64,000 bases of DNA from Gemmatimonadota bacterium (GTDB lineage Bacteria; Gemmatimonadota; Gemmatimonadetes; Gemmatimonadales; GWC2-71-9): the NCBI GenBank assembly GCA_036679645.1, contig JAZDCY010000016.1, forward strand, positions 37,377 through 101,376, read 5' to 3'. Below the pieces are notes generated by a model. That model was given only the letters and a program-made list of their open reading frames with translations. It did not search any database and was not told the DNA's origin. Positions within the stretch are counted from its first letter, which is position 1, and each line of letters begins with the position of its first letter. This document shows positions 1 to 64,000 of the stretch, in pieces. A program made the position numbers and the translations under genes.

Positions 1-201
1 TCCGTCCTCACCCGTGTCCACGACGGCCACGCGGCGGGTCTCACCGATCTGATTGGCTGCCAACCCGACACCCTGTTCGTCGCGCATCGTATCGAACAGG
101 TCGGTGACCAGTTGCCGAACCGCGCCGTCCACCTCGGTGACCTCGGTCGCGCGCTGGCGCAGTACCGGCGAGCCGAGTAGGTGGAGGCTACGCAGGCTCA
201 C
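1..201 (-). CDS. def: Peptide deformylase, 5' part (runs off the window start)
   Basis: Manual translation from GTG at 201: MSLRSLHLLGSPVLRQRATEVTEVDGAVRQLVTDLFDTMRDEQGVGLAANQIG, containing deformylase motif 1 (GxGLAAxQ). GTGA overlap with the yajC stop. Not in the ORF track. Confidence 0.88.
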   Translation of the reverse strand, partial: MSLRSLHLLGSPVLRQRATEVTEVDGAVRQLVTDLFDTMRDEQGVGLAANQIGETRRVAVVDTGEDG

Positions 202-536
202 GACCGCTTCTTCTCGTCACCCGTTCCCGGTGTGAGCACCTCGGCGACGCGCCCGCGCTGAATCACGAGCCGCGATTCGCCGCTCTTTATCGTGAGCTCG
301 TCGTCTTTCACCTTGATGACCTCACCCACGATGCCCCCGTTCGTGACGACGCGGTCGCCCCGTGAGATCTCCGCAAGGCGGGCCCGGTGCCGTTTCTCCT
401 GCTGCGAACGGGGGCGGATCAGCAGGAAATAGATGATGCCGATGAAGGCCGCCATCTGAAACAGAAAGATGCCGAACCCAGGGCCGCCGGCCCCGCCGGA
501 CGGGGCGAACAGCAAAAACAGGGTGCTCAGGTTCAC
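198..536 (-). CDS. yajC: Preprotein translocase subunit YajC
   Basis: TM segment then IYFLLIRPRSQQEKRHR and GDRVVTNGGIVGEV. Start placed at GTG 536, which overlaps the tgt stop (GTGA). Confidence 0.92.
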   Translation of the reverse strand: MNLSTLFLLFAPSGGAGGPGFGIFLFQMAAFIGIIYFLLIRPRSQQEKRHRARLAEISRGDRVVTNGGIVGEVIKVKDDELTIKSGESRLVIQRGRVAEVLTPGTGDEKKRS

Positions 537-1666
537 GCGTCGCTCCGGGTGTTGTACCGGGCCAGCCAGTCGCGCCGCCACGTCTCGAACGTTCCGTCGA
601 GGACGCGGGCACGCGATGTCTCGCCCAGGCGAATCAAGAACCGCACGTTGTGCAGCGAAAGCAGTCGGAGTCCCAGCAACTCATCGGCGACGAACAGGTG
701 TCGCAGGTATCCGCGACTGTACGTGGTGCATGTTTCACAGTCGCAACCGGCATCGATTGGTGTCTCATCGCGCCGGAAAGCCGCGTTGCGCACGTTGAGA
801 CGGCCATCGGCCGTGAACGCCGAGCCGTTGCGCCCGTTCCTCGTGGGTGCAACGCTATCGAATAGATCTACGCCACGGGCCACCGCTTCGAGCAGGTCTT
901 CCGGAAAACCGACCCCCATAAGATAACGTGGGATGCCATGGGGCAATGCGGGGCACAATGTTTCGAGAATGGCGTACATCGCCGCACGCTCCTCTCCCAC
1001 CGCGAGCCCGCCGATCGCGAGGCCGGACCAGGCGCGCATGCCCGTGATCGCTTCGAGCGCCCGGTCACGGAGATCGGGGAAGATCGCCCCCTGAACGATG
1101 GGCCAGAGGGTCTGCCGCTCGGGCGTAGCATTGGCCAACTCGGCGTGCCGTGCCGCGCACCGTTTCAGCCATCGCGTTGTGCGCGTGAGTGCCTCCTCGG
1201 CCTCCGGCCGCGTGGCCGTTCCGGGGACGACGTGGTCGAGCGCCATGGCGACGTCGCTGCCCAGGGCCCACTGGATTTCGACAGCGCGCTCTGGCGTGAC
1301 CATGCGTCTGGCACCATCGACGTGTGACTGGAACTCGACGCCCTCGTCGGTCACGCGGCGCGAGCCGTCAAGTGAAAATACCTGAAACCCGCCCGAGTCG
1401 GTGAGGATGGGTCCGTCCCACGCCATGAACCGGTGTAGCCCGCCCAGCGCGGCGATGGTCTCTTCACCCGGACGGACGTGCAGGTGATACGTGTTCGCCA
1501 GCACCACCTGCGTTCCAACGGCCGTGAGATCGAAGGGCGAGAGCGTTCGTACGGTCGCCTGTGTCCCGACCGGCATGAACGCCGGTGTCAGTACTGATCC
1601 GTGCGGGAGCGAGAGCGTCCCGGCGCGGGCCGCGCCGCAGGTGGCGTCGATCTGGAACTCGAACAT
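533..1666 (-). CDS. tgt: tRNA-guanine(34) transglycosylase
   Basis: TPAFMPVGT, LTDSGGFQVFSL, YLMGVG, DLFDSVAPTRNGR and CDCETC/HN Zn motifs. True start MFEFQ at 1666; the upstream extension in the ORF track runs through the queA remnant and the CRISPR array. Confidence 0.97.
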   Translation of the reverse strand: MFEFQIDATCGAARAGTLSLPHGSVLTPAFMPVGTQATVRTLSPFDLTAVGTQVVLANTYHLHVRPGEETIAALGGLHRFMAWDGPILTDSGGFQVFSLDGSRRVTDEGVEFQSHVDGARRMVTPERAVEIQWALGSDVAMALDHVVPGTATRPEAEEALTRTTRWLKRCAARHAELANATPERQTLWPIVQGAIFPDLRDRALEAITGMRAWSGLAIGGLAVGEERAAMYAILETLCPALPHGIPRYLMGVGFPEDLLEAVARGVDLFDSVAPTRNGRNGSAFTADGRLNVRNAAFRRDETPIDAGCDCETCTTYSRGYLRHLFVADELLGLRLLSLHNVRFLIRLGETSRARVLDGTFETWRRDWLARYNTRSDA

Positions 1667-1667
1667 G

Positions 1668-1718
1668 TCACACGATAGCCATCGCGTCGCCGTAGTTGTA
1701 GAGGCGATATCGCTGAGC
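1668..1718. repeat. Left att-like direct repeat: displaced copy of the queA 3' end
   Basis: tcacacgatagccatcgcgtcgccgtagTtgtagaggcgatatcgctgagc matches 17466-17516 at 50/51 positions (1696 T vs 17494 C). Similarity continues to 1725 with third-position changes. Confidence 0.93.
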
Positions 1719-1727
1719 GACCGCCAT
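1668..1727 (-). CDS. Putative 19-aa mini-ORF (MAVAQRYRLYNYGDAMAIV) formed from the displaced queA tail, coupled to tgt
   Basis: ATG at 1727 is in frame with TGA at 1670-1668, one base before the tgt ATG. Weak SD-like AGGT 9 nt upstream. Translation is unproven. Confidence 0.45.
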   Translation of the reverse strand: MAVAQRYRLYNYGDAMAIV

Positions 1728-1743
1728 GACCGCCCAACCTGCG

Positions 1744-1966
1744 GTTTCAATCCACGCCCGCGCGCGAGCGGGCGACCTGGGTCTTCGCGTGTGTCTACAC
1801 GCTGATGTTTCAATCCACGCCCGCGCGCGAGCGGGCGACCTCGACATTCTGAGCAACGCACTAACGACGTTTCAATCCACGCCCGCGCGCGAGCGGGCGA
1901 CTCGGACATGGCGCGCGTCGTCGATGTCCTCGCGTTTCAATCCACGCCCGCGCGCGAGCGGGCGAC
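1744..1966 (-). CRISPR. CRISPR array with 4 identical 33-bp repeats (GTCGCCCGCTCGCGCGCGGGCGTGGATTGAAAC) and 3 spacers
   Basis: Repeats at 1744-1776, 1807-1839, 1869-1901 and 1934-1966; spacers of 30, 29 and 32 nt. 7-bp stem CGCCCGC/GCGGGCG and 11-nt 3' tag ending ATTGAAAC, typical of I-C repeats. Confidence 0.98.
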
Positions 1967-2148
1967 TGACTACTGCTAACTCTTTGTAGTTGAATGGCTT
2001 CAAAAGCCGGTCGCGCGAACCGGCTCCGGGTGAGCAAGGTTGGGCTACTATCGGCGCGAGTGCAAACGGTCAAGCAGTTGTCAAAGAGCGCGTTAGCCGT
2101 GGTCGCGAACCCCAGGCGAAAGATGCACCAGCTAGAGGTTCGCGGCTA
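1967..2148 (-). promoter_or_regulatory. CRISPR leader
   Basis: Lies between cas2 and the first repeat, relatively AT-rich next to the repeat, with several CGCGAACC/GGTTCGCG motifs like those of I-C leaders. Confidence 0.7.
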
Positions 2149-2439
2149 TCAAATAATCAGCGGTCCCTCCAGATCGACGCTCGGCTTCGCGCCGTGATGC
2201 TCCACCCGATGACGCCAATTCCTTCCCAGGAAGTAGAACCGCAGGCTGTCTTCCTCAGGTCGATAGAGATCGAGCAGACGCAGTTTGAACTGCGCCCACT
2301 GTGTCGGGTCGAGCTGGCACTCGAATACCGAGTTCTGCACCCGTTGGCCAAAGCCGACGCAGGTCTTCGCGACGTGCCTGAGGCGTTTGCGGCCCTCCCG
2401 GGTTGTCGTCGCTACGTCGTACGTCACCAAGACAAACAC
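2149..2439 (-). CDS. cas2: CRISPR-associated endoribonuclease Cas2
   Basis: [30 protein letters not shown]; I-C-like sequence. Confidence 0.97.
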
Positions 2440-2454
2440 AATGGCGTCCTCCGG

Positions 2455-3486
2455 TTACTTCCACACGAACGCCGGATAGGCATCGAGATCGCCGCGGAGT
2501 AGCCGCGCCAGGAGCCGCGCCTGCAGGTGGATCAACAACCCTACCGTGGTTTGCTCGCCCAGGAAGGGGTGTGTGATCTCATCCTGCTTGCGCTTCTGAT
2601 ACGCGATCAGAACCGTCTTTCGCGTGTCCTCGGACATCTCGACTCCACCGGATTCCGTCTTGCGGAAGCCCTTCGCGTGGACCTGCTGGCGGTTGATGAG
2701 CGTGAGGGCGAGCCGATCCGCCAGGAACGGTCGGAACTCCTCGATGAGATCGAGCGCGAGTCCGGGTCGGCCTGGACGGTCGCGGTGGAGGAAACCGACC
2801 TGGCTGTCCAGCCCGGCCGCCTCACAGGCGGCTCGCGCATCGTGCCCGAGCATGGCGTACAGGAACGAGAGCAGCGCGTTGACCGGATCCAGCGGCGGCC
2901 GGCGGTTGCGCCCGGTAAACGCAAAGCCGTCGGGCTGCCCAGTGATCAGGTGGCCGAACACGGCGAAATAGATGCTGGCGCTCTCCCCCTCGATCCCGCG
3001 AATCAGGTCGAGCCGGTCCGCCGCCTGGACCTGTTGGATGGTGTGGGCCAGACGCGCCGCCGCCGCCTGCACAGCCGCCCGACCTTGGCCCTCTGGATAG
3101 TCTCGAACGCTCCGGAGCAGCACGGTCCGTGCGTTCGCGACCTTCGCAGTAACGAGATTCCGCGCAATGACGGCGCTCCGAGACTCGTCGTCGGCGCGGC
3201 GGTACTGCTCGCGACGCAGCAGGACGTTGCCGGGTGTGAAACCGAGCACGCGGGCAAGGAACTTCCCCTGCTCGCTCAGGAACGAGATGGCGATACCCCG
3301 TTCGGCGCACGCGTGCATTAGCCACGGGCTGATGTTGACGAGACCGAAACACACGATCCCGCCGAGCGTGTGGAGCGGCAGCTGAAGGCGGGTCTCCTCC
3401 CCGAGTTTTACCTGGAGTGCCTCCCCGTACTTCGAGACGTACGCGCCTTGCGTCGTCACGAACAGGGTATTCAGGTGCTGCTTCAC
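2455..3486 (-). CDS. cas1: CRISPR-associated endonuclease Cas1 (I-C type)
   Basis: LNTLFVTTQGAY, IRGIEGESA, RNRRPPLDPVNALLSF, GFLHRDRPGRPGLALDLIEEFR. Confidence 0.98.
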   Translation of the reverse strand: MKQHLNTLFVTTQGAYVSKYGEALQVKLGEETRLQLPLHTLGGIVCFGLVNISPWLMHACAERGIAISFLSEQGKFLARVLGFTPGNVLLRREQYRRADDESRSAVIARNLVTAKVANARTVLLRSVRDYPEGQGRAAVQAAAARLAHTIQQVQAADRLDLIRGIEGESASIYFAVFGHLITGQPDGFAFTGRNRRPPLDPVNALLSFLYAMLGHDARAACEAAGLDSQVGFLHRDRPGRPGLALDLIEEFRPFLADRLALTLINRQQVHAKGFRKTESGGVEMSEDTRKTVLIAYQKRKQDEITHPFLGEQTTVGLLIHLQARLLARLLRGDLDAYPAFVWK

Positions 3487-4169
3487 GGTGTCGCGCCTTT
3501 TGCCTCATCGAGCGTGACGCCGACGGCGCGGGCGAGGTAACGGGCCGCCGAGCCGCGGGCGCGCCCCATAGCATCGGGGAGGCATATGTGGAGCAGGGAG
3601 CAGCGGTCGCATTTGGGCTCGCGTCGCGCCCGCGGCGTGCGGCGCGACGTGATGAGTTCGTGCAGGCGCGCGGCCGTTCCCTCGGTCAGGCGTCTGAGCG
3701 GAGCGTCAAAGGTCACGTCATGGCGCTTCCGCGTGCGGCCGTAGTACAGGGCCCCAGCCGGAACCTCGGTGTGCAGCATGTCTTCGAGGCACAGCGCTTG
3801 GGCACACAGTTGCACCTTGTCTGCCTCGTGGCGCTTGGGACGGCCGCGTTTGTACTCGACGGGGAACACAATCTGGCTGTCGCCAGCCGCGCGGAACTCG
3901 ACTATGTCTGCCTTGCCCACGAGGCCCAACCGGGTCGATCGAAGCGCCAGGCCCCGCGTGACGCGAACGCCCGACCGGGTCTCGGGCCGGCCGTCGTGCG
4001 CCTTGTCGTGCATATGACGCCCCTCGACGGTCAGGCGGTTCTCGGCCCAGAGGCCCTCGATGTGGATCAGGGCGCACTGCCGCTCGCAGAAGAGCAGGTG
4101 TTGGAGGGCGGAGATGGGGAGGAGGTCGTCCTCGGTGAAGCCTGCTTCCGCCCCACCCACAGGGGTCAC
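3483..4169 (-). CDS. cas4: CRISPR-associated protein Cas4
   Basis: ISALQHLLFCERQ, GKADIVEF, PVEYKRG, QLCAQALCLE, CDRCSLLHIC (Fe-S Cys cluster). Confidence 0.97.
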   Translation of the reverse strand: MTPVGGAEAGFTEDDLLPISALQHLLFCERQCALIHIEGLWAENRLTVEGRHMHDKAHDGRPETRSGVRVTRGLALRSTRLGLVGKADIVEFRAAGDSQIVFPVEYKRGRPKRHEADKVQLCAQALCLEDMLHTEVPAGALYYGRTRKRHDVTFDAPLRRLTEGTAARLHELITSRRTPRARREPKCDRCSLLHICLPDAMGRARGSAARYLARAVGVTLDEAKGATP

Positions 4170-4579
4170 GGACGGACTTCTCCAGGCAACTCCGCGAGAA
4201 TCGCGTCGTTGAGACGCCGTGCCAGTGCCAGCGCCGCGCGCGGCTCATCCGGAGCCGGCTCGGCGGGCTCTCCCGGGTAGCGGAACTTCCAGGCGTAGTC
4301 GGTAAGGCCTCCGCTCTCGCGGATCACCTGCTCGAGGTCCGGCGCGATCTCAAGCACCTGGCGCCCCAGATCGGCAATGTTGTGCGTCTTCCGAAAGATG
4401 CGTCCGTGCCACGTGAGGAAGCCTTTGAGCGCCTTCTCGGCAGCCTGCTGGCAATGGAACAGGGCGTCTCCCGCAAGTGGCGGTTCGACGTTGCTGATGA
4501 GCTCCGCGGCGCGCAGGTCGTTCGCCGCCTTGATCAGCCATGCGCGGGTCTCGGCAACGAACTCGGGATCAAGCGGCAT
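4166..4579 (-). CDS. HEPN domain protein (COG2250-like)
   Basis: AWLIKAANDL, FHCQQAAEKALKG, KTHNI, KFRYP. Start MPLDP at 4579 overlaps the MNT stop; its own stop overlaps the cas4 start (GTGA). Confidence 0.88.
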   Translation of the reverse strand: MPLDPEFVAETRAWLIKAANDLRAAELISNVEPPLAGDALFHCQQAAEKALKGFLTWHGRIFRKTHNIADLGRQVLEIAPDLEQVIRESGGLTDYAWKFRYPGEPAEPAPDEPRAALALARRLNDAILAELPGEVRP

Positions 4580-4925
4580 GGAGCAGCTTCCCTTCGCGCA
4601 AGACGGTCGCTGGGAGAGAGGCGGGTACGCGTGTGCGGCGATCGAACGCGGTGCTGGTCCACACGATGACATCCGCCGCTGTCCCGATCCCCCACAGCGC
4701 TTCGTGGGCCAGCCGGGTGCCCCGCCGGTCCGGTGTAGCGTCGTCGGGCACGATCACCATGAGATCGTAGTCGCTGTCCGCGTCGGCGTCGCCGCGGGCT
4801 TTGGAGCCGAATAGGTAGACGCGCTCCGGGTCGTATGCGTCCACGAGGCGGCGGACGATCTCGGCAAGCGCCGGATCGCGGTCTGGGAGCTGGCCCGTGG
4901 GCCTTCCCTGAGACTCAGGCATCAT
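4569..4925 (-). CDS. Minimal nucleotidyltransferase (MNT) domain protein
   Basis: VYLFGSKARGDADADSDYDL (GSx10DxD) motif; directly upstream of the HEPN gene. Confidence 0.9.
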   Translation of the reverse strand: MMPESQGRPTGQLPDRDPALAEIVRRLVDAYDPERVYLFGSKARGDADADSDYDLMVIVPDDATPDRRGTRLAHEALWGIGTAADVIVWTSTAFDRRTRVPASLPATVLREGKLLHAA

Positions 4926-4981
4926 GAACGATCATCTTGCCGGAAGGCACGCGATAGTTGACCAGGCGTACTCGGAAGCAC

Positions 4982-7127
4982 TCACACTACCCATGCGCTC
5001 GTGTCCTTCTGGCTCAGCAAGTGTTCCTGCCGCAGGACGCCAGCCATGTAACCGAGAAAGTCGGCCTGGTACTCCAAATCGCCCAGGCCGTATAGCCCCA
5101 GGCCCCGATCGTAGCGGTCGGTGTGAAGCTTATCAAGCCCGAGGTCGATGATCCGCCCAGGCCACATCTGGACACTGTAGGTCAACAATTCCGTCGGTGA
5201 GATTTTCTTTCTGTTCCGCACTGCCTGTGCCAGGCCTGCATCTACAATGACTGTCGCCGTCTGCTGCGGGATAACGCGGCAGAGGTGCGCGACTCCCCGT
5301 CGGCAGTGGCCGTGGGCATATGGTCGGTACTCCATGCGGTTCTCATCCTCGATCAGTTTGCGCGCTTGGTCCTCAGCGCCAGCCGTCCATTCCTTCCGCA
5401 TGGCTTCCGTCGCGAGCCAGGTTGTTCCCAGCTCGGGATCGTTGAGTTGGCTCCTACTGATGCGGTGGAGTGCTCGCCGAGGCACCTCGAAGGCAGGATT
5501 TCGTCGGAAGCGGGCGTCGCGGAGTCGAAGGTCCCAGACCTCCACCTCCTCCGCGTACTCGCCACCCCGGTTGACTCGACCGCCGACCTGAATCAGGCTG
5601 GCGGTGGACGCCGATTCCCGGAAGCCGGTACGGAACGACAAGTCCATCCCGGCTTCTACACAACTGGTTGCCACAAGGACCCAGTCATCGATCTTCCCTT
5701 CCTGCAGGCGAAGCTTCATCCGCTTCACAACCAAGTCCCGATGAGCGGGCGCAAGAGCAGTCGAAAGATGTAGCACGTCGTGGCCGGCTAGGCGCATCGC
5801 TCGTGCAACTACCGCGGCCGTCTGCACGGTGTTGACGACGAGTAACCGCGGACCAGGCTTCTCCGACACGAACTTCAGAAGTCCGTCCAGGTCAAGAGCC
5901 GGCTCCAGTTCATCCTGATCGGCTTCATTCTGGCCCGCTTTGGTAATCCTGCGCTCCACGCGGACGCGCCGACCTTCCGCTCGTCGGAGCTCGTCCCTGA
6001 GCTGTCTGTTGCCTACGAGATCCGGCACGGGCGGCATTCGCTTCTCGGATCCCGTTCGGATCAGCTCCCGGTACTCGGGAAGCTCCCAAAACCGCGGCAG
6101 CGAGCCGCTAGCGAGTACAAGGTGCCCACCCCAGTCGTCTGTCCACGTCTCCAGCCATCGCCACACCTGTGGCCAGAGGTGCGAGGGCATAGCCGCGTGC
6201 ATCTCGTCCACGAAGACGGCCGATCCTGGCAACTCGTGCAGCTTTCGCAACCGGGCTGGATGATGGCTGCCCAGGGTTTCGAAGAATTGCACCGCAGTCG
6301 TGACAATGATTGGCGCCTTCCACAGCGTTGCGAGTTGTCGCAGCTCCAAGTCCTCGAAGTCGGCCCGGTGGTGATGCTCGGCGACCACGTCTTCCGGGCG
6401 CTCACCCTCCAGCACCAATGCCTTGCGGTACACGTCCACAGACTGTGTGATGATGTTCGTGTACGGCAGGACGACAACGATGTGGCGCAACTGAGGTTTT
6501 CCTTCGGTCGCCACGCGCAGGAGGTGGGCCATTACTGCCGTCGTCTTGCCGCTCCCCACCGGAGCATCGCAGGCACGGATCGCTGGCTCAATCGCGGCAT
6601 CCCGGCAGGCTTCAAACACCCGTCGGCGCGCTTCATTCCGCTGCTGTTCTCGTGGTTTCTTTCCCTTCGGTAACCCGTCGACGTACCGCTGCAGTGCCGC
6701 CGCGCGCTCATCCCATCGGGTCTCGATGCCCGGCGTCTCGACCTCACCGCCATAGTGCCGTGCCGTGTCACCATGGTCAGCGTCTACGAGGCACGATAGG
6801 GCCAATCGACGGGTAAAGCCGCACGGCTGCAATGCCTTCGGTTTAGCCTTCGGTAACTCCGGACAGCCAGCCGAACGGTGGAGATTCCGATACCCGTCGA
6901 GTCGGCCTTTCGCATCGACGTGGTCCGCTACAACAAGACCACCTGGGGTCTCGCGCCTTAACTGGCGGAACGGTCGCCCCTGTGGTTCAAGGAAATCCTC
7001 CTTCAGACTGAACAGCCCGGCATGATGAGCGGCGACTAACGCTACCGATTCCTGCCAGTTAAGGCGATCCAGTTCGGCCACGCCTGCGTCCTCATGCGCA
7101 ATCACTAACCGTTTGCGTGAACTCTGC
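4982..7127 (-). pseudogene. cas3: cas3, 3' part (distal HD motifs plus SF2 helicase), IS-interrupted
   Basis: IAHED, AAHHAG, LVDADH, APVGSGKT (Walker A), FVDEMH (DExH), LSTAL, QVGGRVNR. Joins the 5' part in frame once the IS is removed. Confidence 0.93.
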
Positions 7128-7266
7128 TGCGGATTTCGGACCCATTCGGACACCTGTTTCGGAATCATCCGGACACCCATTTCGGTTTTATCCGGACACC
7201 TGTTTCGGAGCCATCCGGACACCCATTTCGGACATTCGGACACCTGTTTCGGAGATGTCGGACACC
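7128..7266 (+). repeat. IS21 left-end subterminal repeats
   Basis: CGGACACC core at 7147, 7170, 7193, 7216, 7237 and 7259 (21-23 bp spacing), mostly followed by (TG/CA)TTTCGG. Confidence 0.9.
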
Positions 7267-7334
7267 TTCGCTGAGGGAGTGGGCGCTGGATAACTGAGGC
7301 GGATTCGGTCTCACTTCAGGGACTTTTCCCCGGA

Positions 7335-8990
7335 GTGATGCTGATGCCCGCTCGGAGGTTGTCCATGCGCAAGATCGTAGACCTGCTGCGGTTGCAGGCG
7401 GAGGGGCTGAGTGTGCGGCAGGTGGCCGACAGCTTGGGCCTGCCGCGCAGCACCGTGGCCGACTACATGGGCCGGCTGAAGCGGGCCGGGCTGACGTGGC
7501 CGCTGCCGGATGAGGCGGACGAAGCGGAGCTTCTCGAGCGGCTGTTCGGCGCCGAGCGCTCTCGGGCTGGTGAGCGGCCGATGCCGGACTGGGCGACGGT
7601 GCATGCCGAGCGCAAGCGACCGGGTGTGACCCTGCACCTGCTGTGGCTGGAGTACAAGCAGGTCCATCCCGAGGGGTATCAGTACACTCAGTTTTGTGAG
7701 TACTACAAGCGCTGGCGTGCGCGGCTCGATCCCGTTTTACGGCAGGCCTACAAGGCGGGAGAGAAGGTGTTTGTCGACTACGCCGGTCAGACCATGCCCG
7801 TCGTCGACGGCGAGACCGGCGAGGTGCGGCAGGCGCAGATCTTCGTCGGGACCCTAGGAGCGAGCAACTACATCTATGCCGAGGCCACGTGGACGCAGCG
7901 CCTGCCCGATTGGACGGCCGCGCACGTGCGGATGTACGAGGCATTCGGAGGTGTCCCGGCCCTGACGGTGCCCGACAATCTGAAAACAGGCGTACGGCAC
8001 GCCTGCTACTACGAGCCGGATCTCAATCCCACATATCAGGACCTGGCCACGCACTACGGGACGGCGGTGCTGCCGACGCGGGCGGCCAAGCCCCGGGATA
8101 AGGCCAAAGTGGAGACCGGCGTGCAACTGGTGGAGCGCTGGTGCCTGGCCCCACTCAGGAACCACACCTTCTTCAGCCTCGCCGAGTTGAATTGCGAGCT
8201 GCGGACGCATCTCGACACCCTCAACGAGCGACCGTTTCAAAAACTGCCCGGTACCAGACGGCAGCTCCTCGAGACGCTGGAGCGGCCGGCCTTGAAACCC
8301 TTGCCGCCGACGCCCTTCGAATACGCCGAGTGGAAGAAGGCCCGCGTCAACATCGACTACCACGTCCAGGTCGATAGCCATCTCTACAGCGTCCCCTACA
8401 TGCTCGTGCGTCAGGAAGTGGACGTGCGCCTCACGGCGAAGACGGTAGAGGTGTTGCACCGCGGCAAACGCGTCGCGGCCCACCGGCGTAGTCATCGTCC
8501 GGGCCGCTTCACTACCGAGCCGGGCCACCGTCCCAAATCCCACCAGCGGCATCTCGAGTGGACGCCATCGCGGCTGATACGCTGGGGAGCCACGCTGGGG
8601 CAGCACACCGGCGAACTCGTTGCACACATCCTCGAGAGCAGACCCCATCCCGAGCAGGGATACCGCGCCTGCCTCGGCCTCCTCAGTCTCGCGCGCAAGT
8701 ACGGCCCGGAGCGAGTCGAAGCCGCGTGCACGCGCGCCCTGCGCACTCGGGCAACGACCTATCGATCCGTGAAATCGATCCTCGAACATGCACTCGATCG
8801 TCTGCCGTCCGAGGAGGAGCAGATCACCCTGTCGCTTCCCGCCGACCACGCCCATGTGCGCGGGTCGACCTATTACGCCACGCTCACTACAGCAAACCAT
8901 CGACCGCATGCACGAACTGCGATTGACGGGCATGGCCCAAGCCCTCGACGAACAACGGGGCCAACCCGATCTGCACGACCTCGCCTTTGA
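7335..8990 (+). CDS. istA: IS21 transposase IstA
   Basis: HTH start, GEKVFVDYAG, VPDNLKTGV, PRDKAKVETGV (DDE). Start may be 7338 or 7365; the C-terminus reads past the usual stop position. Confidence 0.93.
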   Translation: MMLMPARRLSMRKIVDLLRLQAEGLSVRQVADSLGLPRSTVADYMGRLKRAGLTWPLPDEADEAELLERLFGAERSRAGERPMPDWATVHAERKRPGVTLHLLWLEYKQVHPEGYQYTQFCEYYKRWRARLDPVLRQAYKAGEKVFVDYAGQTMPVVDGETGEVRQAQIFVGTLGASNYIYAEATWTQRLPDWTAAHVRMYEAFGGVPALTVPDNLKTGVRHACYYEPDLNPTYQDLATHYGTAVLPTRAAKPRDKAKVETGVQLVERWCLAPLRNHTFFSLAELNCELRTHLDTLNERPFQKLPGTRRQLLETLERPALKPLPPTPFEYAEWKKARVNIDYHVQVDSHLYSVPYMLVRQEVDVRLTAKTVEVLHRGKRVAAHRRSHRPGRFTTEPGHRPKSHQRHLEWTPSRLIRWGATLGQHTGELVAHILESRPHPEQGYRACLGLLSLARKYGPERVEAACTRALRTRATTYRSVKSILEHALDRLPSEEEQITLSLPADHAHVRGSTYYATLTTANHRPHARTAIDGHGPSPRRTTGPTRSARPRL

Positions 8991-9654
8991 GGACCGGCTC
9001 GCCCTGCTCGTGGAACGCGAAGCCACCGCCCGGGCCGATCGCAGATTGACCCGGCTGCTGCAGCTCGCAAAGCTGCGTCTCCAGGCGAGCGTCGAAGAAC
9101 TCGACTTCAAGACCCCTCGTGGACTCGATCGCTCGGTCATGTTACGGCTCGCTGGCTGCGACTGGATCCGCCAGCATCAGGTCGCCCTGCTCATCGGAGC
9201 CACGGGCACGGGCAAGACCTTCATCTCCTGTGCCCTCGGCCACAGTGCCTGTCGACAGGGACTGCGGGTGCGCTACGTCCGGCTGCCTCGTCTCTTGCAC
9301 GACCTGGCGCTCGCCCAGGCCGACGGCTCCTACGGCAAACTCTTGACCGCCTTAGCGAAGACAGAACTCTTAATAATCGACGACTGGGGCCTGGCACCGC
9401 TCGGTGATCGCGAACGCCGTGACGTGCTCGAAGTCATCGAAGATCGCTACGGCCGCCGGGCCACGATCGTGACCAGCCAGCTCCCCGTCGAGCACTGGCA
9501 CGAACTCATAGGGGACCCCACCTTTGGGGACGCGATCCTCGACCGCCTCGTGCACGGTGCACATCGGATCACGCTGAAAGGCCGGTCGATGCGCCGCAAG
9601 GAAACGACCAAGAAGGAAACGAAGAAGAAACCGACAACGAAAGAAGGAAACTAG
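8908..9654 (+). CDS. istB: IS21 AAA+ helper ATPase IstB
   Basis: GATGTGKT (Walker A), LLIIDDWG (Walker B), TSQLP, AILDRLVH. The first in-frame ATG after the istA overlap is 8908. Confidence 0.93.
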   Translation: MHELRLTGMAQALDEQRGQPDLHDLAFEDRLALLVEREATARADRRLTRLLQLAKLRLQASVEELDFKTPRGLDRSVMLRLAGCDWIRQHQVALLIGATGTGKTFISCALGHSACRQGLRVRYVRLPRLLHDLALAQADGSYGKLLTALAKTELLIIDDWGLAPLGDRERRDVLEVIEDRYGRRATIVTSQLPVEHWHELIGDPTFGDAILDRLVHGAHRITLKGRSMRRKETTKKETKKKPTTKEGN

Positions 9655-9677
9655 GCCAGCACCCACACCTCGGTGTC

Positions 9678-9772
9678 GGTGTCCGACATCAGCCGAACGG
9701 ACTGTCCGACTTCAACCGAACCAGGTGTCCGACATCAACCGAACTGGGTGTCCGGATGCACCGAAATCCGCA
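9678..9772 (-). repeat. IS21 right-end subterminal repeats
   Basis: GGTGTCCG at 9678, 9724 and 9747, plus a degenerate copy near 9701 (23-bp spacing), inverted relative to the left-end units. Confidence 0.85.
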
Positions 9773-9999
9773 CTCTGCCGAAGTACCGCCTGATTAGCCT
9801 CGTCCAGTTTGCCGAGGTCGTGGTACAGCGCCGCCGCATCGACCCAGCCAATGAAGGCTTCCTGGTCACCGGCGTAAAACGCGACGGCGCGCTGAGCATT
9901 ACCCACCGTATCGCGACGGACATTGGTGACGTGCGCGACGTACGTCTGTGCCGACACGCCATCCCGCCGGCTATGTGCTAGAGGCGGATCGCTCGACAT
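9773..9999 (-). pseudogene. cas3: cas3, 5' part (proximal HD nuclease motifs)
   Basis: MSSDPPLAHS...YVAHV...AALYHDLGKLDEANQAVLRQS, then the IS right end. Confidence 0.92.
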
Positions 10000-10009
10000 C
10001 GCCGCTGCC

Positions 10010-11017
10010 TTACAGGAGCTGGCTGCACCACTCCGGCAGTTCGACACACAGGTCATACAGCTTGGCGTTCCTCAGGACGCCGTGGAAGTCATTCGGCAGC
10101 GCCCTGGGCACATCGTACTGATCGGTGAGTGGAACTTGGTCCGTTGACGGCGGCATTCTCTCGTCGTCCCTGGGTTCCCACTTCCGTTTCGGGGTGAGCT
10201 TCTCGATGAATTCGAATTCCGAGAATGAGCCGAGGCTGTATTCGCTGCCTGGCTCGTTCTCGTGCTCGGCGTACCAAGCATGGCGAACGTCAACCATGCC
10301 ACGTGGCGCGGACCGAGTATGCGGGTACGCGTAGCGGATCAGGCCCAACATGAGCGCGATGTCTTTCGCAGTACAGCCACTGTTCCTGGCGGCCGTCGGG
10401 TTGACAAAGAAGGGCATGCAGTAGACACCGTGCTCGACGATTCGACTTGCCAGCGGCGCCATGCCGCGATCCTTCGACTCCTGAGCGCTAGCCTTCTTTG
10501 TGAGGGTGTCCCGAAGCACTCGCACCGGAGCGGCCGATACGCCGATCGGAAAATGCGCGACGCCAGTGCGGATGTACTTGCGGTCACCAGCGGTGCTGCG
10601 CCTCCCGCCCTCAGGTGCGTCCTCGCCCTTCTCAAGAAAGGTGGCTCCGAAGGTGCGAGCGTCCCAGTACTTGTTCGCCACCTTGTTGGGGTCCTCATCG
10701 ATGAGTTCAACGACTCTCTTCCAGGCTTCGGCGGCTTCCTTGACGTCAGCGAAGCCGCGCTCACGGGATTCGAGAATGGAGAACTCATCGTCATTCAACC
10801 GAAACTGACTCTTCAAGTGCTGCCAGACGTCGCCATCCTTCTGCTCTACCAGATCCCGCATCTTGCGCTTGAAAGACACCCCCGTGATGTATCCACGTCC
10901 GTCGTGATTTCGCTGGCGCGGGTCGCTCTCGCGATCCGGGTCGCCGTTGGGGTTCGAATTCCGCACCTCGATAACCAGCAGGCCGGTGGCTCGGGCAATA
11001 CCGTGCTTCGCGTTCAT
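10010..11017 (-). CDS. cas7: Cas7 (Csd2/I-C family, divergent)
   Basis: EVRNSNPNGDPD, ITGVSFKRKMRD, YWDARTFG. Confidence 0.93.
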   Translation of the reverse strand: MNAKHGIARATGLLVIEVRNSNPNGDPDRESDPRQRNHDGRGYITGVSFKRKMRDLVEQKDGDVWQHLKSQFRLNDDEFSILESRERGFADVKEAAEAWKRVVELIDEDPNKVANKYWDARTFGATFLEKGEDAPEGGRRSTAGDRKYIRTGVAHFPIGVSAAPVRVLRDTLTKKASAQESKDRGMAPLASRIVEHGVYCMPFFVNPTAARNSGCTAKDIALMLGLIRYAYPHTRSAPRGMVDVRHAWYAEHENEPGSEYSLGSFSEFEFIEKLTPKRKWEPRDDERMPPSTDQVPLTDQYDVPRALPNDFHGVLRNAKLYDLCVELPEWCSQLL

Positions 11018-11436
11018 TGCGTACTGTCCTTCCCGTTTTGGCCATGTTTCTCATCCGGCGGTGAGGCGAGGAACCCGAGAAGGAGCTGGGCCTTCGCTAC
11101 GTCGTCTACCTCGATCGGCAGGTCGGCGGCGCCGAGTGTGGCCGCGAGCGGCTGGTACTGCCGCAGCTTCTTCCTAGCCTCATTGACGGCGATCCGTTGC
11201 TGCTCCCTTTCCTCGCCCTGTGGCGTCTGGGCCGTCTTCGCCCACCGCACGTACTCCATCATTCGTTCGCCGAGGTCGGCAACCGCGGCCGCGGGGTTGT
11301 CCAGGGCTCGGCGCATCAGGGACGTGCCGATCAGGGAATTGGGCAACTGGCCCTTGCGAACAACGGTGCAGTAGTCCTTGTGCAGTGTGTCGGCCAGCGC
11401 CAGGACCTGGCCAACCTGGTACGGCGCATTCTTCAT
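11014..11436 (-). CDS. cas11: Internally translated small subunit Cas11c (140 aa)
   Basis: AAAGGAG SD 6 nt before an in-frame ATG (MKNAPYQVGQ) in the cas8c 3' part. Internal Cas11 translation is established for I-C systems. Confidence 0.75.
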   Translation of the reverse strand: MKNAPYQVGQVLALADTLHKDYCTVVRKGQLPNSLIGTSLMRRALDNPAAAVADLGERMMEYVRWAKTAQTPQGEEREQQRIAVNEARKKLRQYQPLAATLGAADLPIEVDDVAKAQLLLGFLASPPDEKHGQNGKDSTQ

Positions 11437-13227
11437 GTACTGCTCCTTTCGATGGCCGAGGGCGTCGAGCAGGATCGCGGAAACGGCTACCGCCCGCAGT
11501 GCTACCTCGTCTGAGAACCGTGCGTAGTCAGGTCGTGCTCTGTGCTTCTTCTGAGCCCTCAGGGGTCCGTAGGCGTGCTGGGCGCCGAAGACGCCGATCA
11601 ACAGCGGCGTGAGACGCCGGACAAGCATCCTCAGCATCGACCGCGCTGCTGGCTCCCCCTTGCCCTCTGTTCCAAGCATCACGTCGAGCACCTCGCCGAG
11701 CCCCGGCCCGACGACCGCCGCCGACTCGCTGCCACCACGCGCCCACTGATGCGACAGCAGCCGCACCACTTGGTCCGGATACGGTGGGAACGGCTGACCC
11801 TCGCCTGCCTCCAGTTTCTTCCCGTTTCGCGTCTCTTCAGGCAACCACAGCCGCACCTGCGGGGCATTTCGCTTCACCGCCTCAACCCACTTCTGAGCCG
11901 CGTCCAGCACTTGCTGAACGGTTGGTGATTCGGCTAAGACGACCTGAGCTTGTCCCTTTGACATCTCCCTGATCACGAATAGCTGAAGGCGTGACTTCGG
12001 GTGTTGCCTCGCAACCCCCTTCAACGCTCGGACCAGAGCGGCGGCATCGACTTCGAATCGTTGTTCGTCCACACCCATTCCGCCACCGATGTATCGTGCG
12101 GTGTTGGCGTCAAGAGCAGGAGAGTCTTCGACGTAGGCGATAAGTACGTCCGGCTTCTCGACCTGCTGGCCCCCTGCCGATTCGAACCGGCTGCTCCCGA
12201 CGAACTCCCAGGTCTGGCCTTGGCGAGAATCAGCGGTGATGAACTCGAGTGCTTCCTTCAAACAGTCAGCGCGGGCCTTGGCAATGGTGCAGCGAGCTGC
12301 GCTGAACATCGAGGAAAGCGGAAAGCGCTTTCGTCCGATCTTTTGCTTCCTCATGGAATAGACAGGAAGGTCGATCTTTGGAAGCGTTTCCCGCTCGAGG
12401 GCGGCCGCTTCACCAGTGAGCGCATCGATACCAACCGTCGCGCTGTCCTTCTGGGTGTGCGAGTGCTTCCACGTTGGCTCGCGTGGCAGATGCTCCCTCA
12501 GCAAGTTGCCAATCCTCTCGCTGTAGAGAGGATGACTGAACAGATTGGGGTCGCTCACGTCAAATGCCAGTTGGACGGTCATCGTTGGGCGGCGGCCGTT
12601 TTCATCGGGCGGGCCTTTTCCTACGAGCAGCTGTTCGACCTGGTCGATGGCGGAGAGCGTTCCTTGCTTGAGCCCTGCAAGGGCGACCTCGCCGATGCTG
12701 GAAAGTAGCGTGTCGGGTTGCTGCGCCGCGATCACAAAGCGTTTGCCAAGTGCTGCAACGACCTGGCCCTGGTCGTTCATCTGTTGAGCGCACTTCACCA
12801 GTTCGTTGGCCTTGCGGTCTCGGAGTCGGACCCACAGGTCCTGCGTCCTTTTGGACCAGAGACACACGGATCCCTTCTGTGACGCTTCCTCCAGAGTCGT
12901 GACACGCCGAGCATCATCCAGAGTTCTACGCCGTCTCTGATGCTTGTCGAAGCCAAGCTCTTGCCAGACATCGGCAGAGACCTCCGAGAGTGGCTGCTGC
13001 ACGCGAACGACGGGAAAGCTGTTCTGGTTACCTTCCATCACAGTCCACGACGGCCAGTCCTCGTGCGTTACTTCTTCAATCGCCACTACTTTGCCTTGAC
13101 TGTTCAGCCTGACGCGCAGGCATGGCGCTGAGCGACCGGGTTCTGGAACGCGCCTATGCTTCCGTTCTAGCCGAAGCGAGGGTGTTCTTTCCAGCGCCTG
13201 CCAGAGCCGCCATGTCTCATTGAGCAC
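11014..13227 (-). CDS. cas8c: Cas8c-like large subunit (divergent)
   Basis: 737 aa between cas5 and cas7, MLNE start, C-terminal NAPYQVGQVLALADTLHKDYC helical region. Call rests partly on position. Confidence 0.8.
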   Translation of the reverse strand: MLNETWRLWQALERTPSLRLERKHRRVPEPGRSAPCLRVRLNSQGKVVAIEEVTHEDWPSWTVMEGNQNSFPVVRVQQPLSEVSADVWQELGFDKHQRRRRTLDDARRVTTLEEASQKGSVCLWSKRTQDLWVRLRDRKANELVKCAQQMNDQGQVVAALGKRFVIAAQQPDTLLSSIGEVALAGLKQGTLSAIDQVEQLLVGKGPPDENGRRPTMTVQLAFDVSDPNLFSHPLYSERIGNLLREHLPREPTWKHSHTQKDSATVGIDALTGEAAALERETLPKIDLPVYSMRKQKIGRKRFPLSSMFSAARCTIAKARADCLKEALEFITADSRQGQTWEFVGSSRFESAGGQQVEKPDVLIAYVEDSPALDANTARYIGGGMGVDEQRFEVDAAALVRALKGVARQHPKSRLQLFVIREMSKGQAQVVLAESPTVQQVLDAAQKWVEAVKRNAPQVRLWLPEETRNGKKLEAGEGQPFPPYPDQVVRLLSHQWARGGSESAAVVGPGLGEVLDVMLGTEGKGEPAARSMLRMLVRRLTPLLIGVFGAQHAYGPLRAQKKHRARPDYARFSDEVALRAVAVSAILLDALGHRKEQYMKNAPYQVGQVLALADTLHKDYCTVVRKGQLPNSLIGTSLMRRALDNPAAAVADLGERMMEYVRWAKTAQTPQGEEREQQRIAVNEARKKLRQYQPLAATLGAADLPIEVDDVAKAQLLLGFLASPPDEKHGQNGKDSTQ

Positions 13228-13900
13228 GGTGTACCTCCGGCGGCGTCGGGTGCTCGTAGGACATCACCCCGTTGACGATGCTCCAGTTCTGCTTAAAGGC
13301 GGGGTTCAGTTGACGGCGCTCCCACATCGAATGCAACAGAGATGGTATGATGTCGTTGATGCTCGCCTCCGGTGCGGTGCCTTCGCGGAACGTGCCGAAG
13401 TAAGTGGGGACGAACTCCTTCCATCCCAGACAAGGCGTGTAGAACGTCTGTCCGTGTGTCAAACGCTTCTCAAAAAGTCGCTTCAGCTCTGGTGCCCAGT
13501 CCTTTCCACGGCGGCGCCTCAACTGGGGACGGTCCTTTCCAACGGTGCTGCGCTTGACGCGCATCACACCATAGATGCGGTAGCAGACGTCCACGAGAAT
13601 AGTCGCGTTGAGCTGGTAATTGTTGTTCCTCCTGATTTGGTCCTGCTTACGAAGGGGGCCACCGTAGTTGGTCACGTAGCGCTCGTATCTGATCGGGCAG
13701 CAGATTTCTACACGGGTCGGGTGGATGTACGCGTGGGGCCGCCAAACCACTGCGTCAAACATTCCCCTGGCCGCCGAATACGTGGGCACTGGATACGAAA
13801 TCGGCGTTGCCCCGGTATCGGGCCGCGTGAACATTGCCGCCGGGCCAGCGACCTCAAGTTGGACTACGTATTGAGTGTCGCTCCGGGACGGGTTCGGCAC
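13217..13900 (-). CDS. cas5: Cas5 (I-C-like, divergent)
   Basis: LEVAGPAAMFTRPD, SYPVPTYSAARGMF, ILVDVCYRI, PCLGWKEF; AGGAG SD before GTG 13900. Confidence 0.92.
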   Translation of the reverse strand: MPNPSRSDTQYVVQLEVAGPAAMFTRPDTGATPISYPVPTYSAARGMFDAVVWRPHAYIHPTRVEICCPIRYERYVTNYGGPLRKQDQIRRNNNYQLNATILVDVCYRIYGVMRVKRSTVGKDRPQLRRRRGKDWAPELKRLFEKRLTHGQTFYTPCLGWKEFVPTYFGTFREGTAPEASINDIIPSLLHSMWERRQLNPAFKQNWSIVNGVMSYEHPTPPEVHRAQ

Positions 13901-14143
13901 AGTGTCTCCTCGCTCCCTCCGAGACGGTGTAGCTCTCTTACGGTACCATCACTCCTGTCTCCTGGCGGAGTCGAGTACGCCACCCCGCGGATCGCCTTTC
14001 CGGCCCGTCCTGCGCCCGCACAGGGTCGCGTGCCCACGCCGCCTCCGTATTGACATTCCGCACGTCCCTCCTACCGCTACCTGCCTCCCACCCACTCACG
14101 CCTGGAGTCGTATCATGCATCGCTCTGCTACCGCCTCGCGGCC

Positions 14144-14497
14144 TCAGGTCTCTTCAGTGGGCTCCGACAACAGCGCGCCCGTCCGCTCGACCAGGCCGGG
14201 GAGTTCATCGCTGATGACCTGCCAGACAATCTCGTGGTCCAGCATGTCGTATCCGTGAACCAGGATGTTACGAAAGGCCACGATGCGGTCTACCTCACCG
14301 GCCCGCGCTGCGATCTCGGGAGTCATTCGATGTAGCCGGTTCATCGCTTCGCCGATGATCTGGAGGTTGCGCTCCACCGCCTGACGCACCAGCCGGTTCT
14401 CCAGATACTCGGCCAGCGACGACTGCGCCGTGGCCTCGAGGACAAACGAGCCGGCGTCGCGGACGTCTTCCAAGAGCTTCAGCGCCTCAGGCTGCAT
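14144..14497 (-). CDS. HepT-like RNase toxin (DUF86/HEPN)
   Basis: AVERNLQIIGEA and the Rx4H motif FRNILVHGY; start MQPE overlaps the MNT stop by 11 nt. Confidence 0.9.
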   Translation of the reverse strand: MQPEALKLLEDVRDAGSFVLEATAQSSLAEYLENRLVRQAVERNLQIIGEAMNRLHRMTPEIAARAGEVDRIVAFRNILVHGYDMLDHEIVWQVISDELPGLVERTGALLSEPTEET

Positions 14498-14795
14498 ACA
14501 ACTCCTGGCGGCTCCGCTCGACTGCCGCAATGAAGTACGGGTTTCTCAACGACCGGCGCGTGAGGAGATCGACGTCCCGGGCAAGAAGTTCCCGGAGCCC
14601 GTCCCAGAGACCGAAGTATTGATCCGCCAGCGTCATCTCCCCGGTATGCTGGAACTCCACCAGGAGATCCAGATCACTGTGGTCGGGGTCGAACGCGCCA
14701 GTGGTCGCCGAGCCGAATACGTCGAGCCGAGAAACGTGGTAGCTGCGGCAGAGCTGCTGGATGGCCGCCTGGTTCTGCTCAAGCAATGATATCAT
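14487..14795 (-). CDS. MNT antitoxin (MntA-like)
   Basis: LDVFGSATTGAFDPDHSDLDLLVEF, DVDLLT, LRNPYF. Confidence 0.9.
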   Translation of the reverse strand: MISLLEQNQAAIQQLCRSYHVSRLDVFGSATTGAFDPDHSDLDLLVEFQHTGEMTLADQYFGLWDGLRELLARDVDLLTRRSLRNPYFIAAVERSRQELYAA

Positions 14796-15182
14796 CTGCT
14801 CTTGCCTCGCAGCTGTGGGACACCCGCCCCGAGCGGACCCGAAGAGACACCGAAGCGCCGACCTTGGCAAGGTGTCTCATTCCGCCCCCTACGCGAGTTG
14901 GCAACACCGTCACGAGCGTGCCAATACGGCGCTGCATCCAAGGCGCTCTCCCTAATTTCCCCTCCCGCCGCTCCCGCCCCACCACGCCCCGCGCCCTCCG
15001 CCGCTCGGTGTCCTCCAGGGATTCGTAGGCGTAGTTGTTGAGAAAGCTCTCCAACAGCTCGAGCTCCACCCGTGCACGTCGCGCAACTGCCGGATGGTCG
15101 GATCCGCGATCGTCGCTGTAGCGCCGGCGCGCCGTCTACCAACTGCCATCGGGATCTCCCTCCGTCGTTTCCGCCGACCTAA

Positions 15183-15415
15183 CATCCCTCGACGGTCATC
15201 ATTCCACTCACCACCAATCCGACAGACGATGCGGAGCCTCTCCGCGTGCGTGCCCCCCCGGCGGACGATTGCGCGGGGACCCCGATCTGCTGATCGACCA
15301 GCTCCGAGCCATCGACAACCGCCGCCGGATACGAGGCCCGCTCACCCGCCTCGACGGCGCCCTCATGCGGCGTGTCGGATTGGCCATCCGTGAGGTCGTC
15401 GATCTGGTCGAGTAG
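15183..15415 (+). pseudogene. MazF/PemK-family toxin remnant (frameshifted, 5'-truncated)
   Basis: Frame A from 15183 reads HPSTVIIPLTTNPTDDAEPLRVR. After a shift at the C7 run (15253-15259) the frame reads GGRLRGDPDLLIDQLRAIDNRRRIRGPLTRL...AIREVVDLVE*. In-frame TAA at 15180. Not in the ORF track. Confidence 0.75.
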
Positions 15416-15494
15416 CGCCCGTTGCCGATGCAGCGACGGACCGCCAGCCCAACTCCACACAAGATCACCCCCCCTGTGACACTCCACCCGCGAA

Positions 15495-16262
15495 TCAAGC
15501 CACCCCGAGCGGATCCACAGGCACAACCTGCCCCACGCTATCCAGATGCCACCGGCCCCCCTCCGCCAGTAACGTGCACCAGAGGTCCCAGCCCCTCTCC
15601 AGCAGCGCGCCGGCCCGCACCGGCACCTTGATCGGGCCGTAAAGAGCCGGCTCCTGATACCGCGGCCGCAGCCACAGCAGCCCGGGCTCGATCCGTGTTA
15701 CCTCAAAACAGGTATGCTCCGCGTCGGCGTCGAGGTCCCACACCGGAGCGCGCCCGCGGCACGCGCGAGCCAGTCGTTTCTTAGCCCGCTCGGCCCGGAG
15801 CAGTTTGCCCTGAAGACGGCGGGCCAGCCGCGCTATGTCGGCCGCCACTGTTGCATCCACGTACCCCTCGTCCGCTAACCACAGCGCAAACTGCTCCAGC
15901 TCCGGTAGCAGCTCGGGCGTCTGCCTCAAGTGAAGCAGCATGGTGTCGCCCAGCCATGAGATCACAAACTCCCGCAGCACCGTCGGCAGGTGTTCGCGGC
16001 CGACGCTCTCGCCGCGCGACGCCCGTGCATCCCCTGGTTGCCTCGTGGGGTGCCGCGCGTGTATCTGATGCTCGCCGCAACTCGGCTGCTCCAGTCCGGG
16101 ATCGGCGTCGTGCAGATAGATAGAGAGCGCAGCACAGAGCTGGGTCGCATCGCGGCCCTGTCCAGAGGCCGCCAGCTCATACGCGGCGCCGATTTCGTCG
16201 ATCGTGGGCGATGCCCCCTCCGGGACCGGAGGCTGAGCGACGCCGCGATTCCAATACATCAC
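15495..16262 (-). CDS. Hypothetical protein
   Basis: 255-aa ORF with a protein-like C-terminal beta region (FEVTRIEPGLLWL...GPIKVP...GRWHLDSVGQVVP); family not recognised. Confidence 0.65.
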   Translation of the reverse strand: MMYWNRGVAQPPVPEGASPTIDEIGAAYELAASGQGRDATQLCAALSIYLHDADPGLEQPSCGEHQIHARHPTRQPGDARASRGESVGREHLPTVLREFVISWLGDTMLLHLRQTPELLPELEQFALWLADEGYVDATVAADIARLARRLQGKLLRAERAKKRLARACRGRAPVWDLDADAEHTCFEVTRIEPGLLWLRPRYQEPALYGPIKVPVRAGALLERGWDLWCTLLAEGGRWHLDSVGQVVPVDPLGVA

Positions 16263-16292
16263 GATTCCCTGTCTTGCTCCTGCACGAGGGCC

Positions 16293-17294
16293 CTAATGGT
16301 CCGCCCGGCCTCCGCTCGCACGCCCCTCCTCAACCAGCTTGATCCGCCGTTCCCGAGGCCCGAACGCCGCCGGGAACCGCACCACCCGATCGTACAGCGG
16401 CGCCCGCCGCATCATGTGCTCGTCGTCCGCCGGCGCGTCTGGCCCCCAGCTCTCGGCTTCCGATGGCCATTCCTCGATGAGCCCCATCGAGGCGAGCGGG
16501 ATCAGGAAGCCGAGTTCCACCGTGGTGCCAACCAACCAGGGTGGGACGTCCTGCACGTCCCTCGTCCACGGAGGCGAGAGCATGAGGCCCAGCTCGGCGG
16601 GAATCCACCAGTTCCCGTCCACCTGTCCGAGACCCCACATCTCGTAGGCCTCGCCGCCCTGGTGCATCACTGGCCCTTCAGGGAGCGGAAGCAGCAGCGT
16701 GTCCCGCACGTTTGCGTTGCGGAACAGCGCGCGGAGCAGCCGCGTGTAGAGGGATCCTGCGCCTTCGGGCGTGGCCAACCGCCGGCCCAGTGGGGTCAGC
16801 TCGTAGCTCCCAGTGCGCACCCGCAGACAGCCGAGATAGCGGGCCGTCTCCCGCATCTGCGTAACCGGCAACCACTCCTCGCCGCGCATCCAGGGGGGCT
16901 CCTCGTCGTCCTCCAGCAAGTCGGCATCCTCCGGTCCTGGCGGCGGGGCGCTGCGCGACCAGAGGCGCTCGCCGAGGGTGGAGGCGAAGTGGCCCTCGAA
17001 CGTCCCATCGCGCCGCGCCGGTACGCGGCCCGCGTCGGCCAGGGCCAGGAGCAGCTCGCGCAAGTCGGCGAAGTAGCTCGCATCCCCCAGCTCGTCCAAC
17101 CGCACGTTGCGGTTCAGCCGCAGCGGTCCCCGCGTGTACCAGTCGCCGGCCAGCAACTTGCGGACCTCGGACGGCGACAGGCCGAACAGATCGGGACGCC
17201 GCGCGTAATCCTCGGCGTCCACCGCGGGATGGGAGCCGAGCTGCTCGAGTAACAGGCGGCTGTCGCGCGCTTGGGACGGGAAGGCGTGGCGCAT
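16293..17294 (-). CDS. Hypothetical protein
   Basis: ~333-aa ORF (start MRHAF assumed) with a wHTH-like YELTPLGRRL segment; family not recognised. Confidence 0.65.
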   Translation of the reverse strand: MRHAFPSQARDSRLLLEQLGSHPAVDAEDYARRPDLFGLSPSEVRKLLAGDWYTRGPLRLNRNVRLDELGDASYFADLRELLLALADAGRVPARRDGTFEGHFASTLGERLWSRSAPPPGPEDADLLEDDEEPPWMRGEEWLPVTQMRETARYLGCLRVRTGSYELTPLGRRLATPEGAGSLYTRLLRALFRNANVRDTLLLPLPEGPVMHQGGEAYEMWGLGQVDGNWWIPAELGLMLSPPWTRDVQDVPPWLVGTTVELGFLIPLASMGLIEEWPSEAESWGPDAPADDEHMMRRAPLYDRVVRFPAAFGPRERRIKLVEEGRASGGRADH

Positions 17295-17465
17295 TGCCCG
17301 TCGCACACGGGTCGCGGTGGTTGTACCGGTCCCGGCCCATCGCTCGTTTGACACGAAGGTGAATCTGCATCCCGAGACGTGCGGCCGAAACCCCAATTGG
17401 GCGCGTGTCGCATTTTGCGTGTTGCCTGTTGCACTTCTGCGGCACCCGCTCTGTAGCCCGACTCC

Positions 17466-17516
17466 TCACACGATAGCCATCGCGTCGCCGTAGCTGTAGA
17501 GGCGATATCGCTGAGC
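17466..17516. repeat. Right att-like direct repeat (3' end of intact queA)
   Basis: Matches 1668-1718 at 50/51 positions; identity stops exactly at the queA stop codon. Confidence 0.93.
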
Positions 17517-18521
17517 TACGGCCTCCCGATACGCCGCCATCGCATGGTCGTATCCCGCGAATGCCGCAACCAGCATCAGCAGTGTCGATCGCGGCAGATG
17601 GAAATTGGTAAGTAACCCATCGATAACACGGAATGTGTATGGGGGGTGGATGAACAGATCGGTCCATCCCGATCCCGCCACGATACCCGACGCTGCGCCG
17701 TCGCTCGCCCGAGTGCTCGCGGCTACCGTTTCCAGCGTCCGTGCAGCGGTGGTCCCGACAGCCCAAATACGGTGCCCGGCCGCCTTTGCGCGATTGACCG
17801 TCTCCGCCGTGCGTTCCGATACCGCGTACCACTCGGCGTGCATCACGTGTTGGGTGGGATCATCTACCTCTACGGGCTTGAACGTGCCCGGCCCGACATG
17901 CAGCACGACCTCCGCGATCTCCGCGCCGCGATCACGGATGGCGTCCAGCAGGTCGACAGTAAAGTGCAGGCCGGCGGTTGGCGCCGCGACGCTCCCTTCT
18001 TCACGGGCGTACACAGTCTGGTAGCGCTCGCGATCGGTCTCGTCGGCGGGACGCTCGATGTAGGGAGGCAATGGGACCGCGCCGTACCGGTCCATGAGCG
18101 TGGCGACATCGAGTCCGGCAAAGCGCATGCGACGCAGCCCGCCGCCCACGACATCGACGACGGTGCCGGTGGCGTCATCGCCAAAGGCGACCTGCCGCCC
18201 GGCCTTGAGCTTGCCACCCGGGTGCACCATGGCGAGCCAACTTCCGTCGGGCTCCTCGTGGACCAGCAGCACCTCCGCCGGGCGGCCGTTGTCGCGCACG
18301 CCGGTGAGACGAGCGGGAATCACCTTGCTCGTGTTGATCACGAGCACGTCGCCCGGTTGGATCAGGTCGGGGAAGTCGGCGAACGCCCGGTGTGCGCTGG
18401 TACCGCTCTGGCGGTTGAGCACCAGCAACCGGCTCGCGCTCCGTTCGGGCGTGGGATACTGCGCGATGAGGTCGGCCGGATACGTATAGTCGAAGTCCGC
18501 TGCGTTGTATCGTGTCGTCAC
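17466..18521 (-). CDS. queA: S-adenosylmethionine:tRNA ribosyltransferase-isomerase
   Basis: DFDYTYPADLIAQYP, VPLPPYI, YQTVYA, GSVAAPTAGLHF, TNFHLPRSTL, YRLYSYGDAM. Confidence 0.98.
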   Translation of the reverse strand: MTTRYNAADFDYTYPADLIAQYPTPERSASRLLVLNRQSGTSAHRAFADFPDLIQPGDVLVINTSKVIPARLTGVRDNGRPAEVLLVHEEPDGSWLAMVHPGGKLKAGRQVAFGDDATGTVVDVVGGGLRRMRFAGLDVATLMDRYGAVPLPPYIERPADETDRERYQTVYAREEGSVAAPTAGLHFTVDLLDAIRDRGAEIAEVVLHVGPGTFKPVEVDDPTQHVMHAEWYAVSERTAETVNRAKAAGHRIWAVGTTAARTLETVAASTRASDGAASGIVAGSGWTDLFIHPPYTFRVIDGLLTNFHLPRSTLLMLVAAFAGYDHAMAAYREAVAQRYRLYSYGDAMAIV

Positions 18522-20743
18522 CGCGGCCCACGCCGTAGAGGCGTACTCGTGACCTCGAACCGACGTGATACGGTCGCCGCCTGACCGGTCGAGCGATCGA
18601 CGACCGTGAGTTCGATCTCGTAGGTCACCTGTTGATCGCTCCGGAGATCGAGCACGAGGTATTCGGCTTGGGCTGCGCCAGGGTCTATTGCGACGTCGTT
18701 GTCGTACTCCAGAACCACCCTATCGTCTCCCAGGGCCGAGAGACCGGTCGCGTCGCCGATCCCGCCCAGAACTTGCGCAAACACGCCGTGCCGCTCGATC
18801 GCGTCCACCCGCACGGCGAGTCGAACGGTGTAATGCGCCACCCCGCTCGAATCCGGTTGGAGATTGTACATCTCCCAGAGGAACGCCACCGGATCACCCG
18901 GCGCAAACCGGGCGGCGCTGGGCACAATGAGAAAGTCACTCCATCTGCGGAACGTCGAATCCCGGGCTTCCAGGCGCCGCGCAACCAGTATATCGGAAAG
19001 AAGAAGCGTATCGCCCGTGAAGTCCCGCACGCTGAGCATCCCGCTGCTGCGTGCGGCCCGTTGTATCGTGGGGAGTTCGGCTTCCACGCGAACGAGGTAC
19101 TCTCCCGGTGCCAGGGCGAGCCGCCAGGTGCGCGTGTCGAGCTGCGTGGTATCACCGGCGGTGGCCATGTGCTCGCGGACCTCGCGCACCACGTCGTGCA
19201 AGGATCCGTCTTTCACGATGATACCGGTGGTTACCGGCACGCGATCGATGTCGACGTTGGCCAGGCGGCCCAGGGGAGCGAAACTGTAGGCCAATACATC
19301 GGTGGCCGTCGTGTCGTCGGGCCGAAACTGTGCCAACTGGACGTGAATGGTGTCCATCTCCGCGACGGTCGGCACGTTGTCGAAGCGGACCGGATGGTTG
19401 TGTTGGTTCTCCTGGTAGACAGCGCGTCCACGCTCGAAACCAGCAAGGCGCGTCCGCGTGAACCCGGGGACCCCGCCGAAGAGAAATCGCAGTCTCGGAC
19501 GATTGTAAACCCACGCTGTCAGTACGTCCGGACTCTCCTCGCGGGTGAGGCGGTCCCGTCCGAGTACCGCCCAGATGTCCGGCGGCCCCCAGCGGACGTA
19601 CACGCGCCCGCGATCGGTGTCGTAACCCGCGTGCCCTTCCAGGTCGTCGGACCACCGATGGTACACGTAGGTGATACGCGCGAAGTATTCCGTCTCCGGT
19701 TCGTTGACGTTGCGCAGGAACAGGGGCTGGCCGGCCGCCCAGTAGAGACGGCGCAGCTCCTCCTGCTGGGCAGGCTGCCGTTCGGAGTATTGCGGGCGAT
19801 CTGCAGCACGCAGGATGAGCGTGAGGTTGTCGTACGGCTCCCGTTCCTGTGGCGTCATGCGTGTGAACGCCGTGTCGAATGCCGCTTGTGCCTCCTGCCA
19901 GCGGTTCATTCGGGCAAGGGCGAGCCCGAGAACAGCCCAGCTCTTCCCGCTGTCCGGCGCAGCCCGCACGATGCGACGTGCGAGTTCGTGGGCCTCGGCC
20001 CGTCGCGCATCGTCACCGAGCACCACCGCGAGCAAGCCGGCGGCGCGCACGTGCCTCGGATTCGCGTCAAGGGCCCAGCGCAGGTACTCCTCTGCCTTCC
20101 GTTTCTGACGATCACCGGGATGTCCCGGATCGGGTCTCGTGTAGACCTGGAAAACGCGCTGCGCGTAGCGCCAATCGGCGTAGAACAGGCTGTCATCGAT
20201 GCCCGTGATGTCGCCACTGAAGAGGTAGCGGTGACCCATCTGCTCGTACCGCTCCCACTCCACACGCGCCGCTCGGTATCCGACATCGGCGACAACGAGC
20301 CCGCGGGCTCCGCGGCGTGCAGCGGCGACGGACGAATCCACGAGATCCATTACGCGAAAGCGTGAGACCATCGAGGTCTTGGTGCGGAGCAGTTCGGCCC
20401 ACGCGAGCCAGTATTGGGCCGAATCGGGAGCGATCTCGGTGGCGCGCCGGAAGTGCCGCTCTGCCCGGTTCCGGTCCCAGTTGCGCCGCCGGCGGAGGCT
20501 CAACGTAGTGTCCGGCGTGCCGAGAAAGAGCGCGCGGTGCAATCGTCCGAGACGATAGTGCGCGTCAGCGTCGTCTGGATGCCGGCGCAAGATCGCGTCG
20601 AACGCCATGAGTGCGCCAATCGTGTCACCGGCAGCGGCGAGGCTGTCTGCCGCGACCGACGTCTGCGCTCCGGCCCGGCCGACCGGTGTGAGGAGGAGAG
20701 CCGTGCCGAACAACGTGTACGGAATGAACCGCATGCCAACCAC
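18518..20743 (-). CDS. GWxTD-domain protein 1 (signal peptide, TPR, GWxTD-like, C-terminal beta domain)
   Basis: YVYHRWS...GYDTDRGRVYVRWGPPD; stop overlaps the queA start (GTGA). Confidence 0.85.
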   Translation of the reverse strand: MVGMRFIPYTLFGTALLLTPVGRAGAQTSVAADSLAAAGDTIGALMAFDAILRRHPDDADAHYRLGRLHRALFLGTPDTTLSLRRRRNWDRNRAERHFRRATEIAPDSAQYWLAWAELLRTKTSMVSRFRVMDLVDSSVAAARRGARGLVVADVGYRAARVEWERYEQMGHRYLFSGDITGIDDSLFYADWRYAQRVFQVYTRPDPGHPGDRQKRKAEEYLRWALDANPRHVRAAGLLAVVLGDDARRAEAHELARRIVRAAPDSGKSWAVLGLALARMNRWQEAQAAFDTAFTRMTPQEREPYDNLTLILRAADRPQYSERQPAQQEELRRLYWAAGQPLFLRNVNEPETEYFARITYVYHRWSDDLEGHAGYDTDRGRVYVRWGPPDIWAVLGRDRLTREESPDVLTAWVYNRPRLRFLFGGVPGFTRTRLAGFERGRAVYQENQHNHPVRFDNVPTVAEMDTIHVQLAQFRPDDTTATDVLAYSFAPLGRLANVDIDRVPVTTGIIVKDGSLHDVVREVREHMATAGDTTQLDTRTWRLALAPGEYLVRVEAELPTIQRAARSSGMLSVRDFTGDTLLLSDILVARRLEARDSTFRRWSDFLIVPSAARFAPGDPVAFLWEMYNLQPDSSGVAHYTVRLAVRVDAIERHGVFAQVLGGIGDATGLSALGDDRVVLEYDNDVAIDPGAAQAEYLVLDLRSDQQVTYEIELTVVDRSTGQAATVSRRFEVTSTPLRRGPR

Positions 20744-20858
20744 CAGCGGAGTCGATTCGAAAGATGACTCCGCCGCGAGTGTTCGGGAACCGCTACGCCA
20801 TCGACCGGGTCCTCGCGGCGTGAAAGGCAGCGAGGACTGCGGTCACCAGGAGCCTGCT

Positions 20859-21576
20859 ATGTACCAAGGCGGCCTCGGCATGAGTGAGGGCGCTGGGGTC
20901 GGAGTCAATCTCGAAACGGACTGGGCCCGGGGTTCCTCACGGCCTCGCATTGCGGGGTGGTGTTCGCCGGCGTCGATGGGGCCGATTATCATCAGCCGGT
21001 TCCGACCAATTTCGTTGGGAATGAAGTGGTCGACCCCGCCGGCGTGCCCGGGTGCCACACGCCAGAGATCCCGTGTCGCTATAGTGATGCAGCATTCATC
21101 TCATATTTGACAGGCGGACTGTCGGAGCATGGCGTGATTGCCCGGACCGAGGGTCCGGGGAGCCTCAAGATCTCGTCGTCGACCCCGCGTTTCTTCATCC
21201 AGGACGCACCACTCGGTTTCACACCCTTCGGGACGGTGATCAACAAAATGGGACGGACGACGGGATAGACGCAGGGTTTCGTCAGCGGCACGTGCGTCGA
21301 CGTCGACAGCGTAAGCTCACCCCCGTTCGTCTACACGCTCTTGTGCCAGGGGGTAGGTTTCTACGTGTCGGGAGGTGGCGACAGTGGCGGAACCATCTTC
21401 ACCTGGGATGGTATCGGGTCGTCTATTGATTCTTGGGGCATGCACGTTGCTTCCTTCGACCATTCAAATACTTTAGCTACTGGATGCACATATCGTTTGA
21501 ACTTGGGGATGCGCTGGGGGTTATGGACCCCGTGTTCGGTGGGGGTGGGGGCGAAGGCCCAGGAGGTCCAGGATGA
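20859..21576 (+). pseudogene. S1 (chymotrypsin-like) serine protease pseudogene
   Basis: Catalytic motifs FLTASHC (20933-20953), CRYSDAA and GDSGG (21377-21391) are in one frame. Lesions: frameshift near 20925, TAG at 21266 (GRTTG*T), frameshift near 21460. Final TGA at 21574-21576 overlaps the next ATG. Confidence 0.8.
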
Positions 21577-22094
21577 CTCGATCTCAAAGTTGGCGTGTAG
21601 CTGGCATCGTGGCCATCGCGGCTTTCGCTTGCACCGAGCAATCGGGACTCACCGACGGATTCGACGTGCCTGAACTGGATATCGATGTCCTGCGCGGTCA
21701 GCTTGAACGCGACGTCGTGATAACGATGTCGTTCGACACACTGCCCTCCGGGAACGTGACGGCACTCCGACCCGTCGTGCACGCGGAGAACACCGGCCAG
21801 CGCGACTTCCAGGTTCTCGTGGGTGGATGTCCATGGCGGTTCACCATGTATGACAATGCTGACCTGTCTGGGGATCCGATCTGGCGTGCGCCGAGAGCGT
21901 GTGGCGATCCCCTGGTAGGGTTCACTATCCGGAGCGGTGAGGCGGTGGAGTGGTCCGGTCCGGCAGTCGGGATGGAGACCATCATCGCCGACCATGGGAT
22001 CGGGGATTACTTCTTCGCGGTGGAACTCACCATTGACGTGCCGGCCATACGCACCGGCGAGATACCCGGTGGTTCCGTACGGTTCGAACGGTGA
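21573..22094 (+). CDS. Putative lipoprotein
   Basis: Signal peptide with AFA-C lipobox, then a beta-rich domain; ATGA overlap with the protease stop. Confidence 0.7.
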   Translation: MTRSQSWRVAGIVAIAAFACTEQSGLTDGFDVPELDIDVLRGQLERDVVITMSFDTLPSGNVTALRPVVHAENTGQRDFQVLVGGCPWRFTMYDNADLSGDPIWRAPRACGDPLVGFTIRSGEAVEWSGPAVGMETIIADHGIGDYFFAVELTIDVPAIRTGEIPGGSVRFER

Positions 22095-22130
22095 GCTCGG
22101 TCAGGTGAGCACCGTCTGATAGACGCTGCG

Positions 22131-22165
22131 ACAGGCTGGCTGAGACGCCGGCCTGTCCGCGTTTT
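22131..22165 (+). terminator. Putative intrinsic terminator
   Basis: ACAGGCTGGC/GCCGGCCTGT stem (one G-U pair) followed by CCGCGTTTTGT. Confidence 0.5.
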
Positions 22166-22433
22166 GTGGTGAAGGAGCAAGCCATGGCGGGAGGGGAGAG
22201 CAGTGCGCCGACAGCAGGTCGGACGAGCAGCGGCAGAAAGGAGGGGGCAGCCTACTCCCCCTCTTTCGCCCTTCATCGGTTCGGCGTCAACCCACATCGG
22301 GAAACACATTGCCTGAACGGGGATTAACCCGTTTGCCCGTGGCACGAGGTGCTGATCCGGAGCCGCAACGGGAATCTTGCCTGCGGCGGAGGCGATGCCG
22401 CGCTCCGGATCCGCCGCGTAGAAGCGAGCGAGG

Positions 22434-24644
22434 CTATTGACGCGCCGTGAGTGGCGTGTCCGTTACCACGAACTGCCTGCGGGCGGTGATTGTCTGGCCG
22501 CTTACATGATCGGTCACGGTCAGGTAGATGCCGTACAACCCCTTCGGTGCGTCCTGCAGTTCCACCGTGAGGTACTCGACCTGTAACCCTCCGGGCAGGG
22601 TTACGGCCTCGCGGTCGTACGCGAGCGCGACCTCCTCGTCTCCCTGGGCCGAGAGCCCGACCGCGTCACCGATGCCTCCCAGAATACGGGCCATAAACCC
22701 GTGGCGTTCTACCTGACGCACTGTGAACAGGAGATCCACCGTGTATCGTGCGGTTCCGGTCGAGTCCGGCTGCAGGTTGTAGATCTCCCAGAGGAGTCCT
22801 ACCGAGGACTCTGAGCCGATGCGCCCAGCGCTGGGCAACACGAAGAAATCTGTCCAGCGCGTAAACGACGAATCATGCGGCGCGACGCGTTCCGCGAGCA
22901 GCAGGTCCGATAACATGAGCGAGTCGGTGCCATATGGCCGCACGTCGAGCACTGACGTGCTGCGTGCCGCCCGTTTCGCCTCCGCCAGCAACGCCTCTAC
23001 ACGGAGGAGATACGATCCCGGCTGCAGCTCGAAGCGAAAGCTGCGTCGCTCGACCTGCTCCGGATCACCACCCGGGATGGTTTCGTCGCGACGATCGCGC
23101 TGTACGTCTCGCATGCGTCCGTCGCGAATGATGGCAGCGGTCGTGAGCTGCATCTGCTGTGCATCGATGCCCCGCGCCATGCGTCCAATTGGCATGAATG
23201 TGTACACACCCAGTTCGGTGCTGGCATCTCCCTCGCCGCGAAACTGGGCGAACTGTACGAGCACTGTGTCCATTTCCGCCACGGTCGGGACGTTGTCGAA
23301 CCGGACGGGAAAGAGGTTGCGCGCCTCGCGGTAGAAGCTGCGGAAGTCGCCTGCGAAATTGGCCCGTGTGAATCCGGGTGTCAGGGAAAAGAGGAAACGC
23401 AGCTCGGAGCCCGTGTACACCCAGGCAATCTGATTGCGCTCTCCCTCGAGGCTCCCCAGCGGGTCGCCGCCGCCGGTCGTTCGATCCAGCTGCTGCCCGC
23501 GTCCCCTTCCGAACGATGCCCAGATGTCGGGCGGACCGTACCGCAGGAACACGGATCCCCGGTCCGACTCCCACCCGCGATACCCGCGAGCGCGGTCGCT
23601 CCATCGGTGATCGACATACGTGAGGCGTGCCCAGAACTCCACCCGGGGCTCGTTCAGGTCGCGTAGGAAGAGCGGCTGCGACAACGCCCAGTAGAGCGCG
23701 TTCAATCCCCTCTGCTGCTCGGGCTCCATCTCCTCGAATCGTACCTGATCGATCGACTTGAGAATCGGGGCGAGATTCGCGTACGGTCCGCGCTGTGCCG
23801 GGGTCATGCGTATCATTGCGGTGTCGAAGGCTGCCTGCGCATCAGCCCAGCGGTTCAGCCGGGCGAAGGCGAGCCCCGCCAGCGCCCACGCGCGCCCGCT
23901 GTCGGGCGCGGCTGCGGTGAGCCGGCGTGCCACCTCGTCGGCCTCTTCCCGGCGATCCTCTTCGCCGAGCAACACGATCAGCAACCCCGCGGCCGCGACG
24001 TGTCGAGGGTCCGCCGAGAGCGCCGCACGCAGGTGCTCCTCCGCCGCCCGCTTGTCGCCTCCACCGGGATCGCCCGGATCGGGGTGGACCTGCTGGGCGA
24101 AGAAATTCTCGAGATCGTTCCAGGGACCCATCAGCACGCCCTGGTCGACGGACCGGGCCTCGCCGGTGAACAGGTACCGGTGGCCCAGTTGCTCGTATCG
24201 TTCCCAGTCGACGACGCCCGCTCGGAACTCGATATCGGCGAGCCGCGCGCTGCCGTGCGCGCGGGCGGCCTCGAGTGCCCGATCGATCATGCCCGGGACC
24301 TGAATCCGAGAGGCCACGTTCCCACTGGAGCGCAGATGCTCGGCAAGGGCAAGCCAATACTTCGCGCTGTCGGGCTGGTACCGGGTGGCGAAACGGAGGT
24401 GTTCCTCCATGCGTCGCCGGTCTGCACTCACCGCGGACGAGGGATCGATGCGGATCTGATAGAGCAGCGCCACTCTATAGTGGACTTCCCCGTTTTCCCG
24501 GTCGGTGCGCAGCACTTGTTCCAGGGCGCCGATGGCACCCAGCGTGTCGCCCGCGGCGAGCAGGCTGTCGGCGGTGTCTTCCTGCGCCTGAAGCCGCGTA
24601 GTCGCTGCCAGGAGCAGCGCCAGAATCATGAAGCGTCGATGCAT
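22434..24644 (-). CDS. GWxTD-domain protein 2
   Basis: Signal peptide MHRRFMILALLLAA; YVDHRWS...GWESDRGSVFLRYGPPD; clearly paralogous to the flanking copies. Confidence 0.88.
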   Translation of the reverse strand: MHRRFMILALLLAATTRLQAQEDTADSLLAAGDTLGAIGALEQVLRTDRENGEVHYRVALLYQIRIDPSSAVSADRRRMEEHLRFATRYQPDSAKYWLALAEHLRSSGNVASRIQVPGMIDRALEAARAHGSARLADIEFRAGVVDWERYEQLGHRYLFTGEARSVDQGVLMGPWNDLENFFAQQVHPDPGDPGGGDKRAAEEHLRAALSADPRHVAAAGLLIVLLGEEDRREEADEVARRLTAAAPDSGRAWALAGLAFARLNRWADAQAAFDTAMIRMTPAQRGPYANLAPILKSIDQVRFEEMEPEQQRGLNALYWALSQPLFLRDLNEPRVEFWARLTYVDHRWSDRARGYRGWESDRGSVFLRYGPPDIWASFGRGRGQQLDRTTGGGDPLGSLEGERNQIAWVYTGSELRFLFSLTPGFTRANFAGDFRSFYREARNLFPVRFDNVPTVAEMDTVLVQFAQFRGEGDASTELGVYTFMPIGRMARGIDAQQMQLTTAAIIRDGRMRDVQRDRRDETIPGGDPEQVERRSFRFELQPGSYLLRVEALLAEAKRAARSTSVLDVRPYGTDSLMLSDLLLAERVAPHDSSFTRWTDFFVLPSAGRIGSESSVGLLWEIYNLQPDSTGTARYTVDLLFTVRQVERHGFMARILGGIGDAVGLSAQGDEEVALAYDREAVTLPGGLQVEYLTVELQDAPKGLYGIYLTVTDHVSGQTITARRQFVVTDTPLTARQ

Positions 24645-24694
24645 TGTACGGGCAATGTACACCGGAGTGCCGGACGGTTTCCGTCCGGCAAGAT

Positions 24695-26872
24695 TCACTG
24701 CCGGGTGGTGGGACCGGATCCGATGGTGATCACCCGAGTTCGGGATGCCGTTTGCCCGGTGACGTGCTCCGTGATCTGGACGGTGATCGTGTAGGTGCCT
24801 TCTGGCGCGTCCCGGAGATCGACCGTCAGGTACTCGACCTGTGTCCCGTCCGGGCCGGTTTCGACCTGCCGCTCGTACGATATCTCGACCTTGTCGTCGC
24901 CCAGCGCCGAGAGTCCCATAGCGTCCCCGATTCCGCCAATCACGCGGGCGGCCCATCCATGTCGCTCGATGGCGTCGACGGTCACCGCCAGGTTCACGGT
25001 GTACTGCGTCGTACCCAGGGAATCCTTCGGCAGGTTGTAGATCTCCCAGAGAAGGGCCAGGGGCGACTCGGGTTCGAAGCGGCCGGCGTTGGGCCCGATC
25101 AGGAAATCCGACCAGCGGGTGAAGTTGGAATCGCGCGGCGCCACGCGGTCAGCAGCCAGGACATCCGAGAGCGCGAGCGCGCCGCCGGTCTCGTACGAGC
25201 GCACGCGCAGCATCGCCGCGGAGCGGGCGCCCCGCTCGAGCACCGGGAGATGGGCTTCCACGCGCAGGATGTACTCGTTTGGCGGCAGCGACAGATACCA
25301 CGACTCATTGCGGATGTCGCGTTCGGGTACATCCCGTAGCACGTTGTCGCGCCGGTGGCGCGCCAATTCGCGGCCGGTGCCGGTCCACAGAATGACCGCC
25401 GTCTCCAGTGCGAGATCGGTAATCCGCGCCGAGTCCACCATCCGTCTGACCGGGATCGCGGAGAAGACCGCGACCAGGGTCTGCTGTGGATTGGGTCCAC
25501 GGAACTGCGCCGTCTGTACCAGGACCGTGTCGAGCGCCAGGAAAATCGGCACGTTATCAAAGCGAGCCGGACTCCGCTCGGCCGCCACGCGCGCGGCCTC
25601 GCGGCCGAAGTCGCCAAACCGGGCGCGTGTGAAACCAGGCGTCAGGTTGAACAGAAATCGCAGGCGCGCTCGGACGTAGACCCACGCAATCTCCTGGCGA
25701 TTGAACATCGCCCAGATATCCGGCGGACCGTAGCGGACGTAGACGGCCCCGATATCGGTGTCGAAGCCGCGGAAGTTCAGGTAGGGATCACTCCACCGGT
25801 GATCGACATAGGTGATCCGCGCGAAAAACTCTACGCGCAATTCGTTGGCGTCAGTTAGGGCTAACGGTTGGGCGGCCGCCCAGTAGGTGGTATCCAGGGC
25901 CGCCCGGGAGGGCGCGGACATCTGGGTGTAGTCGCGCCTGTCGCCGCGCCGCATGATCCGGCCCAGATCGAGATACGGTGCCCAGTCGCGCGGCGCCATG
26001 AGCGCCAGCGCCGTGTCGAACGCCGCCTCCGCCTCCTGCCAGCGCCGCTCGCGCGTGAGTGCCAGCCCCAAGAGCGCCCAGGCACGTCCTGAGTCCGGGC
26101 TGACCCGAACGAGGTTTCGTGTCTGTTCCAGTGCCTCCGGCCACCGGTCGTGTTCCCCCATCAGCACGACCAGCAGGCCCGCGGCGTCGATGTTGGCGGG
26201 ATCGGCATCGAGGGCGGCACGCGCGCGGTCCTCGGCTTTCACGCGGTATTCTTCCCCGGCGTCCCTGGAAGCCATCCGCGAACGCGTGCGAAAGAAGGAC
26301 TCGACGTACCGCCAGTCGGCGTCGAACAGGAAAGCGCTCACCCCGGTGCGAACCGCTCCCACAAAGTCGTTTGCCAGGTAGCGTCGCCCAAAGTGCTCAT
26401 ACCGCTCCCACTCGACGCGGGCAGCCCGGTACTCGAGCGTGGTCAGGTCCGCGGCGTCTGCGCCGTGCCGGATCGCCGCCGCGCGTGCTCGCTCGATCAG
26501 GCGGGGGACCTGGAGACGCGTGAAGCTGTTGTCCTCTCGCCGGAAGAGGTCCGCCAGAGCCAACAGGTACTTGGCACTGTCGGACTCGAACCGCGCCGCA
26601 TAGCGAAAATGTTCCTCCGCGATTCGCCGGTTCTTGTCGACGGCGGCATCAGGTACGATGCGGGCGCGGTGGATCAGGCCGAGTCGGTAGTGCGCCTCGG
26701 CGTTACGCAGGTTGTGGTCGATGAGGTCTTCGAAGATGGCAATGGCCGCCGCCGTGTCCGCCTGGACCAGCAAACGGGAGGCGGCATCCAGCGTCTGCGC
26801 ACTGGTCCCCCGCGGCGCGGCCCCCAGCGCCACCAACCCGAATAGGGCGACGACTCTCCAGCGCACAGCCAT
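24695..26872 (-). CDS. GWxTD-domain protein 3
   Basis: Signal peptide; AEAHYRLG TPR; YVDHRWS...GFDTDIGAVYVRYGPPD. Confidence 0.85.
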   Translation of the reverse strand: MAVRWRVVALFGLVALGAAPRGTSAQTLDAASRLLVQADTAAAIAIFEDLIDHNLRNAEAHYRLGLIHRARIVPDAAVDKNRRIAEEHFRYAARFESDSAKYLLALADLFRREDNSFTRLQVPRLIERARAAAIRHGADAADLTTLEYRAARVEWERYEHFGRRYLANDFVGAVRTGVSAFLFDADWRYVESFFRTRSRMASRDAGEEYRVKAEDRARAALDADPANIDAAGLLVVLMGEHDRWPEALEQTRNLVRVSPDSGRAWALLGLALTRERRWQEAEAAFDTALALMAPRDWAPYLDLGRIMRRGDRRDYTQMSAPSRAALDTTYWAAAQPLALTDANELRVEFFARITYVDHRWSDPYLNFRGFDTDIGAVYVRYGPPDIWAMFNRQEIAWVYVRARLRFLFNLTPGFTRARFGDFGREAARVAAERSPARFDNVPIFLALDTVLVQTAQFRGPNPQQTLVAVFSAIPVRRMVDSARITDLALETAVILWTGTGRELARHRRDNVLRDVPERDIRNESWYLSLPPNEYILRVEAHLPVLERGARSAAMLRVRSYETGGALALSDVLAADRVAPRDSNFTRWSDFLIGPNAGRFEPESPLALLWEIYNLPKDSLGTTQYTVNLAVTVDAIERHGWAARVIGGIGDAMGLSALGDDKVEISYERQVETGPDGTQVEYLTVDLRDAPEGTYTITVQITEHVTGQTASRTRVITIGSGPTTRQ

Positions 26873-26990
26873 GATCCGGTACTACCCTAGCTAGAGTCTC
26901 CCGTTTCCCGCTCCAACCTTGCCCCGCATCGTCCCATTCCCCCCGTACCACACCCTACTCGCCGCACCCATTACACTCGGCACTCGGCAC

Positions 26991-28016
26991 CTATTCAAAC
27001 ATCGACCCCTGTCCCCCGACCGGCGGGGTGAACCCGAAATGCCGGTACGCCGCCGGCGTGGCCGCCCGACCGCGGGGCGTGCGGTGGAGAAACCCGCGCT
27101 GAATGAGGAACGGTTCGTAGACCTCTTCGATCGTCCCCGCGTCCTCGCCTACCGCAACGGCGATCGTGTTCAGGCCCACGGGCCCGCCGCCGAACTGCTC
27201 GATGATGAGCTTGAGAATGCGGCCGTCCATGTCATCGAGCCCATACTCATCGACGTTCAGTCGTGCCAGCGCCGACTTGGCGATGGCCTGCGTGACGGTG
27301 CCGTCCGCCTTGACCTGCGCGAAGTCGCGCACGCGCCGGAGGAGGCGGTTCGCGACGCGCGGCGTGCCGCGGCTCCGTTTCGCGATCTCCCAGGCGCCTT
27401 CGCGGTCGATCGTGACGTCGAGTATCCCAGCTGACCGGACGATAATGGCCGCCAGGTCCTCTGGCGGATAGTAGCCCAAGCGCTCGACGATGCCGAACCG
27501 GGCGCGCATGGGAGGCGTGAGCATCCCGTACCGAGTCGACGCACCCACGAGCGTGAACGGCTGGAGATCCATGGGAATCGTCTGCGCGTGCGGGCCGTCG
27601 GCAATGCGCACGTCGACGCGAAAGTCTTCCATGGCGGGGTAGAGGAACTCTTCCAGCTGCGGTCGAAGACGATGGATCTCGTCTATGAAGAATACGTCGC
27701 CGCGTTCGAGCGTCGTCAGCATCCCCACGAGGTCGCCCGGTTTTTCCAGGACCGGTCCGCTGCTGGTGCGGAGATTCACTCCCATCTCCCGGGCGACGAG
27801 TATGGCGAGTGTCGTCTTCCCGAGGCCCGGTGGGCCGAAGAAAAGCGTGTGATCGAGTTGGTCCCCCCGCTGTTTGGCCGCGTCGATCGCAATCTGCAGG
27901 CTCTCCTTCACCTGCTCCTGGCCCACGAACTCGTCGAGGCGAGACGGGCGCAACGTCGTCTCGGCGGATTGCTCCTCGGGCAGGATGTCCGGAGTCGTGA
28001 TCTCGCGGTTGGTCAT
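26991..28016 (-). CDS. ruvB: Holliday junction branch migration helicase RuvB
   Basis: [42 protein letters not shown]. Confidence 0.98.
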
Positions 28017-28177
28017 GTTTTGGGGGCCGCGTGCCAGAACACCGGACGCTCGCGCTTCTCGATTGTGTGACGGGTCCGGCAGGTGTAGCAGCGATCGTCG
28101 GCGCGTGTGGCATTAGGCGGGACGAGCCGCCGATTCGTTGCGCCACACTTGGTGCACTGCCATTCCGCGGTGGTCAT
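28013..28177 (-). CDS. Small Zn-ribbon protein (54 aa)
   Basis: [17 protein letters not shown]...[10 protein letters not shown]; ATGA overlaps with both the ruvA stop and the ruvB start. Confidence 0.8.
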
Positions 28178-28767
28178 GTCGCTCCCGTCAGAGACTGGAG
28201 GGCTGTCCGGATCACGTCGGCCGTGTTCGCCTGACCGTGCTCCGCAACGGCCGCCCGCACGGCGCGGTCGGCTTCCGCCGCGCGGTACCCGAGGTTCGTG
28301 AGCGCCTGTACCGCCTGGTCGGCGGCCGGCAACGGCGCGGGGGCGTCTCCGGCCGCAGAGAGGTCGCGCATCTTGTCCTTCAGTTCGAGCACCAGGCGTT
28401 CGGCCGTCTTCTTGCCTACACCCGGCACGGTGCACAGTGCGCCCAGGTCGCCTCCCCGTAGCGCCTGCACCACCCGGTCGCCACCCAACGCAGACAGCAT
28501 CGCGAGCGCGAGCCTAGGTCCCACACCGGAAGTACCGAGGAGCCGCTGGAACACGAGGCGCTCGTACTCGCGGTCGAACCCGTAGAGCGCCCACCCGTCA
28601 TCGCGCACTACCAGTACCGTGTTGAGATCGACGGCTGCGCCCTCACGCGGCAGCCGTTCGAGCACGCCGAGCGGAACGGCCAACTCGTATCGGACACCGG
28701 CTGCCGTTTCCACCGTGACCTTGTCGCCGGTCCGCGCGGTCAGGGTCCCCCGGATGCCGGCAATCAC
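28174..28767 (-). CDS. ruvA: Holliday junction branch migration protein RuvA
   Basis: MIAGIRGTL, LYGF, SGVGPRLA, VPGVGKKTAERL, ALTNLGY. Confidence 0.97.
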   Translation of the reverse strand: MIAGIRGTLTARTGDKVTVETAAGVRYELAVPLGVLERLPREGAAVDLNTVLVVRDDGWALYGFDREYERLVFQRLLGTSGVGPRLALAMLSALGGDRVVQALRGGDLGALCTVPGVGKKTAERLVLELKDKMRDLSAAGDAPAPLPAADQAVQALTNLGYRAAEADRAVRAAVAEHGQANTADVIRTALQSLTGAT

Positions 28768-29249
28768 GGGCGTGCCGACGTCAGGATATAGGTCAACGCC
28801 AGGGCGATGCCGTCGGCGGCGTCGTGGGGCGATGGTTGCTCGCGCAATCGGAGAAGCTGCATGACCATGTACGCGACCTGGTTCTTGGTGGCTTGACCGC
28901 GTCCCACCACCGTTTTCTTGACGGCGGCTGGCGCGAACTCGGCTATTTGCGCGCCCGCCTGCTCCGCCGCCAGCAGGATGACGCCGCGGGCGTGACTCAA
29001 CGATACGGTCGTCCGCACGTTCTTCGCGTAGAACGTGCTCTCGACGGCGATAACCTGCGGCTCGTGCCCGGCAATCAGCGCCTCGACCTCGGTGTAAAGG
29101 TGCCGCAGACGCGTCGCGAGTTCAGCCCGCGCGGGCGTCCGGATCACGCCACATTCGACAAGTCGGCCGGCACCTCGCGGCGATCGTTCCACGACGCCGT
29201 AGCCGGTAACGGCGGTGCCGGGATCGATCCCCAGCACCAGCTCGCTCAC
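28764..29249 (-). CDS. ruvC: Crossover junction endodeoxyribonuclease RuvC
   Basis: LGIDPGTAVTGYG, AVESTFY, DAADGIALA. Confidence 0.97.
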   Translation of the reverse strand: MSELVLGIDPGTAVTGYGVVERSPRGAGRLVECGVIRTPARAELATRLRHLYTEVEALIAGHEPQVIAVESTFYAKNVRTTVSLSHARGVILLAAEQAGAQIAEFAPAAVKKTVVGRGQATKNQVAYMVMQLLRLREQPSPHDAADGIALALTYILTSARP

Positions 29250-29995
29250 CCGCCGACCGCCGCTAGCGTCTCCGCATCGATATCGAAATTGCTGAACACT
29301 TTCGAGACGTCGTCGTGATCTTCGATCGCCTCCATGAGGCGCAGGAGCCGTTCGGCATCGGGGCGCTCGACCTTCACGGTATTCGTCGGAATCATGGCGA
29401 TTTCAGAATGTTCGGGCTCCATGTCGCGGCTGCGCAGGCCGTCGAGCACCTGATGCAATGCGGTGGGGTCGGTGGTGATGACGTATACGTCACCATCCCG
29501 AACGAAATCGTCCGCACCCGCCTCCAATGCCGCCTCCAGGGTCGAATCCTCGTCATAGCGTGAGGCATCGAGCGTCATCTGCCCCTTTTTCTCGAACATC
29601 CACCCGACCGATCCCGCGCTGCCGAGACTGCCGCCCTTTCTCGAGAAGATATGCCGGAGTTCCGCCACCGTGCGGTTGAGGTTGTCAGTGGTAACCTGGA
29701 TCATGATGGCGGCTCCACCGGGGCCGAAGCCCTCATACGTCGCCTCCTCGTATGAGACCCCCTCCAATTCGCCGGTGCCCTTCTTGACGGCTCGATCGAT
29801 GTTGTCGGCCGGCATGTTCGCGGCCTTGGCGGCCTCGACCGCGGAGCGTAGGCGTGCGTTGCCTGACGGGTCACCCCCGCCTCCGCGCGCGGCGACCGTG
29901 ATTTCCTTTATCAACTTGGTGAACTTGGCGCCGCGCTTTGCGTCGGTCACCGCCTTCTTGTGCTTGATCTGCTTCCACTTGCTGTGGCCAGCCAT
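29246..29995 (-). CDS. yebC: YebC/PmpR family protein
   Basis: MAGHSKWKQIKHKK, EGFGPGG, DHDDVSKVFSN. Confidence 0.97.
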   Translation of the reverse strand: MAGHSKWKQIKHKKAVTDAKRGAKFTKLIKEITVAARGGGGDPSGNARLRSAVEAAKAANMPADNIDRAVKKGTGELEGVSYEEATYEGFGPGGAAIMIQVTTDNLNRTVAELRHIFSRKGGSLGSAGSVGWMFEKKGQMTLDASRYDEDSTLEAALEAGADDFVRDGDVYVITTDPTALHQVLDGLRSRDMEPEHSEIAMIPTNTVKVERPDAERLLRLMEAIEDHDDVSKVFSNFDIDAETLAAVGG

Positions 29996-30080
29996 ACAGC
30001 CTCGTCGGTGCGGCGACGGTTCGTGAGATCACCAATATAGATGGGCTCGAGAGAGGGTAGCAACGCGCACGGCGCCGGCA

Positions 30081-30938
30081 TCAGTCCGGGTCGAGCAGAT
30101 CCTCGAACCGCATCCACTGCTGGTGGAAATAGAGATCGATAAAACCGGTCGGACCGCTGCGGTTCTTGGCGATCAGTAATTCCGTGGCGCCTTCGACCCC
30201 TCCCCCGGGGTTGTACATCTCTTCCCGATACAGGCTCAGTACGATATCGGCGTGTTGTTTGACCGAACCGAGTGTCCCGAAGTCGTCGAGCGTAGGTCGC
30301 GGGTCGTCCCGTGTGGCGAGCTTCGGCAGCTGCGCTACGGCAAGACAGGCAACGTCGTGCTCCATGGCGACGGCCTTGAGCTCGCGCAGGGCCCACGCGG
30401 CGTCTTCCTCCTGTGTGAGGCGCGCGGAGGGAGGCGGAAGCAGCTGCAAGTAGTCGATGATCAGGAGTGCGGGTTGGTGTCCCCACGCGGGCTCCAGCAC
30501 GTCGTCGAACTGCCGGGCAGTCATTGGGTAGACGGTGAACTGTATGTCGCGGATGCGCAGGGCCGCTGCGCCGATGGCTGAGCGCGCTTGGTCGGACAGT
30601 GCCCCGGCGCGCAGGTCATCGATTTGCTGACGGCCTTCCATGGCCAGAGCGCGCTCGAGAATGCGATCCTCGTTCATCTCGCCAGAGATGAGCACGACGG
30701 GGTATTCCTGTGCCGCGGTCCGGAGCGCCACCGCGAGCGCGAACGCCGACTTGCCGGCACCGACATCTCCGCCCAGGACCACTAGGTCGCGCCGCCGAAA
30801 TCCGCCCCCCAAAGCCCGGTCCACCGATGGGAACCCCGTCGGGACGGTGTCGGGCGCGGGACGCTCGGGCTCGCGCTCATCGACCTGGCGGATGAGGTTA
30901 GTGAGCGAGTCGCGTGCGATGCGCCGGGGTGCGCTCAT
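30081..30938 (-). CDS. DnaB-like helicase, C-terminal (RecA-fold) domain only
   Basis: VPTGFPSVDRALGG, GGDVGAGKS, LLIIDYLQL, AKNRSGPTG; no N-terminal domain. AAGGAG SD upstream. Confidence 0.85.
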   Translation of the reverse strand: MSAPRRIARDSLTNLIRQVDEREPERPAPDTVPTGFPSVDRALGGGFRRRDLVVLGGDVGAGKSAFALAVALRTAAQEYPVVLISGEMNEDRILERALAMEGRQQIDDLRAGALSDQARSAIGAAALRIRDIQFTVYPMTARQFDDVLEPAWGHQPALLIIDYLQLLPPPSARLTQEEDAAWALRELKAVAMEHDVACLAVAQLPKLATRDDPRPTLDDFGTLGSVKQHADIVLSLYREEMYNPGGGVEGATELLIAKNRSGPTGFIDLYFHQQWMRFEDLLDPD

Positions 30939-31323
30939 GCCGTCTTTGCTCCTTGATGGCGGACCGTGCCAATCGCAATGCCTGTCCCAACGCGTCGGCC
31001 ACATTGGGACCCAGTGTTTCGCGGGCCGGGGCGACCAGTTGCCCCATAGCTGTGGCACCCGCATCGGGTGTGCCCTCTGCCAGCAGGGCGAACCCCGCCT
31101 TCAGAGCCCGCCGCAGGGGCACCGGTACGGAGAGACTGCTGACCCGCCGCTCGAGCGCATCGAGACGCCGGCGATGCGTGCGTGCGGTCACTGCATGCGG
31201 CGGCAGCAGGCCTTCAGCCACGCGTGCGAACAACCAGATTGCGAAGACACCGTTCCGTTTCGGACCCCGTGCTTCGGCGGCGAGGGCATCCACCAATAGG
31301 TCCTGAACGACGTGGAAGCTCAT
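30898..31323 (-). CDS. Hypothetical helical protein
   Basis: 141-aa ORF overlapping both neighbours in the operon. Confidence 0.7.
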   Translation of the reverse strand: MSFHVVQDLLVDALAAEARGPKRNGVFAIWLFARVAEGLLPPHAVTARTHRRRLDALERRVSSLSVPVPLRRALKAGFALLAEGTPDAGATAMGQLVAPARETLGPNVADALGQALRLARSAIKEQRRHERTPAHRTRLAH

Positions 31324-32282
31324 GCCGCCGACAATGCCGCGTGAACCTCTGCGGGACTGATGTCAATCATGCATCGGTGGTGTCCCAATGGGCAGTGGGT
31401 GCCTCCGAACCGCGAACAGGGGCGGCAGGATAGGGACCGCTGGAGCACAACCGCTTTCGACCGGTACGGAAAGAAGCCAAACGCCTCTACCGTGGGCCCA
31501 AAGAGGGCGATGACCGGTGTCCTGACGGCGGTAGCGAGGTGCATCAGGCCCGAATCGTTGGCCACCACCGCCTGCGCGTTCCGCAGCAAGGCGCCTGTCA
31601 CGCCCAGGTCGGTGGCGAAAGCGTCGATGACGGGTGCTCCGGCAAGACAGGTGCGCTCGTGCGCGAGCCCAACACCGACAACGCGCCGCCCGGAACTCTC
31701 GAGGCGGGTGGCAAGCTGCCGCCAGTGATGGGCCGGCCAGCGTTTGGTGGCGTGCGCCGCGCCCGGCGCGAGGACCACGTAGTCTCCCTGTACGATGTCT
31801 CTCGCGCGCGACTGGTCACCAGGTGTGGTGAAGAACTCCGGGGGCGCACCATCGGGGATCGCGCTGATGGATCGGGCGGCCTCGAAGTATCGCTCGGCCA
31901 TGGGCCCGGGCCCGCGCGCGCGGCGTTTCCACGTGATGAGAAGTCTGCGGCGCACTCGCCACTTGCGATAGGTGCCCCACCGTCCGCCGAGCAACAAGCG
32001 TAATGCTCGGCTACGCAGGCTACCGTGCAGGTCGAGCCGGTGATGCCATCGTGTGATGGCCAAGCGCGCGGCCAGCGAGCGGACGGTCATGCCCGGTTCC
32101 AGCGTGACCACGTGCCGTACGTAGGGGCTGTGCGTCACCAGCGCGCGGTACGCCTCTTTGGTCACGTACGTGATCTCGGTAGACGGGTTCGCGGTCGCGA
32201 TCGCACGGAGCAGCGGTGTAGTCAGGATCACGTCGCCCAACGAGCCAAAACGAACCACGAGGACGGTGGTTGCCAAAGGCAT
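31320..32282 (-). CDS. Glycosyltransferase family 9 (LPS heptosyltransferase-like)
   Basis: VLVVRFGSLGDVILTTP, DLHGSLRS, APGAAHATKRWP, ANDSGLMHLA, LFGPT. Confidence 0.92.
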   Translation of the reverse strand: MPLATTVLVVRFGSLGDVILTTPLLRAIATANPSTEITYVTKEAYRALVTHSPYVRHVVTLEPGMTVRSLAARLAITRWHHRLDLHGSLRSRALRLLLGGRWGTYRKWRVRRRLLITWKRRARGPGPMAERYFEAARSISAIPDGAPPEFFTTPGDQSRARDIVQGDYVVLAPGAAHATKRWPAHHWRQLATRLESSGRRVVGVGLAHERTCLAGAPVIDAFATDLGVTGALLRNAQAVVANDSGLMHLATAVRTPVIALFGPTVEAFGFFPYRSKAVVLQRSLSCRPCSRFGGTHCPLGHHRCMIDISPAEVHAALSAA

Positions 32283-32360
32283 GCTAGCAGAATGTACGAT
32301 TCGCCGGCGAGTCCGGCCACCGCGTTGCCGCCTGTCCGTAGCGCCGGTAGCTTTCGCCAC

Positions 32361-33932
32361 ATGACGCGACCGAAAACGATTCTCTGGGTCGACGACGAGA
32401 TCGAGTCGCTCGAGGCGCATACCCGGTTTCTCCAGGAGCAGGGATACGAAGTCGAACGTGCGGCGCACGGGGACGATGCGTTGGCCCTGCTCCGGCGACA
32501 GCCATACGGGATCGTGTTGCTCGACGAGCAGATGCCGGGAAAACGTGGTCTGGAGCTCGTAGCTGAAATCCGCTCGATCGATCCGGCCGTTCCGCTCGTC
32601 ATGGTGACGAAGAGCGAAGAGGCCGACACGATGCGCGAGGCGATCGGCATCGAGATGGACGACTATCTCGTCAAACCGGTGAACCCCCGGCAGGTGCTGA
32701 GCGTCGTCACGCGGCTGATCGAGGGCGACAGGATTCGCGAACAACGCCTCGCACGCGACTTCGTCACGCGGTTTCGCGAGCTGGAAGAGCAGCGCGGCCC
32801 TCAGATGGGATGGCGTGAGTGGATCGACCTCGTCGGAGAACTCTCGCAGTGGGACGTTCGGCTCGGTCAGGGTGATCAGGGCGGGCTTAAAGATGCGTTG
32901 CGGACATTGCAGCAGAGCCTGCACCAGGACTTCGCACGCTTCATCGAGGCTCGCTACCCCGAGTGGTTGGCCAACCCCGATGGCGACCGACCGCCGCTGT
33001 CGGTGGATGTAGTGAGTGAGTTCCTCTCACCCCTGATCCGGCAGCACGAGACCGTCTTGTTCATCGTCATCGACTGCCTCCGGCTCGATCAATGGGAGGT
33101 GCTGAAAGCGCTGGCCACCGAACGGTTCGATGTCGAGGCGTCCTACTATTTCAGTATCCTGCCAACGGCGACCCCGTATTCACGCAACTCCATCTTCAGC
33201 GGGCTGTTCCCCATCGAGATTGCGGGACGGCATCCGGAGTGGTGGGGGGAGCGCGACGATGAGAGCCTCAATGCGCACGAGTCGGAATTGCTCGAGGAGC
33301 AACTGAAGGAGCTACACGGGAAGAAGGTTCCCATGCGGTATGTAAAGCTCTCGAGTACAGCGGACGGTGAGCAACTTGCCCGACAGCTCCCCGGTTACCT
33401 GGCGCAGCCCGGTGTCACCGCGCTCGTCTTCAATTTCATCGACCAACTCACCCATGGGCGAGCGGAGAACGCCATTCTCTACGAGGTGGCGCGCGACGCT
33501 GCGGCGCTCCGCAGCCTGACCAAGACGTGGTTTCAGGACTCAGCATTGATGCGCGCGTTGCGCGAGGCCGCACGCCGCGGTGTTCCCGTGCTGGTGACGA
33601 CGGACCATGGGTCGATTCACTGTCACACACCCGCCACCGTGTTCGCCAAGCGGGATGCAACCCAGAGCCTGCGCTACAAGTTCGGCGAGGACTTGCGCGC
33701 CGAAGATCCGGACAGCGCGATTAGTGTGAAAGACATGGCCGCTTGGGGGTTGCCACGCCGTCCGCAGCTCGGTCTGCGGCTGGTGTTGGCGACGGGAGAC
33801 CGCTTTTTCGTGTATCCTACCAAGCTTCGGGAGTACCAGGCACGGTATCGCGGAGCGTTTCTGCATGGCGGTGTGACCCCGGAAGAGATGATCCTGCCGG
33901 TCGCGCTACTCACGCCGCGCGGACCCAGTTGA
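32361..33932 (+). CDS. Response regulator with PglZ domain (PorX-like)
   Basis: ILWVDDE, LLDEQMPG, MVTK receiver; IVIDCLR, LPTATPYSRN, VTTDHG, FLHGGVTPEE PglZ motifs. Confidence 0.92.
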   Translation: MTRPKTILWVDDEIESLEAHTRFLQEQGYEVERAAHGDDALALLRRQPYGIVLLDEQMPGKRGLELVAEIRSIDPAVPLVMVTKSEEADTMREAIGIEMDDYLVKPVNPRQVLSVVTRLIEGDRIREQRLARDFVTRFRELEEQRGPQMGWREWIDLVGELSQWDVRLGQGDQGGLKDALRTLQQSLHQDFARFIEARYPEWLANPDGDRPPLSVDVVSEFLSPLIRQHETVLFIVIDCLRLDQWEVLKALATERFDVEASYYFSILPTATPYSRNSIFSGLFPIEIAGRHPEWWGERDDESLNAHESELLEEQLKELHGKKVPMRYVKLSSTADGEQLARQLPGYLAQPGVTALVFNFIDQLTHGRAENAILYEVARDAAALRSLTKTWFQDSALMRALREAARRGVPVLVTTDHGSIHCHTPATVFAKRDATQSLRYKFGEDLRAEDPDSAISVKDMAAWGLPRRPQLGLRLVLATGDRFFVYPTKLREYQARYRGAFLHGGVTPEEMILPVALLTPRGPS

Positions 33933-35774
33933 GTGCGGCGCTTCGGGCGCCTCCTGACGTATCTGCGGCCCTATCGCCGGGCGCTCACGGTGAGCGCCGG
34001 CGCAGCGGTCGTCGCGTCGGCGCTGGACGGATTCTCGTTCACGCTCCTCATCCCGTTTCTGCGGCTGCTCTTCGGAGAGGGGACCGCGCTGGCGGCAACA
34101 CCGACCGCGGTCGAGCGGGTTCAGGATGCCCTCGCCGGACCGCTGTTGGACGGTGCCTCCCGCGGGACCGCGCTGGCGGTCGTCATGGTCCTGATTGTGG
34201 GCGCGCTGCTGCTCAAGAATGCGGCCGTGTATGTGGCGCGGTACCTCGCGGTCGCCACGCAAGAGCGCGTGGCGCGCGATCTCCGAGTTGCGCTCTTCGA
34301 TCACCTCCTGCGACTGGGTCTTCCGTACTTCCAGCGAGCGAAGGGTGGCCAACTCATGGCCCGTGCGCTCAGCGATGCCGATCAGACGCGCCAGGCGGTT
34401 GGTGCGGCGCTGATCGCCCTTCTGCGGAATGGTGCGGCGGTCGTTATCTACATCGCCCTGCTGGTGGCACTGTCCTGGCGCTTGACGCTCGTCACACTCG
34501 TGCTCGCCCCGGCACTCGCGCTGTGCCTCCGCCCGGTGCTCAGCGGTGTGAGACGGTTGGTGGTGCGCGCGACGGAGGCGCGGGGGGGCATGGCGGCGAT
34601 TCTCCACGAGACGGTTCGCGGTATACGCATAGTGAAGGCCCACGGTGCCGAGGCGGACGAGCGCCGTCGGTTTCGCGAGGCGGCGGATGGCCAGGTTACG
34701 GCCGTGCTTCGCGCGCAGCGACTCGCCGTCCTCGCCAGCCCGTTGAGCGAAGCCCTCGGTGCGCTCGTCATCGGTGCGCTCCTTCTCGTGGGTGTTCAGG
34801 CGGCGGGCTTGGGTGCGCTGCGTGCCGAGGTGTTCGTGACATTCGTAGCACTCTCGTTGCGCCTGCTCTCGCCGGTGAAGGCGTTGAGCCAGTTCCCGGC
34901 GCTCGCGGCAGAAGCAGTGGCCGGGGCAGACAGAATCTTCGAGGTGCTCGACGTGCCGCCCGACGATAGCGATGATCCCGGCGCCCGCACCTTCAATGGG
35001 ACGCACGATGAGATCGCTTTTCGCGACGTCTGGGTGGGTTACGAACCCGGACGCTGGGCGATCCAGGCGGTCGACCTCCGGGTGCGGCGCGGAGAGATCG
35101 TGGCGATCGTGGGGCCCTCGGGTGCCGGCAAATCGACGCTCGTCGATCTCCTCGCCCGGTTCGTAGATCCCCAACGCGGTGCGGTTACCATCGACAACGT
35201 CCCGCTCACGGACTACAGCCGAACGTCGCTCAGGCGATCGCTTGGGTTCGTGAGTCAGGAGACGATCCTCTTCAACGATACGGTGCGCGCGAACATCGCC
35301 TACGGCAGTGACGCCGGTGCCGGGCTCGACCGGGTTCAGGACGCGGCACGCGCCGCCAATGCGCACGATTTCATATGTGCGCTACCCGACGGATACGATA
35401 CGCTGGTCGGCGAGCGGGGTACGCGGCTATCGGGCGGCGAACGCCAGCGTCTCGCCATCGCACGTGCGCTGCTGCACGACCCGCCCATTCTCATTCTTGA
35501 CGAAGCCACATCAGCGCTCGACACCGCGTCGGAACAGTCGGTCCGCTCGGCGATCGAATGCCTCATGCGCGACCGGACCGTGTTCGTGATCGCGCACCGA
35601 CTGTCGACCCTGCGGCATGCCGACCGGATCGTCGTGCTAAACGAGGGGCGGGTCGTCGAGTCGGGATCCCACGACGACCTGCTTCAGCGTGGCGGGTGGT
35701 ACGAGACGTCGTGGGGTCAGGACCCGGTCAGGCGGTTTCCTCGGCAGGACCATCCTGCACCCGCACGGCGCTGA
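33933..35774 (+). CDS. ABC transporter, fused permease/ATPase (MsbA-like)
   Basis: TM domain, GPSGAGKST, LSGGERQR, ILILDEATSALD. Confidence 0.93.
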   Translation: MRRFGRLLTYLRPYRRALTVSAGAAVVASALDGFSFTLLIPFLRLLFGEGTALAATPTAVERVQDALAGPLLDGASRGTALAVVMVLIVGALLLKNAAVYVARYLAVATQERVARDLRVALFDHLLRLGLPYFQRAKGGQLMARALSDADQTRQAVGAALIALLRNGAAVVIYIALLVALSWRLTLVTLVLAPALALCLRPVLSGVRRLVVRATEARGGMAAILHETVRGIRIVKAHGAEADERRRFREAADGQVTAVLRAQRLAVLASPLSEALGALVIGALLLVGVQAAGLGALRAEVFVTFVALSLRLLSPVKALSQFPALAAEAVAGADRIFEVLDVPPDDSDDPGARTFNGTHDEIAFRDVWVGYEPGRWAIQAVDLRVRRGEIVAIVGPSGAGKSTLVDLLARFVDPQRGAVTIDNVPLTDYSRTSLRRSLGFVSQETILFNDTVRANIAYGSDAGAGLDRVQDAARAANAHDFICALPDGYDTLVGERGTRLSGGERQRLAIARALLHDPPILILDEATSALDTASEQSVRSAIECLMRDRTVFVIAHRLSTLRHADRIVVLNEGRVVESGSHDDLLQRGGWYETSWGQDPVRRFPRQDHPAPARR

Positions 35775-36807
35775 TCGCACGGGTCGGGCACTGCGCGACA
35801 CACACCCCGTCGATCGCCGACCAGCGAGGTTCAGGGTCCGTCACTACCGCCTTCCCCTCGTCGTCCAGCTCGAACAGGCCCGGCGGGCCGATGGAGACGC
35901 AGGCTCTGCACCCGACGCAACGATCCCGATCGATCGTGACACGGTACCGGTGCCGTGGATAGATGCCGACCGAGCCGGGCACCGGAATACCGCCCTCTTC
36001 GTCGAACGGTTCGTTCGCGGCCGCGTATCCGGCGCGCAGCAGGTCAGCGTTGTGGTCGAACGAGAGCAGATGGACGTCCCACACTTTGGGCCGCACGAGT
36101 ACCAGCGGAGGGTGCGACCAGGAGCGCAGCGCCGTCTCGTCCATTCGCTGGACGGCGATCTCGATCGCGCGCGCATACACCGCTGCGAACCCGGATTTCT
36201 GGACCATTGCCCCGTCGTGGTACCGCGCGCCGATGTCGACGGCGAACACCATGTCGCGATCCGCTCGCGCACAGGGATGGACTGGGAGATTGGCGGCGGC
36301 GGCGCCATCGATGAAATAGCTATCCCCAATCCGGTGCGGCGCGATGACGCCGGGAAGGGCACAGGATGCGAGAACCGCTTCGGCCACCGGCAGATTGCGC
36401 AGACCGGGTTGGCCCCAAAACACCTGCGTGCCGGTGTTGATGTCTACGGTGTTGACGAGCAGCGGACGCTCGAGCTCCTCGAATGTCAGGTCGCCCAGGA
36501 GCCCCTTGATGAAATGGGCCAACGGCTCGGTGCGATAGAGCGCGGGGGCCCGCATGCGCCGCAGGGCCATGTCACCGTGCGCGACCTGGAAGAGGTCCCG
36601 TCGTCGGAGCCCGAGCGCGAGTTCCTTGATGCCGGCGACGGACATGCCGGCGCACCACGATGCCGCAATGAGCGCTCCGACGCTCGAGCCGACCACGTCC
36701 TGCGGCAGGAAGCCACGCTCCTCGAGCGCCTCGAGCACGCCGATATGCGCGAGCCCGCGCATGCCGCCGCCGCCGAGCACTAGAGTGTAGTTACGCACGT
36801 CGTTCAT
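35728..36807 (-). CDS. Patatin-like phospholipase fused to a C-terminal ferredoxin domain
   Basis: GGGGMRG, GSSVG, IDG patatin motifs; C-terminal IDRDRCVGCRAC...CVAQCPTRAI. Confidence 0.88.
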   Translation of the reverse strand: MNDVRNYTLVLGGGGMRGLAHIGVLEALEERGFLPQDVVGSSVGALIAASWCAGMSVAGIKELALGLRRRDLFQVAHGDMALRRMRAPALYRTEPLAHFIKGLLGDLTFEELERPLLVNTVDINTGTQVFWGQPGLRNLPVAEAVLASCALPGVIAPHRIGDSYFIDGAAAANLPVHPCARADRDMVFAVDIGARYHDGAMVQKSGFAAVYARAIEIAVQRMDETALRSWSHPPLVLVRPKVWDVHLLSFDHNADLLRAGYAAANEPFDEEGGIPVPGSVGIYPRHRYRVTIDRDRCVGCRACVSIGPPGLFELDDEGKAVVTDPEPRWSAIDGVCVAQCPTRAISAVRVQDGPAEETA

Positions 36808-36896
36808 CGAACCGTACGGCTCCGTACGTGACGGTGCGCAGCCCCGCCGCACGCGTTATACCTTTGTACGAGCATGTCGACTACGGAGAAAGGGCC

Positions 36897-37352
36897 GTGA
36901 GCACGTGCGCGTTCTGCGCTGTCGTGCAGGGCCATGCACCGGGGAGCATCGTCTACGAGGACGACGCCTTGCTCGCGTTCCTGGATCTGTATCCGGTGAA
37001 TCGGGGCCACACGCTGGTGGTACCGAAAGCACACATAGCGGACCTGTCCGACTGCCCCACAGACCTCGCGGCCCGGCTCTTCGGCCTCAGCGTGCGGTTG
37101 GCCCCTGCCGTGGTCGCGGCTACTGGTGCGGAGGGATTCAATGTATGGACCGCCAATGGACGCGTGGCGGGCCAGACCGTATTTCATCTGCACCTGCACA
37201 TTCTCCCACGCTTTGCGGACGACACTTTTGGACTCCGGTTTCCCGAGGACTACCCGCGCAAGGTCGCCCGCGCCGACCTCAACGCATTGGCGCAGCAAAT
37301 CAAGCTGACCGTGGAAACAGGATCGAGTGGGTCTTCTTGCCACGGCGGATGA
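36897..37352 (+). CDS. HIT family hydrolase
   Basis: CAFC, GHTLVVPKAH, GQTVFHLHLHILPR. Confidence 0.93.
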   Translation: MSTCAFCAVVQGHAPGSIVYEDDALLAFLDLYPVNRGHTLVVPKAHIADLSDCPTDLAARLFGLSVRLAPAVVAATGAEGFNVWTANGRVAGQTVFHLHLHILPRFADDTFGLRFPEDYPRKVARADLNALAQQIKLTVETGSSGSSCHGG

Positions 37353-38565
37353 AGTAGTAGCCACCTGCGAGCGGCGCCGGCGCCGACGCGCCCAGATCGG
37401 TCCACCGTTCGCCGTTGATCGAGATGCCAGCCTGCTGCACCTGCCGGCGAGCCTCACTCTTTGACGGCACGACGCCGGACGCAGCAATCAACTCGACGAT
37501 CGGCGTGTCCTCGCCCATGCCGGGTTCCAGCGGACGGCTCGGAATCTCCGCGGCGAGCATGCGCCACGTATCGGCGGATGCGTCACGGGGCATCAACTCA
37601 CCGAAGAGCACCCGCGATGCCTCCGCCACGCTGTCGGCGATGGCGTCACCGTGCGTCCTGCGTGTGAGATCCTCGGCGAGCGCCCGGTGCGGAATGCGCG
37701 CTCCCGGCTCGCGCGCGTGCTGTGCAAGGAGATCGGCGACCGCCTCGCGCGAGTGAAATGTGAACATGCGCACGTAGCGGTCTACGTCACGGTCGTCGGT
37801 GTTGATCCAGAACTGGTAGAAGGCGTAGGGTGATGTCATCTCGGCGTCGAGCCACACCGTGCGTCCTTCCGTCTTGCCGAATTTCGCACCGGACGATGTG
37901 GTGATGAGTGGCGCGGCAATCCCATGGGCGTCGCCGCCATCGACTCGCCGAATGAGTTCGATGCCCGCTGTGATGTTGCCCCACTGATCGCTGCCGCCCA
38001 TCTGCAGTTCGCACTGATGGCGACGATGGAGCTGCAGATAGTCGTATGCCTGGAGCAACATGTAGCTGAACTCGGTGAAGGAAATACCGCTCTCGAGACG
38101 GCTCTTCACCGATTCCTTCTGCAGCATGTATGACAGCGTGAAGTGTTTGCCGATATCCCGGAGAAATTCCACGAGGTTGAGAGGGATGAGCCAGTCGGCG
38201 TTGTCGATCATCAGCGCATCCGACTGCCCGTCGCCAAACGTGAGGAACCGCTCAAACTGCCTGTGTTGTCGTGCGGTGTTCTCGGCGATTGTCGCGTCAT
38301 CGAGTAACGGCCGCTCCGTGCTCTTGCCGCTTGGATCGCCGATGCGGCCTGTCCCGCCGCCGAGCACCACGATGGGTTTCCCGCCTGCGCGTTGGAGATG
38401 CGCCAGCAGCATCACCGGGACCAGGTTGCCGACCTGGAGGCTGCGCGCGGTCGGGTCGAACCCCACGTAGGCCGAGACCGGCCCCCGCGACAGGCGCGAC
38501 GCGAGATCGGGCGTCTGGTCGTACAACAGGCCCCGCCAAGTGAGCTCTGAGAGAAACGTTTTCAC
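37300..38565 (-). CDS. tyrS: Tyrosine--tRNA ligase
   Basis: YVGFDPTARSLQVGNL, GDPSGK, QMGGSDQWGNI, KFGKT, C-terminal S4 domain; start uncertain. Confidence 0.97.
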   Translation of the reverse strand: MKTFLSELTWRGLLYDQTPDLASRLSRGPVSAYVGFDPTARSLQVGNLVPVMLLAHLQRAGGKPIVVLGGGTGRIGDPSGKSTERPLLDDATIAENTARQHRQFERFLTFGDGQSDALMIDNADWLIPLNLVEFLRDIGKHFTLSYMLQKESVKSRLESGISFTEFSYMLLQAYDYLQLHRRHQCELQMGGSDQWGNITAGIELIRRVDGGDAHGIAAPLITTSSGAKFGKTEGRTVWLDAEMTSPYAFYQFWINTDDRDVDRYVRMFTFHSREAVADLLAQHAREPGARIPHRALAEDLTRRTHGDAIADSVAEASRVLFGELMPRDASADTWRMLAAEIPSRPLEPGMGEDTPIVELIAASGVVPSKSEARRQVQQAGISINGERWTDLGASAPAPLAGGYYFIRRGKKTHSILFPRSA

Positions 38566-38654
38566 GGGTGTGGGGTCATCTGATGAAGTGGGCGAAGGTA
38601 CGATGGGCGATACCCCATGGCAAGCGAGTCGGGCGGTCAATAACTTCCCTAGCT

Positions 38655-40814
38655 ATGACACTTGTACGCCGGATTTTCCAGGCCATACAGCGCGTGTGGC
38701 ACTCGCCACCAGCACGACGTGGCGTCGGGCTCAGCGCACTGGCGTTCGTCGGCCTCGGCACGGGTGTCAGTCTGGGTTCGTGGACCCGTGCCTGTGCCGG
38801 TGGGAACTGCCCGTCCATTGCTGAGTTCGAGGAGTTCCGACCGAGCCAGGCGCTGAAGATATACGCCGCCGACGGACGGCTGATTACCGAACTGGGGACC
38901 GAGCGACGCACAGTCCTTGCACTGTCGGACCTCCCGCCGACGATTCCGGCCGCCTTCCTCGCAGTCGAGGACAAACGGTTTTACGAACACCACGGGATCG
39001 ACTACCTGCGGTTCTTCGGTGCGCTCAAGGCCGTGGTGATGGCGTTCGATTGGGTGCAGGGGTTCTCGACCATCACCATGCAGCTCGCTCGCAACGTATT
39101 CCCAGAGAAATTGCCCAGTACCAAGACCATCCAGCGTAAGCTACGAGAGGTGCAGGTCGCGCTCGAGCTCGAGCGCACCTACTCCAAGGACAAGATCCTC
39201 GAACTCTATCTGAACCAGGTCTACCTCGGTGGCTCTGCATATGGCGTCGAGGCCGGAGCGCACCGCTACTTCGGCAAATCGGCGCTAGAGCTGAATGTCG
39301 CGGAAGCTGCCATGCTCGCCGCCGTCGTCAACCGACCCGGGCGTTACGACCCGCGGCGTCATCCCGACCGTGCGCTTCCCCGCCGCAATTTGGTGATCAA
39401 CCTCATGCGCGATGAGGAATACCTCACCCCCGACGAGGCCGAGTCGTGGAAGGCGTATCCGGTCATCCTCAGTTCCCGACAGGATTTCGGCGACGTCGCG
39501 CCGTACTTCGTGGAGTGGGTGCGGCAGCAGGTCTACGCACGGTTCGGGCGCGCAATCTACGAGCGAGGCTATCGGGTCTACACGACCCTCGACCTGGATA
39601 TGCAGATCGCCGCGGAGCGCGCGCTCGGCAACCAGCTCGAGGCGATCGAGAACGAGGTATATGGTCCATACGACCACGTGACCTACGCGGGGTACAGCGA
39701 CACGGTCGCGGTCCCGCGCAGCCTGTCCGTCACGCCCTACCTGCAGGGCTCGCTCGTGGCGGTCGAGGCAAGTACCGGATACGTGCGTGCCATGGTCGGC
39801 GGACGGGACTTCTCCCACTCGAAGTTCAATCGCGCGACGCAAGCCCAGCGACAGGCGGGATCTACGTTCAAGCCGTTCGTCTACTCTGCGGCCATCCGTG
39901 CGGGCGTTCCGCTCAGCCACATCATCGATGACGCGCCGATCACGGAGATTCTGCTGGGCGATTCCTTGCCCTGGGAGCCGCAGAACTACGAGGGCGACTT
40001 CCGGGGGCCGATGACGTTGCGCGAGGGGATTAGACGGTCGCGCAATCTGGTCGCGATTCGGTTGGGTGAGGAGATCGGCGTGCAGCCGGTGCGCGGCGAG
40101 GCCCTCCGGTTCGGCCTCTCCACCCGGGTTCCGTCGTACCCGTCAATGTTCATCGGCTCCGCATCGGTGATCCCGATCGAGATGGTTTCGGCGTACACCG
40201 CGTTCGCCAATCGCGGCGTGCGGTCGGCGCCGGTCGGTGTACGGAGGGTCGAGGACGAAGAGGGGAACATCGTATGGGAGCCGCAGATCCGGCAGGACAG
40301 GGTCATGGAACTGCCGCATGCCTGGCTCATGACCAGCCTGCTCCAGGACGTCGTCAACCGCGGCACGGCCTATACCGCCGTGCGTAATACCGGCCGTTTC
40401 CTGCTGCCCGCCGGTGGCAAGACCGGCACGACCAATGACGGCACCGACGTCTGGTTTATCGGATTCACACCGGAACTCGTGGCCAGCGTATGGATCGGCC
40501 TCGATCGACCGCAGCGGATCAAGGCGCGGTCCGCGGGCGGACGACTCGCCGCCCCGGCCTGGGTGGCGTTCATGAAGGAGATCTACGAGCGGCGGCCCGC
40601 CCCCGAGCCATGGGAACGGCCGGACGGACTCACCAACGTGGCCATCGATAACGTCACCGGATACCGATGGACCGCGTTCTGCCCCACGCAGGTGCGGCAG
40701 TTTGAATGGTTCCTGCCCGGTACCGAGCCCACCGAATTCTGCCCCGTGCACAATCCGCTGATCAGTCGGGGACCCGCCCACCGGGATCATGTTGCGGTGA
40801 GCGGTGCGCGGTGA
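38655..40814 (+). CDS. Class A penicillin-binding protein (PBP1A family)
   Basis: EDKRFYEHHG, GFSTITMQLARN, RKLRE, GSTFK (SxxK), SRN, GKTGT. Confidence 0.95.
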   Translation: MTLVRRIFQAIQRVWHSPPARRGVGLSALAFVGLGTGVSLGSWTRACAGGNCPSIAEFEEFRPSQALKIYAADGRLITELGTERRTVLALSDLPPTIPAAFLAVEDKRFYEHHGIDYLRFFGALKAVVMAFDWVQGFSTITMQLARNVFPEKLPSTKTIQRKLREVQVALELERTYSKDKILELYLNQVYLGGSAYGVEAGAHRYFGKSALELNVAEAAMLAAVVNRPGRYDPRRHPDRALPRRNLVINLMRDEEYLTPDEAESWKAYPVILSSRQDFGDVAPYFVEWVRQQVYARFGRAIYERGYRVYTTLDLDMQIAAERALGNQLEAIENEVYGPYDHVTYAGYSDTVAVPRSLSVTPYLQGSLVAVEASTGYVRAMVGGRDFSHSKFNRATQAQRQAGSTFKPFVYSAAIRAGVPLSHIIDDAPITEILLGDSLPWEPQNYEGDFRGPMTLREGIRRSRNLVAIRLGEEIGVQPVRGEALRFGLSTRVPSYPSMFIGSASVIPIEMVSAYTAFANRGVRSAPVGVRRVEDEEGNIVWEPQIRQDRVMELPHAWLMTSLLQDVVNRGTAYTAVRNTGRFLLPAGGKTGTTNDGTDVWFIGFTPELVASVWIGLDRPQRIKARSAGGRLAAPAWVAFMKEIYERRPAPEPWERPDGLTNVAIDNVTGYRWTAFCPTQVRQFEWFLPGTEPTEFCPVHNPLISRGPAHRDHVAVSGAR

Positions 40815-40849
40815 TCAGGAAATGGCCGCTCATTGCTTACTGTTCACGC

Positions 40850-41812
40850 TCAGTCAATGAACAGCGGAAACACCGGGAACTGCAGCGGGTCGTCGAGCAA
40901 CAGCTGAATGCGGCCGACATCCGGCGTCACCAGGTAGATCGCGTGGCGGTTGGGGCCCGTTCCCGGCTCGGCGCCGATCACGATTGACTCGCCGCTCGGC
41001 GAGAAAGCGTAGGTCGAGGAGAAACCCAACAGCACTGCTGGGCGCTCGTCGCTTACCGGAGCCATGATCGCACGGTACCGCTCGTCGAGAAATCGATTCG
41101 GGTTGTCGGGATCGGCAAGGCCGGCCATGATCGTGTCCGGCCCGTTCTGTCCCGCCCGGAGGAACCCAATCAGCAGCCCCTCGTCGGTCCAGCGGGGCCA
41201 TCCAAACAGTGGCCGGTTGAGGATGCGGGAAAACCCGAACCGGTCAGTGAACGAGCGGGCTCGGTCGGTCAGAAACAGGACCTTGATGAAAACGGAGAGA
41301 GGCGTCACCGTGATGAGCGCTATGCGCTCGTTGTCGGGGCTCATGATCGGTGGCAGCGCGGGATCTGCGTCACCGTACGCGAGCGAATCCAGCGACTTGT
41401 TGGCGCGGTCATAGAGCAACACGACCCGCTCGGGCGCATACGAGACCAGCGCCACGAACCGCTCATCATTCGAGAACGCCGCGAGGGAATGCGAGGTGGG
41501 CATCGGACGGATGATCGTGTCGAGACGATTGGGTGTGTTGAGCCCCACCAGGACGAGGGCGTCGCTCGATGGCGTGAGCGCCGCTACGATTCGTTCCCTT
41601 GGACCAGCGCCAATCGGCAGCAACCCGTCCGGGATCGACGATGCCGTCACGCGCCCGTCGGTCGACAACAGGAGGTTCGCGCCCGTATTCTGCTGGTGGA
41701 CGAGAATCGTCCGCGACCGCTCCGGCTCCGGCTCCGGCGGGAGGTCGTCCCCACAGGCGACGAGGCCCACGAGGAGCACTCCTGGTAGCGCAGATCTGTA
41801 TTGAGCCATCAT
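40850..41812 (-). CDS. Hypothetical lipoprotein with beta-propeller-like repeats
   Basis: LVA-C lipobox; AFSNDE, MSPDNE and AFSPSG (PD40/TolB-like) motifs. Confidence 0.7.
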   Translation of the reverse strand: MMAQYRSALPGVLLVGLVACGDDLPPEPEPERSRTILVHQQNTGANLLLSTDGRVTASSIPDGLLPIGAGPRERIVAALTPSSDALVLVGLNTPNRLDTIIRPMPTSHSLAAFSNDERFVALVSYAPERVVLLYDRANKSLDSLAYGDADPALPPIMSPDNERIALITVTPLSVFIKVLFLTDRARSFTDRFGFSRILNRPLFGWPRWTDEGLLIGFLRAGQNGPDTIMAGLADPDNPNRFLDERYRAIMAPVSDERPAVLLGFSSTYAFSPSGESIVIGAEPGTGPNRHAIYLVTPDVGRIQLLLDDPLQFPVFPLFID

Positions 41813-41851
41813 CGAGTAGACTAGAGGACCCCCAAGAACGCGTCAACTGAC

Positions 41852-42307
41852 ATGAAAGCCCAGCGACAGGCTGCGATTCTCGACCTCACCCGCCGGGAGC
41901 GCGTAGGGAGCCAGGATCATCTCCGCGCTCTTCTCGCGCAGCGTGGGTTCGAGGTCACCCAGGCGACCCTGTCGCGTGATCTGCGCGAACTGGGCCTGGC
42001 AAAGGTGTCGGGCCCCGGTGGTGGCAGTTACTACGCCGCAGCCACCACATCCGATCCACCACACCCCAGCCTGACCCAGCTAGCGGCGGCGCTGCTGCTC
42101 TCCGCCGAGGGGGTCGGCGCGCTGCTCGTGGTGCGCACACCGGCCGGAAGTGCCAACGCGCTAGCGCACGGGATCGACCGGCAAGCATGGCCCGAACTCG
42201 TCGGCACGATAGCCGGTGACGACACGATTCTCCTGATTGCCCGGAGCGAGCGGGCCCGGCGCGCGCTGGCCGCGCGGTTGGCTAGGCTGATCCAATCCGG
42301 GGGTTGA
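41852..42307 (+). CDS. argR: Arginine repressor
   Basis: SQDHL, VTQATLSRDLRELG, GTIAGDDTILL. Confidence 0.96.
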   Translation: MKAQRQAAILDLTRRERVGSQDHLRALLAQRGFEVTQATLSRDLRELGLAKVSGPGGGSYYAAATTSDPPHPSLTQLAAALLLSAEGVGALLVVRTPAGSANALAHGIDRQAWPELVGTIAGDDTILLIARSERARRALAARLARLIQSGG

Positions 42308-42356
42308 CGTGCCTCGCGGGTGCATTATTATGCATTCACGCGCATATAAATACAGA
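42304..42356 (+). promoter_or_regulatory. Putative argG promoter with tandem ARG boxes
   Basis: TTGACG (42304) and TATTAT (42326), 16-bp spacer; boxes ggTGCATTATTATGCAtt (42319-42336) and cgCGCATATAAATACAga (42339-42356), 2 bp apart. Confidence 0.75.
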
Positions 42357-42363
42357 GCCAGCC

Positions 42364-43581
42364 ATGCCTCCCACCTTCGTTCTCTCCTTCTCCGGCGGAC
42401 TCGACACGTCCGCCATCGTCCCGTGGCTCCGTGAGCATTACGGGGCTCAGGTGCTCTGCTATACGGCCGATGTTGGGCAGGGGGACTTGGCGGGTCTGGA
42501 GGAGCGTGCTGCGCACGCCGGGGCGGTTGGCTGCGTGGTCGAAGATCTGCGGGAGCGGTTCATCTCTGAGTTCGTGTTCCCGACACTGCGCGCGGGTGCG
42601 GTGTACTCGCGCACCTACCTGCTGGGGACGGCGATGGCCCGACCGCTCATCGCCGCGGGTCAGGTGGCGGCGGCGCGCGACGCCGGCGCCACCGCGCTGG
42701 TCCACGGGTGTACCGGCAAGGGCAACGACCAGGTCCGGTTCGAGCTCACCTATCAGGCACTCGCGCCCGATCTGGATGTGATCGCGCCCTGGCGGTGCTG
42801 GTCGTTCAAGGGACGCCAGGATCTGATCGACTATGTGCTCAGCCGCGGAATTGCCATCGACGCGAGTGCGGAAAAGGCCATCAGCCGGGATCGCAACCTC
42901 TGGCACTGTTCCCATGAGGGTGGGCCGCTCGAGGATCCGGCGGTTCCGCCGCCCTCCTGGATATTCCAGGCCACCGCAGACCCCGCGGAGGCCCCGGACC
43001 GTGCCGAAGAGGTCTCAATAGAGTTCGACCAGGGTGTACCGGTTGCGGTGGATGCGGTCCCGCTCGGACCGGTGGGGCTGGTCGAACACCTGAACGGCCT
43101 CGCCGGTAGTCACGGCGTTGGCCGAGCCGACGTGGTGGAGGACCGACTGGTCGGAATGAAGAGCCGCGGTATCTACGAGACGCCGGCCGGGACTTTGCTG
43201 CGGGTGGCGCACCGCGAGCTCGAGCAACTCGTGCTTGACCGCCGCACGCTGGCGCTCAAGGACGCGCTCGCCGGAGCCTACGCGGATCTCGTGTACGAAG
43301 GACGCTGGTGGACCGCCGAACGCGAGGCGCTGGACGCCTTCGTGGAGGTCACACAGCGTCCCGTTACCGGGCGGGTACGGATGCGGTTGTTGAAGGGCAC
43401 GGCAACCGTGATCGCACGGGAGAGCCCGCACTCGTTGCACTCCATGGAGCTCGCCACCTTCGAGGCCGACGAGGTCTACGATCAGACGGACGCCGCGGGG
43501 TTCATCAAGCTGTTCGGGCTTCCTCTGCGCGTCGAGACCCAGACGCGTTCGCGAACCGCGTCACCAGTCGAGGTCGGATGA
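42364..43581 (+). CDS. argG: Argininosuccinate synthase
   Basis: SFSGGLDTS, YLLGTAMARP, HGCTGKGNDQVRF, MKSRGIYETP. Confidence 0.98.
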   Translation: MPPTFVLSFSGGLDTSAIVPWLREHYGAQVLCYTADVGQGDLAGLEERAAHAGAVGCVVEDLRERFISEFVFPTLRAGAVYSRTYLLGTAMARPLIAAGQVAAARDAGATALVHGCTGKGNDQVRFELTYQALAPDLDVIAPWRCWSFKGRQDLIDYVLSRGIAIDASAEKAISRDRNLWHCSHEGGPLEDPAVPPPSWIFQATADPAEAPDRAEEVSIEFDQGVPVAVDAVPLGPVGLVEHLNGLAGSHGVGRADVVEDRLVGMKSRGIYETPAGTLLRVAHRELEQLVLDRRTLALKDALAGAYADLVYEGRWWTAEREALDAFVEVTQRPVTGRVRMRLLKGTATVIARESPHSLHSMELATFEADEVYDQTDAAGFIKLFGLPLRVETQTRSRTASPVEVG

Positions 43582-44987
43582 GTCCCGGTAGGACATCGGC
43601 CCACCAGCTGTGGGGTGGGCGGTTCGCCACCGGGCCCGCTGCCGCCCTCGAGGAGTTGAACCGCAGTCTTCCTGTCGACTACCGACTTTGGCCACAGGAT
43701 GTCCGCGCCTGCACGGCGTGGGTGCGGGGGCTGGCGCGGGCGTCGGTACTGGACGGGAACGAGGAATCGCAGCTGGTGGACGGCCTCGCGCGCGTGGCGG
43801 AGCGGTTGGCGGACGGCGCGGGTGTGAGCGCGCCGGACGAAGACGTGCACACCCTCGTCGAGCGATTGCTGTATGAGGAAGTGGGCGCGCTCGCCGGGAA
43901 ACTGGCCACGGGCAGATCGCGGAACGACCAAGTCGTCACGGATCTGAGGTTGTGGACGCTGGACGCCCTGCGGGCGATCGACGGGGAGGTGCGTGCTTTG
44001 GGCAGGGCACTCGTCGAGCGCGCGCGTCAGGGGGTCGAGTTGATCCTCCCCGGCTACACCCATGGACAACGTGCCCAGCCTGTGCGGTGGGCATACGTGC
44101 TCTTGGCACATGCGTGGCCCCTGCAGCGCGATGTGCTGCGACTCGAGAGCGTTGCTGGGGCGATGCACGTCCTGCCGCTCGGCGCGGGGGCGGTTGCGGG
44201 TTCCGGTATTCCGATCGATCGGGAGTTTCTGCGAGCGGAACTCGGCTTCGAGCGGGTGTCCGATAACGCGCTCGACGTGACCGGCGAACGGGACTTCGTG
44301 TTGGACACTCTGTTCCTGGCGTCCATGATCGGACTGCACGTGTCGCGGCTTGCCGGCGAGCTCATGACCTACGCTTCTTCAGAATACGGGTTCGTGCGAC
44401 TCGCCGACGCGTATTGCACCGGTTCGAGCCTGATGCCGCAGAAGCGCAATCCCGACGTGTTCGAGCTCGCGCGCGCCAAGGCCGCCCGAACTACGGCAGA
44501 CCTGATCGGGCTGCTCTCTACTGTGCGATCCCTGCCCGCGGGATACTCCAAAGACCTCCAGGAGGACAAGGGCTACCTGTTCGATGCGGTGGACACGCTT
44601 CTCCTTACGCTTCCCGCGGTGCGTGGCGCCATACTGACGTTGCAACCGGTCCCAGCGCGCATGGCGGCGTCGCTGGAATCGAGCCTGCTCGCCACCGATC
44701 TCGCCGAGTTGTTGGTCGGTGACGGTGTACCGTTCCGCGAGGCGCACGCCGTGGTGGGTCAGGTGGTGCAACGCGCCGAGGCGAGCGCCTGTGCCATCAC
44801 CGCGGTGCCAACCGAGGCACTGGCCGCGGTGCATGCGTCTTTGCCGCGTCTCGTCGACCGGTTGGGGTCATGGGAGGAGTCGGTCGAGCGACGCGCCACG
44901 CCGGGAGGATCGTCCCGGGAGGCCGTGCTGGCGCAGATAGAACAACTCGATGAGTGTTTCGCCAGCGCCGAACGGTCACCCGTCTGA
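43578..44987 (+). CDS. argH: Argininosuccinate lyase
   Basis: LWGGRF, GRSRNDQ, PGYTHGQRAQP, TGSSLMPQKRNPD, YSKDLQEDK. Confidence 0.97.
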   Translation: MSPGRTSAHQLWGGRFATGPAAALEELNRSLPVDYRLWPQDVRACTAWVRGLARASVLDGNEESQLVDGLARVAERLADGAGVSAPDEDVHTLVERLLYEEVGALAGKLATGRSRNDQVVTDLRLWTLDALRAIDGEVRALGRALVERARQGVELILPGYTHGQRAQPVRWAYVLLAHAWPLQRDVLRLESVAGAMHVLPLGAGAVAGSGIPIDREFLRAELGFERVSDNALDVTGERDFVLDTLFLASMIGLHVSRLAGELMTYASSEYGFVRLADAYCTGSSLMPQKRNPDVFELARAKAARTTADLIGLLSTVRSLPAGYSKDLQEDKGYLFDAVDTLLLTLPAVRGAILTLQPVPARMAASLESSLLATDLAELLVGDGVPFREAHAVVGQVVQRAEASACAITAVPTEALAAVHASLPRLVDRLGSWEESVERRATPGGSSREAVLAQIEQLDECFASAERSPV

Positions 44988-45132
44988 GCGGTATCAGTTC
45001 CTCCACACAACCGTAATCAACTCGTTGTCCCGAAGGCGCTTGCAGGCGTCATCCTCGGGGGCTAGAATTCGCGGAGTCGTTTCTGCCTCGCTCGTGGAGC
45101 GGGCGGGGTTTCGTATACCCGGTAACCTCTGT

Positions 45133-45690
45133 ATGTACGTACGCTGTCTCGCCCTTAATGCCTCGTTTGAGCCGCTCACCATGGTCCCGGTGCGGCGCGC
45201 GCTTCGTCTGGTCATAGACGGCAAGGCTGAGATCGTCGAGGCCGATGGGCAGCGCGTGGTGCGCAGCGCGAGTCTCGAGGTCCCGCGACCGGCGGTCATC
45301 CGGCTGGTACGGTTCGTTCATGTACCACGCAGGTTCCGGCGGCAGGTTACCAATACCTTCCTGTTTGCGCGAGACGACTACAGGTGTCAGTTCTGCGGGC
45401 GGACGAACGGACAGCTGCGCCACCGCGAATGTCTCACTCGGGATCATCTCGTCCCGTTGTCACGCGGCGGGACCAATGACTGGGCGAACGTCGTTACCGC
45501 GTGCTCAACCTGCAATACGCGCAAGGGCAACCGGATACCCTCCGAGTGTGGACTCAAACCCCTGCGCGAGCCATACGAACCACACTTCGTTCATCTGGCC
45601 TGGGCGGTCCGTCGTCTCACGCCGGTGCAGTCCAAGTACATCCGTCTCTTCTATGGCGAGGAGACGCTGGCTGAACTGCGGGCGCTCTGA
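45133..45690 (+). CDS. HNH endonuclease (McrA-like)
   Basis: LALNASFEPL, RDDYRCQFCG, DHLVPLSRGG...NVVTACSTCNTRKG. Confidence 0.92.
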   Translation: MYVRCLALNASFEPLTMVPVRRALRLVIDGKAEIVEADGQRVVRSASLEVPRPAVIRLVRFVHVPRRFRRQVTNTFLFARDDYRCQFCGRTNGQLRHRECLTRDHLVPLSRGGTNDWANVVTACSTCNTRKGNRIPSECGLKPLREPYEPHFVHLAWAVRRLTPVQSKYIRLFYGEETLAELRAL

Positions 45691-45702
45691 GAGATAGACG
45701 CA

Positions 45703-45737
45703 CAGGTGCTCAGGTGCTCAGGTGCTCAGGTGCTCAG
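45703..45737 (+). repeat. Octamer tandem repeat (CAGGTGCT) x4 plus CAG
   Basis: Read directly from the sequence; intergenic. Confidence 0.9.
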
Positions 45738-45797
45738 AGCGGCCTCAGGGCGTGCTGATGCCCGTAGGGCCTCGCTGTTGAGGGTCGCCCCGGAGTC

Positions 45798-47408
45798 GTG
45801 TATGTTCAATGGTTCCCCGCGTTTCGGGGGAGGACTTTGACGGCGAACCACCTCGCAGGACTCTTTTCCCAGCAGGTAAGCCGGTTTGGCGGGAGGCAAT
45901 GCCTCGTCGCCGCCGGTCACCGGTATACCTATACCCAGGTGGATGATATGGCCGCGGCCTTCGCTGCGGCGCTTGCAGACCTGGGGATCTCGGCCGGGGA
46001 TCGCATCGCCGTCGATTTGCCGAATTCCGTCGAGTGGATCGTGAGCGTCCTCGCGGCAGCTCGCCTGGGCGTTGCCGTCGTGCCACTCAGCCCCTTCCTA
46101 GGGTACCACGAGCTCAAGTACCAGCTGCGACATGCGGAGACGAGTCTCACGATCGCCTCGCAGGCATCTGGCGAGCTCGAGGACCTGGAGACGCTGGAAG
46201 AGCTGATCACAGATCTGCCCGACCTGCGGTACCTGGTCACGGTCGGACCAGATGAAATGTGGTACGACGATCGGATGTTCCAGTTCGCCGACCTGGTTGG
46301 CCGGGGACGACGCCTCACCGTACCGTCCGTCACGATCGATCCGCAGGGCACGCCGCTCGCCATCATCTACACGTCCGGCACCACGGGCAAGCCAAAGGGT
46401 GTCGTCTTGACCCACAGCAGCTTGATCACGACAGCGCAGGCGGCGATCGACGTGTTGCAGCTCACACCGGACGACCGCGTGCTCGGGGCCGTGCCGGTCT
46501 CGACGGTGTTCGGCGTCCACGTGGTGCTCACCACGCTGCTGAGCGGTGCGACGCTCGTGCTCCAGGAGCGTTTCGAACCGGCGGCCGCGCTCGAGTTGAT
46601 GGAACGCGAGCGGGTCACCGTCTGTCATGGTGTGCCCACGATGTACCAGCTCCTCATGCGGGAGGAGTCGTTTGCGAGAAGAGACCTGTCCACCGTACGG
46701 ACCGGCATTGTGGCCGGAAGCCCGGTATCCGAAGACCTCGTGCAGCGGATCCGGCGGTGGAACGACGTGCAGATCGCCTACGGCCTCACCGAGACTAGCC
46801 CGACCGTGACGATGACGCGCTTCGACGATCCTGCCGATGCGCGCTCCACAACCGTCGGTCGTCCCATTGAGGGTGTGGAGGCAAGGGTCGTGGACGTGCA
46901 GACAGGCGCGTTGCACGGGCCCGAAGCCGTCGGCGAACTGGTCGTCCGCGGTCCTAACCTGATGGCCGGATACCACCGGATGCCGGAGGAGACCAAACGA
47001 TCGCTTACGCCCGAGGGCTACTTTCTCACGGGCGATCTCGCGGTGCTGGATGAGCGCGGGTACGTGTCGATCGTCGGACGCCGGAATGAGATGATCATCC
47101 GTGGCGGCTACAACGTGTTCCCGCGCGAGCTGGAAGACGTGCTGCGAACCCACCCAGCCGTGCACGGTGTCTGCGCGGTCGGCATCCCCAACGAGATTCT
47201 GGGGGAGCTGATCTGTGCCTGCATCGTGCCGGTCGAGGGTGCTATCGTCACCGGTGAAGAGCTCAAGAGCTTCGCCGGCGAACATGTCGCTGACTACAAG
47301 GTTCCGGACCTGGTCCGCTTCTTCGACGCGTTCCCCCTCACCGGGAGTGGGAAGGTGCATCGAGCGGAGCTGGCGCGGGTCGTCGGAATGGAATTGAGTA
47401 CAACGTGA
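45798..47408 (+). CDS. Class I adenylate-forming enzyme (acyl-CoA ligase-like)
   Basis: [40 protein letters not shown]. Confidence 0.93.
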
Positions 47409-47458
47409 ACGAATCCCTACTAACACGAAGAGGAACGACTTCCTCCGTTGGCGGCCCT

Positions 47459-49117
47459 ATGGCGCTCGCGCCCAACGCCGCACTGCTCATCGACTTCGAC
47501 AACGTGACAATGGGGATCAGGTCAGATCTCCAGGAACAGCTTCGCGGTATGCTCGATGCGGAGGTGTTCAAGGGCAAGATCTCCGTCCAGCGCGCGTACG
47601 CCGACTGGAGACGCTACCCGCAGTACATCGTGCCGCTGTCCGAAGCATCGATCGATCTCATCTTCGCCCCGGCCTTCGGGTCGAACAAGAAGAACGCCAC
47701 CGATATCCGTCTTGCAATCGACGCCCTCGAGCTGGTCTTCACCCGTCCCGAGATCGGGACGTACATCTTGCTCTCCGGTGACAGTGATTTCTCGAGTCTC
47801 GTCTTGAAGCTCAAGGAGTACGGTAAGTACGTGGTGGGGGTGGGAATCCGAGAATCGTCCAGCGACCTCCTCATTCAGAATTGCGACGAGTACTACAGCT
47901 ACAGCGATCTCACCGGTCTCCTGCGTGAGGGTGAGGTGGAGCACCGGCGCCGCGATCCGTGGGAATTGGCCGTCGAGGCGGCGACCCGCATGAAACAGAA
48001 CAAAGATGTCATGCGGTCGGACCGGTTGAAGCAGGTGATGCAGGAACTCGACCCGAACTTTGACGAGAAGGACGCTGGCTTCAGCAAGTACAGCAGGTTC
48101 CTGGTGGAGGCCAGCCGCCGAGGGCTCCTGACGCTCACGAAGAAGGAGAACGGGCAGTACGAGGTGGATGTCGGGGCAAACGCGAATGTGCCGGCAGAGG
48201 TCCAGAAGCAGGCGGAGGGTGCCGCGGCCGCGGCTGGCAAGCCACGCCGCCGGCGCGGTGGGCGGGAACGATCCACGAGCACACGTCGGAGTGGAATGAG
48301 CCTGGCCGAGGCGTTCGACCTACTACGCAAGTCACTCGAGACAATGGGAGCCCTCGGCGACGAGGCCACCGACGCCGAACAGACGCGCGAACGCATGATC
48401 GAGCTGGCGGACAACGGCGACGATCCCATTCTCGAGAGCGTGCGGTTCCAGCGGTTGCTGCGTCAGGCGCACGATGCGGGCGTCATCGATCTCGTGAAAA
48501 CGGACGCCGTGTACTTTCTCAAGCTTCGGCCCGCCGACGAAACCGCCGTACCGGAGGAGCCCAAGAAGACAACACGCTCGCGACGGGGAACGCGTGGAGG
48601 ACGCGGTCGGAAGAAAGCGGAGTCGAATGCGGAGGACGGGGAGACCGTGGAGGCGGCAGCACCGGCGTCTGCGGACGAATCGCCCGTCCCAGATTCCGAA
48701 ACCAAGAAGCCTAGTACGCGGAAGAACCCACGGTATCGGCGCGGGTCACGCGGAGCACCAGCCAAGCCCAAGACCCCCGAGCCAGATCCGACGCCGGTGG
48801 CGGAGGTGAAGACTCCCGCCACGAAAACGACCGGAAGCGGCACCCGCTCGGTCCGCGGCAGAACGGGAAGGAGTCGCGGAACGGCAGGGCAGACAGGACG
48901 TACCGAGAAGGTCGAGAGTCCCACTGCTCCCCCGACCCATCCGGTCACGCCGCCCGAGCAATCTGCCGCGCCGCCACCGGCCGCATCGGAACCCGTACCC
49001 GCCGCACCGCAGACGGGCGGTGACGAGGGCAAGAGTCTGTTCCAGCGCATGAGCGCCGCGCTGCAGCGCGTGATGCCCGGTCCGCAGGACGGCGAGGGCG
49101 GTGGCAACGCCGAGTAG
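47459..49117 (+). CDS. NYN-domain protein with OST-HTH/LOTUS-like domain(s) and a long disordered tail
   Basis: LLIDFDN, KNATDIRLAIDA, LLSGDSDF; FDEKDAGFSKYSRFL; P/T/R/A-rich C-terminus. Confidence 0.88.
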   Translation: MALAPNAALLIDFDNVTMGIRSDLQEQLRGMLDAEVFKGKISVQRAYADWRRYPQYIVPLSEASIDLIFAPAFGSNKKNATDIRLAIDALELVFTRPEIGTYILLSGDSDFSSLVLKLKEYGKYVVGVGIRESSSDLLIQNCDEYYSYSDLTGLLREGEVEHRRRDPWELAVEAATRMKQNKDVMRSDRLKQVMQELDPNFDEKDAGFSKYSRFLVEASRRGLLTLTKKENGQYEVDVGANANVPAEVQKQAEGAAAAAGKPRRRRGGRERSTSTRRSGMSLAEAFDLLRKSLETMGALGDEATDAEQTRERMIELADNGDDPILESVRFQRLLRQAHDAGVIDLVKTDAVYFLKLRPADETAVPEEPKKTTRSRRGTRGGRGRKKAESNAEDGETVEAAAPASADESPVPDSETKKPSTRKNPRYRRGSRGAPAKPKTPEPDPTPVAEVKTPATKTTGSGTRSVRGRTGRSRGTAGQTGRTEKVESPTAPPTHPVTPPEQSAAPPPAASEPVPAAPQTGGDEGKSLFQRMSAALQRVMPGPQDGEGGGNAE

Positions 49118-49724
49118 CCCACACGGCATCCTGCCGCCCTCTTTCTACGCGCGCGATACCGTTGGTGTCGCGCGCGGTCTCTTGGGGTGCGTGCTCGAGA
49201 CGACGCGGCGCGGAGCCCTGACGGCGGGTCTGATCGTTGAGGTCGAGGCCTACGTGGGTCCCCACGATCCGGCGGCGCACGGCTACGGGAACCGCCGGTC
49301 CCGGCGCAATGCGATGCTCTTCGGGCCGCCTGGGACGGCGTACGTCTATTTCATCTACGGTATGCACTGGTGCTTCAACGCAGTTACCGAACGGGATGGG
49401 TTCCCAGCGGCCGTGCTGATCCGCGCGCTGGAACCGCTCCACGGCCTGCCTCTCATGCGCCGTCGCCGCAGCGTGGGGGTGCAGGACGACCGTCGGCTCT
49501 GCTCCGGACCCGCCCGACTGTGTGACGCACTCGGAATCACGGGCGCACTCAACGGGTCGTCGCTATTGGGCCCCCGCGTCCGCATCCGACGTGAACAGCG
49601 CGCACGGGGAGTGCGCGTCGTCACGGGGACGCGGATCGGGATCTCGCGCGCCGCAGACTGGCCGTTGCGATTCGTGCTTGCCGGGTCAACATGGGCGTCG
49701 CGCCCGGTGCCAGCCGATCGCTGA
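49101..49724 (+). CDS. DNA-3-methyladenine glycosylase (MPG family)
   Basis: IVEVEAYVG, AYVYFIYGMHWCFN, AVLIRALEP, SGPARL, RIGIS. Confidence 0.94.
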   Translation: MATPSSPHGILPPSFYARDTVGVARGLLGCVLETTRRGALTAGLIVEVEAYVGPHDPAAHGYGNRRSRRNAMLFGPPGTAYVYFIYGMHWCFNAVTERDGFPAAVLIRALEPLHGLPLMRRRRSVGVQDDRRLCSGPARLCDALGITGALNGSSLLGPRVRIRREQRARGVRVVTGTRIGISRAADWPLRFVLAGSTWASRPVPADR

Positions 49725-49760
49725 CACCGGGCGCGGAGAAGAATGCGAAGAAACCGGACG

Positions 49761-50420
49761 TCAGCGCCGCGTCGTTACGTCTTCGTGCGCACTGGAGATA
49801 AACACCCGGAGGCCTCCAGTGATCGCGTGCTGGTCGCTGGTGATAAGGAAATCGTCGCTCCCCGGCATGTACTGGTACTGCCCGAAGAGTGCCCACCTGC
49901 GCCCGAGACGAATCTGGGCTCCGCCAATGAAAAAGACAAAGGCCTTCGTGGATGCCTCGTCGACCCGGGTCTGCGCTGCCGCTTGCTCGGTAGGCGTCGC
50001 GAACGCGCCCGTCGCCACGGCATCGGTGATGTGATGGATGGCAAACCCGCCACCGGCGTAGATCTGTGGTGACTTGTTGGATGGGATCGCGAGCAACCCG
50101 GCCTGAATCCGGCGGCCGCTTTCGAACGAGACCGTGCGCAGCCCGCCGGTAACGCTCGGGTCGGCAATCTGCGAAGAGGTGGTGCCGAAGAAGATCTGAT
50201 CGATCCCGATAAAGAGCGCCGAACGCTGAGCCGTAATCAGCCAGTGCCCGCCCATGCTGAAAGCGCTCGTGCTAGGTGTGGTGGGGGTCGAGTACAGGAA
50301 GGTGCCTGTCTGAGCGCCCCAATACCACTTGCGTTGCCACGAGTTCTCCTGTCCCAATGCCGGGCCAGCCGTGACCATGACCAGGAGACCACCGAGTAAC
50401 ATCCCACCGCGTCTGCGCAT
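49761..50420 (-). CDS. Hypothetical exported protein (outer-membrane beta-barrel-like)
   Basis: Signal peptide followed by alternating aromatic beta-strand segments. Confidence 0.65.
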   Translation of the reverse strand: MRRRGGMLLGGLLVMVTAGPALGQENSWQRKWYWGAQTGTFLYSTPTTPSTSAFSMGGHWLITAQRSALFIGIDQIFFGTTSSQIADPSVTGGLRTVSFESGRRIQAGLLAIPSNKSPQIYAGGGFAIHHITDAVATGAFATPTEQAAAQTRVDEASTKAFVFFIGGAQIRLGRRWALFGQYQYMPGSDDFLITSDQHAITGGLRVFISSAHEDVTTRR

Positions 50421-50458
50421 CTTCCTCTCCTCCGCCGGTTCTCCCGGGCCGAAAGGGC

Positions 50459-53029
50459 TCAGTCGGCCCTGGGTGCGGTCCCTAGCAGGACCGCGTTGAA
50501 GAGCAGCTTGAACGTCCCGAATGTCTGGCCCCGGTGCTGCGGCCGGAACCCGAACAACACCGCCCTGCCACGCCCCACCGGCACTTCGACGAGCGCCGCC
50601 ATCTCCGCAATGCGTTGCGGTGCTTGGACATAGCCCGATATGAGGGGATCCCCCACATACCGGGCGACCACCCGACCCGGCTCCTCTACTTCGAAGGCCA
50701 TGCCGGAGGCAAAAAACGCCGCCACCGTGTCGGCCACTCCTGAGGTTATCGGCATCTCAGGGGTCGTTGCCAACCCGAAAATAGAACCTGGCGCCCGAAA
50801 ACGCGAGCCCGGATTTTCGGATACCTGATCGGCTAGTACGTTGCGAACAGGCAGGTTAAGGGCCGAGATCGCGAAATCACTTGAAGCGTTGAGCGTCACC
50901 AAGGTACCGCCATCCCGGACGAAATCTGTGACGCTCAGCACGCCCGAGAGCCCCATTCCCCCGGTGTACCGTTCTGGTGCTGAGCCAGGCGAGGGCCCGT
51001 CGCGGATCGAGCGCTCGGAGATGTCCGGCAGAATCAGGACGTCTATCTGGTGTGAGAGATCCCCCGCCCGGACCATTGAGTCGGTGACCGATACGTATGG
51101 AATACTGAACTGTTCCAGGACCCAACGTGTCCAGCCTTCATCCGCTGAGGCAGTCCAGGGCTTGTAGATGCCGATCCGCGGCAGTCGCTCGATCGGCCGG
51201 CTGCCCGGGATTTCTTGGTTCGTACGTACGGCGGTGAATCCGTAGGTGTCGGCGAGCCTGGCGATCATGTTCTCCGTGGCTGCATTGTGCTCGACCACGA
51301 CCGCCCCCGCGGCGAATGCCTGCCCGTCGAGCGTCGCCGGCTGATTGGTGAGCCAGACCCGTGCGCCCCCCGCCAGCGCTTCGGCGACCGCCCGGCTTTC
51401 CCCCACTCCACGGTTGTGGAGCACGGTGAACCGGCCGGCGCCACGTACCGTGCCTCGTTCGACAGCGACCGCATCGAGTCGCTCACCCCGGAAGTCGAAA
51501 GGCTCGACAATCGCCACCGTCTCGACACCCATCTGCGGCCCGAGCGACCAACCAGCAACATCGTACGGTCTGCGGTCATGGGGGTAGTCCTGTCGCTCCA
51601 GCAGGTCCTTGACATGGGCACGGAATGGCTGGGCCATGGGAATGACCAGAGACCCGGCACCGTACTCCTGACCGTCGGCGGCGAAACCGCGAGATGCTCG
51701 ATGGACCTCGACCCCAGCCGCGATGATCGCATTGGCGAGGGTCGCTGCCGCGTACGGGTCGCGCTGCCCGCTCGGGATCACGTATGTTGCCGGATTGCCG
51801 GCGGCGCCGGCCGCAATGGCGCGGCGGCCGAGTGTCGCAAACCGCCGCACGAAGGATGCGCGCTGGGTCGCCGCGAGGCGGAGCAACCCGTCCGCAGCAA
51901 GCAGTTCGTACTCGACGATGTCTCCCATGCGCCACACGCCTCCCGACCAGGGCGCGGGGTACGTCACGCTCCGTTTCGGTTGACGCAGGGAGTCTGGGTC
52001 CTGCTCGATGGGGGAGGCCAACCGGGCGCTTGCCGCCTCGGACAGGATTCCGATCATGTTGTGACGCGCGGGCACAGTACGGAATCCGCCGTGCCACCAC
52101 AGGCTGTATCGCTCCTGCTGCACGACGCCGGTACGGCCGGCGTCGAGCACGGCGGTGGCCATAGCGGCGCCCACGAGATTGATGCCGGATACCAGAATCG
52201 GATCGAGATTGGGGTTCACCGGGCCGGAAAAGGGCGGGACGAAGAGTCGGGCTCCCCTGTTGCCCATCTGGTGGATGTCCCACACGATTTCCGGAAACCA
52301 CTCGCGATAGAGCACCCTGGTTATCGCCTGCGTCTCTACCTGAGTCAGCATGAACCAGTCGCGGTTGTTGTCGTGGCCCACGTACGGGTGGTACAGCCAC
52401 GGGAGAGGCCCGCCCTCGTAGGGAGTGCCCCGGTACTCCCGATACCAGGAGACGACGGTGTCGAGTCCATCGGGATTGGCCGACGGGATCATGAGGATGA
52501 CCATGCTATCGAGCAACGTCCGGTATCGGGGGTCTGCGGCGAGGCGGTATGCAAGCGTGAGTTGCATCTGGCTCGACGCAATCTCGGTCGAGTGAATGTT
52601 GTTGTTGATCAGCACGACCACGGGTTGCGTGCCAACAAGCGAGTCTTCGACGCTCTCGCTCATGCGGCGCGGGTCGGCGAGCAGTGCTTGACCATGCCGT
52701 AGCTCGGCCAACCGGCGCTGATTTGCCGGGCTCGCGAACGTGAGGAGGAGAAGCGGCCGCGCGAGCGTTGTGCGTCCGATCGTATCGAGTCGCACGCGGG
52801 GTGAAGCTGCACTCAGCTGTGTGAGGTATTCCCCGATCTGCGTCCAGTCGGCGAGCATGGAGTCTGCGCCTGGCTCGAAGCCTAGAACGCTCTCGGGGGT
52901 GGGGGTGGGGGTGGGCGTGGGGGTCGGGAGCGGCGTTTGCGCGTGCAGGTGCGGTAGTGGAAGACCTGTTAGGAGTGCGACGCAGAGATACCGCCACGCC
53001 ATGGCGGTTAGCGATCGTATCATGTCCAT
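50459..53029 (-). CDS. M14 family zinc carboxypeptidase-like protein
   Basis: NIHSTE, NPDG, GHDNNRDW, DIHQMG; signal peptide, TP-repeat linker, C-terminal GATase-like domain. Confidence 0.9.
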   Translation of the reverse strand: MDMIRSLTAMAWRYLCVALLTGLPLPHLHAQTPLPTPTPTPTPTPESVLGFEPGADSMLADWTQIGEYLTQLSAASPRVRLDTIGRTTLARPLLLLTFASPANQRRLAELRHGQALLADPRRMSESVEDSLVGTQPVVVLINNNIHSTEIASSQMQLTLAYRLAADPRYRTLLDSMVILMIPSANPDGLDTVVSWYREYRGTPYEGGPLPWLYHPYVGHDNNRDWFMLTQVETQAITRVLYREWFPEIVWDIHQMGNRGARLFVPPFSGPVNPNLDPILVSGINLVGAAMATAVLDAGRTGVVQQERYSLWWHGGFRTVPARHNMIGILSEAASARLASPIEQDPDSLRQPKRSVTYPAPWSGGVWRMGDIVEYELLAADGLLRLAATQRASFVRRFATLGRRAIAAGAAGNPATYVIPSGQRDPYAAATLANAIIAAGVEVHRASRGFAADGQEYGAGSLVIPMAQPFRAHVKDLLERQDYPHDRRPYDVAGWSLGPQMGVETVAIVEPFDFRGERLDAVAVERGTVRGAGRFTVLHNRGVGESRAVAEALAGGARVWLTNQPATLDGQAFAAGAVVVEHNAATENMIARLADTYGFTAVRTNQEIPGSRPIERLPRIGIYKPWTASADEGWTRWVLEQFSIPYVSVTDSMVRAGDLSHQIDVLILPDISERSIRDGPSPGSAPERYTGGMGLSGVLSVTDFVRDGGTLVTLNASSDFAISALNLPVRNVLADQVSENPGSRFRAPGSIFGLATTPEMPITSGVADTVAAFFASGMAFEVEEPGRVVARYVGDPLISGYVQAPQRIAEMAALVEVPVGRGRAVLFGFRPQHRGQTFGTFKLLFNAVLLGTAPRAD

Positions 53030-53038
53030 CCCGGATTC

Positions 53039-54241
53039 CTATATGAGAGAGAGCTTCTTCCCGACCTTCGCGAATGCCTCGAGGGCGGTGTCGAGGTCGT
53101 CCTTCGTGTGTCCCGCCGAAACCTGGCAGCGGACCCGGGCTTCCCCTCTCGGGACCACCGGGAAACCAAACCCGGTGACGAACACGCCCTCGTCCAGTAA
53201 CATCTCACTCATGCGAATCGCCGCGGACGTTTCGCCGAGGATGACCGGTATGATGGGAGTCTGTCCCGGGAGCGGCTGGAATCCCAGCACGGTGAGCTGC
53301 TCGCGAAGATACCGGGCGTTGTCACGCAGTGTCCGCACCAACTCGGGGTGCGCACGAAGACGACGCACGGCTGCGAGCGCGCTCGAGGCGACCGTACACG
53401 GGAGCGCGTTGGAAAAGAGCTGGGGTCGCGATCGCTGCATCAGGTAGTCGCAAAGAGCCTCGGATGAGGCCGTGAACCCACCCGCCGCGCCGCCAAGCGC
53501 TTTACCGAGCGTGGAAGTGATGACGTCGATCTCGCCGAGGACCCCCTCCATCTCCGCCACACCCCGCCCCGTGTCGCCCAGGACACCGGTGCCGTGAGAG
53601 TCGTCGACAACCACCATCGCGTCGTGCTTATGGGCCAGTTCGACGATATCGGCCAGCTTCGCGGTATCACCCTCCATGGAGAAGATGCCGTCGGTCACGA
53701 CCACGCGTATGCGGGCGGCCCTGTGCTCGGTGAGTTTCGCGGCGAGGTCGGTCATGTCGGAGTGCGCGTAGACGGCAGACGCGCATTTCGTAATCGAGCG
53801 AGCCAGCCGCATGCCGTCGATGATGGACGCGTGATTGAGCCGATCGGAAATGACGACGTCGTCGGGGCCGAGCAGGGTCGCGAATAGCCCCTCGTTGGCG
53901 TTCCAGCACGAGGCATATGTGACGGCCGACTCCGTTCCGACGAGGTCGCCGAGCGCCTGCTCCAACTCCCGGTGAACCGTGAAGGTGCCGCAGATGAAAC
54001 GCACGCTCGCCGTGCCGCCGCCGTACCGATCGAGGCCGTCCTTTCCGGCCTGGACGACCTCGGGGTCGTTCGCGAGGGCCAGGTAGTTGTTGCTCGAGAG
54101 AATGATGATCTCACCGCGACCTTCCATCGTGACCCGCGGTCCCTGCGGGGAGTCGAGGAAGTTGAATCGTTTGTAGACGCCGTCGGCGCGGAACTGGTCG
54201 AGTTCGGCGCGGAGCCGATCCTGGACGGCCGCGTTCATCAC
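53039..54241 (-). CDS. kbl: Glycine C-acetyltransferase
   Basis: SSNNYL, SVRFICGT, LNHASIIDG, DDSHGTG, TLGKALGG; adjacent to tdh. Confidence 0.95.
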   Translation of the reverse strand: MMNAAVQDRLRAELDQFRADGVYKRFNFLDSPQGPRVTMEGRGEIIILSSNNYLALANDPEVVQAGKDGLDRYGGGTASVRFICGTFTVHRELEQALGDLVGTESAVTYASCWNANEGLFATLLGPDDVVISDRLNHASIIDGMRLARSITKCASAVYAHSDMTDLAAKLTEHRAARIRVVVTDGIFSMEGDTAKLADIVELAHKHDAMVVVDDSHGTGVLGDTGRGVAEMEGVLGEIDVITSTLGKALGGAAGGFTASSEALCDYLMQRSRPQLFSNALPCTVASSALAAVRRLRAHPELVRTLRDNARYLREQLTVLGFQPLPGQTPIIPVILGETSAAIRMSEMLLDEGVFVTGFGFPVVPRGEARVRCQVSAGHTKDDLDTALEAFAKVGKKLSLI

Positions 54242-55276
54242 CTACCCTCCAATTTCGAGTATGACTTTTCCGGCCTGGCCTGACCGAATAGCGGCCAGCG
54301 CATCGTCGATCTGCTCCAGCCGGAACGAGTGCGTGATGACGGGAGTCGGGTCGAGCTGTCCCGTGATGAGAAAGGTGCGCATCTGGTGCCATGTCTCGTA
54401 CATGCGCCGGCCGATCACGCCATAGACGGTGATGCCCTTGAAGATGAGGTCGTTCGCGAGGTCCAGCGCCACGGACTCGCGCGGGAGCCCAAGCAGGTTG
54501 ATCTGCCCACCGAGCCGAACGCTCTCGAACGCCTGCGCAATAGCGGCCGGATGTCCCGACATCTCGCAGACGAGATCGGCGCCCTCGCCACTCGTTTCCT
54601 CTCGCACGCGAGAGACGAGGTCGTCCCTAGCGGGATTCACGAGGATGTCGGCCCCCATCCGACCTGCCAGTGCCAGCCGCGTCTCGTTGAGATCAGACGC
54701 AACAATTCGGTTGGCACCGGCACTTCGCGCGATGCCGACGGCGAAGCAACCGATTGGCCCACAGCCCAGAATGACGACCGTGCTGCCGGGAACCTCTCCG
54801 GACAGAACGGTGTGGAACGCATTCCCGAGCGGATCCATGATGGCGCCGGTCGTCGTCGGAATACCGTTGAGTGGCATCACGTTGGTCGCCGGCATGGCGA
54901 TATAGTCCGCGAACGCACCGTCTCGGTCGACCCCGATGATCTGCGTGCGCTGGCAGATATGTCCGTTCCCGGTGCGACATTGGCGACAATGACCGCAGAT
55001 GATGTGGCCTTCGGCGGTCACGAGTTGGCCTTGCGAGAACTCCGCGCCGACGTCGGCACCCACGTCGATGACCTCACCGGCGAACTCGTGTCCGACGGTG
55101 AGTGGCGGGCGCAATCTCCCACGTGACCACTCGTCCCACTCGGCGATGTGCAGATCGGTTCCGCACACGCCGGCGTGGTGCACCCGAATCAGCACGTCGT
55201 GCGGCCCGGCGTGGGGTTTGGGCACCTCGCACACGTCGAGGCCGGGGCCTGCTGACATCTTGCGGATGGCGCGCAT
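54242..55276 (-). CDS. tdh: L-threonine 3-dehydrogenase
   Basis: CGTDLHI, GHEFAG, EGHIICGHCRQC, DPLGNA, GRRMYETW. Confidence 0.95.
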   Translation of the reverse strand: MRAIRKMSAGPGLDVCEVPKPHAGPHDVLIRVHHAGVCGTDLHIAEWDEWSRGRLRPPLTVGHEFAGEVIDVGADVGAEFSQGQLVTAEGHIICGHCRQCRTGNGHICQRTQIIGVDRDGAFADYIAMPATNVMPLNGIPTTTGAIMDPLGNAFHTVLSGEVPGSTVVILGCGPIGCFAVGIARSAGANRIVASDLNETRLALAGRMGADILVNPARDDLVSRVREETSGEGADLVCEMSGHPAAIAQAFESVRLGGQINLLGLPRESVALDLANDLIFKGITVYGVIGRRMYETWHQMRTFLITGQLDPTPVITHSFRLEQIDDALAAIRSGQAGKVILEIGG

Positions 55277-55286
55277 GAGACCTCGA

Positions 55287-55310
55287 CGGAATGGCGGAAT
55301 GGCGGAATGG
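55287..55310 (+). repeat. Octamer tandem repeat (CGGAATGG) x3
   Basis: Read directly from the sequence; intergenic between the SDR gene and tdh. Confidence 0.85.
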
Positions 55311-55356
55311 TGCACACGGGTACGCGTTCGCCCTTCCGGTCTTCCGCCCGTCCGCC

Positions 55357-56148
55357 CTAGATAATGCTCCTGGTGAAGCCGCCGTCGATTTGGACAGCCG
55401 CGCCGGTAATATACCGTGCGGGTTCGGAGGCGAGAAACGCGACAGCTGCGGCGAGTTCGGCGGGTTCCCCCATGCGTCCCATTGGGATATCGCCGACGAG
55501 TTCGGCCATGATGTCGTCCTCGTCGCGCCCGCTCTGCGATGCGCGGCGCTCAACCAGCTCCTCCACGCGCCCGGTTCGCATGAACCCGGGGCAGACGACG
55601 TTGACTGTGATGCCGGCGTCAGCCACCTCGTCGGCCAGACTCTTGGCGAAGCCCAACACCCCAGCACGGGCGGTCGACGAGAGAATGAGTCCGGCCAGCG
55701 GCTGCTTGGCGGCGACCGAGGTCACGCACACGATCCGGCCCCAGCCCGCGCGGCGCATGACCGGCACGGCGGCGCGGCACAGATGGACGGTGGACAGCAG
55801 GTTGAGGTCCAGTGCGGCCTGCCAGCTTTCGGCGGGTGTGTCCTGAAACGGTGCGGCGGCCGGCCCACCGGCATTGCAGACGAGCACGTCTACTGAACCA
55901 AAATGGTGGCGCACCCTGTCGACCAGGTCTTCCGCCTCGGCCGGCACGCTGACATCGGCGCGGAATCCGGCTACCTCGTCCGTCGTGTGCTTGCGCACGG
56001 TCGCCACCGCGGTCTCGAGCCGATCGGCGTCCCGTCCGTTGAGCGCGACACGACAGCCCTCGCTGGCAAGGGCCGTTGCAATGGATCGACCGAGTCCCTG
56101 CGACGAACCGCAGACGAGCGCCACCTTCCCGGCGATCCTCAGATCCAC
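55357..56148 (-). CDS. Short-chain dehydrogenase/reductase
   Basis: GSSQGLG, CNAGG, SSTARAGV, VCPGFMRT, YITGAAVQIDGG. Confidence 0.93.
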   Translation of the reverse strand: MDLRIAGKVALVCGSSQGLGRSIATALASEGCRVALNGRDADRLETAVATVRKHTTDEVAGFRADVSVPAEAEDLVDRVRHHFGSVDVLVCNAGGPAAAPFQDTPAESWQAALDLNLLSTVHLCRAAVPVMRRAGWGRIVCVTSVAAKQPLAGLILSSTARAGVLGFAKSLADEVADAGITVNVVCPGFMRTGRVEELVERRASQSGRDEDDIMAELVGDIPMGRMGEPAELAAAVAFLASEPARYITGAAVQIDGGFTRSII

Positions 56149-56170
56149 GGTACCCTCCCTTCCGTTACCG

Positions 56171-59119
56171 TCACACGGCAGCCGGTGACGCGGCTGGCTC
56201 AATACGGACCGCCGTCACCTTGAGTGCGGCCATCTTCGCGTGCGGTTCGAGCACGGGGCTGGTGAGGAGATTGGCGGCGGCTTCGCGGAAGTGGAACGGG
56301 ATCCAGACCTGTTTCCGCGCCACCCGATCGGAGATTCGTACCGAGATCACAATCGCGTTCCGCCGACTGGTGATCCTCGCGAGGTCACCGTCTGCCAGCC
56401 CCAACTCCGTGGCGTCGTCGGGATGCACCTCCACGATGGCTGTCGGCTCGCGTGCGTCGAGGCCACGTGAGCGACGCGTCATCGTACCCGTGTGCCAGTG
56501 GTAGAGTTGGCGGCCCGTGTTCATCACGAACGGGAACGAGTCGTCGGGGAGCTCACCCGGATCGGTGTACTCGACGGGGTGGAAGGTCGCTTTGCCGTCG
56601 CTGGTCGGGAAAGCTCGCTCGAAAAGGAAAGCCGTTCCCGGATGATCGTCCGCCGGCACCGGGTACTGGAGCCCCCCATGGCGGAGTCGTGCGTAGCTGA
56701 CTCCCGCCCACGAGGGCGCGACGGACCGGATTTCCTCCATGATGTCGGCGGGTGACGCAAAGTCGGTCGCGAGCCCGACACGCCGTGACAGGTCCACCAG
56801 GATCTCCCAATCCGCGCGCGCGGCGCCGGGCGGCTCGATGGCCTTTTCGGCGAGTTGGATGCGCCGCTCGGTGTTCACGAACGTACCGGTCTTTTCGGCG
56901 AATGATGCACCCGGGAGCACGACGTCGGCGTACCGCGCGGTCTCGGTGAGAAAGAGATCCTGCACCGTGAGAAACTCGACTTCCCGAAACCATGCTTCGG
57001 CGTGCGCGATGTCGGGATCGGAGATGATCGGGTTCTCGCCCATGATGTAGAGCGCGCGAGTTGGTGATCCGGTGCGGGCCATCTCGGTCACTTTCAGGCC
57101 CGGAGTGAGCGACATTGCCTCCGGATCGACACCCCACGCCGCCGCGAATTTTTCGCGGTTGGCCGGATCTTCCACCGATTGGTAGTCAGGAAACACGAAG
57201 GGAATGGCTCCCATGTCGGAGGCACCTTGGACGTTGTTCTGGCCTCGCAACGGCATCATCGCCGCACCCCATCGCCCGATCATTCCCGTGGCGAGAATCA
57301 GGTTGAGGAGTGCGGTGACCATGTCGTGCCCGGTCAGATGCTGCGTCAGTCCCATTGCCCAGAACGTGCTCGTATTGGGGCCGCGCGCGTAGCACTCAGC
57401 CGCGCGTCGGATGTATCCTGCCGGAATACCGGTGATGGTCGCCGCCCGCTCCGGCGTATACGGTGCCACCGCTTCTCGCACGAGGTCGAATGCGTGGGTC
57501 CGGGAGGCGATGAACGCCCGGTTCTCTAGTCCCTCCGCGAGGATGTGATGGAGCATCGCGTTGTAGAGTGCGACATCGGTGCCGGGCAGCATCTGGAGAT
57601 GGATGTCAGCCCGAGTCGCTAGCTCGGTCCGCCGGGGGTCGGCAACGATCAGGGAGACGCCCCGCCGATGCGCCCGCTTCAATGCGGCCCCGAACACCGG
57701 ATGCGTTTCTGTGGTGTTGGCACCGGCAATGAAGATCACGTCGCAGTCGCTCTCCACCTCCCGCATCGATCCGGATGCCGCCGCGGTGTTCAGCGCCTCC
57801 TGCATTGCTGATACGCTCGTCGAGTGGCAGAGTCGCGTGCAGTGATCGACGTTGTTGGTCCCGAAGGCGCCCCGGAAGAGGCGCTGGAGGAGGTAGTTCT
57901 CCTCGTTCGTGCACTTGGCGCTCTGGAACACCGCCATCGAGTCGGAGCCGTGTTCCGCGCGAATGCGTGTCAATTCCTGGGCGGTGAGATCGAGCGCCTC
58001 CTCCCAGGTGGCCTCGCGGAACGGCTCGAACCAGTCAGCGGGTGTGACGGCCCGGTCGCGGATGTCCATCGTCACGCGCTCGAGCAAGGACAGATCGCGG
58101 ATTCGCTTGCCCTGCGCACGCGGCGGGGCGGCGGCGACGTTCGCTTCACCTTCACCCGACATTGAGCGCCACGGACCGGCGCGGCGATCCGCGCCAGTGG
58201 GGCCCTCCCACATCCAGCGGCCGTCCCGCTTGTTCCACCCCCGCCGGATGAGCGGTGACGTCAGTCGGTCCCGATGCTGGGTGAAGTCGTAGCCGAAGCG
58301 TCCCTTGACGCAGGTCGACCCATCGTTCGGCGTCACCTCATCAAAGGAAGGCGATGTCACGCGCGCAATCTCGTTGTCCTTCACGTGGAGATCGACCTGG
58401 CATCCGACGCCACAGTACGGGCACACCGAGCGGACCACCCGCTCGGCCTTGATGCGTGCCGTGCCGAACCGCTCTTTCGGCATGACCTCGAAAATCGCGC
58501 CGGTCGGACAGACGCGGACGCATTCGCCACACCATGTGCAGGCCGCCTTGTCCGGATCGCCGTCAGCCCCGACCACGATCTGCGCGTGCTCACCCCGGTG
58601 CGCCACATCGAGCACCCCCACGACCTGGATGTCCTCGCAGGCTCGTACGCACCGCGTGCAGAGAATGCATAGGCTCATGTCGTGGGCGATCATCGGATCA
58701 CCGGGCCGCTCGTCGCCAGCACGGAGCGGAAGTTCGTGGCTGGCCACGGGGCGCGGGGATACGCCGTACCGGACGACGTACTCCTCGAACTCGTTCCGTG
58801 CTCCGTCTCCGCCGCTGTTGGTCAGGTGGTCGCCGGGATACCGCTCGAGCAGGAACTCGAGTACGCCATGGCGCGCGTGCACCGCCTGCTCGGACTCGGT
58901 CTCCACGCGCATCCCATCGGTTACCGCAGTTGCACAGGCCGGAACCAGTGTTTCGGATCCCTCGACCGACACGACGCAGATGCGACAGTTGCCCACGACG
59001 GGCAGCTTGGGATACCAGCAGAGCGTCGGGATATCGATACAGGCGTCCCGCGCCACATCCAGAATCGTCATGTCGTCGCGCGCGTCGATTGCGCGTCCGT
59101 TGATGTGCAGTGTCGGCAT
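56171..59119 (-). CDS. Formate dehydrogenase alpha subunit-like molybdoenzyme (Cys type) with N-terminal Fe-S module
   Basis: 2Fe-2S (C..GNCRIC..AC), two CxxCxxCxxxC motifs, CPYCGVGC, active-site RLCH and RGQNNVQG. Confidence 0.92.
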   Translation of the reverse strand: MPTLHINGRAIDARDDMTILDVARDACIDIPTLCWYPKLPVVGNCRICVVSVEGSETLVPACATAVTDGMRVETESEQAVHARHGVLEFLLERYPGDHLTNSGGDGARNEFEEYVVRYGVSPRPVASHELPLRAGDERPGDPMIAHDMSLCILCTRCVRACEDIQVVGVLDVAHRGEHAQIVVGADGDPDKAACTWCGECVRVCPTGAIFEVMPKERFGTARIKAERVVRSVCPYCGVGCQVDLHVKDNEIARVTSPSFDEVTPNDGSTCVKGRFGYDFTQHRDRLTSPLIRRGWNKRDGRWMWEGPTGADRRAGPWRSMSGEGEANVAAAPPRAQGKRIRDLSLLERVTMDIRDRAVTPADWFEPFREATWEEALDLTAQELTRIRAEHGSDSMAVFQSAKCTNEENYLLQRLFRGAFGTNNVDHCTRLCHSTSVSAMQEALNTAAASGSMREVESDCDVIFIAGANTTETHPVFGAALKRAHRRGVSLIVADPRRTELATRADIHLQMLPGTDVALYNAMLHHILAEGLENRAFIASRTHAFDLVREAVAPYTPERAATITGIPAGYIRRAAECYARGPNTSTFWAMGLTQHLTGHDMVTALLNLILATGMIGRWGAAMMPLRGQNNVQGASDMGAIPFVFPDYQSVEDPANREKFAAAWGVDPEAMSLTPGLKVTEMARTGSPTRALYIMGENPIISDPDIAHAEAWFREVEFLTVQDLFLTETARYADVVLPGASFAEKTGTFVNTERRIQLAEKAIEPPGAARADWEILVDLSRRVGLATDFASPADIMEEIRSVAPSWAGVSYARLRHGGLQYPVPADDHPGTAFLFERAFPTSDGKATFHPVEYTDPGELPDDSFPFVMNTGRQLYHWHTGTMTRRSRGLDAREPTAIVEVHPDDATELGLADGDLARITSRRNAIVISVRISDRVARKQVWIPFHFREAAANLLTSPVLEPHAKMAALKVTAVRIEPAASPAAV

Positions 59120-59303
59120 ATGCTCGAATATCCCGCGCTTGCAGCGTTGCTGCAAGTGGGTGGCGCACGCTCAACCCGTTGTGGCGTGCGTGGTTATACC
59201 GCAAAAAACTATTGCGCGTTTCCTCAGCATGTACAATATTGGGCGCGGTCCTCGACCGGCCAATGTGCCGGACCTCGGTCCTCACTCCATGGAGAGGTTG
59301 CTC

Positions 59304-59624
59304 ATGGCAGCGAAACGGAAAGCGAAGAAGGCGGCGAGGAAGACGACGAAACGTCGTGCCGCCAAGAAGCGGACCGCAAAGCGGAAAACCGCCAAGCGGA
59401 AGACCGCCAAGCGGAAGACCGCCAAGCGGAAGACCGCCAAGCGGAAGACTGCCAAGCGGAAGACTGCCAAGCGGAAGACTGCCAAGCGGAAGACCGCCAA
59501 GCGCAAGACAGCCAAGCGCAAAACGGCTAGGCGGAAGACCGCCAAGCGGAAGACCGCCAAGCGCAAAACGGCTAGGCGGAAGACCGCCAAGCGGAAGACG
59601 GCGAAGCGCGCTAAGAGGCGCTAG
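59304..59624 (+). CDS. Histone H1/Hc2-like basic repeat protein (106 aa)
   Basis: GGAGAGG SD; 15 tandem (K/R)RKTA pentamers; no acidic residues. Confidence 0.85.
   Translation: MAAKRKAKKAARKTTKRRAAKKRTAKRKTAKRKTAKRKTAKRKTAKRKTAKRKTAKRKTAKRKTAKRKTAKRKTARRKTAKRKTAKRKTARRKTAKRKTAKRAKRR
59379..59603 (+). repeat. 15-bp coding tandem repeat x15 (consensus AAGCGGAAGACCGCC)
   Basis: Read directly from the sequence; units differ mostly at synonymous positions, plus two K-to-R changes. Confidence 0.92.
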
Positions 59625-59657
59625 CCACCCTCCCGTAGTAGCGCAGTACGTTGCACT

Positions 59658-59679
59658 GGGGCCGGCTGCTGCCGGCCCC
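59658..59679. terminator. Hairpin between convergent genes
   Basis: GGGGCCGGC-TGCT-GCCGGCCCC perfect 9-bp stem; no long U tract. Confidence 0.6.
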
Positions 59680-59694
59680 GCGACGTTTGGGCCC

Positions 59695-60504
59695 TTAGGG
59701 TTTACTCGCGAGAAACCAACGCACCTGCCCGCGGGGCGCGCGCTCGCCGATCCAGTCGCGGTATCGGCTCTGCAGCGCCTCGGGCGCGAGGGCGTGCACG
59801 TTGGGTGGCGGGGCGTCTGCCGGAAGAATGAGATGCACGCCACCGCGCACGGTACGGTCTTGCAGCGTGGTGAGCAGTGCGAGGCGAGACGGCGCGTCCA
59901 GCGCGCTGAGACTGGCGACGTCGAGTACGACGAGGCTCGGCGTGATATCCGGAAACCAGTGTCCCAGTTGTACGACCATGGCCTGGAGCCTCGACGCCAG
60001 GGCTTCGGTCGCGGCACGCGACTCGATCGCCTCGATGCCGTGGAGATCCTGTCCTATCACCAGCACGTGGGCGTCGTGTGCCGCGAGGAAGAATCCTGAC
60101 GGTGCGGCAGCGCATCCGACAATCAGGGCCAACTCGTCCGCTTCCAACCGCTGCGCCAGGCTGGGAAGCGGCGTGGTTGGTGGTAGCCCCCAGTGAGTGG
60201 GCTCTTGTTGCGCCCGCCGCAGCCGAACGTGTCGATGCTTCCAACGCCGGAAGGTCGGCAGCTTCAGCCGCCGCATGATCAGCCGATCCACGTGCTCGAG
60301 CATGAGGACCTCGGTGAGCACGAGCTGCCCTTCCGGATCCGTCTCGAGTTCCCGGACCGCGTCGTCTGCGAGCGCCAGCAGATCCTGGCGTGAAAGCTGG
60401 TCCTTATAGTCTTCGATCCGCTGGAGGATGAACTCCTCGTACGCCTGCCGGAGCGAGAGCGGACGCGCGGCGCGCCTGTCAGCGGGTGCCGGTGAGGTCA
60501 GCAC
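59695..60504 (-). CDS. Hypothetical protein (helical N-terminus, degenerate Rossmann/MTase-like C-terminus)
   Basis: 269-aa ORF overlapping the CDF stop; fold call is inference. Confidence 0.7.
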   Translation of the reverse strand: MLTSPAPADRRAARPLSLRQAYEEFILQRIEDYKDQLSRQDLLALADDAVRELETDPEGQLVLTEVLMLEHVDRLIMRRLKLPTFRRWKHRHVRLRRAQQEPTHWGLPPTTPLPSLAQRLEADELALIVGCAAAPSGFFLAAHDAHVLVIGQDLHGIEAIESRAATEALASRLQAMVVQLGHWFPDITPSLVVLDVASLSALDAPSRLALLTTLQDRTVRGGVHLILPADAPPPNVHALAPEALQSRYRDWIGERAPRGQVRWFLASKP

Positions 60505-61376
60505 GGCTCGACGTGTACGACGATCTCCGTGAACTGCAGCTCGGCGCGCAGCCGCAGCTCGACCGCGTCTGCGATCTGGTGCGCCGCCTCTACGCTAGCC
60601 TGCCCGTCGACCGCGATCGTGAGTTCCGCAAATAGCTGTTCCGGCGAGCCACGGGACCGGATGTGATAGGCGCGCTCGACGCCGGGCACGCGTTCCGCGG
60701 CATGGCGGATGCGGGTCGTGGGCGCGACCTGCTTGTCCACGAGCACGGGGACCGACCGACGCACGATGCCGTAGGCGAGTGCGACGATCACGCCCGAGAC
60801 GAGCAGTGCGACGATCGGGTCGGCGAAGCCGTAGCCCGCGCGCGAAAAGAGCAAGCTGGCAAGGACACCGGCCGTGATCACGACATCGGCTTTCGTATGT
60901 GTGGCGTCGGCGAGCAGGAGGTCGCTACGGAGCTCTTTCCCGCGGCGGGACTCGTATGCGGCGACGATGGCGTTTATCACGAGCGTTCCACCGAGTATGC
61001 CCACTTCCGTGTTCGTGACGTCCAGTGGCTGGGCGCCGCCTACGAGGCGATGCACCGCGCCCCTCACGAGCTCGAATCCGCTGATCGAGAGAAAGACGAC
61101 GATCGCCAATGCCCCGAGAGTCTCGAACTTCGCGTGCCCGTACGGATGATCCTCGTCGGGTGCTTTCGATGCGACCGCGGTCAGCGCGAGCGCGAGCACG
61201 TTGTTCATCGCGTCAACCAAGGAATGCACTAGGTCGCCCAGAACGGCGAGCGATCCGGTAGTCGTGCCGATGACGAACTTGGCCCCCACGACGACGAGGT
61301 TGGCGACGAGGAGGCCGAGCAGAACCAGTTTGATCTGCGTCGTACGGTCGCGCGTGGTGGCGCGATCCTGAGGCAT
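60498..61376 (-). CDS. Cation diffusion facilitator transporter
   Basis: HSLVD, PDEDHPYGHAKFE, HTKAD, C-terminal VHVEP. Confidence 0.94.
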   Translation of the reverse strand: MPQDRATTRDRTTQIKLVLLGLLVANLVVVGAKFVIGTTTGSLAVLGDLVHSLVDAMNNVLALALTAVASKAPDEDHPYGHAKFETLGALAIVVFLSISGFELVRGAVHRLVGGAQPLDVTNTEVGILGGTLVINAIVAAYESRRGKELRSDLLLADATHTKADVVITAGVLASLLFSRAGYGFADPIVALLVSGVIVALAYGIVRRSVPVLVDKQVAPTTRIRHAAERVPGVERAYHIRSRGSPEQLFAELTIAVDGQASVEAAHQIADAVELRLRAELQFTEIVVHVEPC

Positions 61377-61406
61377 GGCCCAATGCTCACTTGGCTGGTG
61401 GGATTG

Positions 61407-62579
61407 TCAACCGGAATCTCCGACTACACGGAGCAACACCGCCTTGAGGTATCCGGTCTCCGGCACCGTGAGCGTTTCCGGGTGATCCGCCGGCTGGCCG
61501 CAGGTTTGTTCCAGGACCACTCGCCGGCCCGCGTCGGCGGCGGCGTCGCGCAGCATGGCGAGAAAGCGATCGCGCCCCACGTGATAGGAACAAGACGCCG
61601 TGAAGAGGTGCCCGCCGGGTGACAGCAGTCGCAACGCGCGCCGATTGATCTCCCGGTACCCGCGCAGCGCACCGGGAACGCTGGCCTTGTCGCGGGCGAA
61701 TGCGGGCGGGTCGAGTACCACGGTGTCAAAGCGTTCGCCGGCGTCGTTCCACTCACGCAGGAGGTCAAAAACGTTTCCTTCGCGCCATCGCACGTTGTCG
61801 ATGCCGTTCCACACGGCGTTACCTTCCGCGCGATCCAGGGCGGCGCGACTCTGATCGACGCCGAGCACGTCGGTGGTGGCGGCGGCCATATGGAGCGCAA
61901 AGAGACCGTCATGGCAGAACAGGTCTAGGGCCCGGCCGTGCGCGACAGCGCCAACCAGCGCTCGGTTTTGTCGCTGATCGAGAAACGCCCCGGTCTTCTG
62001 TCCGGTAACCGGTGCCGCCCGGTAACGAATGTTGCCTTCATGGACTGGGATACTATCGGGGACCTCGCCGCGTGCCTGCTCGACGGCAAGCGGCAGCCCT
62101 TCATGGCGGCGTACCGAGGCGTCGTTGCGCAGGAGGATGCCCCGTGGTTGGAGCTGCTGTTCGACCGCATCGAGCACATCGTCGCGTGCTGTCTCGAGGC
62201 CGGCCGACAGGAGCTGGACGACCGCGTACTCGCCGTACCGATCCACAATGAGGGAGGGCAGGGCGTCGGCCTCACCAAAGGCGACGCGGTACGCACTCGT
62301 CGGGGGGTCCAGCGCCGCGCGACGCCGGTGTGCGGCCTCGAGCCGCGCTGCCCACCACGCCGGATCGATGGCGGTGTCATCGGTCGTGAGCAGACGGAGC
62401 CGGATCTCCGAGCGCGGGCTCCACAACGCCCGACCGATGAACCGCGAGCGCTGATCGGTGACCCGCACGATCCCCGCCTGCGCCGTTCCGGATACGACGT
62501 CGGAGCGGTAGATCCACGGATGTCCGCGCCGCCATCGCTGTGCTCCGCGTGGCGAGACAACGACCGCGTGCTCGCTCAC
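61407..62579 (-). CDS. 23S rRNA m5C1962 methyltransferase family (RlmI-like)
   Basis: GHPWIYRSD (PUA), GQKTGAFLDQR, VLDPPAF, SCS, YLK. Confidence 0.92.
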   Translation of the reverse strand: MSEHAVVVSPRGAQRWRRGHPWIYRSDVVSGTAQAGIVRVTDQRSRFIGRALWSPRSEIRLRLLTTDDTAIDPAWWAARLEAAHRRRAALDPPTSAYRVAFGEADALPSLIVDRYGEYAVVQLLSAGLETARDDVLDAVEQQLQPRGILLRNDASVRRHEGLPLAVEQARGEVPDSIPVHEGNIRYRAAPVTGQKTGAFLDQRQNRALVGAVAHGRALDLFCHDGLFALHMAAATTDVLGVDQSRAALDRAEGNAVWNGIDNVRWREGNVFDLLREWNDAGERFDTVVLDPPAFARDKASVPGALRGYREINRRALRLLSPGGHLFTASCSYHVGRDRFLAMLRDAAADAGRRVVLEQTCGQPADHPETLTVPETGYLKAVLLRVVGDSG

Positions 62580-62932
62580 CGGTCAGGACGCAACGTGGCC
62601 GCCTCGTGCAAGTAGATATGTTTGATATCGGCGGCAGGCCGGTCGGTTTCGACATGGAGTAGCACGCGAATACAGCGCGGCAGCCCGGTGGCGAGATCCA
62701 TCTCTGTGGCACCGAGCAGCGCTACATCGGTCCACCCGATCGCGCGGGCGGCGCGCGCGGGATACTCGCTCCGCAGGTCGGGCGTCGTGGTGAAGATGGC
62801 ACTGATGACGTCACCCGCTGTGAGCGCGTTCGCGTGCACGAGGGCCTCGAGCAGCTCGCGCGTCGCAGCGAGGATCTGGTCCGACGTGTCGTGGTTCGCG
62901 ACAGTCGCGCCGCGGATGCCGCGCACGGCCAT
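62576..62932 (-). CDS. aroH: Chorismate mutase, AroH type
   Basis: VRGIRGAT, PARAAR, LPRCIRVLLH, YLHEAATLRPD. Confidence 0.94.
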   Translation of the reverse strand: MAVRGIRGATVANHDTSDQILAATRELLEALVHANALTAGDVISAIFTTTPDLRSEYPARAARAIGWTDVALLGATEMDLATGLPRCIRVLLHVETDRPAADIKHIYLHEAATLRPDR

Positions 62933-62944
62933 AGGAGTTACCTC

Positions 62945-63580
62945 ATGTCCATCGACGTTCGTCTCATCGCAATCTGGGATCCGTCGGTGCTGGGCACGCG
63001 GGCGATAGCATCCGTGCAGGCGGTAGAGGCCGGCGGAGCCACAGCGCTCCAGGTGCGCATGAAGAATAGCGGGGCGGGCGAGCTCCTGCGCTGGACCGAA
63101 CAGCTCATGAGAGCCGTCACGCTCCCAGTATTCGTCAACGATCGCGTGGATGTCGCCTGGGTGGCCGGCGCGGCCGGTGTCCACTTGGGCGCCGCCGACC
63201 TATGCGCCAATCGCGTGCGCGGCGTGTCGCCCCGGACGCTCCACATCGGTGTGTCCGTCGGGACCGGCGCGGAAGCGGCGCGAGCCCTGAAAGGGGAGCC
63301 GGACTACTGGAGTCTCGGTCCCGTGTTTGCGACCGGCACGAAGGCCGATGCCGGACCGGCCATCGGCATCGACGGGTTCCGCTCGCTGGCCGAGCTGGCC
63401 CCCGCACACGTGCCGGTCGTTGCCATCGGGGGTATCACGGCCCAGTGTGCTCGTGCCGTGTGTGAAGCCGGGGCAAGTGGAGTGGCCGTGGTCAACGCGA
63501 TCTTCGGCGCCCCGAACCCCGAGCGGGCAACGCGGGAGCTGCGAGCCGCCGTCGATGAGGGTGTTGCCGGCTCGCGGTGA
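62945..63580 (+). CDS. thiE: Thiamine phosphate synthase
   Basis: LQVRMK, FVNDRVDVA, GVHLG, GPVFATGTK, VVAIGGI. Confidence 0.92.
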   Translation: MSIDVRLIAIWDPSVLGTRAIASVQAVEAGGATALQVRMKNSGAGELLRWTEQLMRAVTLPVFVNDRVDVAWVAGAAGVHLGAADLCANRVRGVSPRTLHIGVSVGTGAEAARALKGEPDYWSLGPVFATGTKADAGPAIGIDGFRSLAELAPAHVPVVAIGGITAQCARAVCEAGASGVAVVNAIFGAPNPERATRELRAAVDEGVAGSR

Positions 63581-63608
63581 CCGTTAGGCGGCGCAGTTCC
63601 CCCGCAGT

Positions 63609-64000
63609 CTATCTGCCGTTCCGAATGCGCGCTATGGCCCGATTGTGTTCCCTCAAGGTTCGGGAGAAGACGTGGTAGCCGTCTGCTTGAGCAACAAAAT
63701 AGAAGAAATCAGTCGCAGCAGGATACAGCGCCGCCTCGATACTTGCGGTCGACGGCTGGCCTATCGGTCCGGGCGGAAGCCCATCGATCTGATACGTGTT
63801 GTACGGCGAGCGGATCAGGTAGTCCCGCTCGAATAGCCGGCGGCGTCTGCCCAAGGCATATATGACCGTCGGGTCCGCCTGGAGCCGCCATCCCGCCCGC
63901 AGGCGATTGTGATAGACCGACGAGACGTAGTGGCGGTCGCGGTCGTGGCGCACCTCTCCCTCGATGATCGAGGCGAGAATGACGATCTTCCGGCGGGAAT
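63609..64000 (-). CDS. mltG: Endolytic transglycosylase MltG, 3' part
   Basis: IVILASIIEGE, LQADPTVIYAL, YNTYQIDGLPPGPI, FYFVA, HVFSRTLREH; continues beyond the window. Confidence 0.92.
   Translation of the reverse strand, partial: SRRKIVILASIIEGEVRHDRDRHYVSSVYHNRLRAGWRLQADPTVIYALGRRRRLFERDYLIRSPYNTYQIDGLPPGPIGQPSTASIEAALYPAATDFFYFVAQADGYHVFSRTLREHNRAIARIRNGR

Follow-up and report, generated by a model that had tools for sequence, protein, structure and literature searches.

One lineage of class II HEPN/MNT gene pairs lies directly 5′ of the spacer-acquisition genes of type I-C and type I-G CRISPR systems, in the locus described here and in at least ten others, and the pair is a recurrent companion of these genes, not a one-off passenger. 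We describe it from the window, by which we mean the whole stretch of 64,000 nucleotides analysed here (contig JAZDCY010000016.1 of a Gemmatimonadota bacterium). Toxin-antitoxin genes in CRISPR loci are usually dismissed as defence-island junk; here one class II HEPN/MNT lineage is bound to a single position in two subtypes, in several phyla and over long divergence, with a visible insertion scar in the form of duplicated cas4 5′ ends. On balance, we favour reading the pair as belonging to a lineage of toxin-antitoxin-type cassettes, selfish or guarding, that is attached to the start of cas4, rather than as an established factor in adaptation or immunity.

The gene pair and its host locus

The MNT and HEPN genes are packed tightly against cas4 and cas1 (Table 1), and the overlaps described in the first-pass annotation are borne out at every junction. 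MNT and HEPN share 11 nt (4569-4579; MNT ends ...CTG CTC CAT GCC GCT TGA and HEPN starts ATG CCG CTT GAT), the HEPN stop and the cas4 start share GTGA (4166-4169; ...CGT CCG TGA and GTG ACC), and a second GTGA joins cas4 to cas1 (3483-3486; cas4 ...CCG TGA, cas1 GTG AAG). The start that yields a 137-aa HEPN is backed by 35 aligned homologues beginning MP.DPE, most of them also 137 aa long (range 136-143), and the 11-nt overlap is a family-wide trait. Since these genes share a strand and are hardly separated, if at all, translation of cas4 most likely follows that of HEPN.

Table 1. Features at the CRISPR locus, with positions in the window.
Feature	Position	Strand	Details
CRISPR array	1744-1966	-	4 identical 33-nt repeats + 3 spacers; repeat (minus strand) GTCGCCCGCTCGCGCGCGGGCGTGGATTGAAAC
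cas2	2149-2439	-	PF09827 88.7 bits
cas1 (type I-C, Cas1c)	2455-3486	-	TIGR03640 499 bits, cut-off 385
cas4	3483-4169	-	PF01930 79.9 bits; TIGR00372 128.5 bits
HEPN	4166-4579	-	137 aa, class II / HEPN-T type
MNT	4569-4925	-	minimal nucleotidyltransferase, 118 aa
Spacer, 56 nt	4926-4981	-	cas3 stop to MNT start
cas3, 3′ part	4982-7127	-	helicase + remainder of HD domain; PF22590, PF00270, TIGR01587
IS21-family element (istA, istB)	7128-9772	+	PF22483, PF00665; IstB_IS21 255 bits
cas3, 5′ part	9773-9999	-	HD motif ...YHDLGK...
cas7	10010-11017	-	effector; cas7/cas8c/cas5 block 10010-13900
cas8c	11014-13227	-	PADLOC Cas8c 449.7 bits
cas5	13217-13900	-	PADLOC Cas5c 85 bits
Second pair, class I-like	14144-14870	-	MntA 14487-14870, HepT 14144-14530; HepT with RNILVHGY

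The MNT protein matches PF01909 (39 bits; cut-off 21) and PF18765 (33 bits) and carries the motif GS-x10-DxD (G40, S41, D52 and D54, plus D85), with catalytic residues that are invariant over the family. Against the MntA_antitoxin profile (NF047752) it scores 35.4 bits, under the cut-off of 60, which places it outside the MntA equivalog. Its PADLOC matches are to PDC-S09 models (23-41 bits, best 40.8) and, weakly, to PDC-M05A. The HEPN protein matches PF05168 (62.1 bits; cut-off 22; residues 12-124), and gave no match to NCBIfam or PADLOC profiles. Its AF2 model (pLDDT 89) is a five-helix bundle, the HEPN fold, with 1wol, 3o10, 4nqf, 2hsb and 1o3u as the best PDB folds; a profile search matched 1ufb and 1wol. 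Conserved positions are D21, H42, Q45, E48, K52, F-R63-K64-T65-H66 and R100-Y101-P102, and in a family alignment of 148 members H66, R100 and Y101 are about 98-100% conserved (Y101 98%) and Y95 89%. The HEPN had been annotated as lacking the RNase motif Rx4-6H. This stands in substance: a literal R60-x5-H66 exists, but just 60 of the 148 members (41%) have R60. The stricter R-x4-H-x-Y (RX4HXY) was not found in the window HEPN.

By its sequence features (PF01909 upstream of, and overlapping, PF05168), the pair is a class II HEPN/MNT module. The sequence marks of that class given by Yao et al. (2020) were found, namely a PF05168 partner, a PF01909 protein with GSx10DxD, no RX4HXY and a conserved tyrosine, and the published description likewise has class II without the RX4H(XY) motif (PMC7641770). 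The window pair shares with class II, also termed ‘HEPN-T’ (Anantharaman 2013), the domain pair, the MNT-first overlapping order (PMC7641770; PMC3710099), the C-terminal R-Y-P tyrosine and the helical HEPN fold, as in the structures of Thermus TT1696 (1UFB), Sulfolobus ST0689 (1WOL), AF_0298 (2HSB) and TM0613 (1O3U). Published descriptions, however, present class II pairs as stand-alone, mostly thermophile or archaeal modules, whereas pairs of the window lineage have a fixed place immediately 5′ of cas4 or of the cas4/1 fusion, with which they are co-read. As to type VII HepT, the window HEPN gave no DUF86 match and no HepT_toxin match. A presumed antitoxin is encoded at the window locus too.

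The host operon has the components of type I-C (Cas8c, Cas5c, Cas7c, Cas3, Cas4-Cas1-Cas2 and a repeat of I-C type, which ends ATTGAAAC), with further matches in the effector block to PF05107 (152 bits) and PF09704. The gene order cas5-cas8-cas7-cas3 is a variant that the window shares with the pair-bearing locus L200. Upstream of the intact pair, cas3 is broken by an IS21 element that interrupts the HD domain; its ends are multi-repeat, and the target duplication is 6 bp long (CTCTGC). When the element is removed and the empty site rejoined, cas3 becomes an open frame of 788 aa. The CRISPR locus as a whole lies within an island of ~15.8 kb, and queA and tgt adjoin in 5/5 relatives. A second HEPN/MNT pair flanks the effector genes where the run of cas genes ends, on the side away from the first pair; it scores 51 bits against HepT_toxin (NF047751) and 29 bits for MntA, each under the cut-off of 60.

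Recurrence directly upstream of cas4

Searches returned 2409 homologues. In all 160 sampled loci, which span many phyla and often hold the pairs in tandem arrays, MNT lies directly upstream with a short overlap. Cas genes are nearby in about 8 of these 160 (about 5%); the family is mostly stand-alone and mobile, and a plasmid search recovered only distant Bacillus HEPN/MNT pairs (31-39% identity). The picture differs in the window’s own subclade, a single clade of 14 pairs in the tree (support 100/94): 10 of the 14 sit directly 5′ of cas4 (six, type I-C) or of the cas4/cas1 fusion (four, type I-G), against 1 of 47 pairs elsewhere in the same tree, so that the description ‘mostly in CRISPR-cas neighbourhoods’ fits the subclade and not the whole family. 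The cas4-linked loci belong to several phyla. In three further loci, cas4/cas1 survive only as decayed remnants, and the pair next to them is intact or itself decaying.

The slot is defined by what lies downstream. The first-pass annotation had proposed a survey for pairs between cas3 and cas4, but the gene upstream of the pair may be cas7, cas3 or, in the I-G loci, a gene without a Pfam match, and the defining position is upstream of cas4. The HEPN/cas4 overlap is GTGA or ATGA in the window and in five other loci (L007, L010, L089, L199, L200), and the gap 5′ of MNT is variable (21-516 nt). The slot can also hold other cassettes: in L230 a different class II pair, in which Gly replaces the conserved His, follows cas6, and in L238 there are VapBC and an MNT.

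The annotation had also called the pair an integral operon member rather than a passenger. The second half of that claim is upheld by the closest relatives (HEPN 64-77% identical), which are found in the same slot in nine other intact and two decayed loci, and by selection and divergence resembling those of cas4-cas1-cas2 (below). On the other side, most I-C and I-G loci are without the pair. The class II HEPN/MNT family was found at 0 of 29 cas4 loci of the window’s own phylum and 0 of 30 cas4/1 loci of Thermodesulfobacteriota; with 0/59 sampled cas4 loci, the pair is not present in most loci of the subtype. Conversely, the pair is intact beside a degraded cas4/1 (L089), beside a frameshifted cas4/1 5′ remnant inside a non-cas toxin-antitoxin island (L207), and where cas4/cas1 are decayed or absent (L005, L116); in L205, pair and cas1 decay together. 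Because the pair is intact where cas4/cas1 are decayed or gone (L089, L207), autonomy rather than dependence on adaptation is indicated.

Some further observations concern I-G loci. Open frames between csb2 and MNT (L009, L010) are probably spurious, as they have no homology to each other or to the neighbour in L005; in G503, csb2 adjoins cas4/1 with nothing inserted. The Geobacter sulfurreducens reference I-G locus is listed as GSU0051-54 and GSU0057-58, with its two genes GSU0055 and GSU0056 unassigned.

Divergence of the block and duplicated cas4 5′ ends

Between the window, L007 and L008, the proteins of MNT, HEPN, cas4, cas1 and cas2 are 70-88% identical and Cas7 just 23-25%, and effector genes vary among the pair-bearing loci. 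All five genes of the block have dS ~1, the pair having diverged about as much as cas4-cas1-cas2, and dN/dS values of 0.16-0.24 show purifying selection on the pair. In a Cas1 tree the pair-bearing loci fall on four separate branches, though the pairs form one clade. Divergence of the pair correlates with that of Cas4+Cas1 (Mantel r = 0.48, p = 0.003), mostly through the split between I-C and I-G (within-subtype r 0.2-0.3), a result that fits inheritance and transfer alike. The AU test rejected a clade restricted to the six cas4-adjacent pairs that were found first (p = 0.0009); adding L005 and L116 gave a clade that was not rejected (p = 0.23), and judging from the pair tree alone there may have been a single capture with later escapes. 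The clade has fixed residues of its own (D-R-x-x-R-V-P at MNT 95-101; E6, F7, V75 and D94 in HEPN), and the catalytic-type residues of cas4-linked pairs are identical to those of stand-alone relatives.

Three I-C loci carry a duplicated cas4 5′ fragment (cas4′) to the left of the cassette. In L201, 61 of 66 nt (92%) match nt 39-104 of the locus’s own cas4, 58 nt upstream of MNT (score 56 vs a shuffle maximum of 14); in L200, 48 of 68 nt match (score 25 vs 15); and in L199, comparison with the empty relative L170 reveals a remnant, now decayed, where cas4 originally stood. The 56-nt spacer of the window holds no significant cas4′ remnant, since what resembles one at the expected site is 11-14 nt long and does not exceed shuffles, and none was detectable in the I-G loci. 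The cas4 5′ ends of I-C and I-G share no nucleotide homology. When L204 was compared with L197, a close pair-less relative by Cas1, no clean empty site was found: the two loci are not homologous until within cas4/1, and their upstream genes bear no relation to each other.

Possible roles of the cassette

In the reading that we favour, one class II HEPN/MNT lineage would have become attached to the 5′ end of I-C and I-G cas4-cas1-cas2 modules. MNT would nucleotidylylate a conserved HEPN tyrosine (Y95 or Y101) and so hold HEPN inactive, and unmodified, free HEPN would arrest growth. This putative biochemistry takes type VII HepT/MntA as its model and builds on the invariance of GSx10DxD and of the Tyr residues. 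The pair would have no catalytic part in spacer acquisition; as a self-preserving or guard cassette it would accompany the adaptation block and the 15.8-kb CRISPR island and may make them more stable. The cassette would lie inside a cas4 5′ duplication and could thus be lost precisely and possibly re-inserted by recombination, which would explain the repeated finding of the lineage at one slot. Recombinational spread cannot account for jumps between I-C and I-G, because of the lack of homology between their cas4 5′ ends and of a cas4′ remnant in the window and the I-G loci.

Each system with which we compared the pair resembles it in part. Type VII HepT/MntA likewise has MNT upstream of its HEPN partner, with a tyrosine open to (oligo)AMPylation, and the window’s second pair is of this type; but the HEPN there is a DUF86 protein, from a different Pfam family, and has RX4HXY, and the fold match of the window HEPN to HepT structures is just TM ~0.5. 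Toxin-antitoxin pairs are common within or beside cas cassettes (PMC3973734; PMC3632139), and archaeal pairs between the interference and adaptation cassettes (Vestergaard 2014, PMC3973734), like the immunity-dormancy hypothesis (Makarova 2012/2013), share with the window pair the location and a proposed stabilising or dormancy role. The window lineage differs in being a single coherent bacterial lineage inherited with cas4-cas1-cas2 of both I-C and I-G, and in its stop/start overlap with cas4 and flanking cas4 5′ duplicates. CreTA also makes cas gene loss costly from within the cas operon, consisting of RNAs that need Cascade for repression and safeguard the Cascade genes (PMC12737573), whereas the window pair is two proteins with no shown Cas dependence and lies beside adaptation, not effector, genes. 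The MNT also matches PADLOC PDC-S09/PDC-M05 (nucleotidyltransferase with or without HEPN), whereas its HEPN partner does not; for PDC-M05, described as NTase + HEPN, an antiviral role is unconfirmed (PMC12988326). If the link with cas4 is functional, the pair would be a guard or regulator of the spacer-acquisition genes, a counterpart of CreTA made of protein, and would allow the old idea of a coupling between dormancy and adaptation to be tested directly. If it is only structural, it illustrates how a selfish cassette may home in on a conserved gene and travel with it, and warns against calling a gene a cas gene solely because it is in the operon and translationally coupled. Either way, the lineage is a compact, well-defined system for the first class II HEPN/MNT biochemistry.

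Several points pull against the favoured reading. For class II HEPN a role as toxin is itself unproven, no class II HEPN/MNT having been shown to be toxic or a toxin-antitoxin (PMC7641770), and the canonical RNase arginine is not conserved. A covalently neutralised toxin gives no classical post-segregational addiction. A neutral passenger would not need to keep so faithfully to one slot in two subtypes and on four Cas1 branches; the clade has fixed residues of its own, and unrelated toxin-antitoxin cassettes in the same slot (L230, L238) could mean a selected function.

These last observations, with tight junctions in 10 loci and pairs of one clade on several Cas1 branches, suit a tentative alternative, in which the pair is a co-opted adaptation accessory or regulator heading cas4-cas1-cas2, acting through its own self-regulated promoter and Cas4 dosage by coupling, or through HEPN growth arrest that buys time for spacer acquisition or sets in when the adaptation genes are shut off. 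The gaps 5′ of MNT leave space for such a promoter, and in the window IS21 separates the block from the upstream cas promoter, where an own promoter would matter. Against this, the pair stays intact without functional cas4/cas1 (L089, L207, L005, L116), its catalytic-type residues are those of stand-alone relatives, most I-C and I-G loci work without it, and no promoter stands above chance: the sole sigma-70-like site, at 5136-5108 inside cas3, is weak, and the scan is uninformative for a non-model phylum. In a related account, which we consider rather doubtful, the lineage would be an excisable, cas4-seeking element inside a cas4 5′ duplication, which recombination could move and which could be precisely lost. 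It would have entered I-C/I-G loci at least four times, each time immediately ahead of cas4, and been kept as head of the adaptation operon, setting Cas4-Cas1-Cas2 expression by a self-regulated promoter or coupling growth arrest to spacer acquisition, with L230 and L238 as convergent cases.

It is improbable that the two proteins form a two-subunit nucleotidyltransferase, with MNT catalytic and HEPN substrate-binding, that modifies Cas4, Cas1 or the 3′ ends of prespacer DNA, in the manner of kanamycin nucleotidyltransferase or HI0073/HI0074. The class II HEPN without an RNase motif (PMC7641770), the Gly in place of the conserved His in the L230 pair at the same slot, an older substrate-binding model for HEPN cited in PMC3710099 and the PDB entry ‘Cmr1-MntA’, in which a Cas protein carries a fused MNT domain, would fit it, but the near-invariance of H66, R100 and Y101 is expected of a HEPN active or modification site, and the same residues are kept in the stand-alone majority that has no Cas partner.

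Least credible of all is a chance passenger, a mobile toxin-antitoxin cassette that landed once in a permissive defence-island seam and whose position is meaningless: the family is overwhelmingly stand-alone and mobile, toxin-antitoxin genes accumulate in defence islands (PMC3632139) and the sampled cas4 loci are without the pair, but the exact slot is shared by most of the closest relatives and hardly any others, the block and its neighbours diverged together, the cas4′ remnants in three loci mark a specific insertion architecture, and the recurrence contradicts it, Cas4+Cas1 identities of 57-79% excluding near-identical copies of one element.

The pair and its island

The window's interval between tgt and queA (~15.8 kb) is an inserted island, as queA is followed directly by tgt in all relatives where queA was found (5/5). 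Besides the CRISPR array and cas genes it holds two HEPN/MNT pairs and, at the queA end, two unknown genes, which gave no match in Pfam and PADLOC searches. The array adjoins the tgt start and carries only three spacers of 29-32 nt. The MNT and HEPN genes overlap by 11 nt (ATGCCGCTTGA) and GTGA forms both the HEPN stop/cas4 start and the cas4/cas1 junction, exactly the three couplings described in the first-pass annotation. Upstream of this pair in the window, no significant remnant of cas4 was found. A second pair, of the other published class, lies just past cas5, bracketing the effector genes with HEPN/MNT modules of two classes.

The HD domain of cas3 is interrupted by an IS21-family element that has 23-nt multi-repeat ends and is flanked by a duplicated 6-bp target (CTCTGC), a split absent from the first-pass annotation. 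When the flanks are joined without it, one continuous Cas3 frame of 788 aa results, its HD domain N-terminal. This genome has probably lost interference; its Cascade and adaptation genes appear to be intact.

Features of the window, in minus-strand order from cas5 to the array, and of loci from other genomes and metagenomes (L numbers); cas4/1, cas4/cas1 fusion
Locus	Feature	Position	Strand	Remarks
Window	cas5	13217-13900	minus
Window	cas8c	11014-13227	minus
Window	cas7	10010-11017	minus
Window	cas3	start 9999, stop 4982	minus	IS21-split
Window	MNT	4569-4925	minus	PF01909
Window	HEPN	4166-4579	minus	PF05168
Window	cas4	3483-4169	minus
Window	cas1	2455-3486	minus
Window	cas2	2149-2439	minus
Window	CRISPR array, I-C type	1744-1966	minus	four identical repeats
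Window	IS21-family element	7128-9772		2645 bp; istA/istB on plus strand
Window	second HEPN/MNT pair	14144-14870	minus	class I type; HepT with RNILVHGY, MntA; just beyond cas5, same strand as cas genes
Window	two co-oriented ORFs	15495-17396		255 and 367 aa
Window	island	about 1667-17465		tgt-queA interval
L007, L008, L199, L201	cas7-MNT-HEPN-cas4-cas1(-cas2)
L200	cas7-cas3-MNT-HEPN-cas4-cas1-cas2			window architecture without IS element
L009, L010, L202, L204	pair directly before cas4/1			type I-G or I-G-like
L089	intact pair, then wreck of cas4/1			174 aa
L205	decaying HEPN, second MNT gene, cas1 fragment, cas2	246-1516		HEPN E48V, H66R, Y95H; cas1 fragment 124 aa
L203	pair near convergent I-E cas2			0.9 kb away
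L005, L116, L207	pair away from cas genes
L201	cas4 5′ duplicate	1573-1638 and 2517-2583
L200	older copy of cas4 5′ end	~3991-4060
L199	decayed cas4 start	~6020-6071
L207	I-G cas4/1 5′ remnant	3967-4106		frameshifted
L230	different class II pair	775-1484		between cas6 and cas4/1
L238	VapBC-like pair, further small ORF and MNT gene	3109-4393		directly before cas4/1

The published class II of HEPN/MNT pairs is defined by PF05168/PF01909, a retained GSx10DxD, no RX4HXY and a conserved tyrosine; it is the HEPN-T group of Anantharaman et al. (PMC3710099), and the authors of the class definition report no biochemical work and an unvalidated toxin-antitoxin status (PMC7641770). The window's MNT matches PF01909 and contains GSx10DxD, its HEPN matches PF05168 (62 bits), and by three sequence criteria the pair is a class II member. 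Membership of type VII HepT/MntA was ruled out, since RX4HXY is absent and the model cut-off is not reached; DUF86/HepT models, which describe the class I toxins, did not match the HEPN, nor did NCBIfam or PADLOC models. An AlphaFold model of the HEPN (36 homologues; pLDDT 89) has a helical-bundle fold nearest to classical HEPN structures (1WOL, sacsin 3O10, 4NQF, 2HSB, 1O3U; TM 0.63-0.75), while HepT toxins reach only about 0.5.

We then scored residue conservation across 148 HEPN family members. Invariant positions are D21, H42, Q45, E48 and, within an R-Y-P motif, R100 and P102. Conservation is 98-99% at K52 and Y101, 99% at H66, 95% at T65 and 93% at both R63 and K64, but R60, the arginine needed for Rx4-6H, occurs in only 41%. 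The window protein does literally read R-x5-H, yet the remark in the first-pass annotation that this RNase motif is missing was right in substance, and the pair fits the class II definition.

A lineage linked to cas4

HEPN homologues are numerous (2409 detectable; mostly 137 aa, 50-77% identical, many phyla). In every locus sampled (80 from species-representative genomes and 80 from metagenomes), MNT lies directly upstream of HEPN, and the two share the same short overlap. Tandem arrays of pairs amid other toxin-antitoxin genes are frequent, and cas genes adjoin only a handful of the 160, metagenome contexts often being incomplete. Among 60 relatives of the window's genome the pair hardly occurs. 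The family as a whole is a mobile, stand-alone, toxin-antitoxin-like module.

The closest relatives, examined by order of similarity and not by context, behave differently. A careful maximum-likelihood tree of MNT+HEPN resolved one clade of 14 loci (support 100/94), 10 of which lie directly 5′ of cas4 or cas4/1; among the other rows of the tree this was true of one in 47 (L010, a type I-G locus with GSU0053/54 families and a Cas3 with C-terminal HD). L200 shares the window's gene order at 38% (Cas3, full length), 44% (Cas7) and 34% (Cas8) identity. The L205 locus is rearranged and decaying. In L207 the cas4/1 remnant begins 42 nt past the HEPN stop (tblastn E = 3e-5), indicating that this pair came out of a cas4 context; it now sits in a toxin-antitoxin island (HicB, PIN and HTH genes), and its MNT makes up the C-terminal portion of a protein of 316 aa. 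Catalytic-type residues are all identical between cas-linked and free-living members, and residues fixed only in the clade are MNT 95-101 and HEPN 6, 7, 75 and 94.

Surveys from the cas4 side covered short flanks (1.5 kb around cas4). The window's phylum gave MNT or HEPN within 1.5 kb upstream in 0/29 other cas4-cas1-cas2 loci (401 genomes), cas7 abutting cas4 in its pair-less I-C loci, and Thermodesulfobacteriota gave the window's pair family in 0/30 cas4/1 loci. Few I-C and I-G loci thus carry the pair. Other cassettes do occupy the position. In L230 (Thermodesulfobacteriota, type I-G) the pair (PF01909 41 bits, PF05168 43 bits; junctions 16-nt, -4-nt and 1-nt) has Gly at the position of the conserved His and does not resemble the window's family at profile level, and L238, from the same phylum, carries a PIN toxin with a small upstream ORF, plus a further small ORF and a separate MNT gene before cas4/1, so the slot draws toxin-antitoxin cassettes of more than one kind. 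The Geobacter sulfurreducens locus that serves as type I-G reference is listed as GSU0051-GSU0054 and GSU0057-GSU0058 (PMC8036902 table), which leaves two unassigned genes in the slot ahead of cas4/cas1 there.

Co-inheritance and possible movement of the cassette

Between the window, L007 and L008, the MNT, HEPN, Cas4, Cas1 and Cas2 proteins are 70-88% identical with dS near 1 for all five genes (dN/dS 0.16-0.24 for the pair, 0.04-0.18 for cas genes), but their Cas7 proteins share only 23-25% identity, indicating that the pair stays with the adaptation genes even as effector modules are swapped.

The Cas1 tree spreads the pair-bearing loci over four separate branches, each beside pair-less relatives: two I-C (window, L007, L008 and L199; L200 and L201) and two I-G (L009, L010 and L202; L204). 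At shallow depth divergence is similar (window-L008 path 0.38 for the pair, 0.35 for Cas1); across the I-C/I-G divide the pair path comes to about 0.7 and Cas1, only about 35% identical, is several-fold more diverged. This is most simply read as movement of the cassette from one adaptation module to another, or as its repeated loss, after the I-C/I-G split. With 245 columns and some branches left open, an AU test leaves a single origin of the cas4 linkage standing (p = 0.23).

Three I-C loci carry scars of duplicated cas4 5′ ends. L201 has 66 nt, 58 nt upstream of MNT, that are 92% identical to nt 39-104 of its own cas4 and encode SESDLLPLSALQHLVFCERQC; the L200 copy matches at 48/68 nt. Compared with the empty relative L170 (Cas7 64% identical), the L199 cas7 frame continues into AVAFAGHDL-SALQR*, a decayed cas4 start at the original position; after a gap of 219 nt come the pair and a complete cas4. 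The fragments left of the cassette sit where cas4 begins in L170, placing the cassette inside a directly duplicated cas4 5′ end. Repeats of this kind permit precise deletion, and an excised circle could in principle re-insert by homologous recombination, which could account both for pair-less loci lying among pair-bearing ones and for the constant position of the cassette. Transfer from one subtype to the other cannot be explained this way because the cas4 5′ ends of I-C and I-G differ.

Possible functions

We lean modestly towards a toxin-antitoxin-type cassette in which, by analogy with type VII systems, MNT would nucleotidylylate a conserved tyrosine of its HEPN partner. The cassette would persist for its own sake and, welded to cas4-cas1-cas2, may stabilise or guard that block and the island. 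Its autonomy is supported by the stand-alone family majority, by pairs that stay intact where cas4/cas1 is dead or absent (L089, L207), by the window's intact pair beside a split cas3 and by the second pair across the effector genes. A real function in adaptation, which we hold to be doubtful yet worth weighing, draws on the lineage-specific slot fidelity in four Cas1 branches, the stop/start overlap with cas4 in most loci and the convergent use of the slot by other cassettes, and spacers 5′ of MNT are variable, sometimes long, and could hold the pair's own promoter. That the pair is a two-subunit nucleotidyltransferase with a Cas protein or prespacers as its substrate is conceivable but unsupported, and we consider it improbable. 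Least credible of all is a one-off passenger, which recurrence in the slot excludes; to that extent the earlier view of an integral operon member stood, but the pair is not an established cas accessory gene.

That toxin-antitoxin genes occur in or near cas cassettes is known (PMC3973734; PMC3632139; PMC3506569) and class II HEPN/MNT is a described, unstudied class (PMC7641770). Our literature search, of incomplete coverage, found no paper on a class II lineage linked to cas4; new here are the way the pair is wired to cas4, its inheritance alongside the adaptation genes and the repeated cas4 5′ ends. The same search found no paper on structures whose chains are named 'Cmr1-MntA' (PDB 9z7q, 9z7v and 9z7x); these chains match residues 19-57 of the window's MNT (E = 8e-4), so the structure of an MNT domain in fusion with a type III Cas protein has been solved.

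Follow-up and report, generated by a model that had tools for sequence, protein, structure and literature searches.

On the reverse strand of the window, by which we mean the whole 64,000-nucleotide stretch of Gemmatimonadota DNA analysed, lies a gene whose product joins a patatin domain to a C-terminal ferredoxin domain (Table 1). Its enclosing ORF spans 35728-36852 (-) in the window ORF list, and the ATG at 36807, from which the 359-aa product is read, agrees with the N-termini of the aligned homologues. A scan of the 359-aa sequence detected no N-terminal signal or hydrophobic span, and a search around the gene for promoters and terminators gave no hit. The neighbours in the window are housekeeping or unrelated genes (response regulator-PglZ, ABC exporter, HIT, TyrRS and PBP1A). 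As judged from its sequence, the product is most likely an acyl hydrolase that works in the cytoplasm and belongs to the PlpD/RssA-like branch of bacterial patatins; it ends in a ferredoxin module, and the term lipase is used for it as a family-level assignment only.

Table 1. Features of the patatin-ferredoxin gene, with positions in the window
Feature	Position	Strand	Basis and remarks
Patatin-ferredoxin gene	35728..36807	-	Complete; 359 aa; stop at 35728-35730; start backed by homologue alignment
Patatin domain, Pfam extent (residues 9-178)	36274..36783	-	E 8.6e-36; holds all three catalytic motifs
Oxyanion loop GGGGMRG	36754-36774	-	Re-translated at coordinates
Nucleophile elbow GSSVG, Ser42	36676-36690	-	Re-translated at coordinates
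Catalytic Asp in DGA	36301-36309	-	Re-translated at coordinates
C-terminal helical half of the bacterial patatin fold (residues 179-270)	35998..36273	-	Beyond the Pfam model; matches PlpD
Short Pro/Gly-rich connector (residues 271-289)	35941..35997	-	P275, G281 and P284 invariant in the Gemmatimonadota set
Single-cluster ferredoxin domain (residues 290-348)	35764..35940	-	Pfam, alignments, Foldseek
Ligand motif CVGCRAC (C297, C300, C303)	35899-35919	-	Re-translated at coordinates
Remnant of second-cluster motif, S330-x2-D333-x2-C336	35800..35820	-	Corresponds to C-x2-D-x2-C in two-cluster relatives
Fourth ligand C340-P341 (CP)	35785-35790	-	Re-translated at coordinates

The Patatin model of Pfam (PF01734) matched at 124.4 bits against a gathering cut-off of 27.7, and the intact catalytic set reported in the initial annotation was indeed complete, with GGGGMRG, GSSVG and DGA all present. 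Across an alignment of 44 Gemmatimonadota homologues of 49-91% identity, S42 and D167-G168-A169 were invariant, and S42 was also invariant in 16 sequences reaching down to 28% identity. A profile match to PlpD covered residues 97-271, and in the helical half the homologue alignment disclosed conservation of W230, P233, P240, F250 and G260. Comparison of the AF2 model by Foldseek recovered the patatin alpha/beta fold with a probability of 1.00 against PlpD, CapV, CapE and potato patatin. Hydrolase activity is predicted for this protein with high confidence.

The C-terminal part scored above the cut-offs of two Pfam ferredoxin models, Fer4_15 (PF13459; 30.8 bits vs 22.4) and Fer4_13 (PF13370; 25.9 bits vs 24.5, residues 290-346), and aligned end to end with the Thermotoga maritima ferredoxin, in agreement with the single-cluster type of domain first proposed for it. 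In the sequence alignment, its four cysteines line up with the CxxCxxC...CP motif of 1rof, the T. maritima ferredoxin, and Foldseek identified the ferredoxin fold through 1vjw (TM-score on target 0.85, rmsd 1.6 A), with 1siz, 8amp and 1fxd matching too. C297, C300, C303 and C340-P341 were invariant in every alignment, that of the 44 Gemmatimonadota sequences as well as that of the 16 sequences down to 28% identity, and the CxxCxxC plus CP pattern was present in all close relatives (121/121). The replacement of the fourth Cys of the first motif by Gly had been read correctly (CVGCRACVSIGP). In contrast, the CxxxCP motif described downstream stood only in its last Cys (C340), which is conserved, whereas C336 was present in just 46 of the 121 close relatives. 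The most likely cofactor of the module is a single [4Fe-4S] cluster ligated by Cys297, Cys300, Cys303 and Cys340, and Fe-S cluster binding as such is highly probable. Within the connector, P284 was invariant in the alignment of distant relatives as well. The AlphaFold model of the protein reached a pLDDT of 88.6 and a pTM of 0.88, values that point to the patatin and ferredoxin parts forming one rigid two-domain body; a loop at residues 71-90 is modelled with low confidence although its sequence is conserved.

The patatin-ferredoxin fusion is real and conserved across a Gemmatimonadota order. An uninterrupted full-length copy was found in about 111 of the 138 genomes sampled from the order of the window organism, so the homologues are not split, while full-length fusions were found in none of 63 genomes from other orders. 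It is extremely improbable that a chance read-through or an assembly artefact joined two separate genes, since more than 100 genomes and hundreds of metagenome proteins share this one ORF of about 350-365 aa, and a split form was not seen beside the non-fused relatives examined (four relatives from other Gemmatimonadota orders, with no ferredoxin-like ORF within about 2.4 kb on either side); nothing was found in support of such an event, and one genome (G125) has the gene broken into two frames. The gene is dispensable, because entire genera within the family lack it. Distant fused relatives (30-35% identity) were found in a clade of Planctomycetota to which the cultured Engelhardtia mirabilis belongs, and also among proteins whose source labels are Sumerlaeia, Spirochaetota and Chlamydiales; a metagenome scan seeded with the Spirochaetota-type set yielded no more than seven fused loci, each of Planctomycetota type, and so added no independent lineage to the comparison of gene contexts. 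In a quick tree of the catalytic part, most Gemmatimonadota copies, that of the window included, grouped in one well-supported branch, and ferredoxin-less proteins, some of the short ones perhaps being truncated metagenome genes, were scattered among the fused ones with weak deep nodes. The relatives carry the source labels 'NTE family protein' or RssA. The initial annotation knew of no characterised Fe-S fusion of a patatin, and our full-text literature search likewise found no paper on an Fe-S patatin or a patatin-ferredoxin protein.

The distant relatives carry a two-cluster ferredoxin, mostly of CxxCxxCxxxC...CxxDxxCxxxCP arrangement, in which the four Cys of the first cluster are invariant. 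Their second site is mostly CxxDxxCxxxCP, with Asp at the mid-position in 113 of 117, a form that we take to mark sites able to convert between [3Fe-4S] and [4Fe-4S]. In the window protein, Gly replaces the Cys that partners the second-cluster motif, the fourth of the first motif. Read against these relatives, C336 is a leftover of the lost second-cluster motif and no ligand of the retained cluster. The Gemmatimonadota module looks like a reduced version of a two-cluster ferredoxin, a direction of change that we infer because the Gemmatimonadota form is without the second cluster and keeps the one found in every family member. The comparison of one- and two-cluster forms thereby shows which cluster persists family-wide and is hence probably needed, even if merely structural.

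With regard to gene context, neighbours were called by tblastn of named neighbours plus a GC3-filtered ORF picker for the high-GC loci. Throughout the window organism's own family they were, as in the window, only housekeeping or unrelated genes. Among the 56 Planctomycetota loci with enough flank, 50 carried a thiolase plus FadB-type beta-oxidation pair divergently upstream, and in 7 of the 8 loci of a second Gemmatimonadota family aconitase followed the gene on the same strand. Of 80 loci, 12 had an AOR-like gene no farther than 7 kb away. Since the neighbourhoods differ between lineages and are of housekeeping type only in the window's family, the beta-oxidation and aconitase links may represent gene order inherited within single clades. 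A catabolic role for the protein is a tentative suggestion, to which we give somewhat less than an even chance.

The reaction of a hydrolase, patatin included, proceeds without any supply of electrons. Patatin enzymes typically stay latent and are activated by a partner or a ligand, as CapV is by cGAMP, ExoU by ubiquitin and VipD by Rab5. It is for these two reasons that we propose the cluster to be a built-in sensor. How active or how stable the lipase is would depend on whether the cluster is present or on its oxidation state, through which it would report oxygen or oxidants, the iron supply or how reduced the cell is. Hydrolysis of ester lipids, a source of fatty acids for beta-oxidation and the TCA cycle, would in this way track redox or iron status. 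In the two-cluster relatives, the Asp-containing second site would be the more labile sensing element, dispensed with in Gemmatimonadota. A patatin hydrolase with a one-cluster module as built-in sensor is the best explanation overall, and both this explanation and a sensor or regulatory role of the cluster fall, in our estimation, just short of an even chance. Gating of the lipase by redox state or oxygen through the cluster, which had been put forward purely by inference, is plausible; the data also fit a structural role or one in docking a partner. The catabolic genes of some neighbourhoods (thiolase/FadB pair, aconitase) lend support to the sensor theme, and three observations count against it, namely the full Cys ligation of the retained cluster, typical of stable electron-transfer ferredoxins and not of labile sensors, the variation of the gene neighbourhoods by lineage, and the absence of the gene from whole genera.

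Patatin-family lipases are dangerous enzymes held latent, and their known switches are protein partners or nucleotide ligands. That we are dealing with a first Fe-S-cluster-gated lipase, in which a cytoplasmic patatin hydrolase would be turned on or off according to whether the cluster is intact, oxidised or lost, is possible and rather doubtful. If true, it would provide a direct post-translational link from oxygen, oxidants or iron supply to the breakdown of membrane or storage lipids feeding beta-oxidation, and built-in control by an Fe-S module would introduce a regulatory principle new to lipid hydrolysis and put the ferredoxin fold to a new use. The family concerned is large, with hundreds of sequences and a near-universal presence in one Gemmatimonadota order, and it is experimentally reachable through the cultured member of the Planctomycetota clade with the fusion.

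Other roles have to be weighed against a sensor. The cluster might be purely structural, the module serving, without any signalling, to stabilise the patatin fold or to mediate oligomerisation as a rigid cap at the C-terminus, much as the Fe-S clusters of several non-redox enzymes were long considered structural. The full Cys ligation would suit such a role, the conserved connector and high pTM point to a fixed assembly, and the second cluster could be lost without loss of the family. However, a costly oxygen-sensitive cofactor is an odd stabiliser in lineages believed largely aerobic, and the existence of related ferredoxin-less patatins (276-316 aa as listed, perhaps incomplete) suggests that the core fold may not need a cap, so that we regard this explanation as unlikely. 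We hold it to be quite unlikely that the module is an electron-transfer or docking domain for a redox partner in lipid catabolism (an acyl-CoA dehydrogenase/ETF route, aldehyde:ferredoxin oxidoreductase or a desaturase), by which hydrolysis would be physically coupled to oxidation of the freed acyl chains. The patatin reaction itself calls for no electrons, redox enzymes are neither conserved neighbours from one lineage to the next nor present near the window gene, and the reduction to one cluster speaks against a relay function in Gemmatimonadota. Nevertheless, the module is closest to true electron-carrier ferredoxins, the two-cluster form of the distant relatives resembles a short electron wire, and both the beta-oxidation genes adjoining the Planctomycetota copies and the occasional AOR-like gene would fit a redox partner. 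The same PDB search also returned a similar ferredoxin domain fused to the P450 CYP51 (6mcw), to which that domain presumably donates electrons.

A phospholipase effector in anti-phage defence or abortive infection, of the CBASS CapV type, is suggested by a weak PADLOC phospholipase-effector match (67.6 bits), by an NCBIfam CBASS_lipase score of 59.3 bits and by the presence of CapV and CapE among the structural matches. The latter score is far under the cut-off of 200 (NF041079), so identity with CapV was rejected; there is no adjacent cyclase or other defence gene, and the ABC exporter, HIT, TyrRS and PBP1A genes form a conserved housekeeping neighbourhood that, together with vertical inheritance across the order, is unlike patchy defence islands. 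On these grounds the defence-system reading was rejected as very improbable.

The best solved relative of the catalytic part is the PlpD passenger domain of Pseudomonas aeruginosa (5fqu/5fya; profile E 8.8e-35), and 5fya showed the same Ser-Asp dyad architecture as the window protein (Foldseek E 7.7e-20, TM-score on target 0.85). PlpD is a secreted type Vd autotransporter with a POTRA domain and a 16-strand beta-barrel C-terminal to the patatin domain; in contrast, the window protein is of 359 aa, has neither signal peptide nor N-terminal hydrophobic segment and ends in a ferredoxin domain, and it was therefore not assigned to the type Vd autotransporters. The best NCBIfam match was to RssA/YchK-type patatins (NF007623; 76.6 bits, residues 8-207), far from the equivalog cut-off of 272, so the protein was not identified as RssA, which moreover has no Fe-S domain. 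CapV and CapE, the CBASS phospholipases, have the patatin fold in common with it and exemplify a latent lipase activated by a ligand, but they differ in the C-terminal region, and the window protein has no cyclase neighbour. The monocluster ferredoxins of T. maritima (1rof/1vjw), Pyrococcus furiosus (2z8q/1siz) and Desulfovibrio gigas (FdII, 1fxd) share the CxxCxxC...CP motif and align end to end with the module (40% identity for 1vjw); they are, however, free electron carriers of about 60 aa, whereas the module is the C-terminal domain of a predicted hydrolase. The two-cluster proteins, such as that of Engelhardtia mirabilis Pla133 (locus L106) and those labelled Sumerlaeia, Spirochaetota and Chlamydiales, have the same domain order, length and catalytic residues as the window protein, but retain the second cluster site, and the Planctomycetota ones adjoin the thiolase/FadB pair, unlike the window gene. 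An analogy, and only that, can be drawn with plant DGAT3, a non-redox lipid acyl enzyme with a C-terminal Fe-S domain. PMC9692848, citing Ayme et al. 2018, describes DGAT3 as a soluble diacylglycerol acyltransferase whose C-terminus is formed by a thioredoxin-like [2Fe-2S] ferredoxin domain; this domain has four conserved Cys and an unsettled role that is discussed in relation to iron status. DGAT3 differs from the window protein in its unrelated catalytic fold, its [2Fe-2S] cluster and its eukaryotic origin.

The patatin-ferredoxin gene was recovered in the ORF listing as a single open frame. An alternative GTG, 45 nt upstream of the ATG, is also in the open frame, but the N-termini of homologues align with the ATG to within a few positions. 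The initial annotation had described an intact patatin catalytic set followed by a ferredoxin-like domain whose first motif has Gly in place of its fourth Cys, and this description is borne out here. When each motif was re-translated in place (see the table), the three catalytic motifs were all present and the Gly was as reported. In Pfam, residues 9-178 match Patatin (E 8.6e-36), and two single-cluster ferredoxin families exceed their curated thresholds at residues 290-346 (Fer4_15, 30.8 bits vs 22.4; Fer4_13, 25.9 bits vs 24.5). The sequence check found neither a signal peptide nor a membrane span, which predicts a cytoplasmic protein.

Coordinates of the fusion gene, its motifs and neighbouring genes in the window
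Feature	Residues	Window position	Strand	Remark
Patatin-ferredoxin ORF	1-359	35728-36807	-	ATG at 36807
GGGGMRG	12-18	36754-36774	-	oxyanion loop
GSSVG	40-44	36676-36690	-	nucleophile Ser42
Loop	71-90	36538-36597	-	
DGA	167-169	36301-36309	-	Asp167
CVGCRAC	297-303	35899-35919	-	
Cys340-Pro341	340-341	35785-35790	-	
Response-regulator receiver fused to PglZ (alkaline-phosphatase-like) domain		32025-33932	+	directly upstream of ABC exporter
MsbA-like ABC exporter ORF		33933-35774	+	3' ends overlap convergently with fusion gene by 47 nt (35728-35774)
HIT-family gene		36828-37352	divergent	about 20 nt from fusion-gene start, as ORFs are called

An AlphaFold2 model built on a 44-sequence alignment had a mean pLDDT of 88.6 and a pTM of 0.88, with the ferredoxin part above 90, and therefore predicts one confident two-domain body. 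In Foldseek searches, the catalytic part was closest to the passenger domain of Pseudomonas aeruginosa PlpD (5fya; E 7.7e-20, TM-score on target 0.85), followed by CapV, CapE and potato patatin. For the C-terminal part, the match was 1vjw, the ferredoxin of Thermotoga maritima, with a TM-score on target of 0.85 at rmsd 1.6 A and 40% identity, alongside other monocluster ferredoxins. Sequence profiles concurred (PlpD, 8.8e-35; 1rof, 8e-9), and in the pairwise alignment CVGCRAC and QCPTRAIS paired with CIGCGVC and SCPTGAIS of the T. maritima protein. Residues 179-270, between the Pfam patatin and ferredoxin domains, are no unknown linker: by the profile and Foldseek matches to PlpD, they make up the C-terminal half of the patatin fold as found in bacteria. 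Residues 71-90 form a loop of lower confidence (pLDDT 64-67), yet several of them (D71, A76, H77, M80, A81 and R84) are invariant in the Gemmatimonadota set and not kept in two-cluster relatives; the loop could serve as a mobile lid or as a surface for interactions.

It had been suggested that split homologues would betray a chance read-through fusion. A word-indexed protein search listed at least 120 full-length relatives (340-407 aa, 51-91% identity), most of them with both Patatin and Fer4-type Pfam matches, and all from Gemmatimonadota wherever the source gives a name. Throughout 44 of these that were aligned (49-91% identity to the query), Ser42, Asp167-Gly168-Ala169, Cys297, Cys300, Cys303 and Cys340-Pro341 were unchanged, as were several connector residues (Pro275, Gly281 and Pro284). 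We also searched 201 Gemmatimonadota genomes in all six frames, 138 from the window's order (families f1, f2 and f3) and 63 from other orders. Full-length, stop-free matches were obtained in 110 of the 138, with one genome showing a full-length match with an in-frame TGA, one (G125) the gene in two frames, and three partial matches; none of the 63 yielded a match extending into the ferredoxin part. These tallies take in the unpublished genomes G057, G157 and G182 (fused) and G097 (non-fused), and the picture is the same without them. Four loci of non-fused relatives from other orders had no ferredoxin-like ORF within about 2.4 kb on each side, so that the split homologues expected of a read-through did not turn up. 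The joining of patatin and ferredoxin is not a chance fusion.

Some copies depart from this pattern. In G125, a genome of the window's family, the frame of the copy (locus L120, G125:C2, about 2066-3089) is broken between residues about 195 and 203 and still carries an intact CxxCxxC...CP motif; either the gene is a frameshifted pseudogene or the assembly is wrong there. Fifteen near-complete f1 genomes, of genus g11 and a few others (G037, G038, G039, G043, G044, G065, G095, G107, G112, G134, G142, G153, G154, G162 and G193), matched patatin only weakly (E 1e-21 to 1e-36), with no match into the ferredoxin part among those listed, and the whole gene appears dispensable in some genera of f1. 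The window's genome also carries a second, ferredoxin-less patatin paralogue (locus L002, G000:C28:38069-38866), a 332-aa frame in which residues 8-264 are matched at 29% identity.

Beyond the phylum, an exhaustive representative search disclosed full-length relatives at 30-35% identity, again with Patatin plus Fer4-type domains and many of them dicluster. In a profile search seeded with these, both domains were present in all of the best 120 of 3669 proteins at E <= 1e-20 among the candidates scored, and the sources named these 120 as Planctomycetota, Spirochaetota or Chlamydiales; one cluster of relatives carries the name Candidatus Sumerlaeia. A genome-collection scan added 80 fusion loci, nearly all labelled Planctomycetota (including the cultured Engelhardtia mirabilis Pla133) and one Candidatus Paceibacteria. 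Among Planctomycetota genomes the fusion was patchy, with about 9 of the 201 sampled carrying it. Neither Ser42 nor any of the four first-cluster Cys varied across Gemmatimonadota-type and distant sequences. In the distant members, motif 1 still has its fourth Cys and a second motif is also kept, C-x2-D-x2-C-x3-CP in 113 of 117 sequences and CxxCxxC in three. CxxDxxC is the signature of convertible [3Fe-4S]/[4Fe-4S] sites, as in Pyrococcus furiosus ferredoxin and Desulfovibrio africanus ferredoxin III. In the Gemmatimonadota type, the fourth Cys was absent from all 121 sequences and the second motif had decayed to S-x2-D-x2-(C or other)-x3-CP, with S330, D333 and C336 in the window protein; three other sequences (P0157, P0171 and P0180) likewise lack that Cys together with the remaining Cys of the second cluster. 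Most simply, the Gemmatimonadota protein would be a reduced form that retains the universal cluster and lacks the second, a direction that we only infer because the comparison is unrooted. A quick tree of the catalytic part placed most Gemmatimonadota copies, the window's included, in one well-supported branch. The deep nodes of the tree were weak, and ferredoxin-less, possibly truncated proteins were scattered through it; we draw nothing from it on the number of gains or losses.

Within the window, the fusion gene is monocistronic; a scan around it gave no terminator-like hairpin at the convergent overlap, and TyrRS and PBP1A genes lie farther out. This order is kept within the window's family and not outside it, the response regulator-PglZ/ABC exporter pair adjoining the fusion only there, and it looks like inherited synteny and not a functional cluster. 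In a second Gemmatimonadota family, from the window's order, aconitase A (about 940 aa) lay downstream on the same strand in seven of eight loci (L027-L033), at 0.02-3.8 kb; in the three with gaps of at most 160 nt, the two Fe-S proteins may be co-transcribed. In the 56 Planctomycetota loci whose flank is 5.5 kb or longer, a thiolase was divergently upstream in 50 and its beta-oxidation partner, a FadB-type enoyl-CoA hydratase/3-hydroxyacyl-CoA dehydrogenase (ECH + 3HCDH), in 47. The pair sits about 0.2-4 kb upstream, often directly adjacent (L035-L114, L121-L127), and metagenome loci of this type show the same arrangement where the flank suffices. Downstream in the 80 Planctomycetota loci were MoxR/DUF58/DUF4350 genes (about 30-37) and an aldehyde:ferredoxin-oxidoreductase-like gene (12). 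The aconitase and thiolase/FadB neighbourhoods point to lipid and acetyl-CoA catabolism, as hints only, since each is restricted to one clade.

As judged from its motifs, the hydrolase is intact; the ferredoxin module looks cluster-competent by sequence and predicted fold, and the connection between them is conserved and fixed. We tentatively favour, at somewhat under even chances, a regulatory C-terminal cluster that would report oxidants, oxygen, iron or the cell's reduction level and whose state would set lipase activity or stability, because hydrolysis needs no electrons and the relatives CapV, ExoU and VipD stay latent until activated. It is rather unlikely that the cluster is purely structural, and unlikelier still that the module serves docking or electron transfer towards a redox partner in lipid oxidation. 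A defence effector is disfavoured by a CBASS_lipase score of 59 against a cut-off of 200, by neighbours that include no cyclase, and by the housekeeping context and vertical inheritance.

In membership tests, the protein fell within the patatin and monocluster ferredoxin families and outside the RssA equivalog, CapV and PlpD-type autotransporters. Public annotation goes no further for such proteins than 'patatin-like phospholipase' or 'NTE family protein', and a full-text literature search found no paper on an Fe-S patatin. The nearest functional analogy found in the literature is plant DGAT3, a soluble acyltransferase whose C-terminal [2Fe-2S] domain, of unresolved role, is discussed there in relation to iron (PMC9692848).
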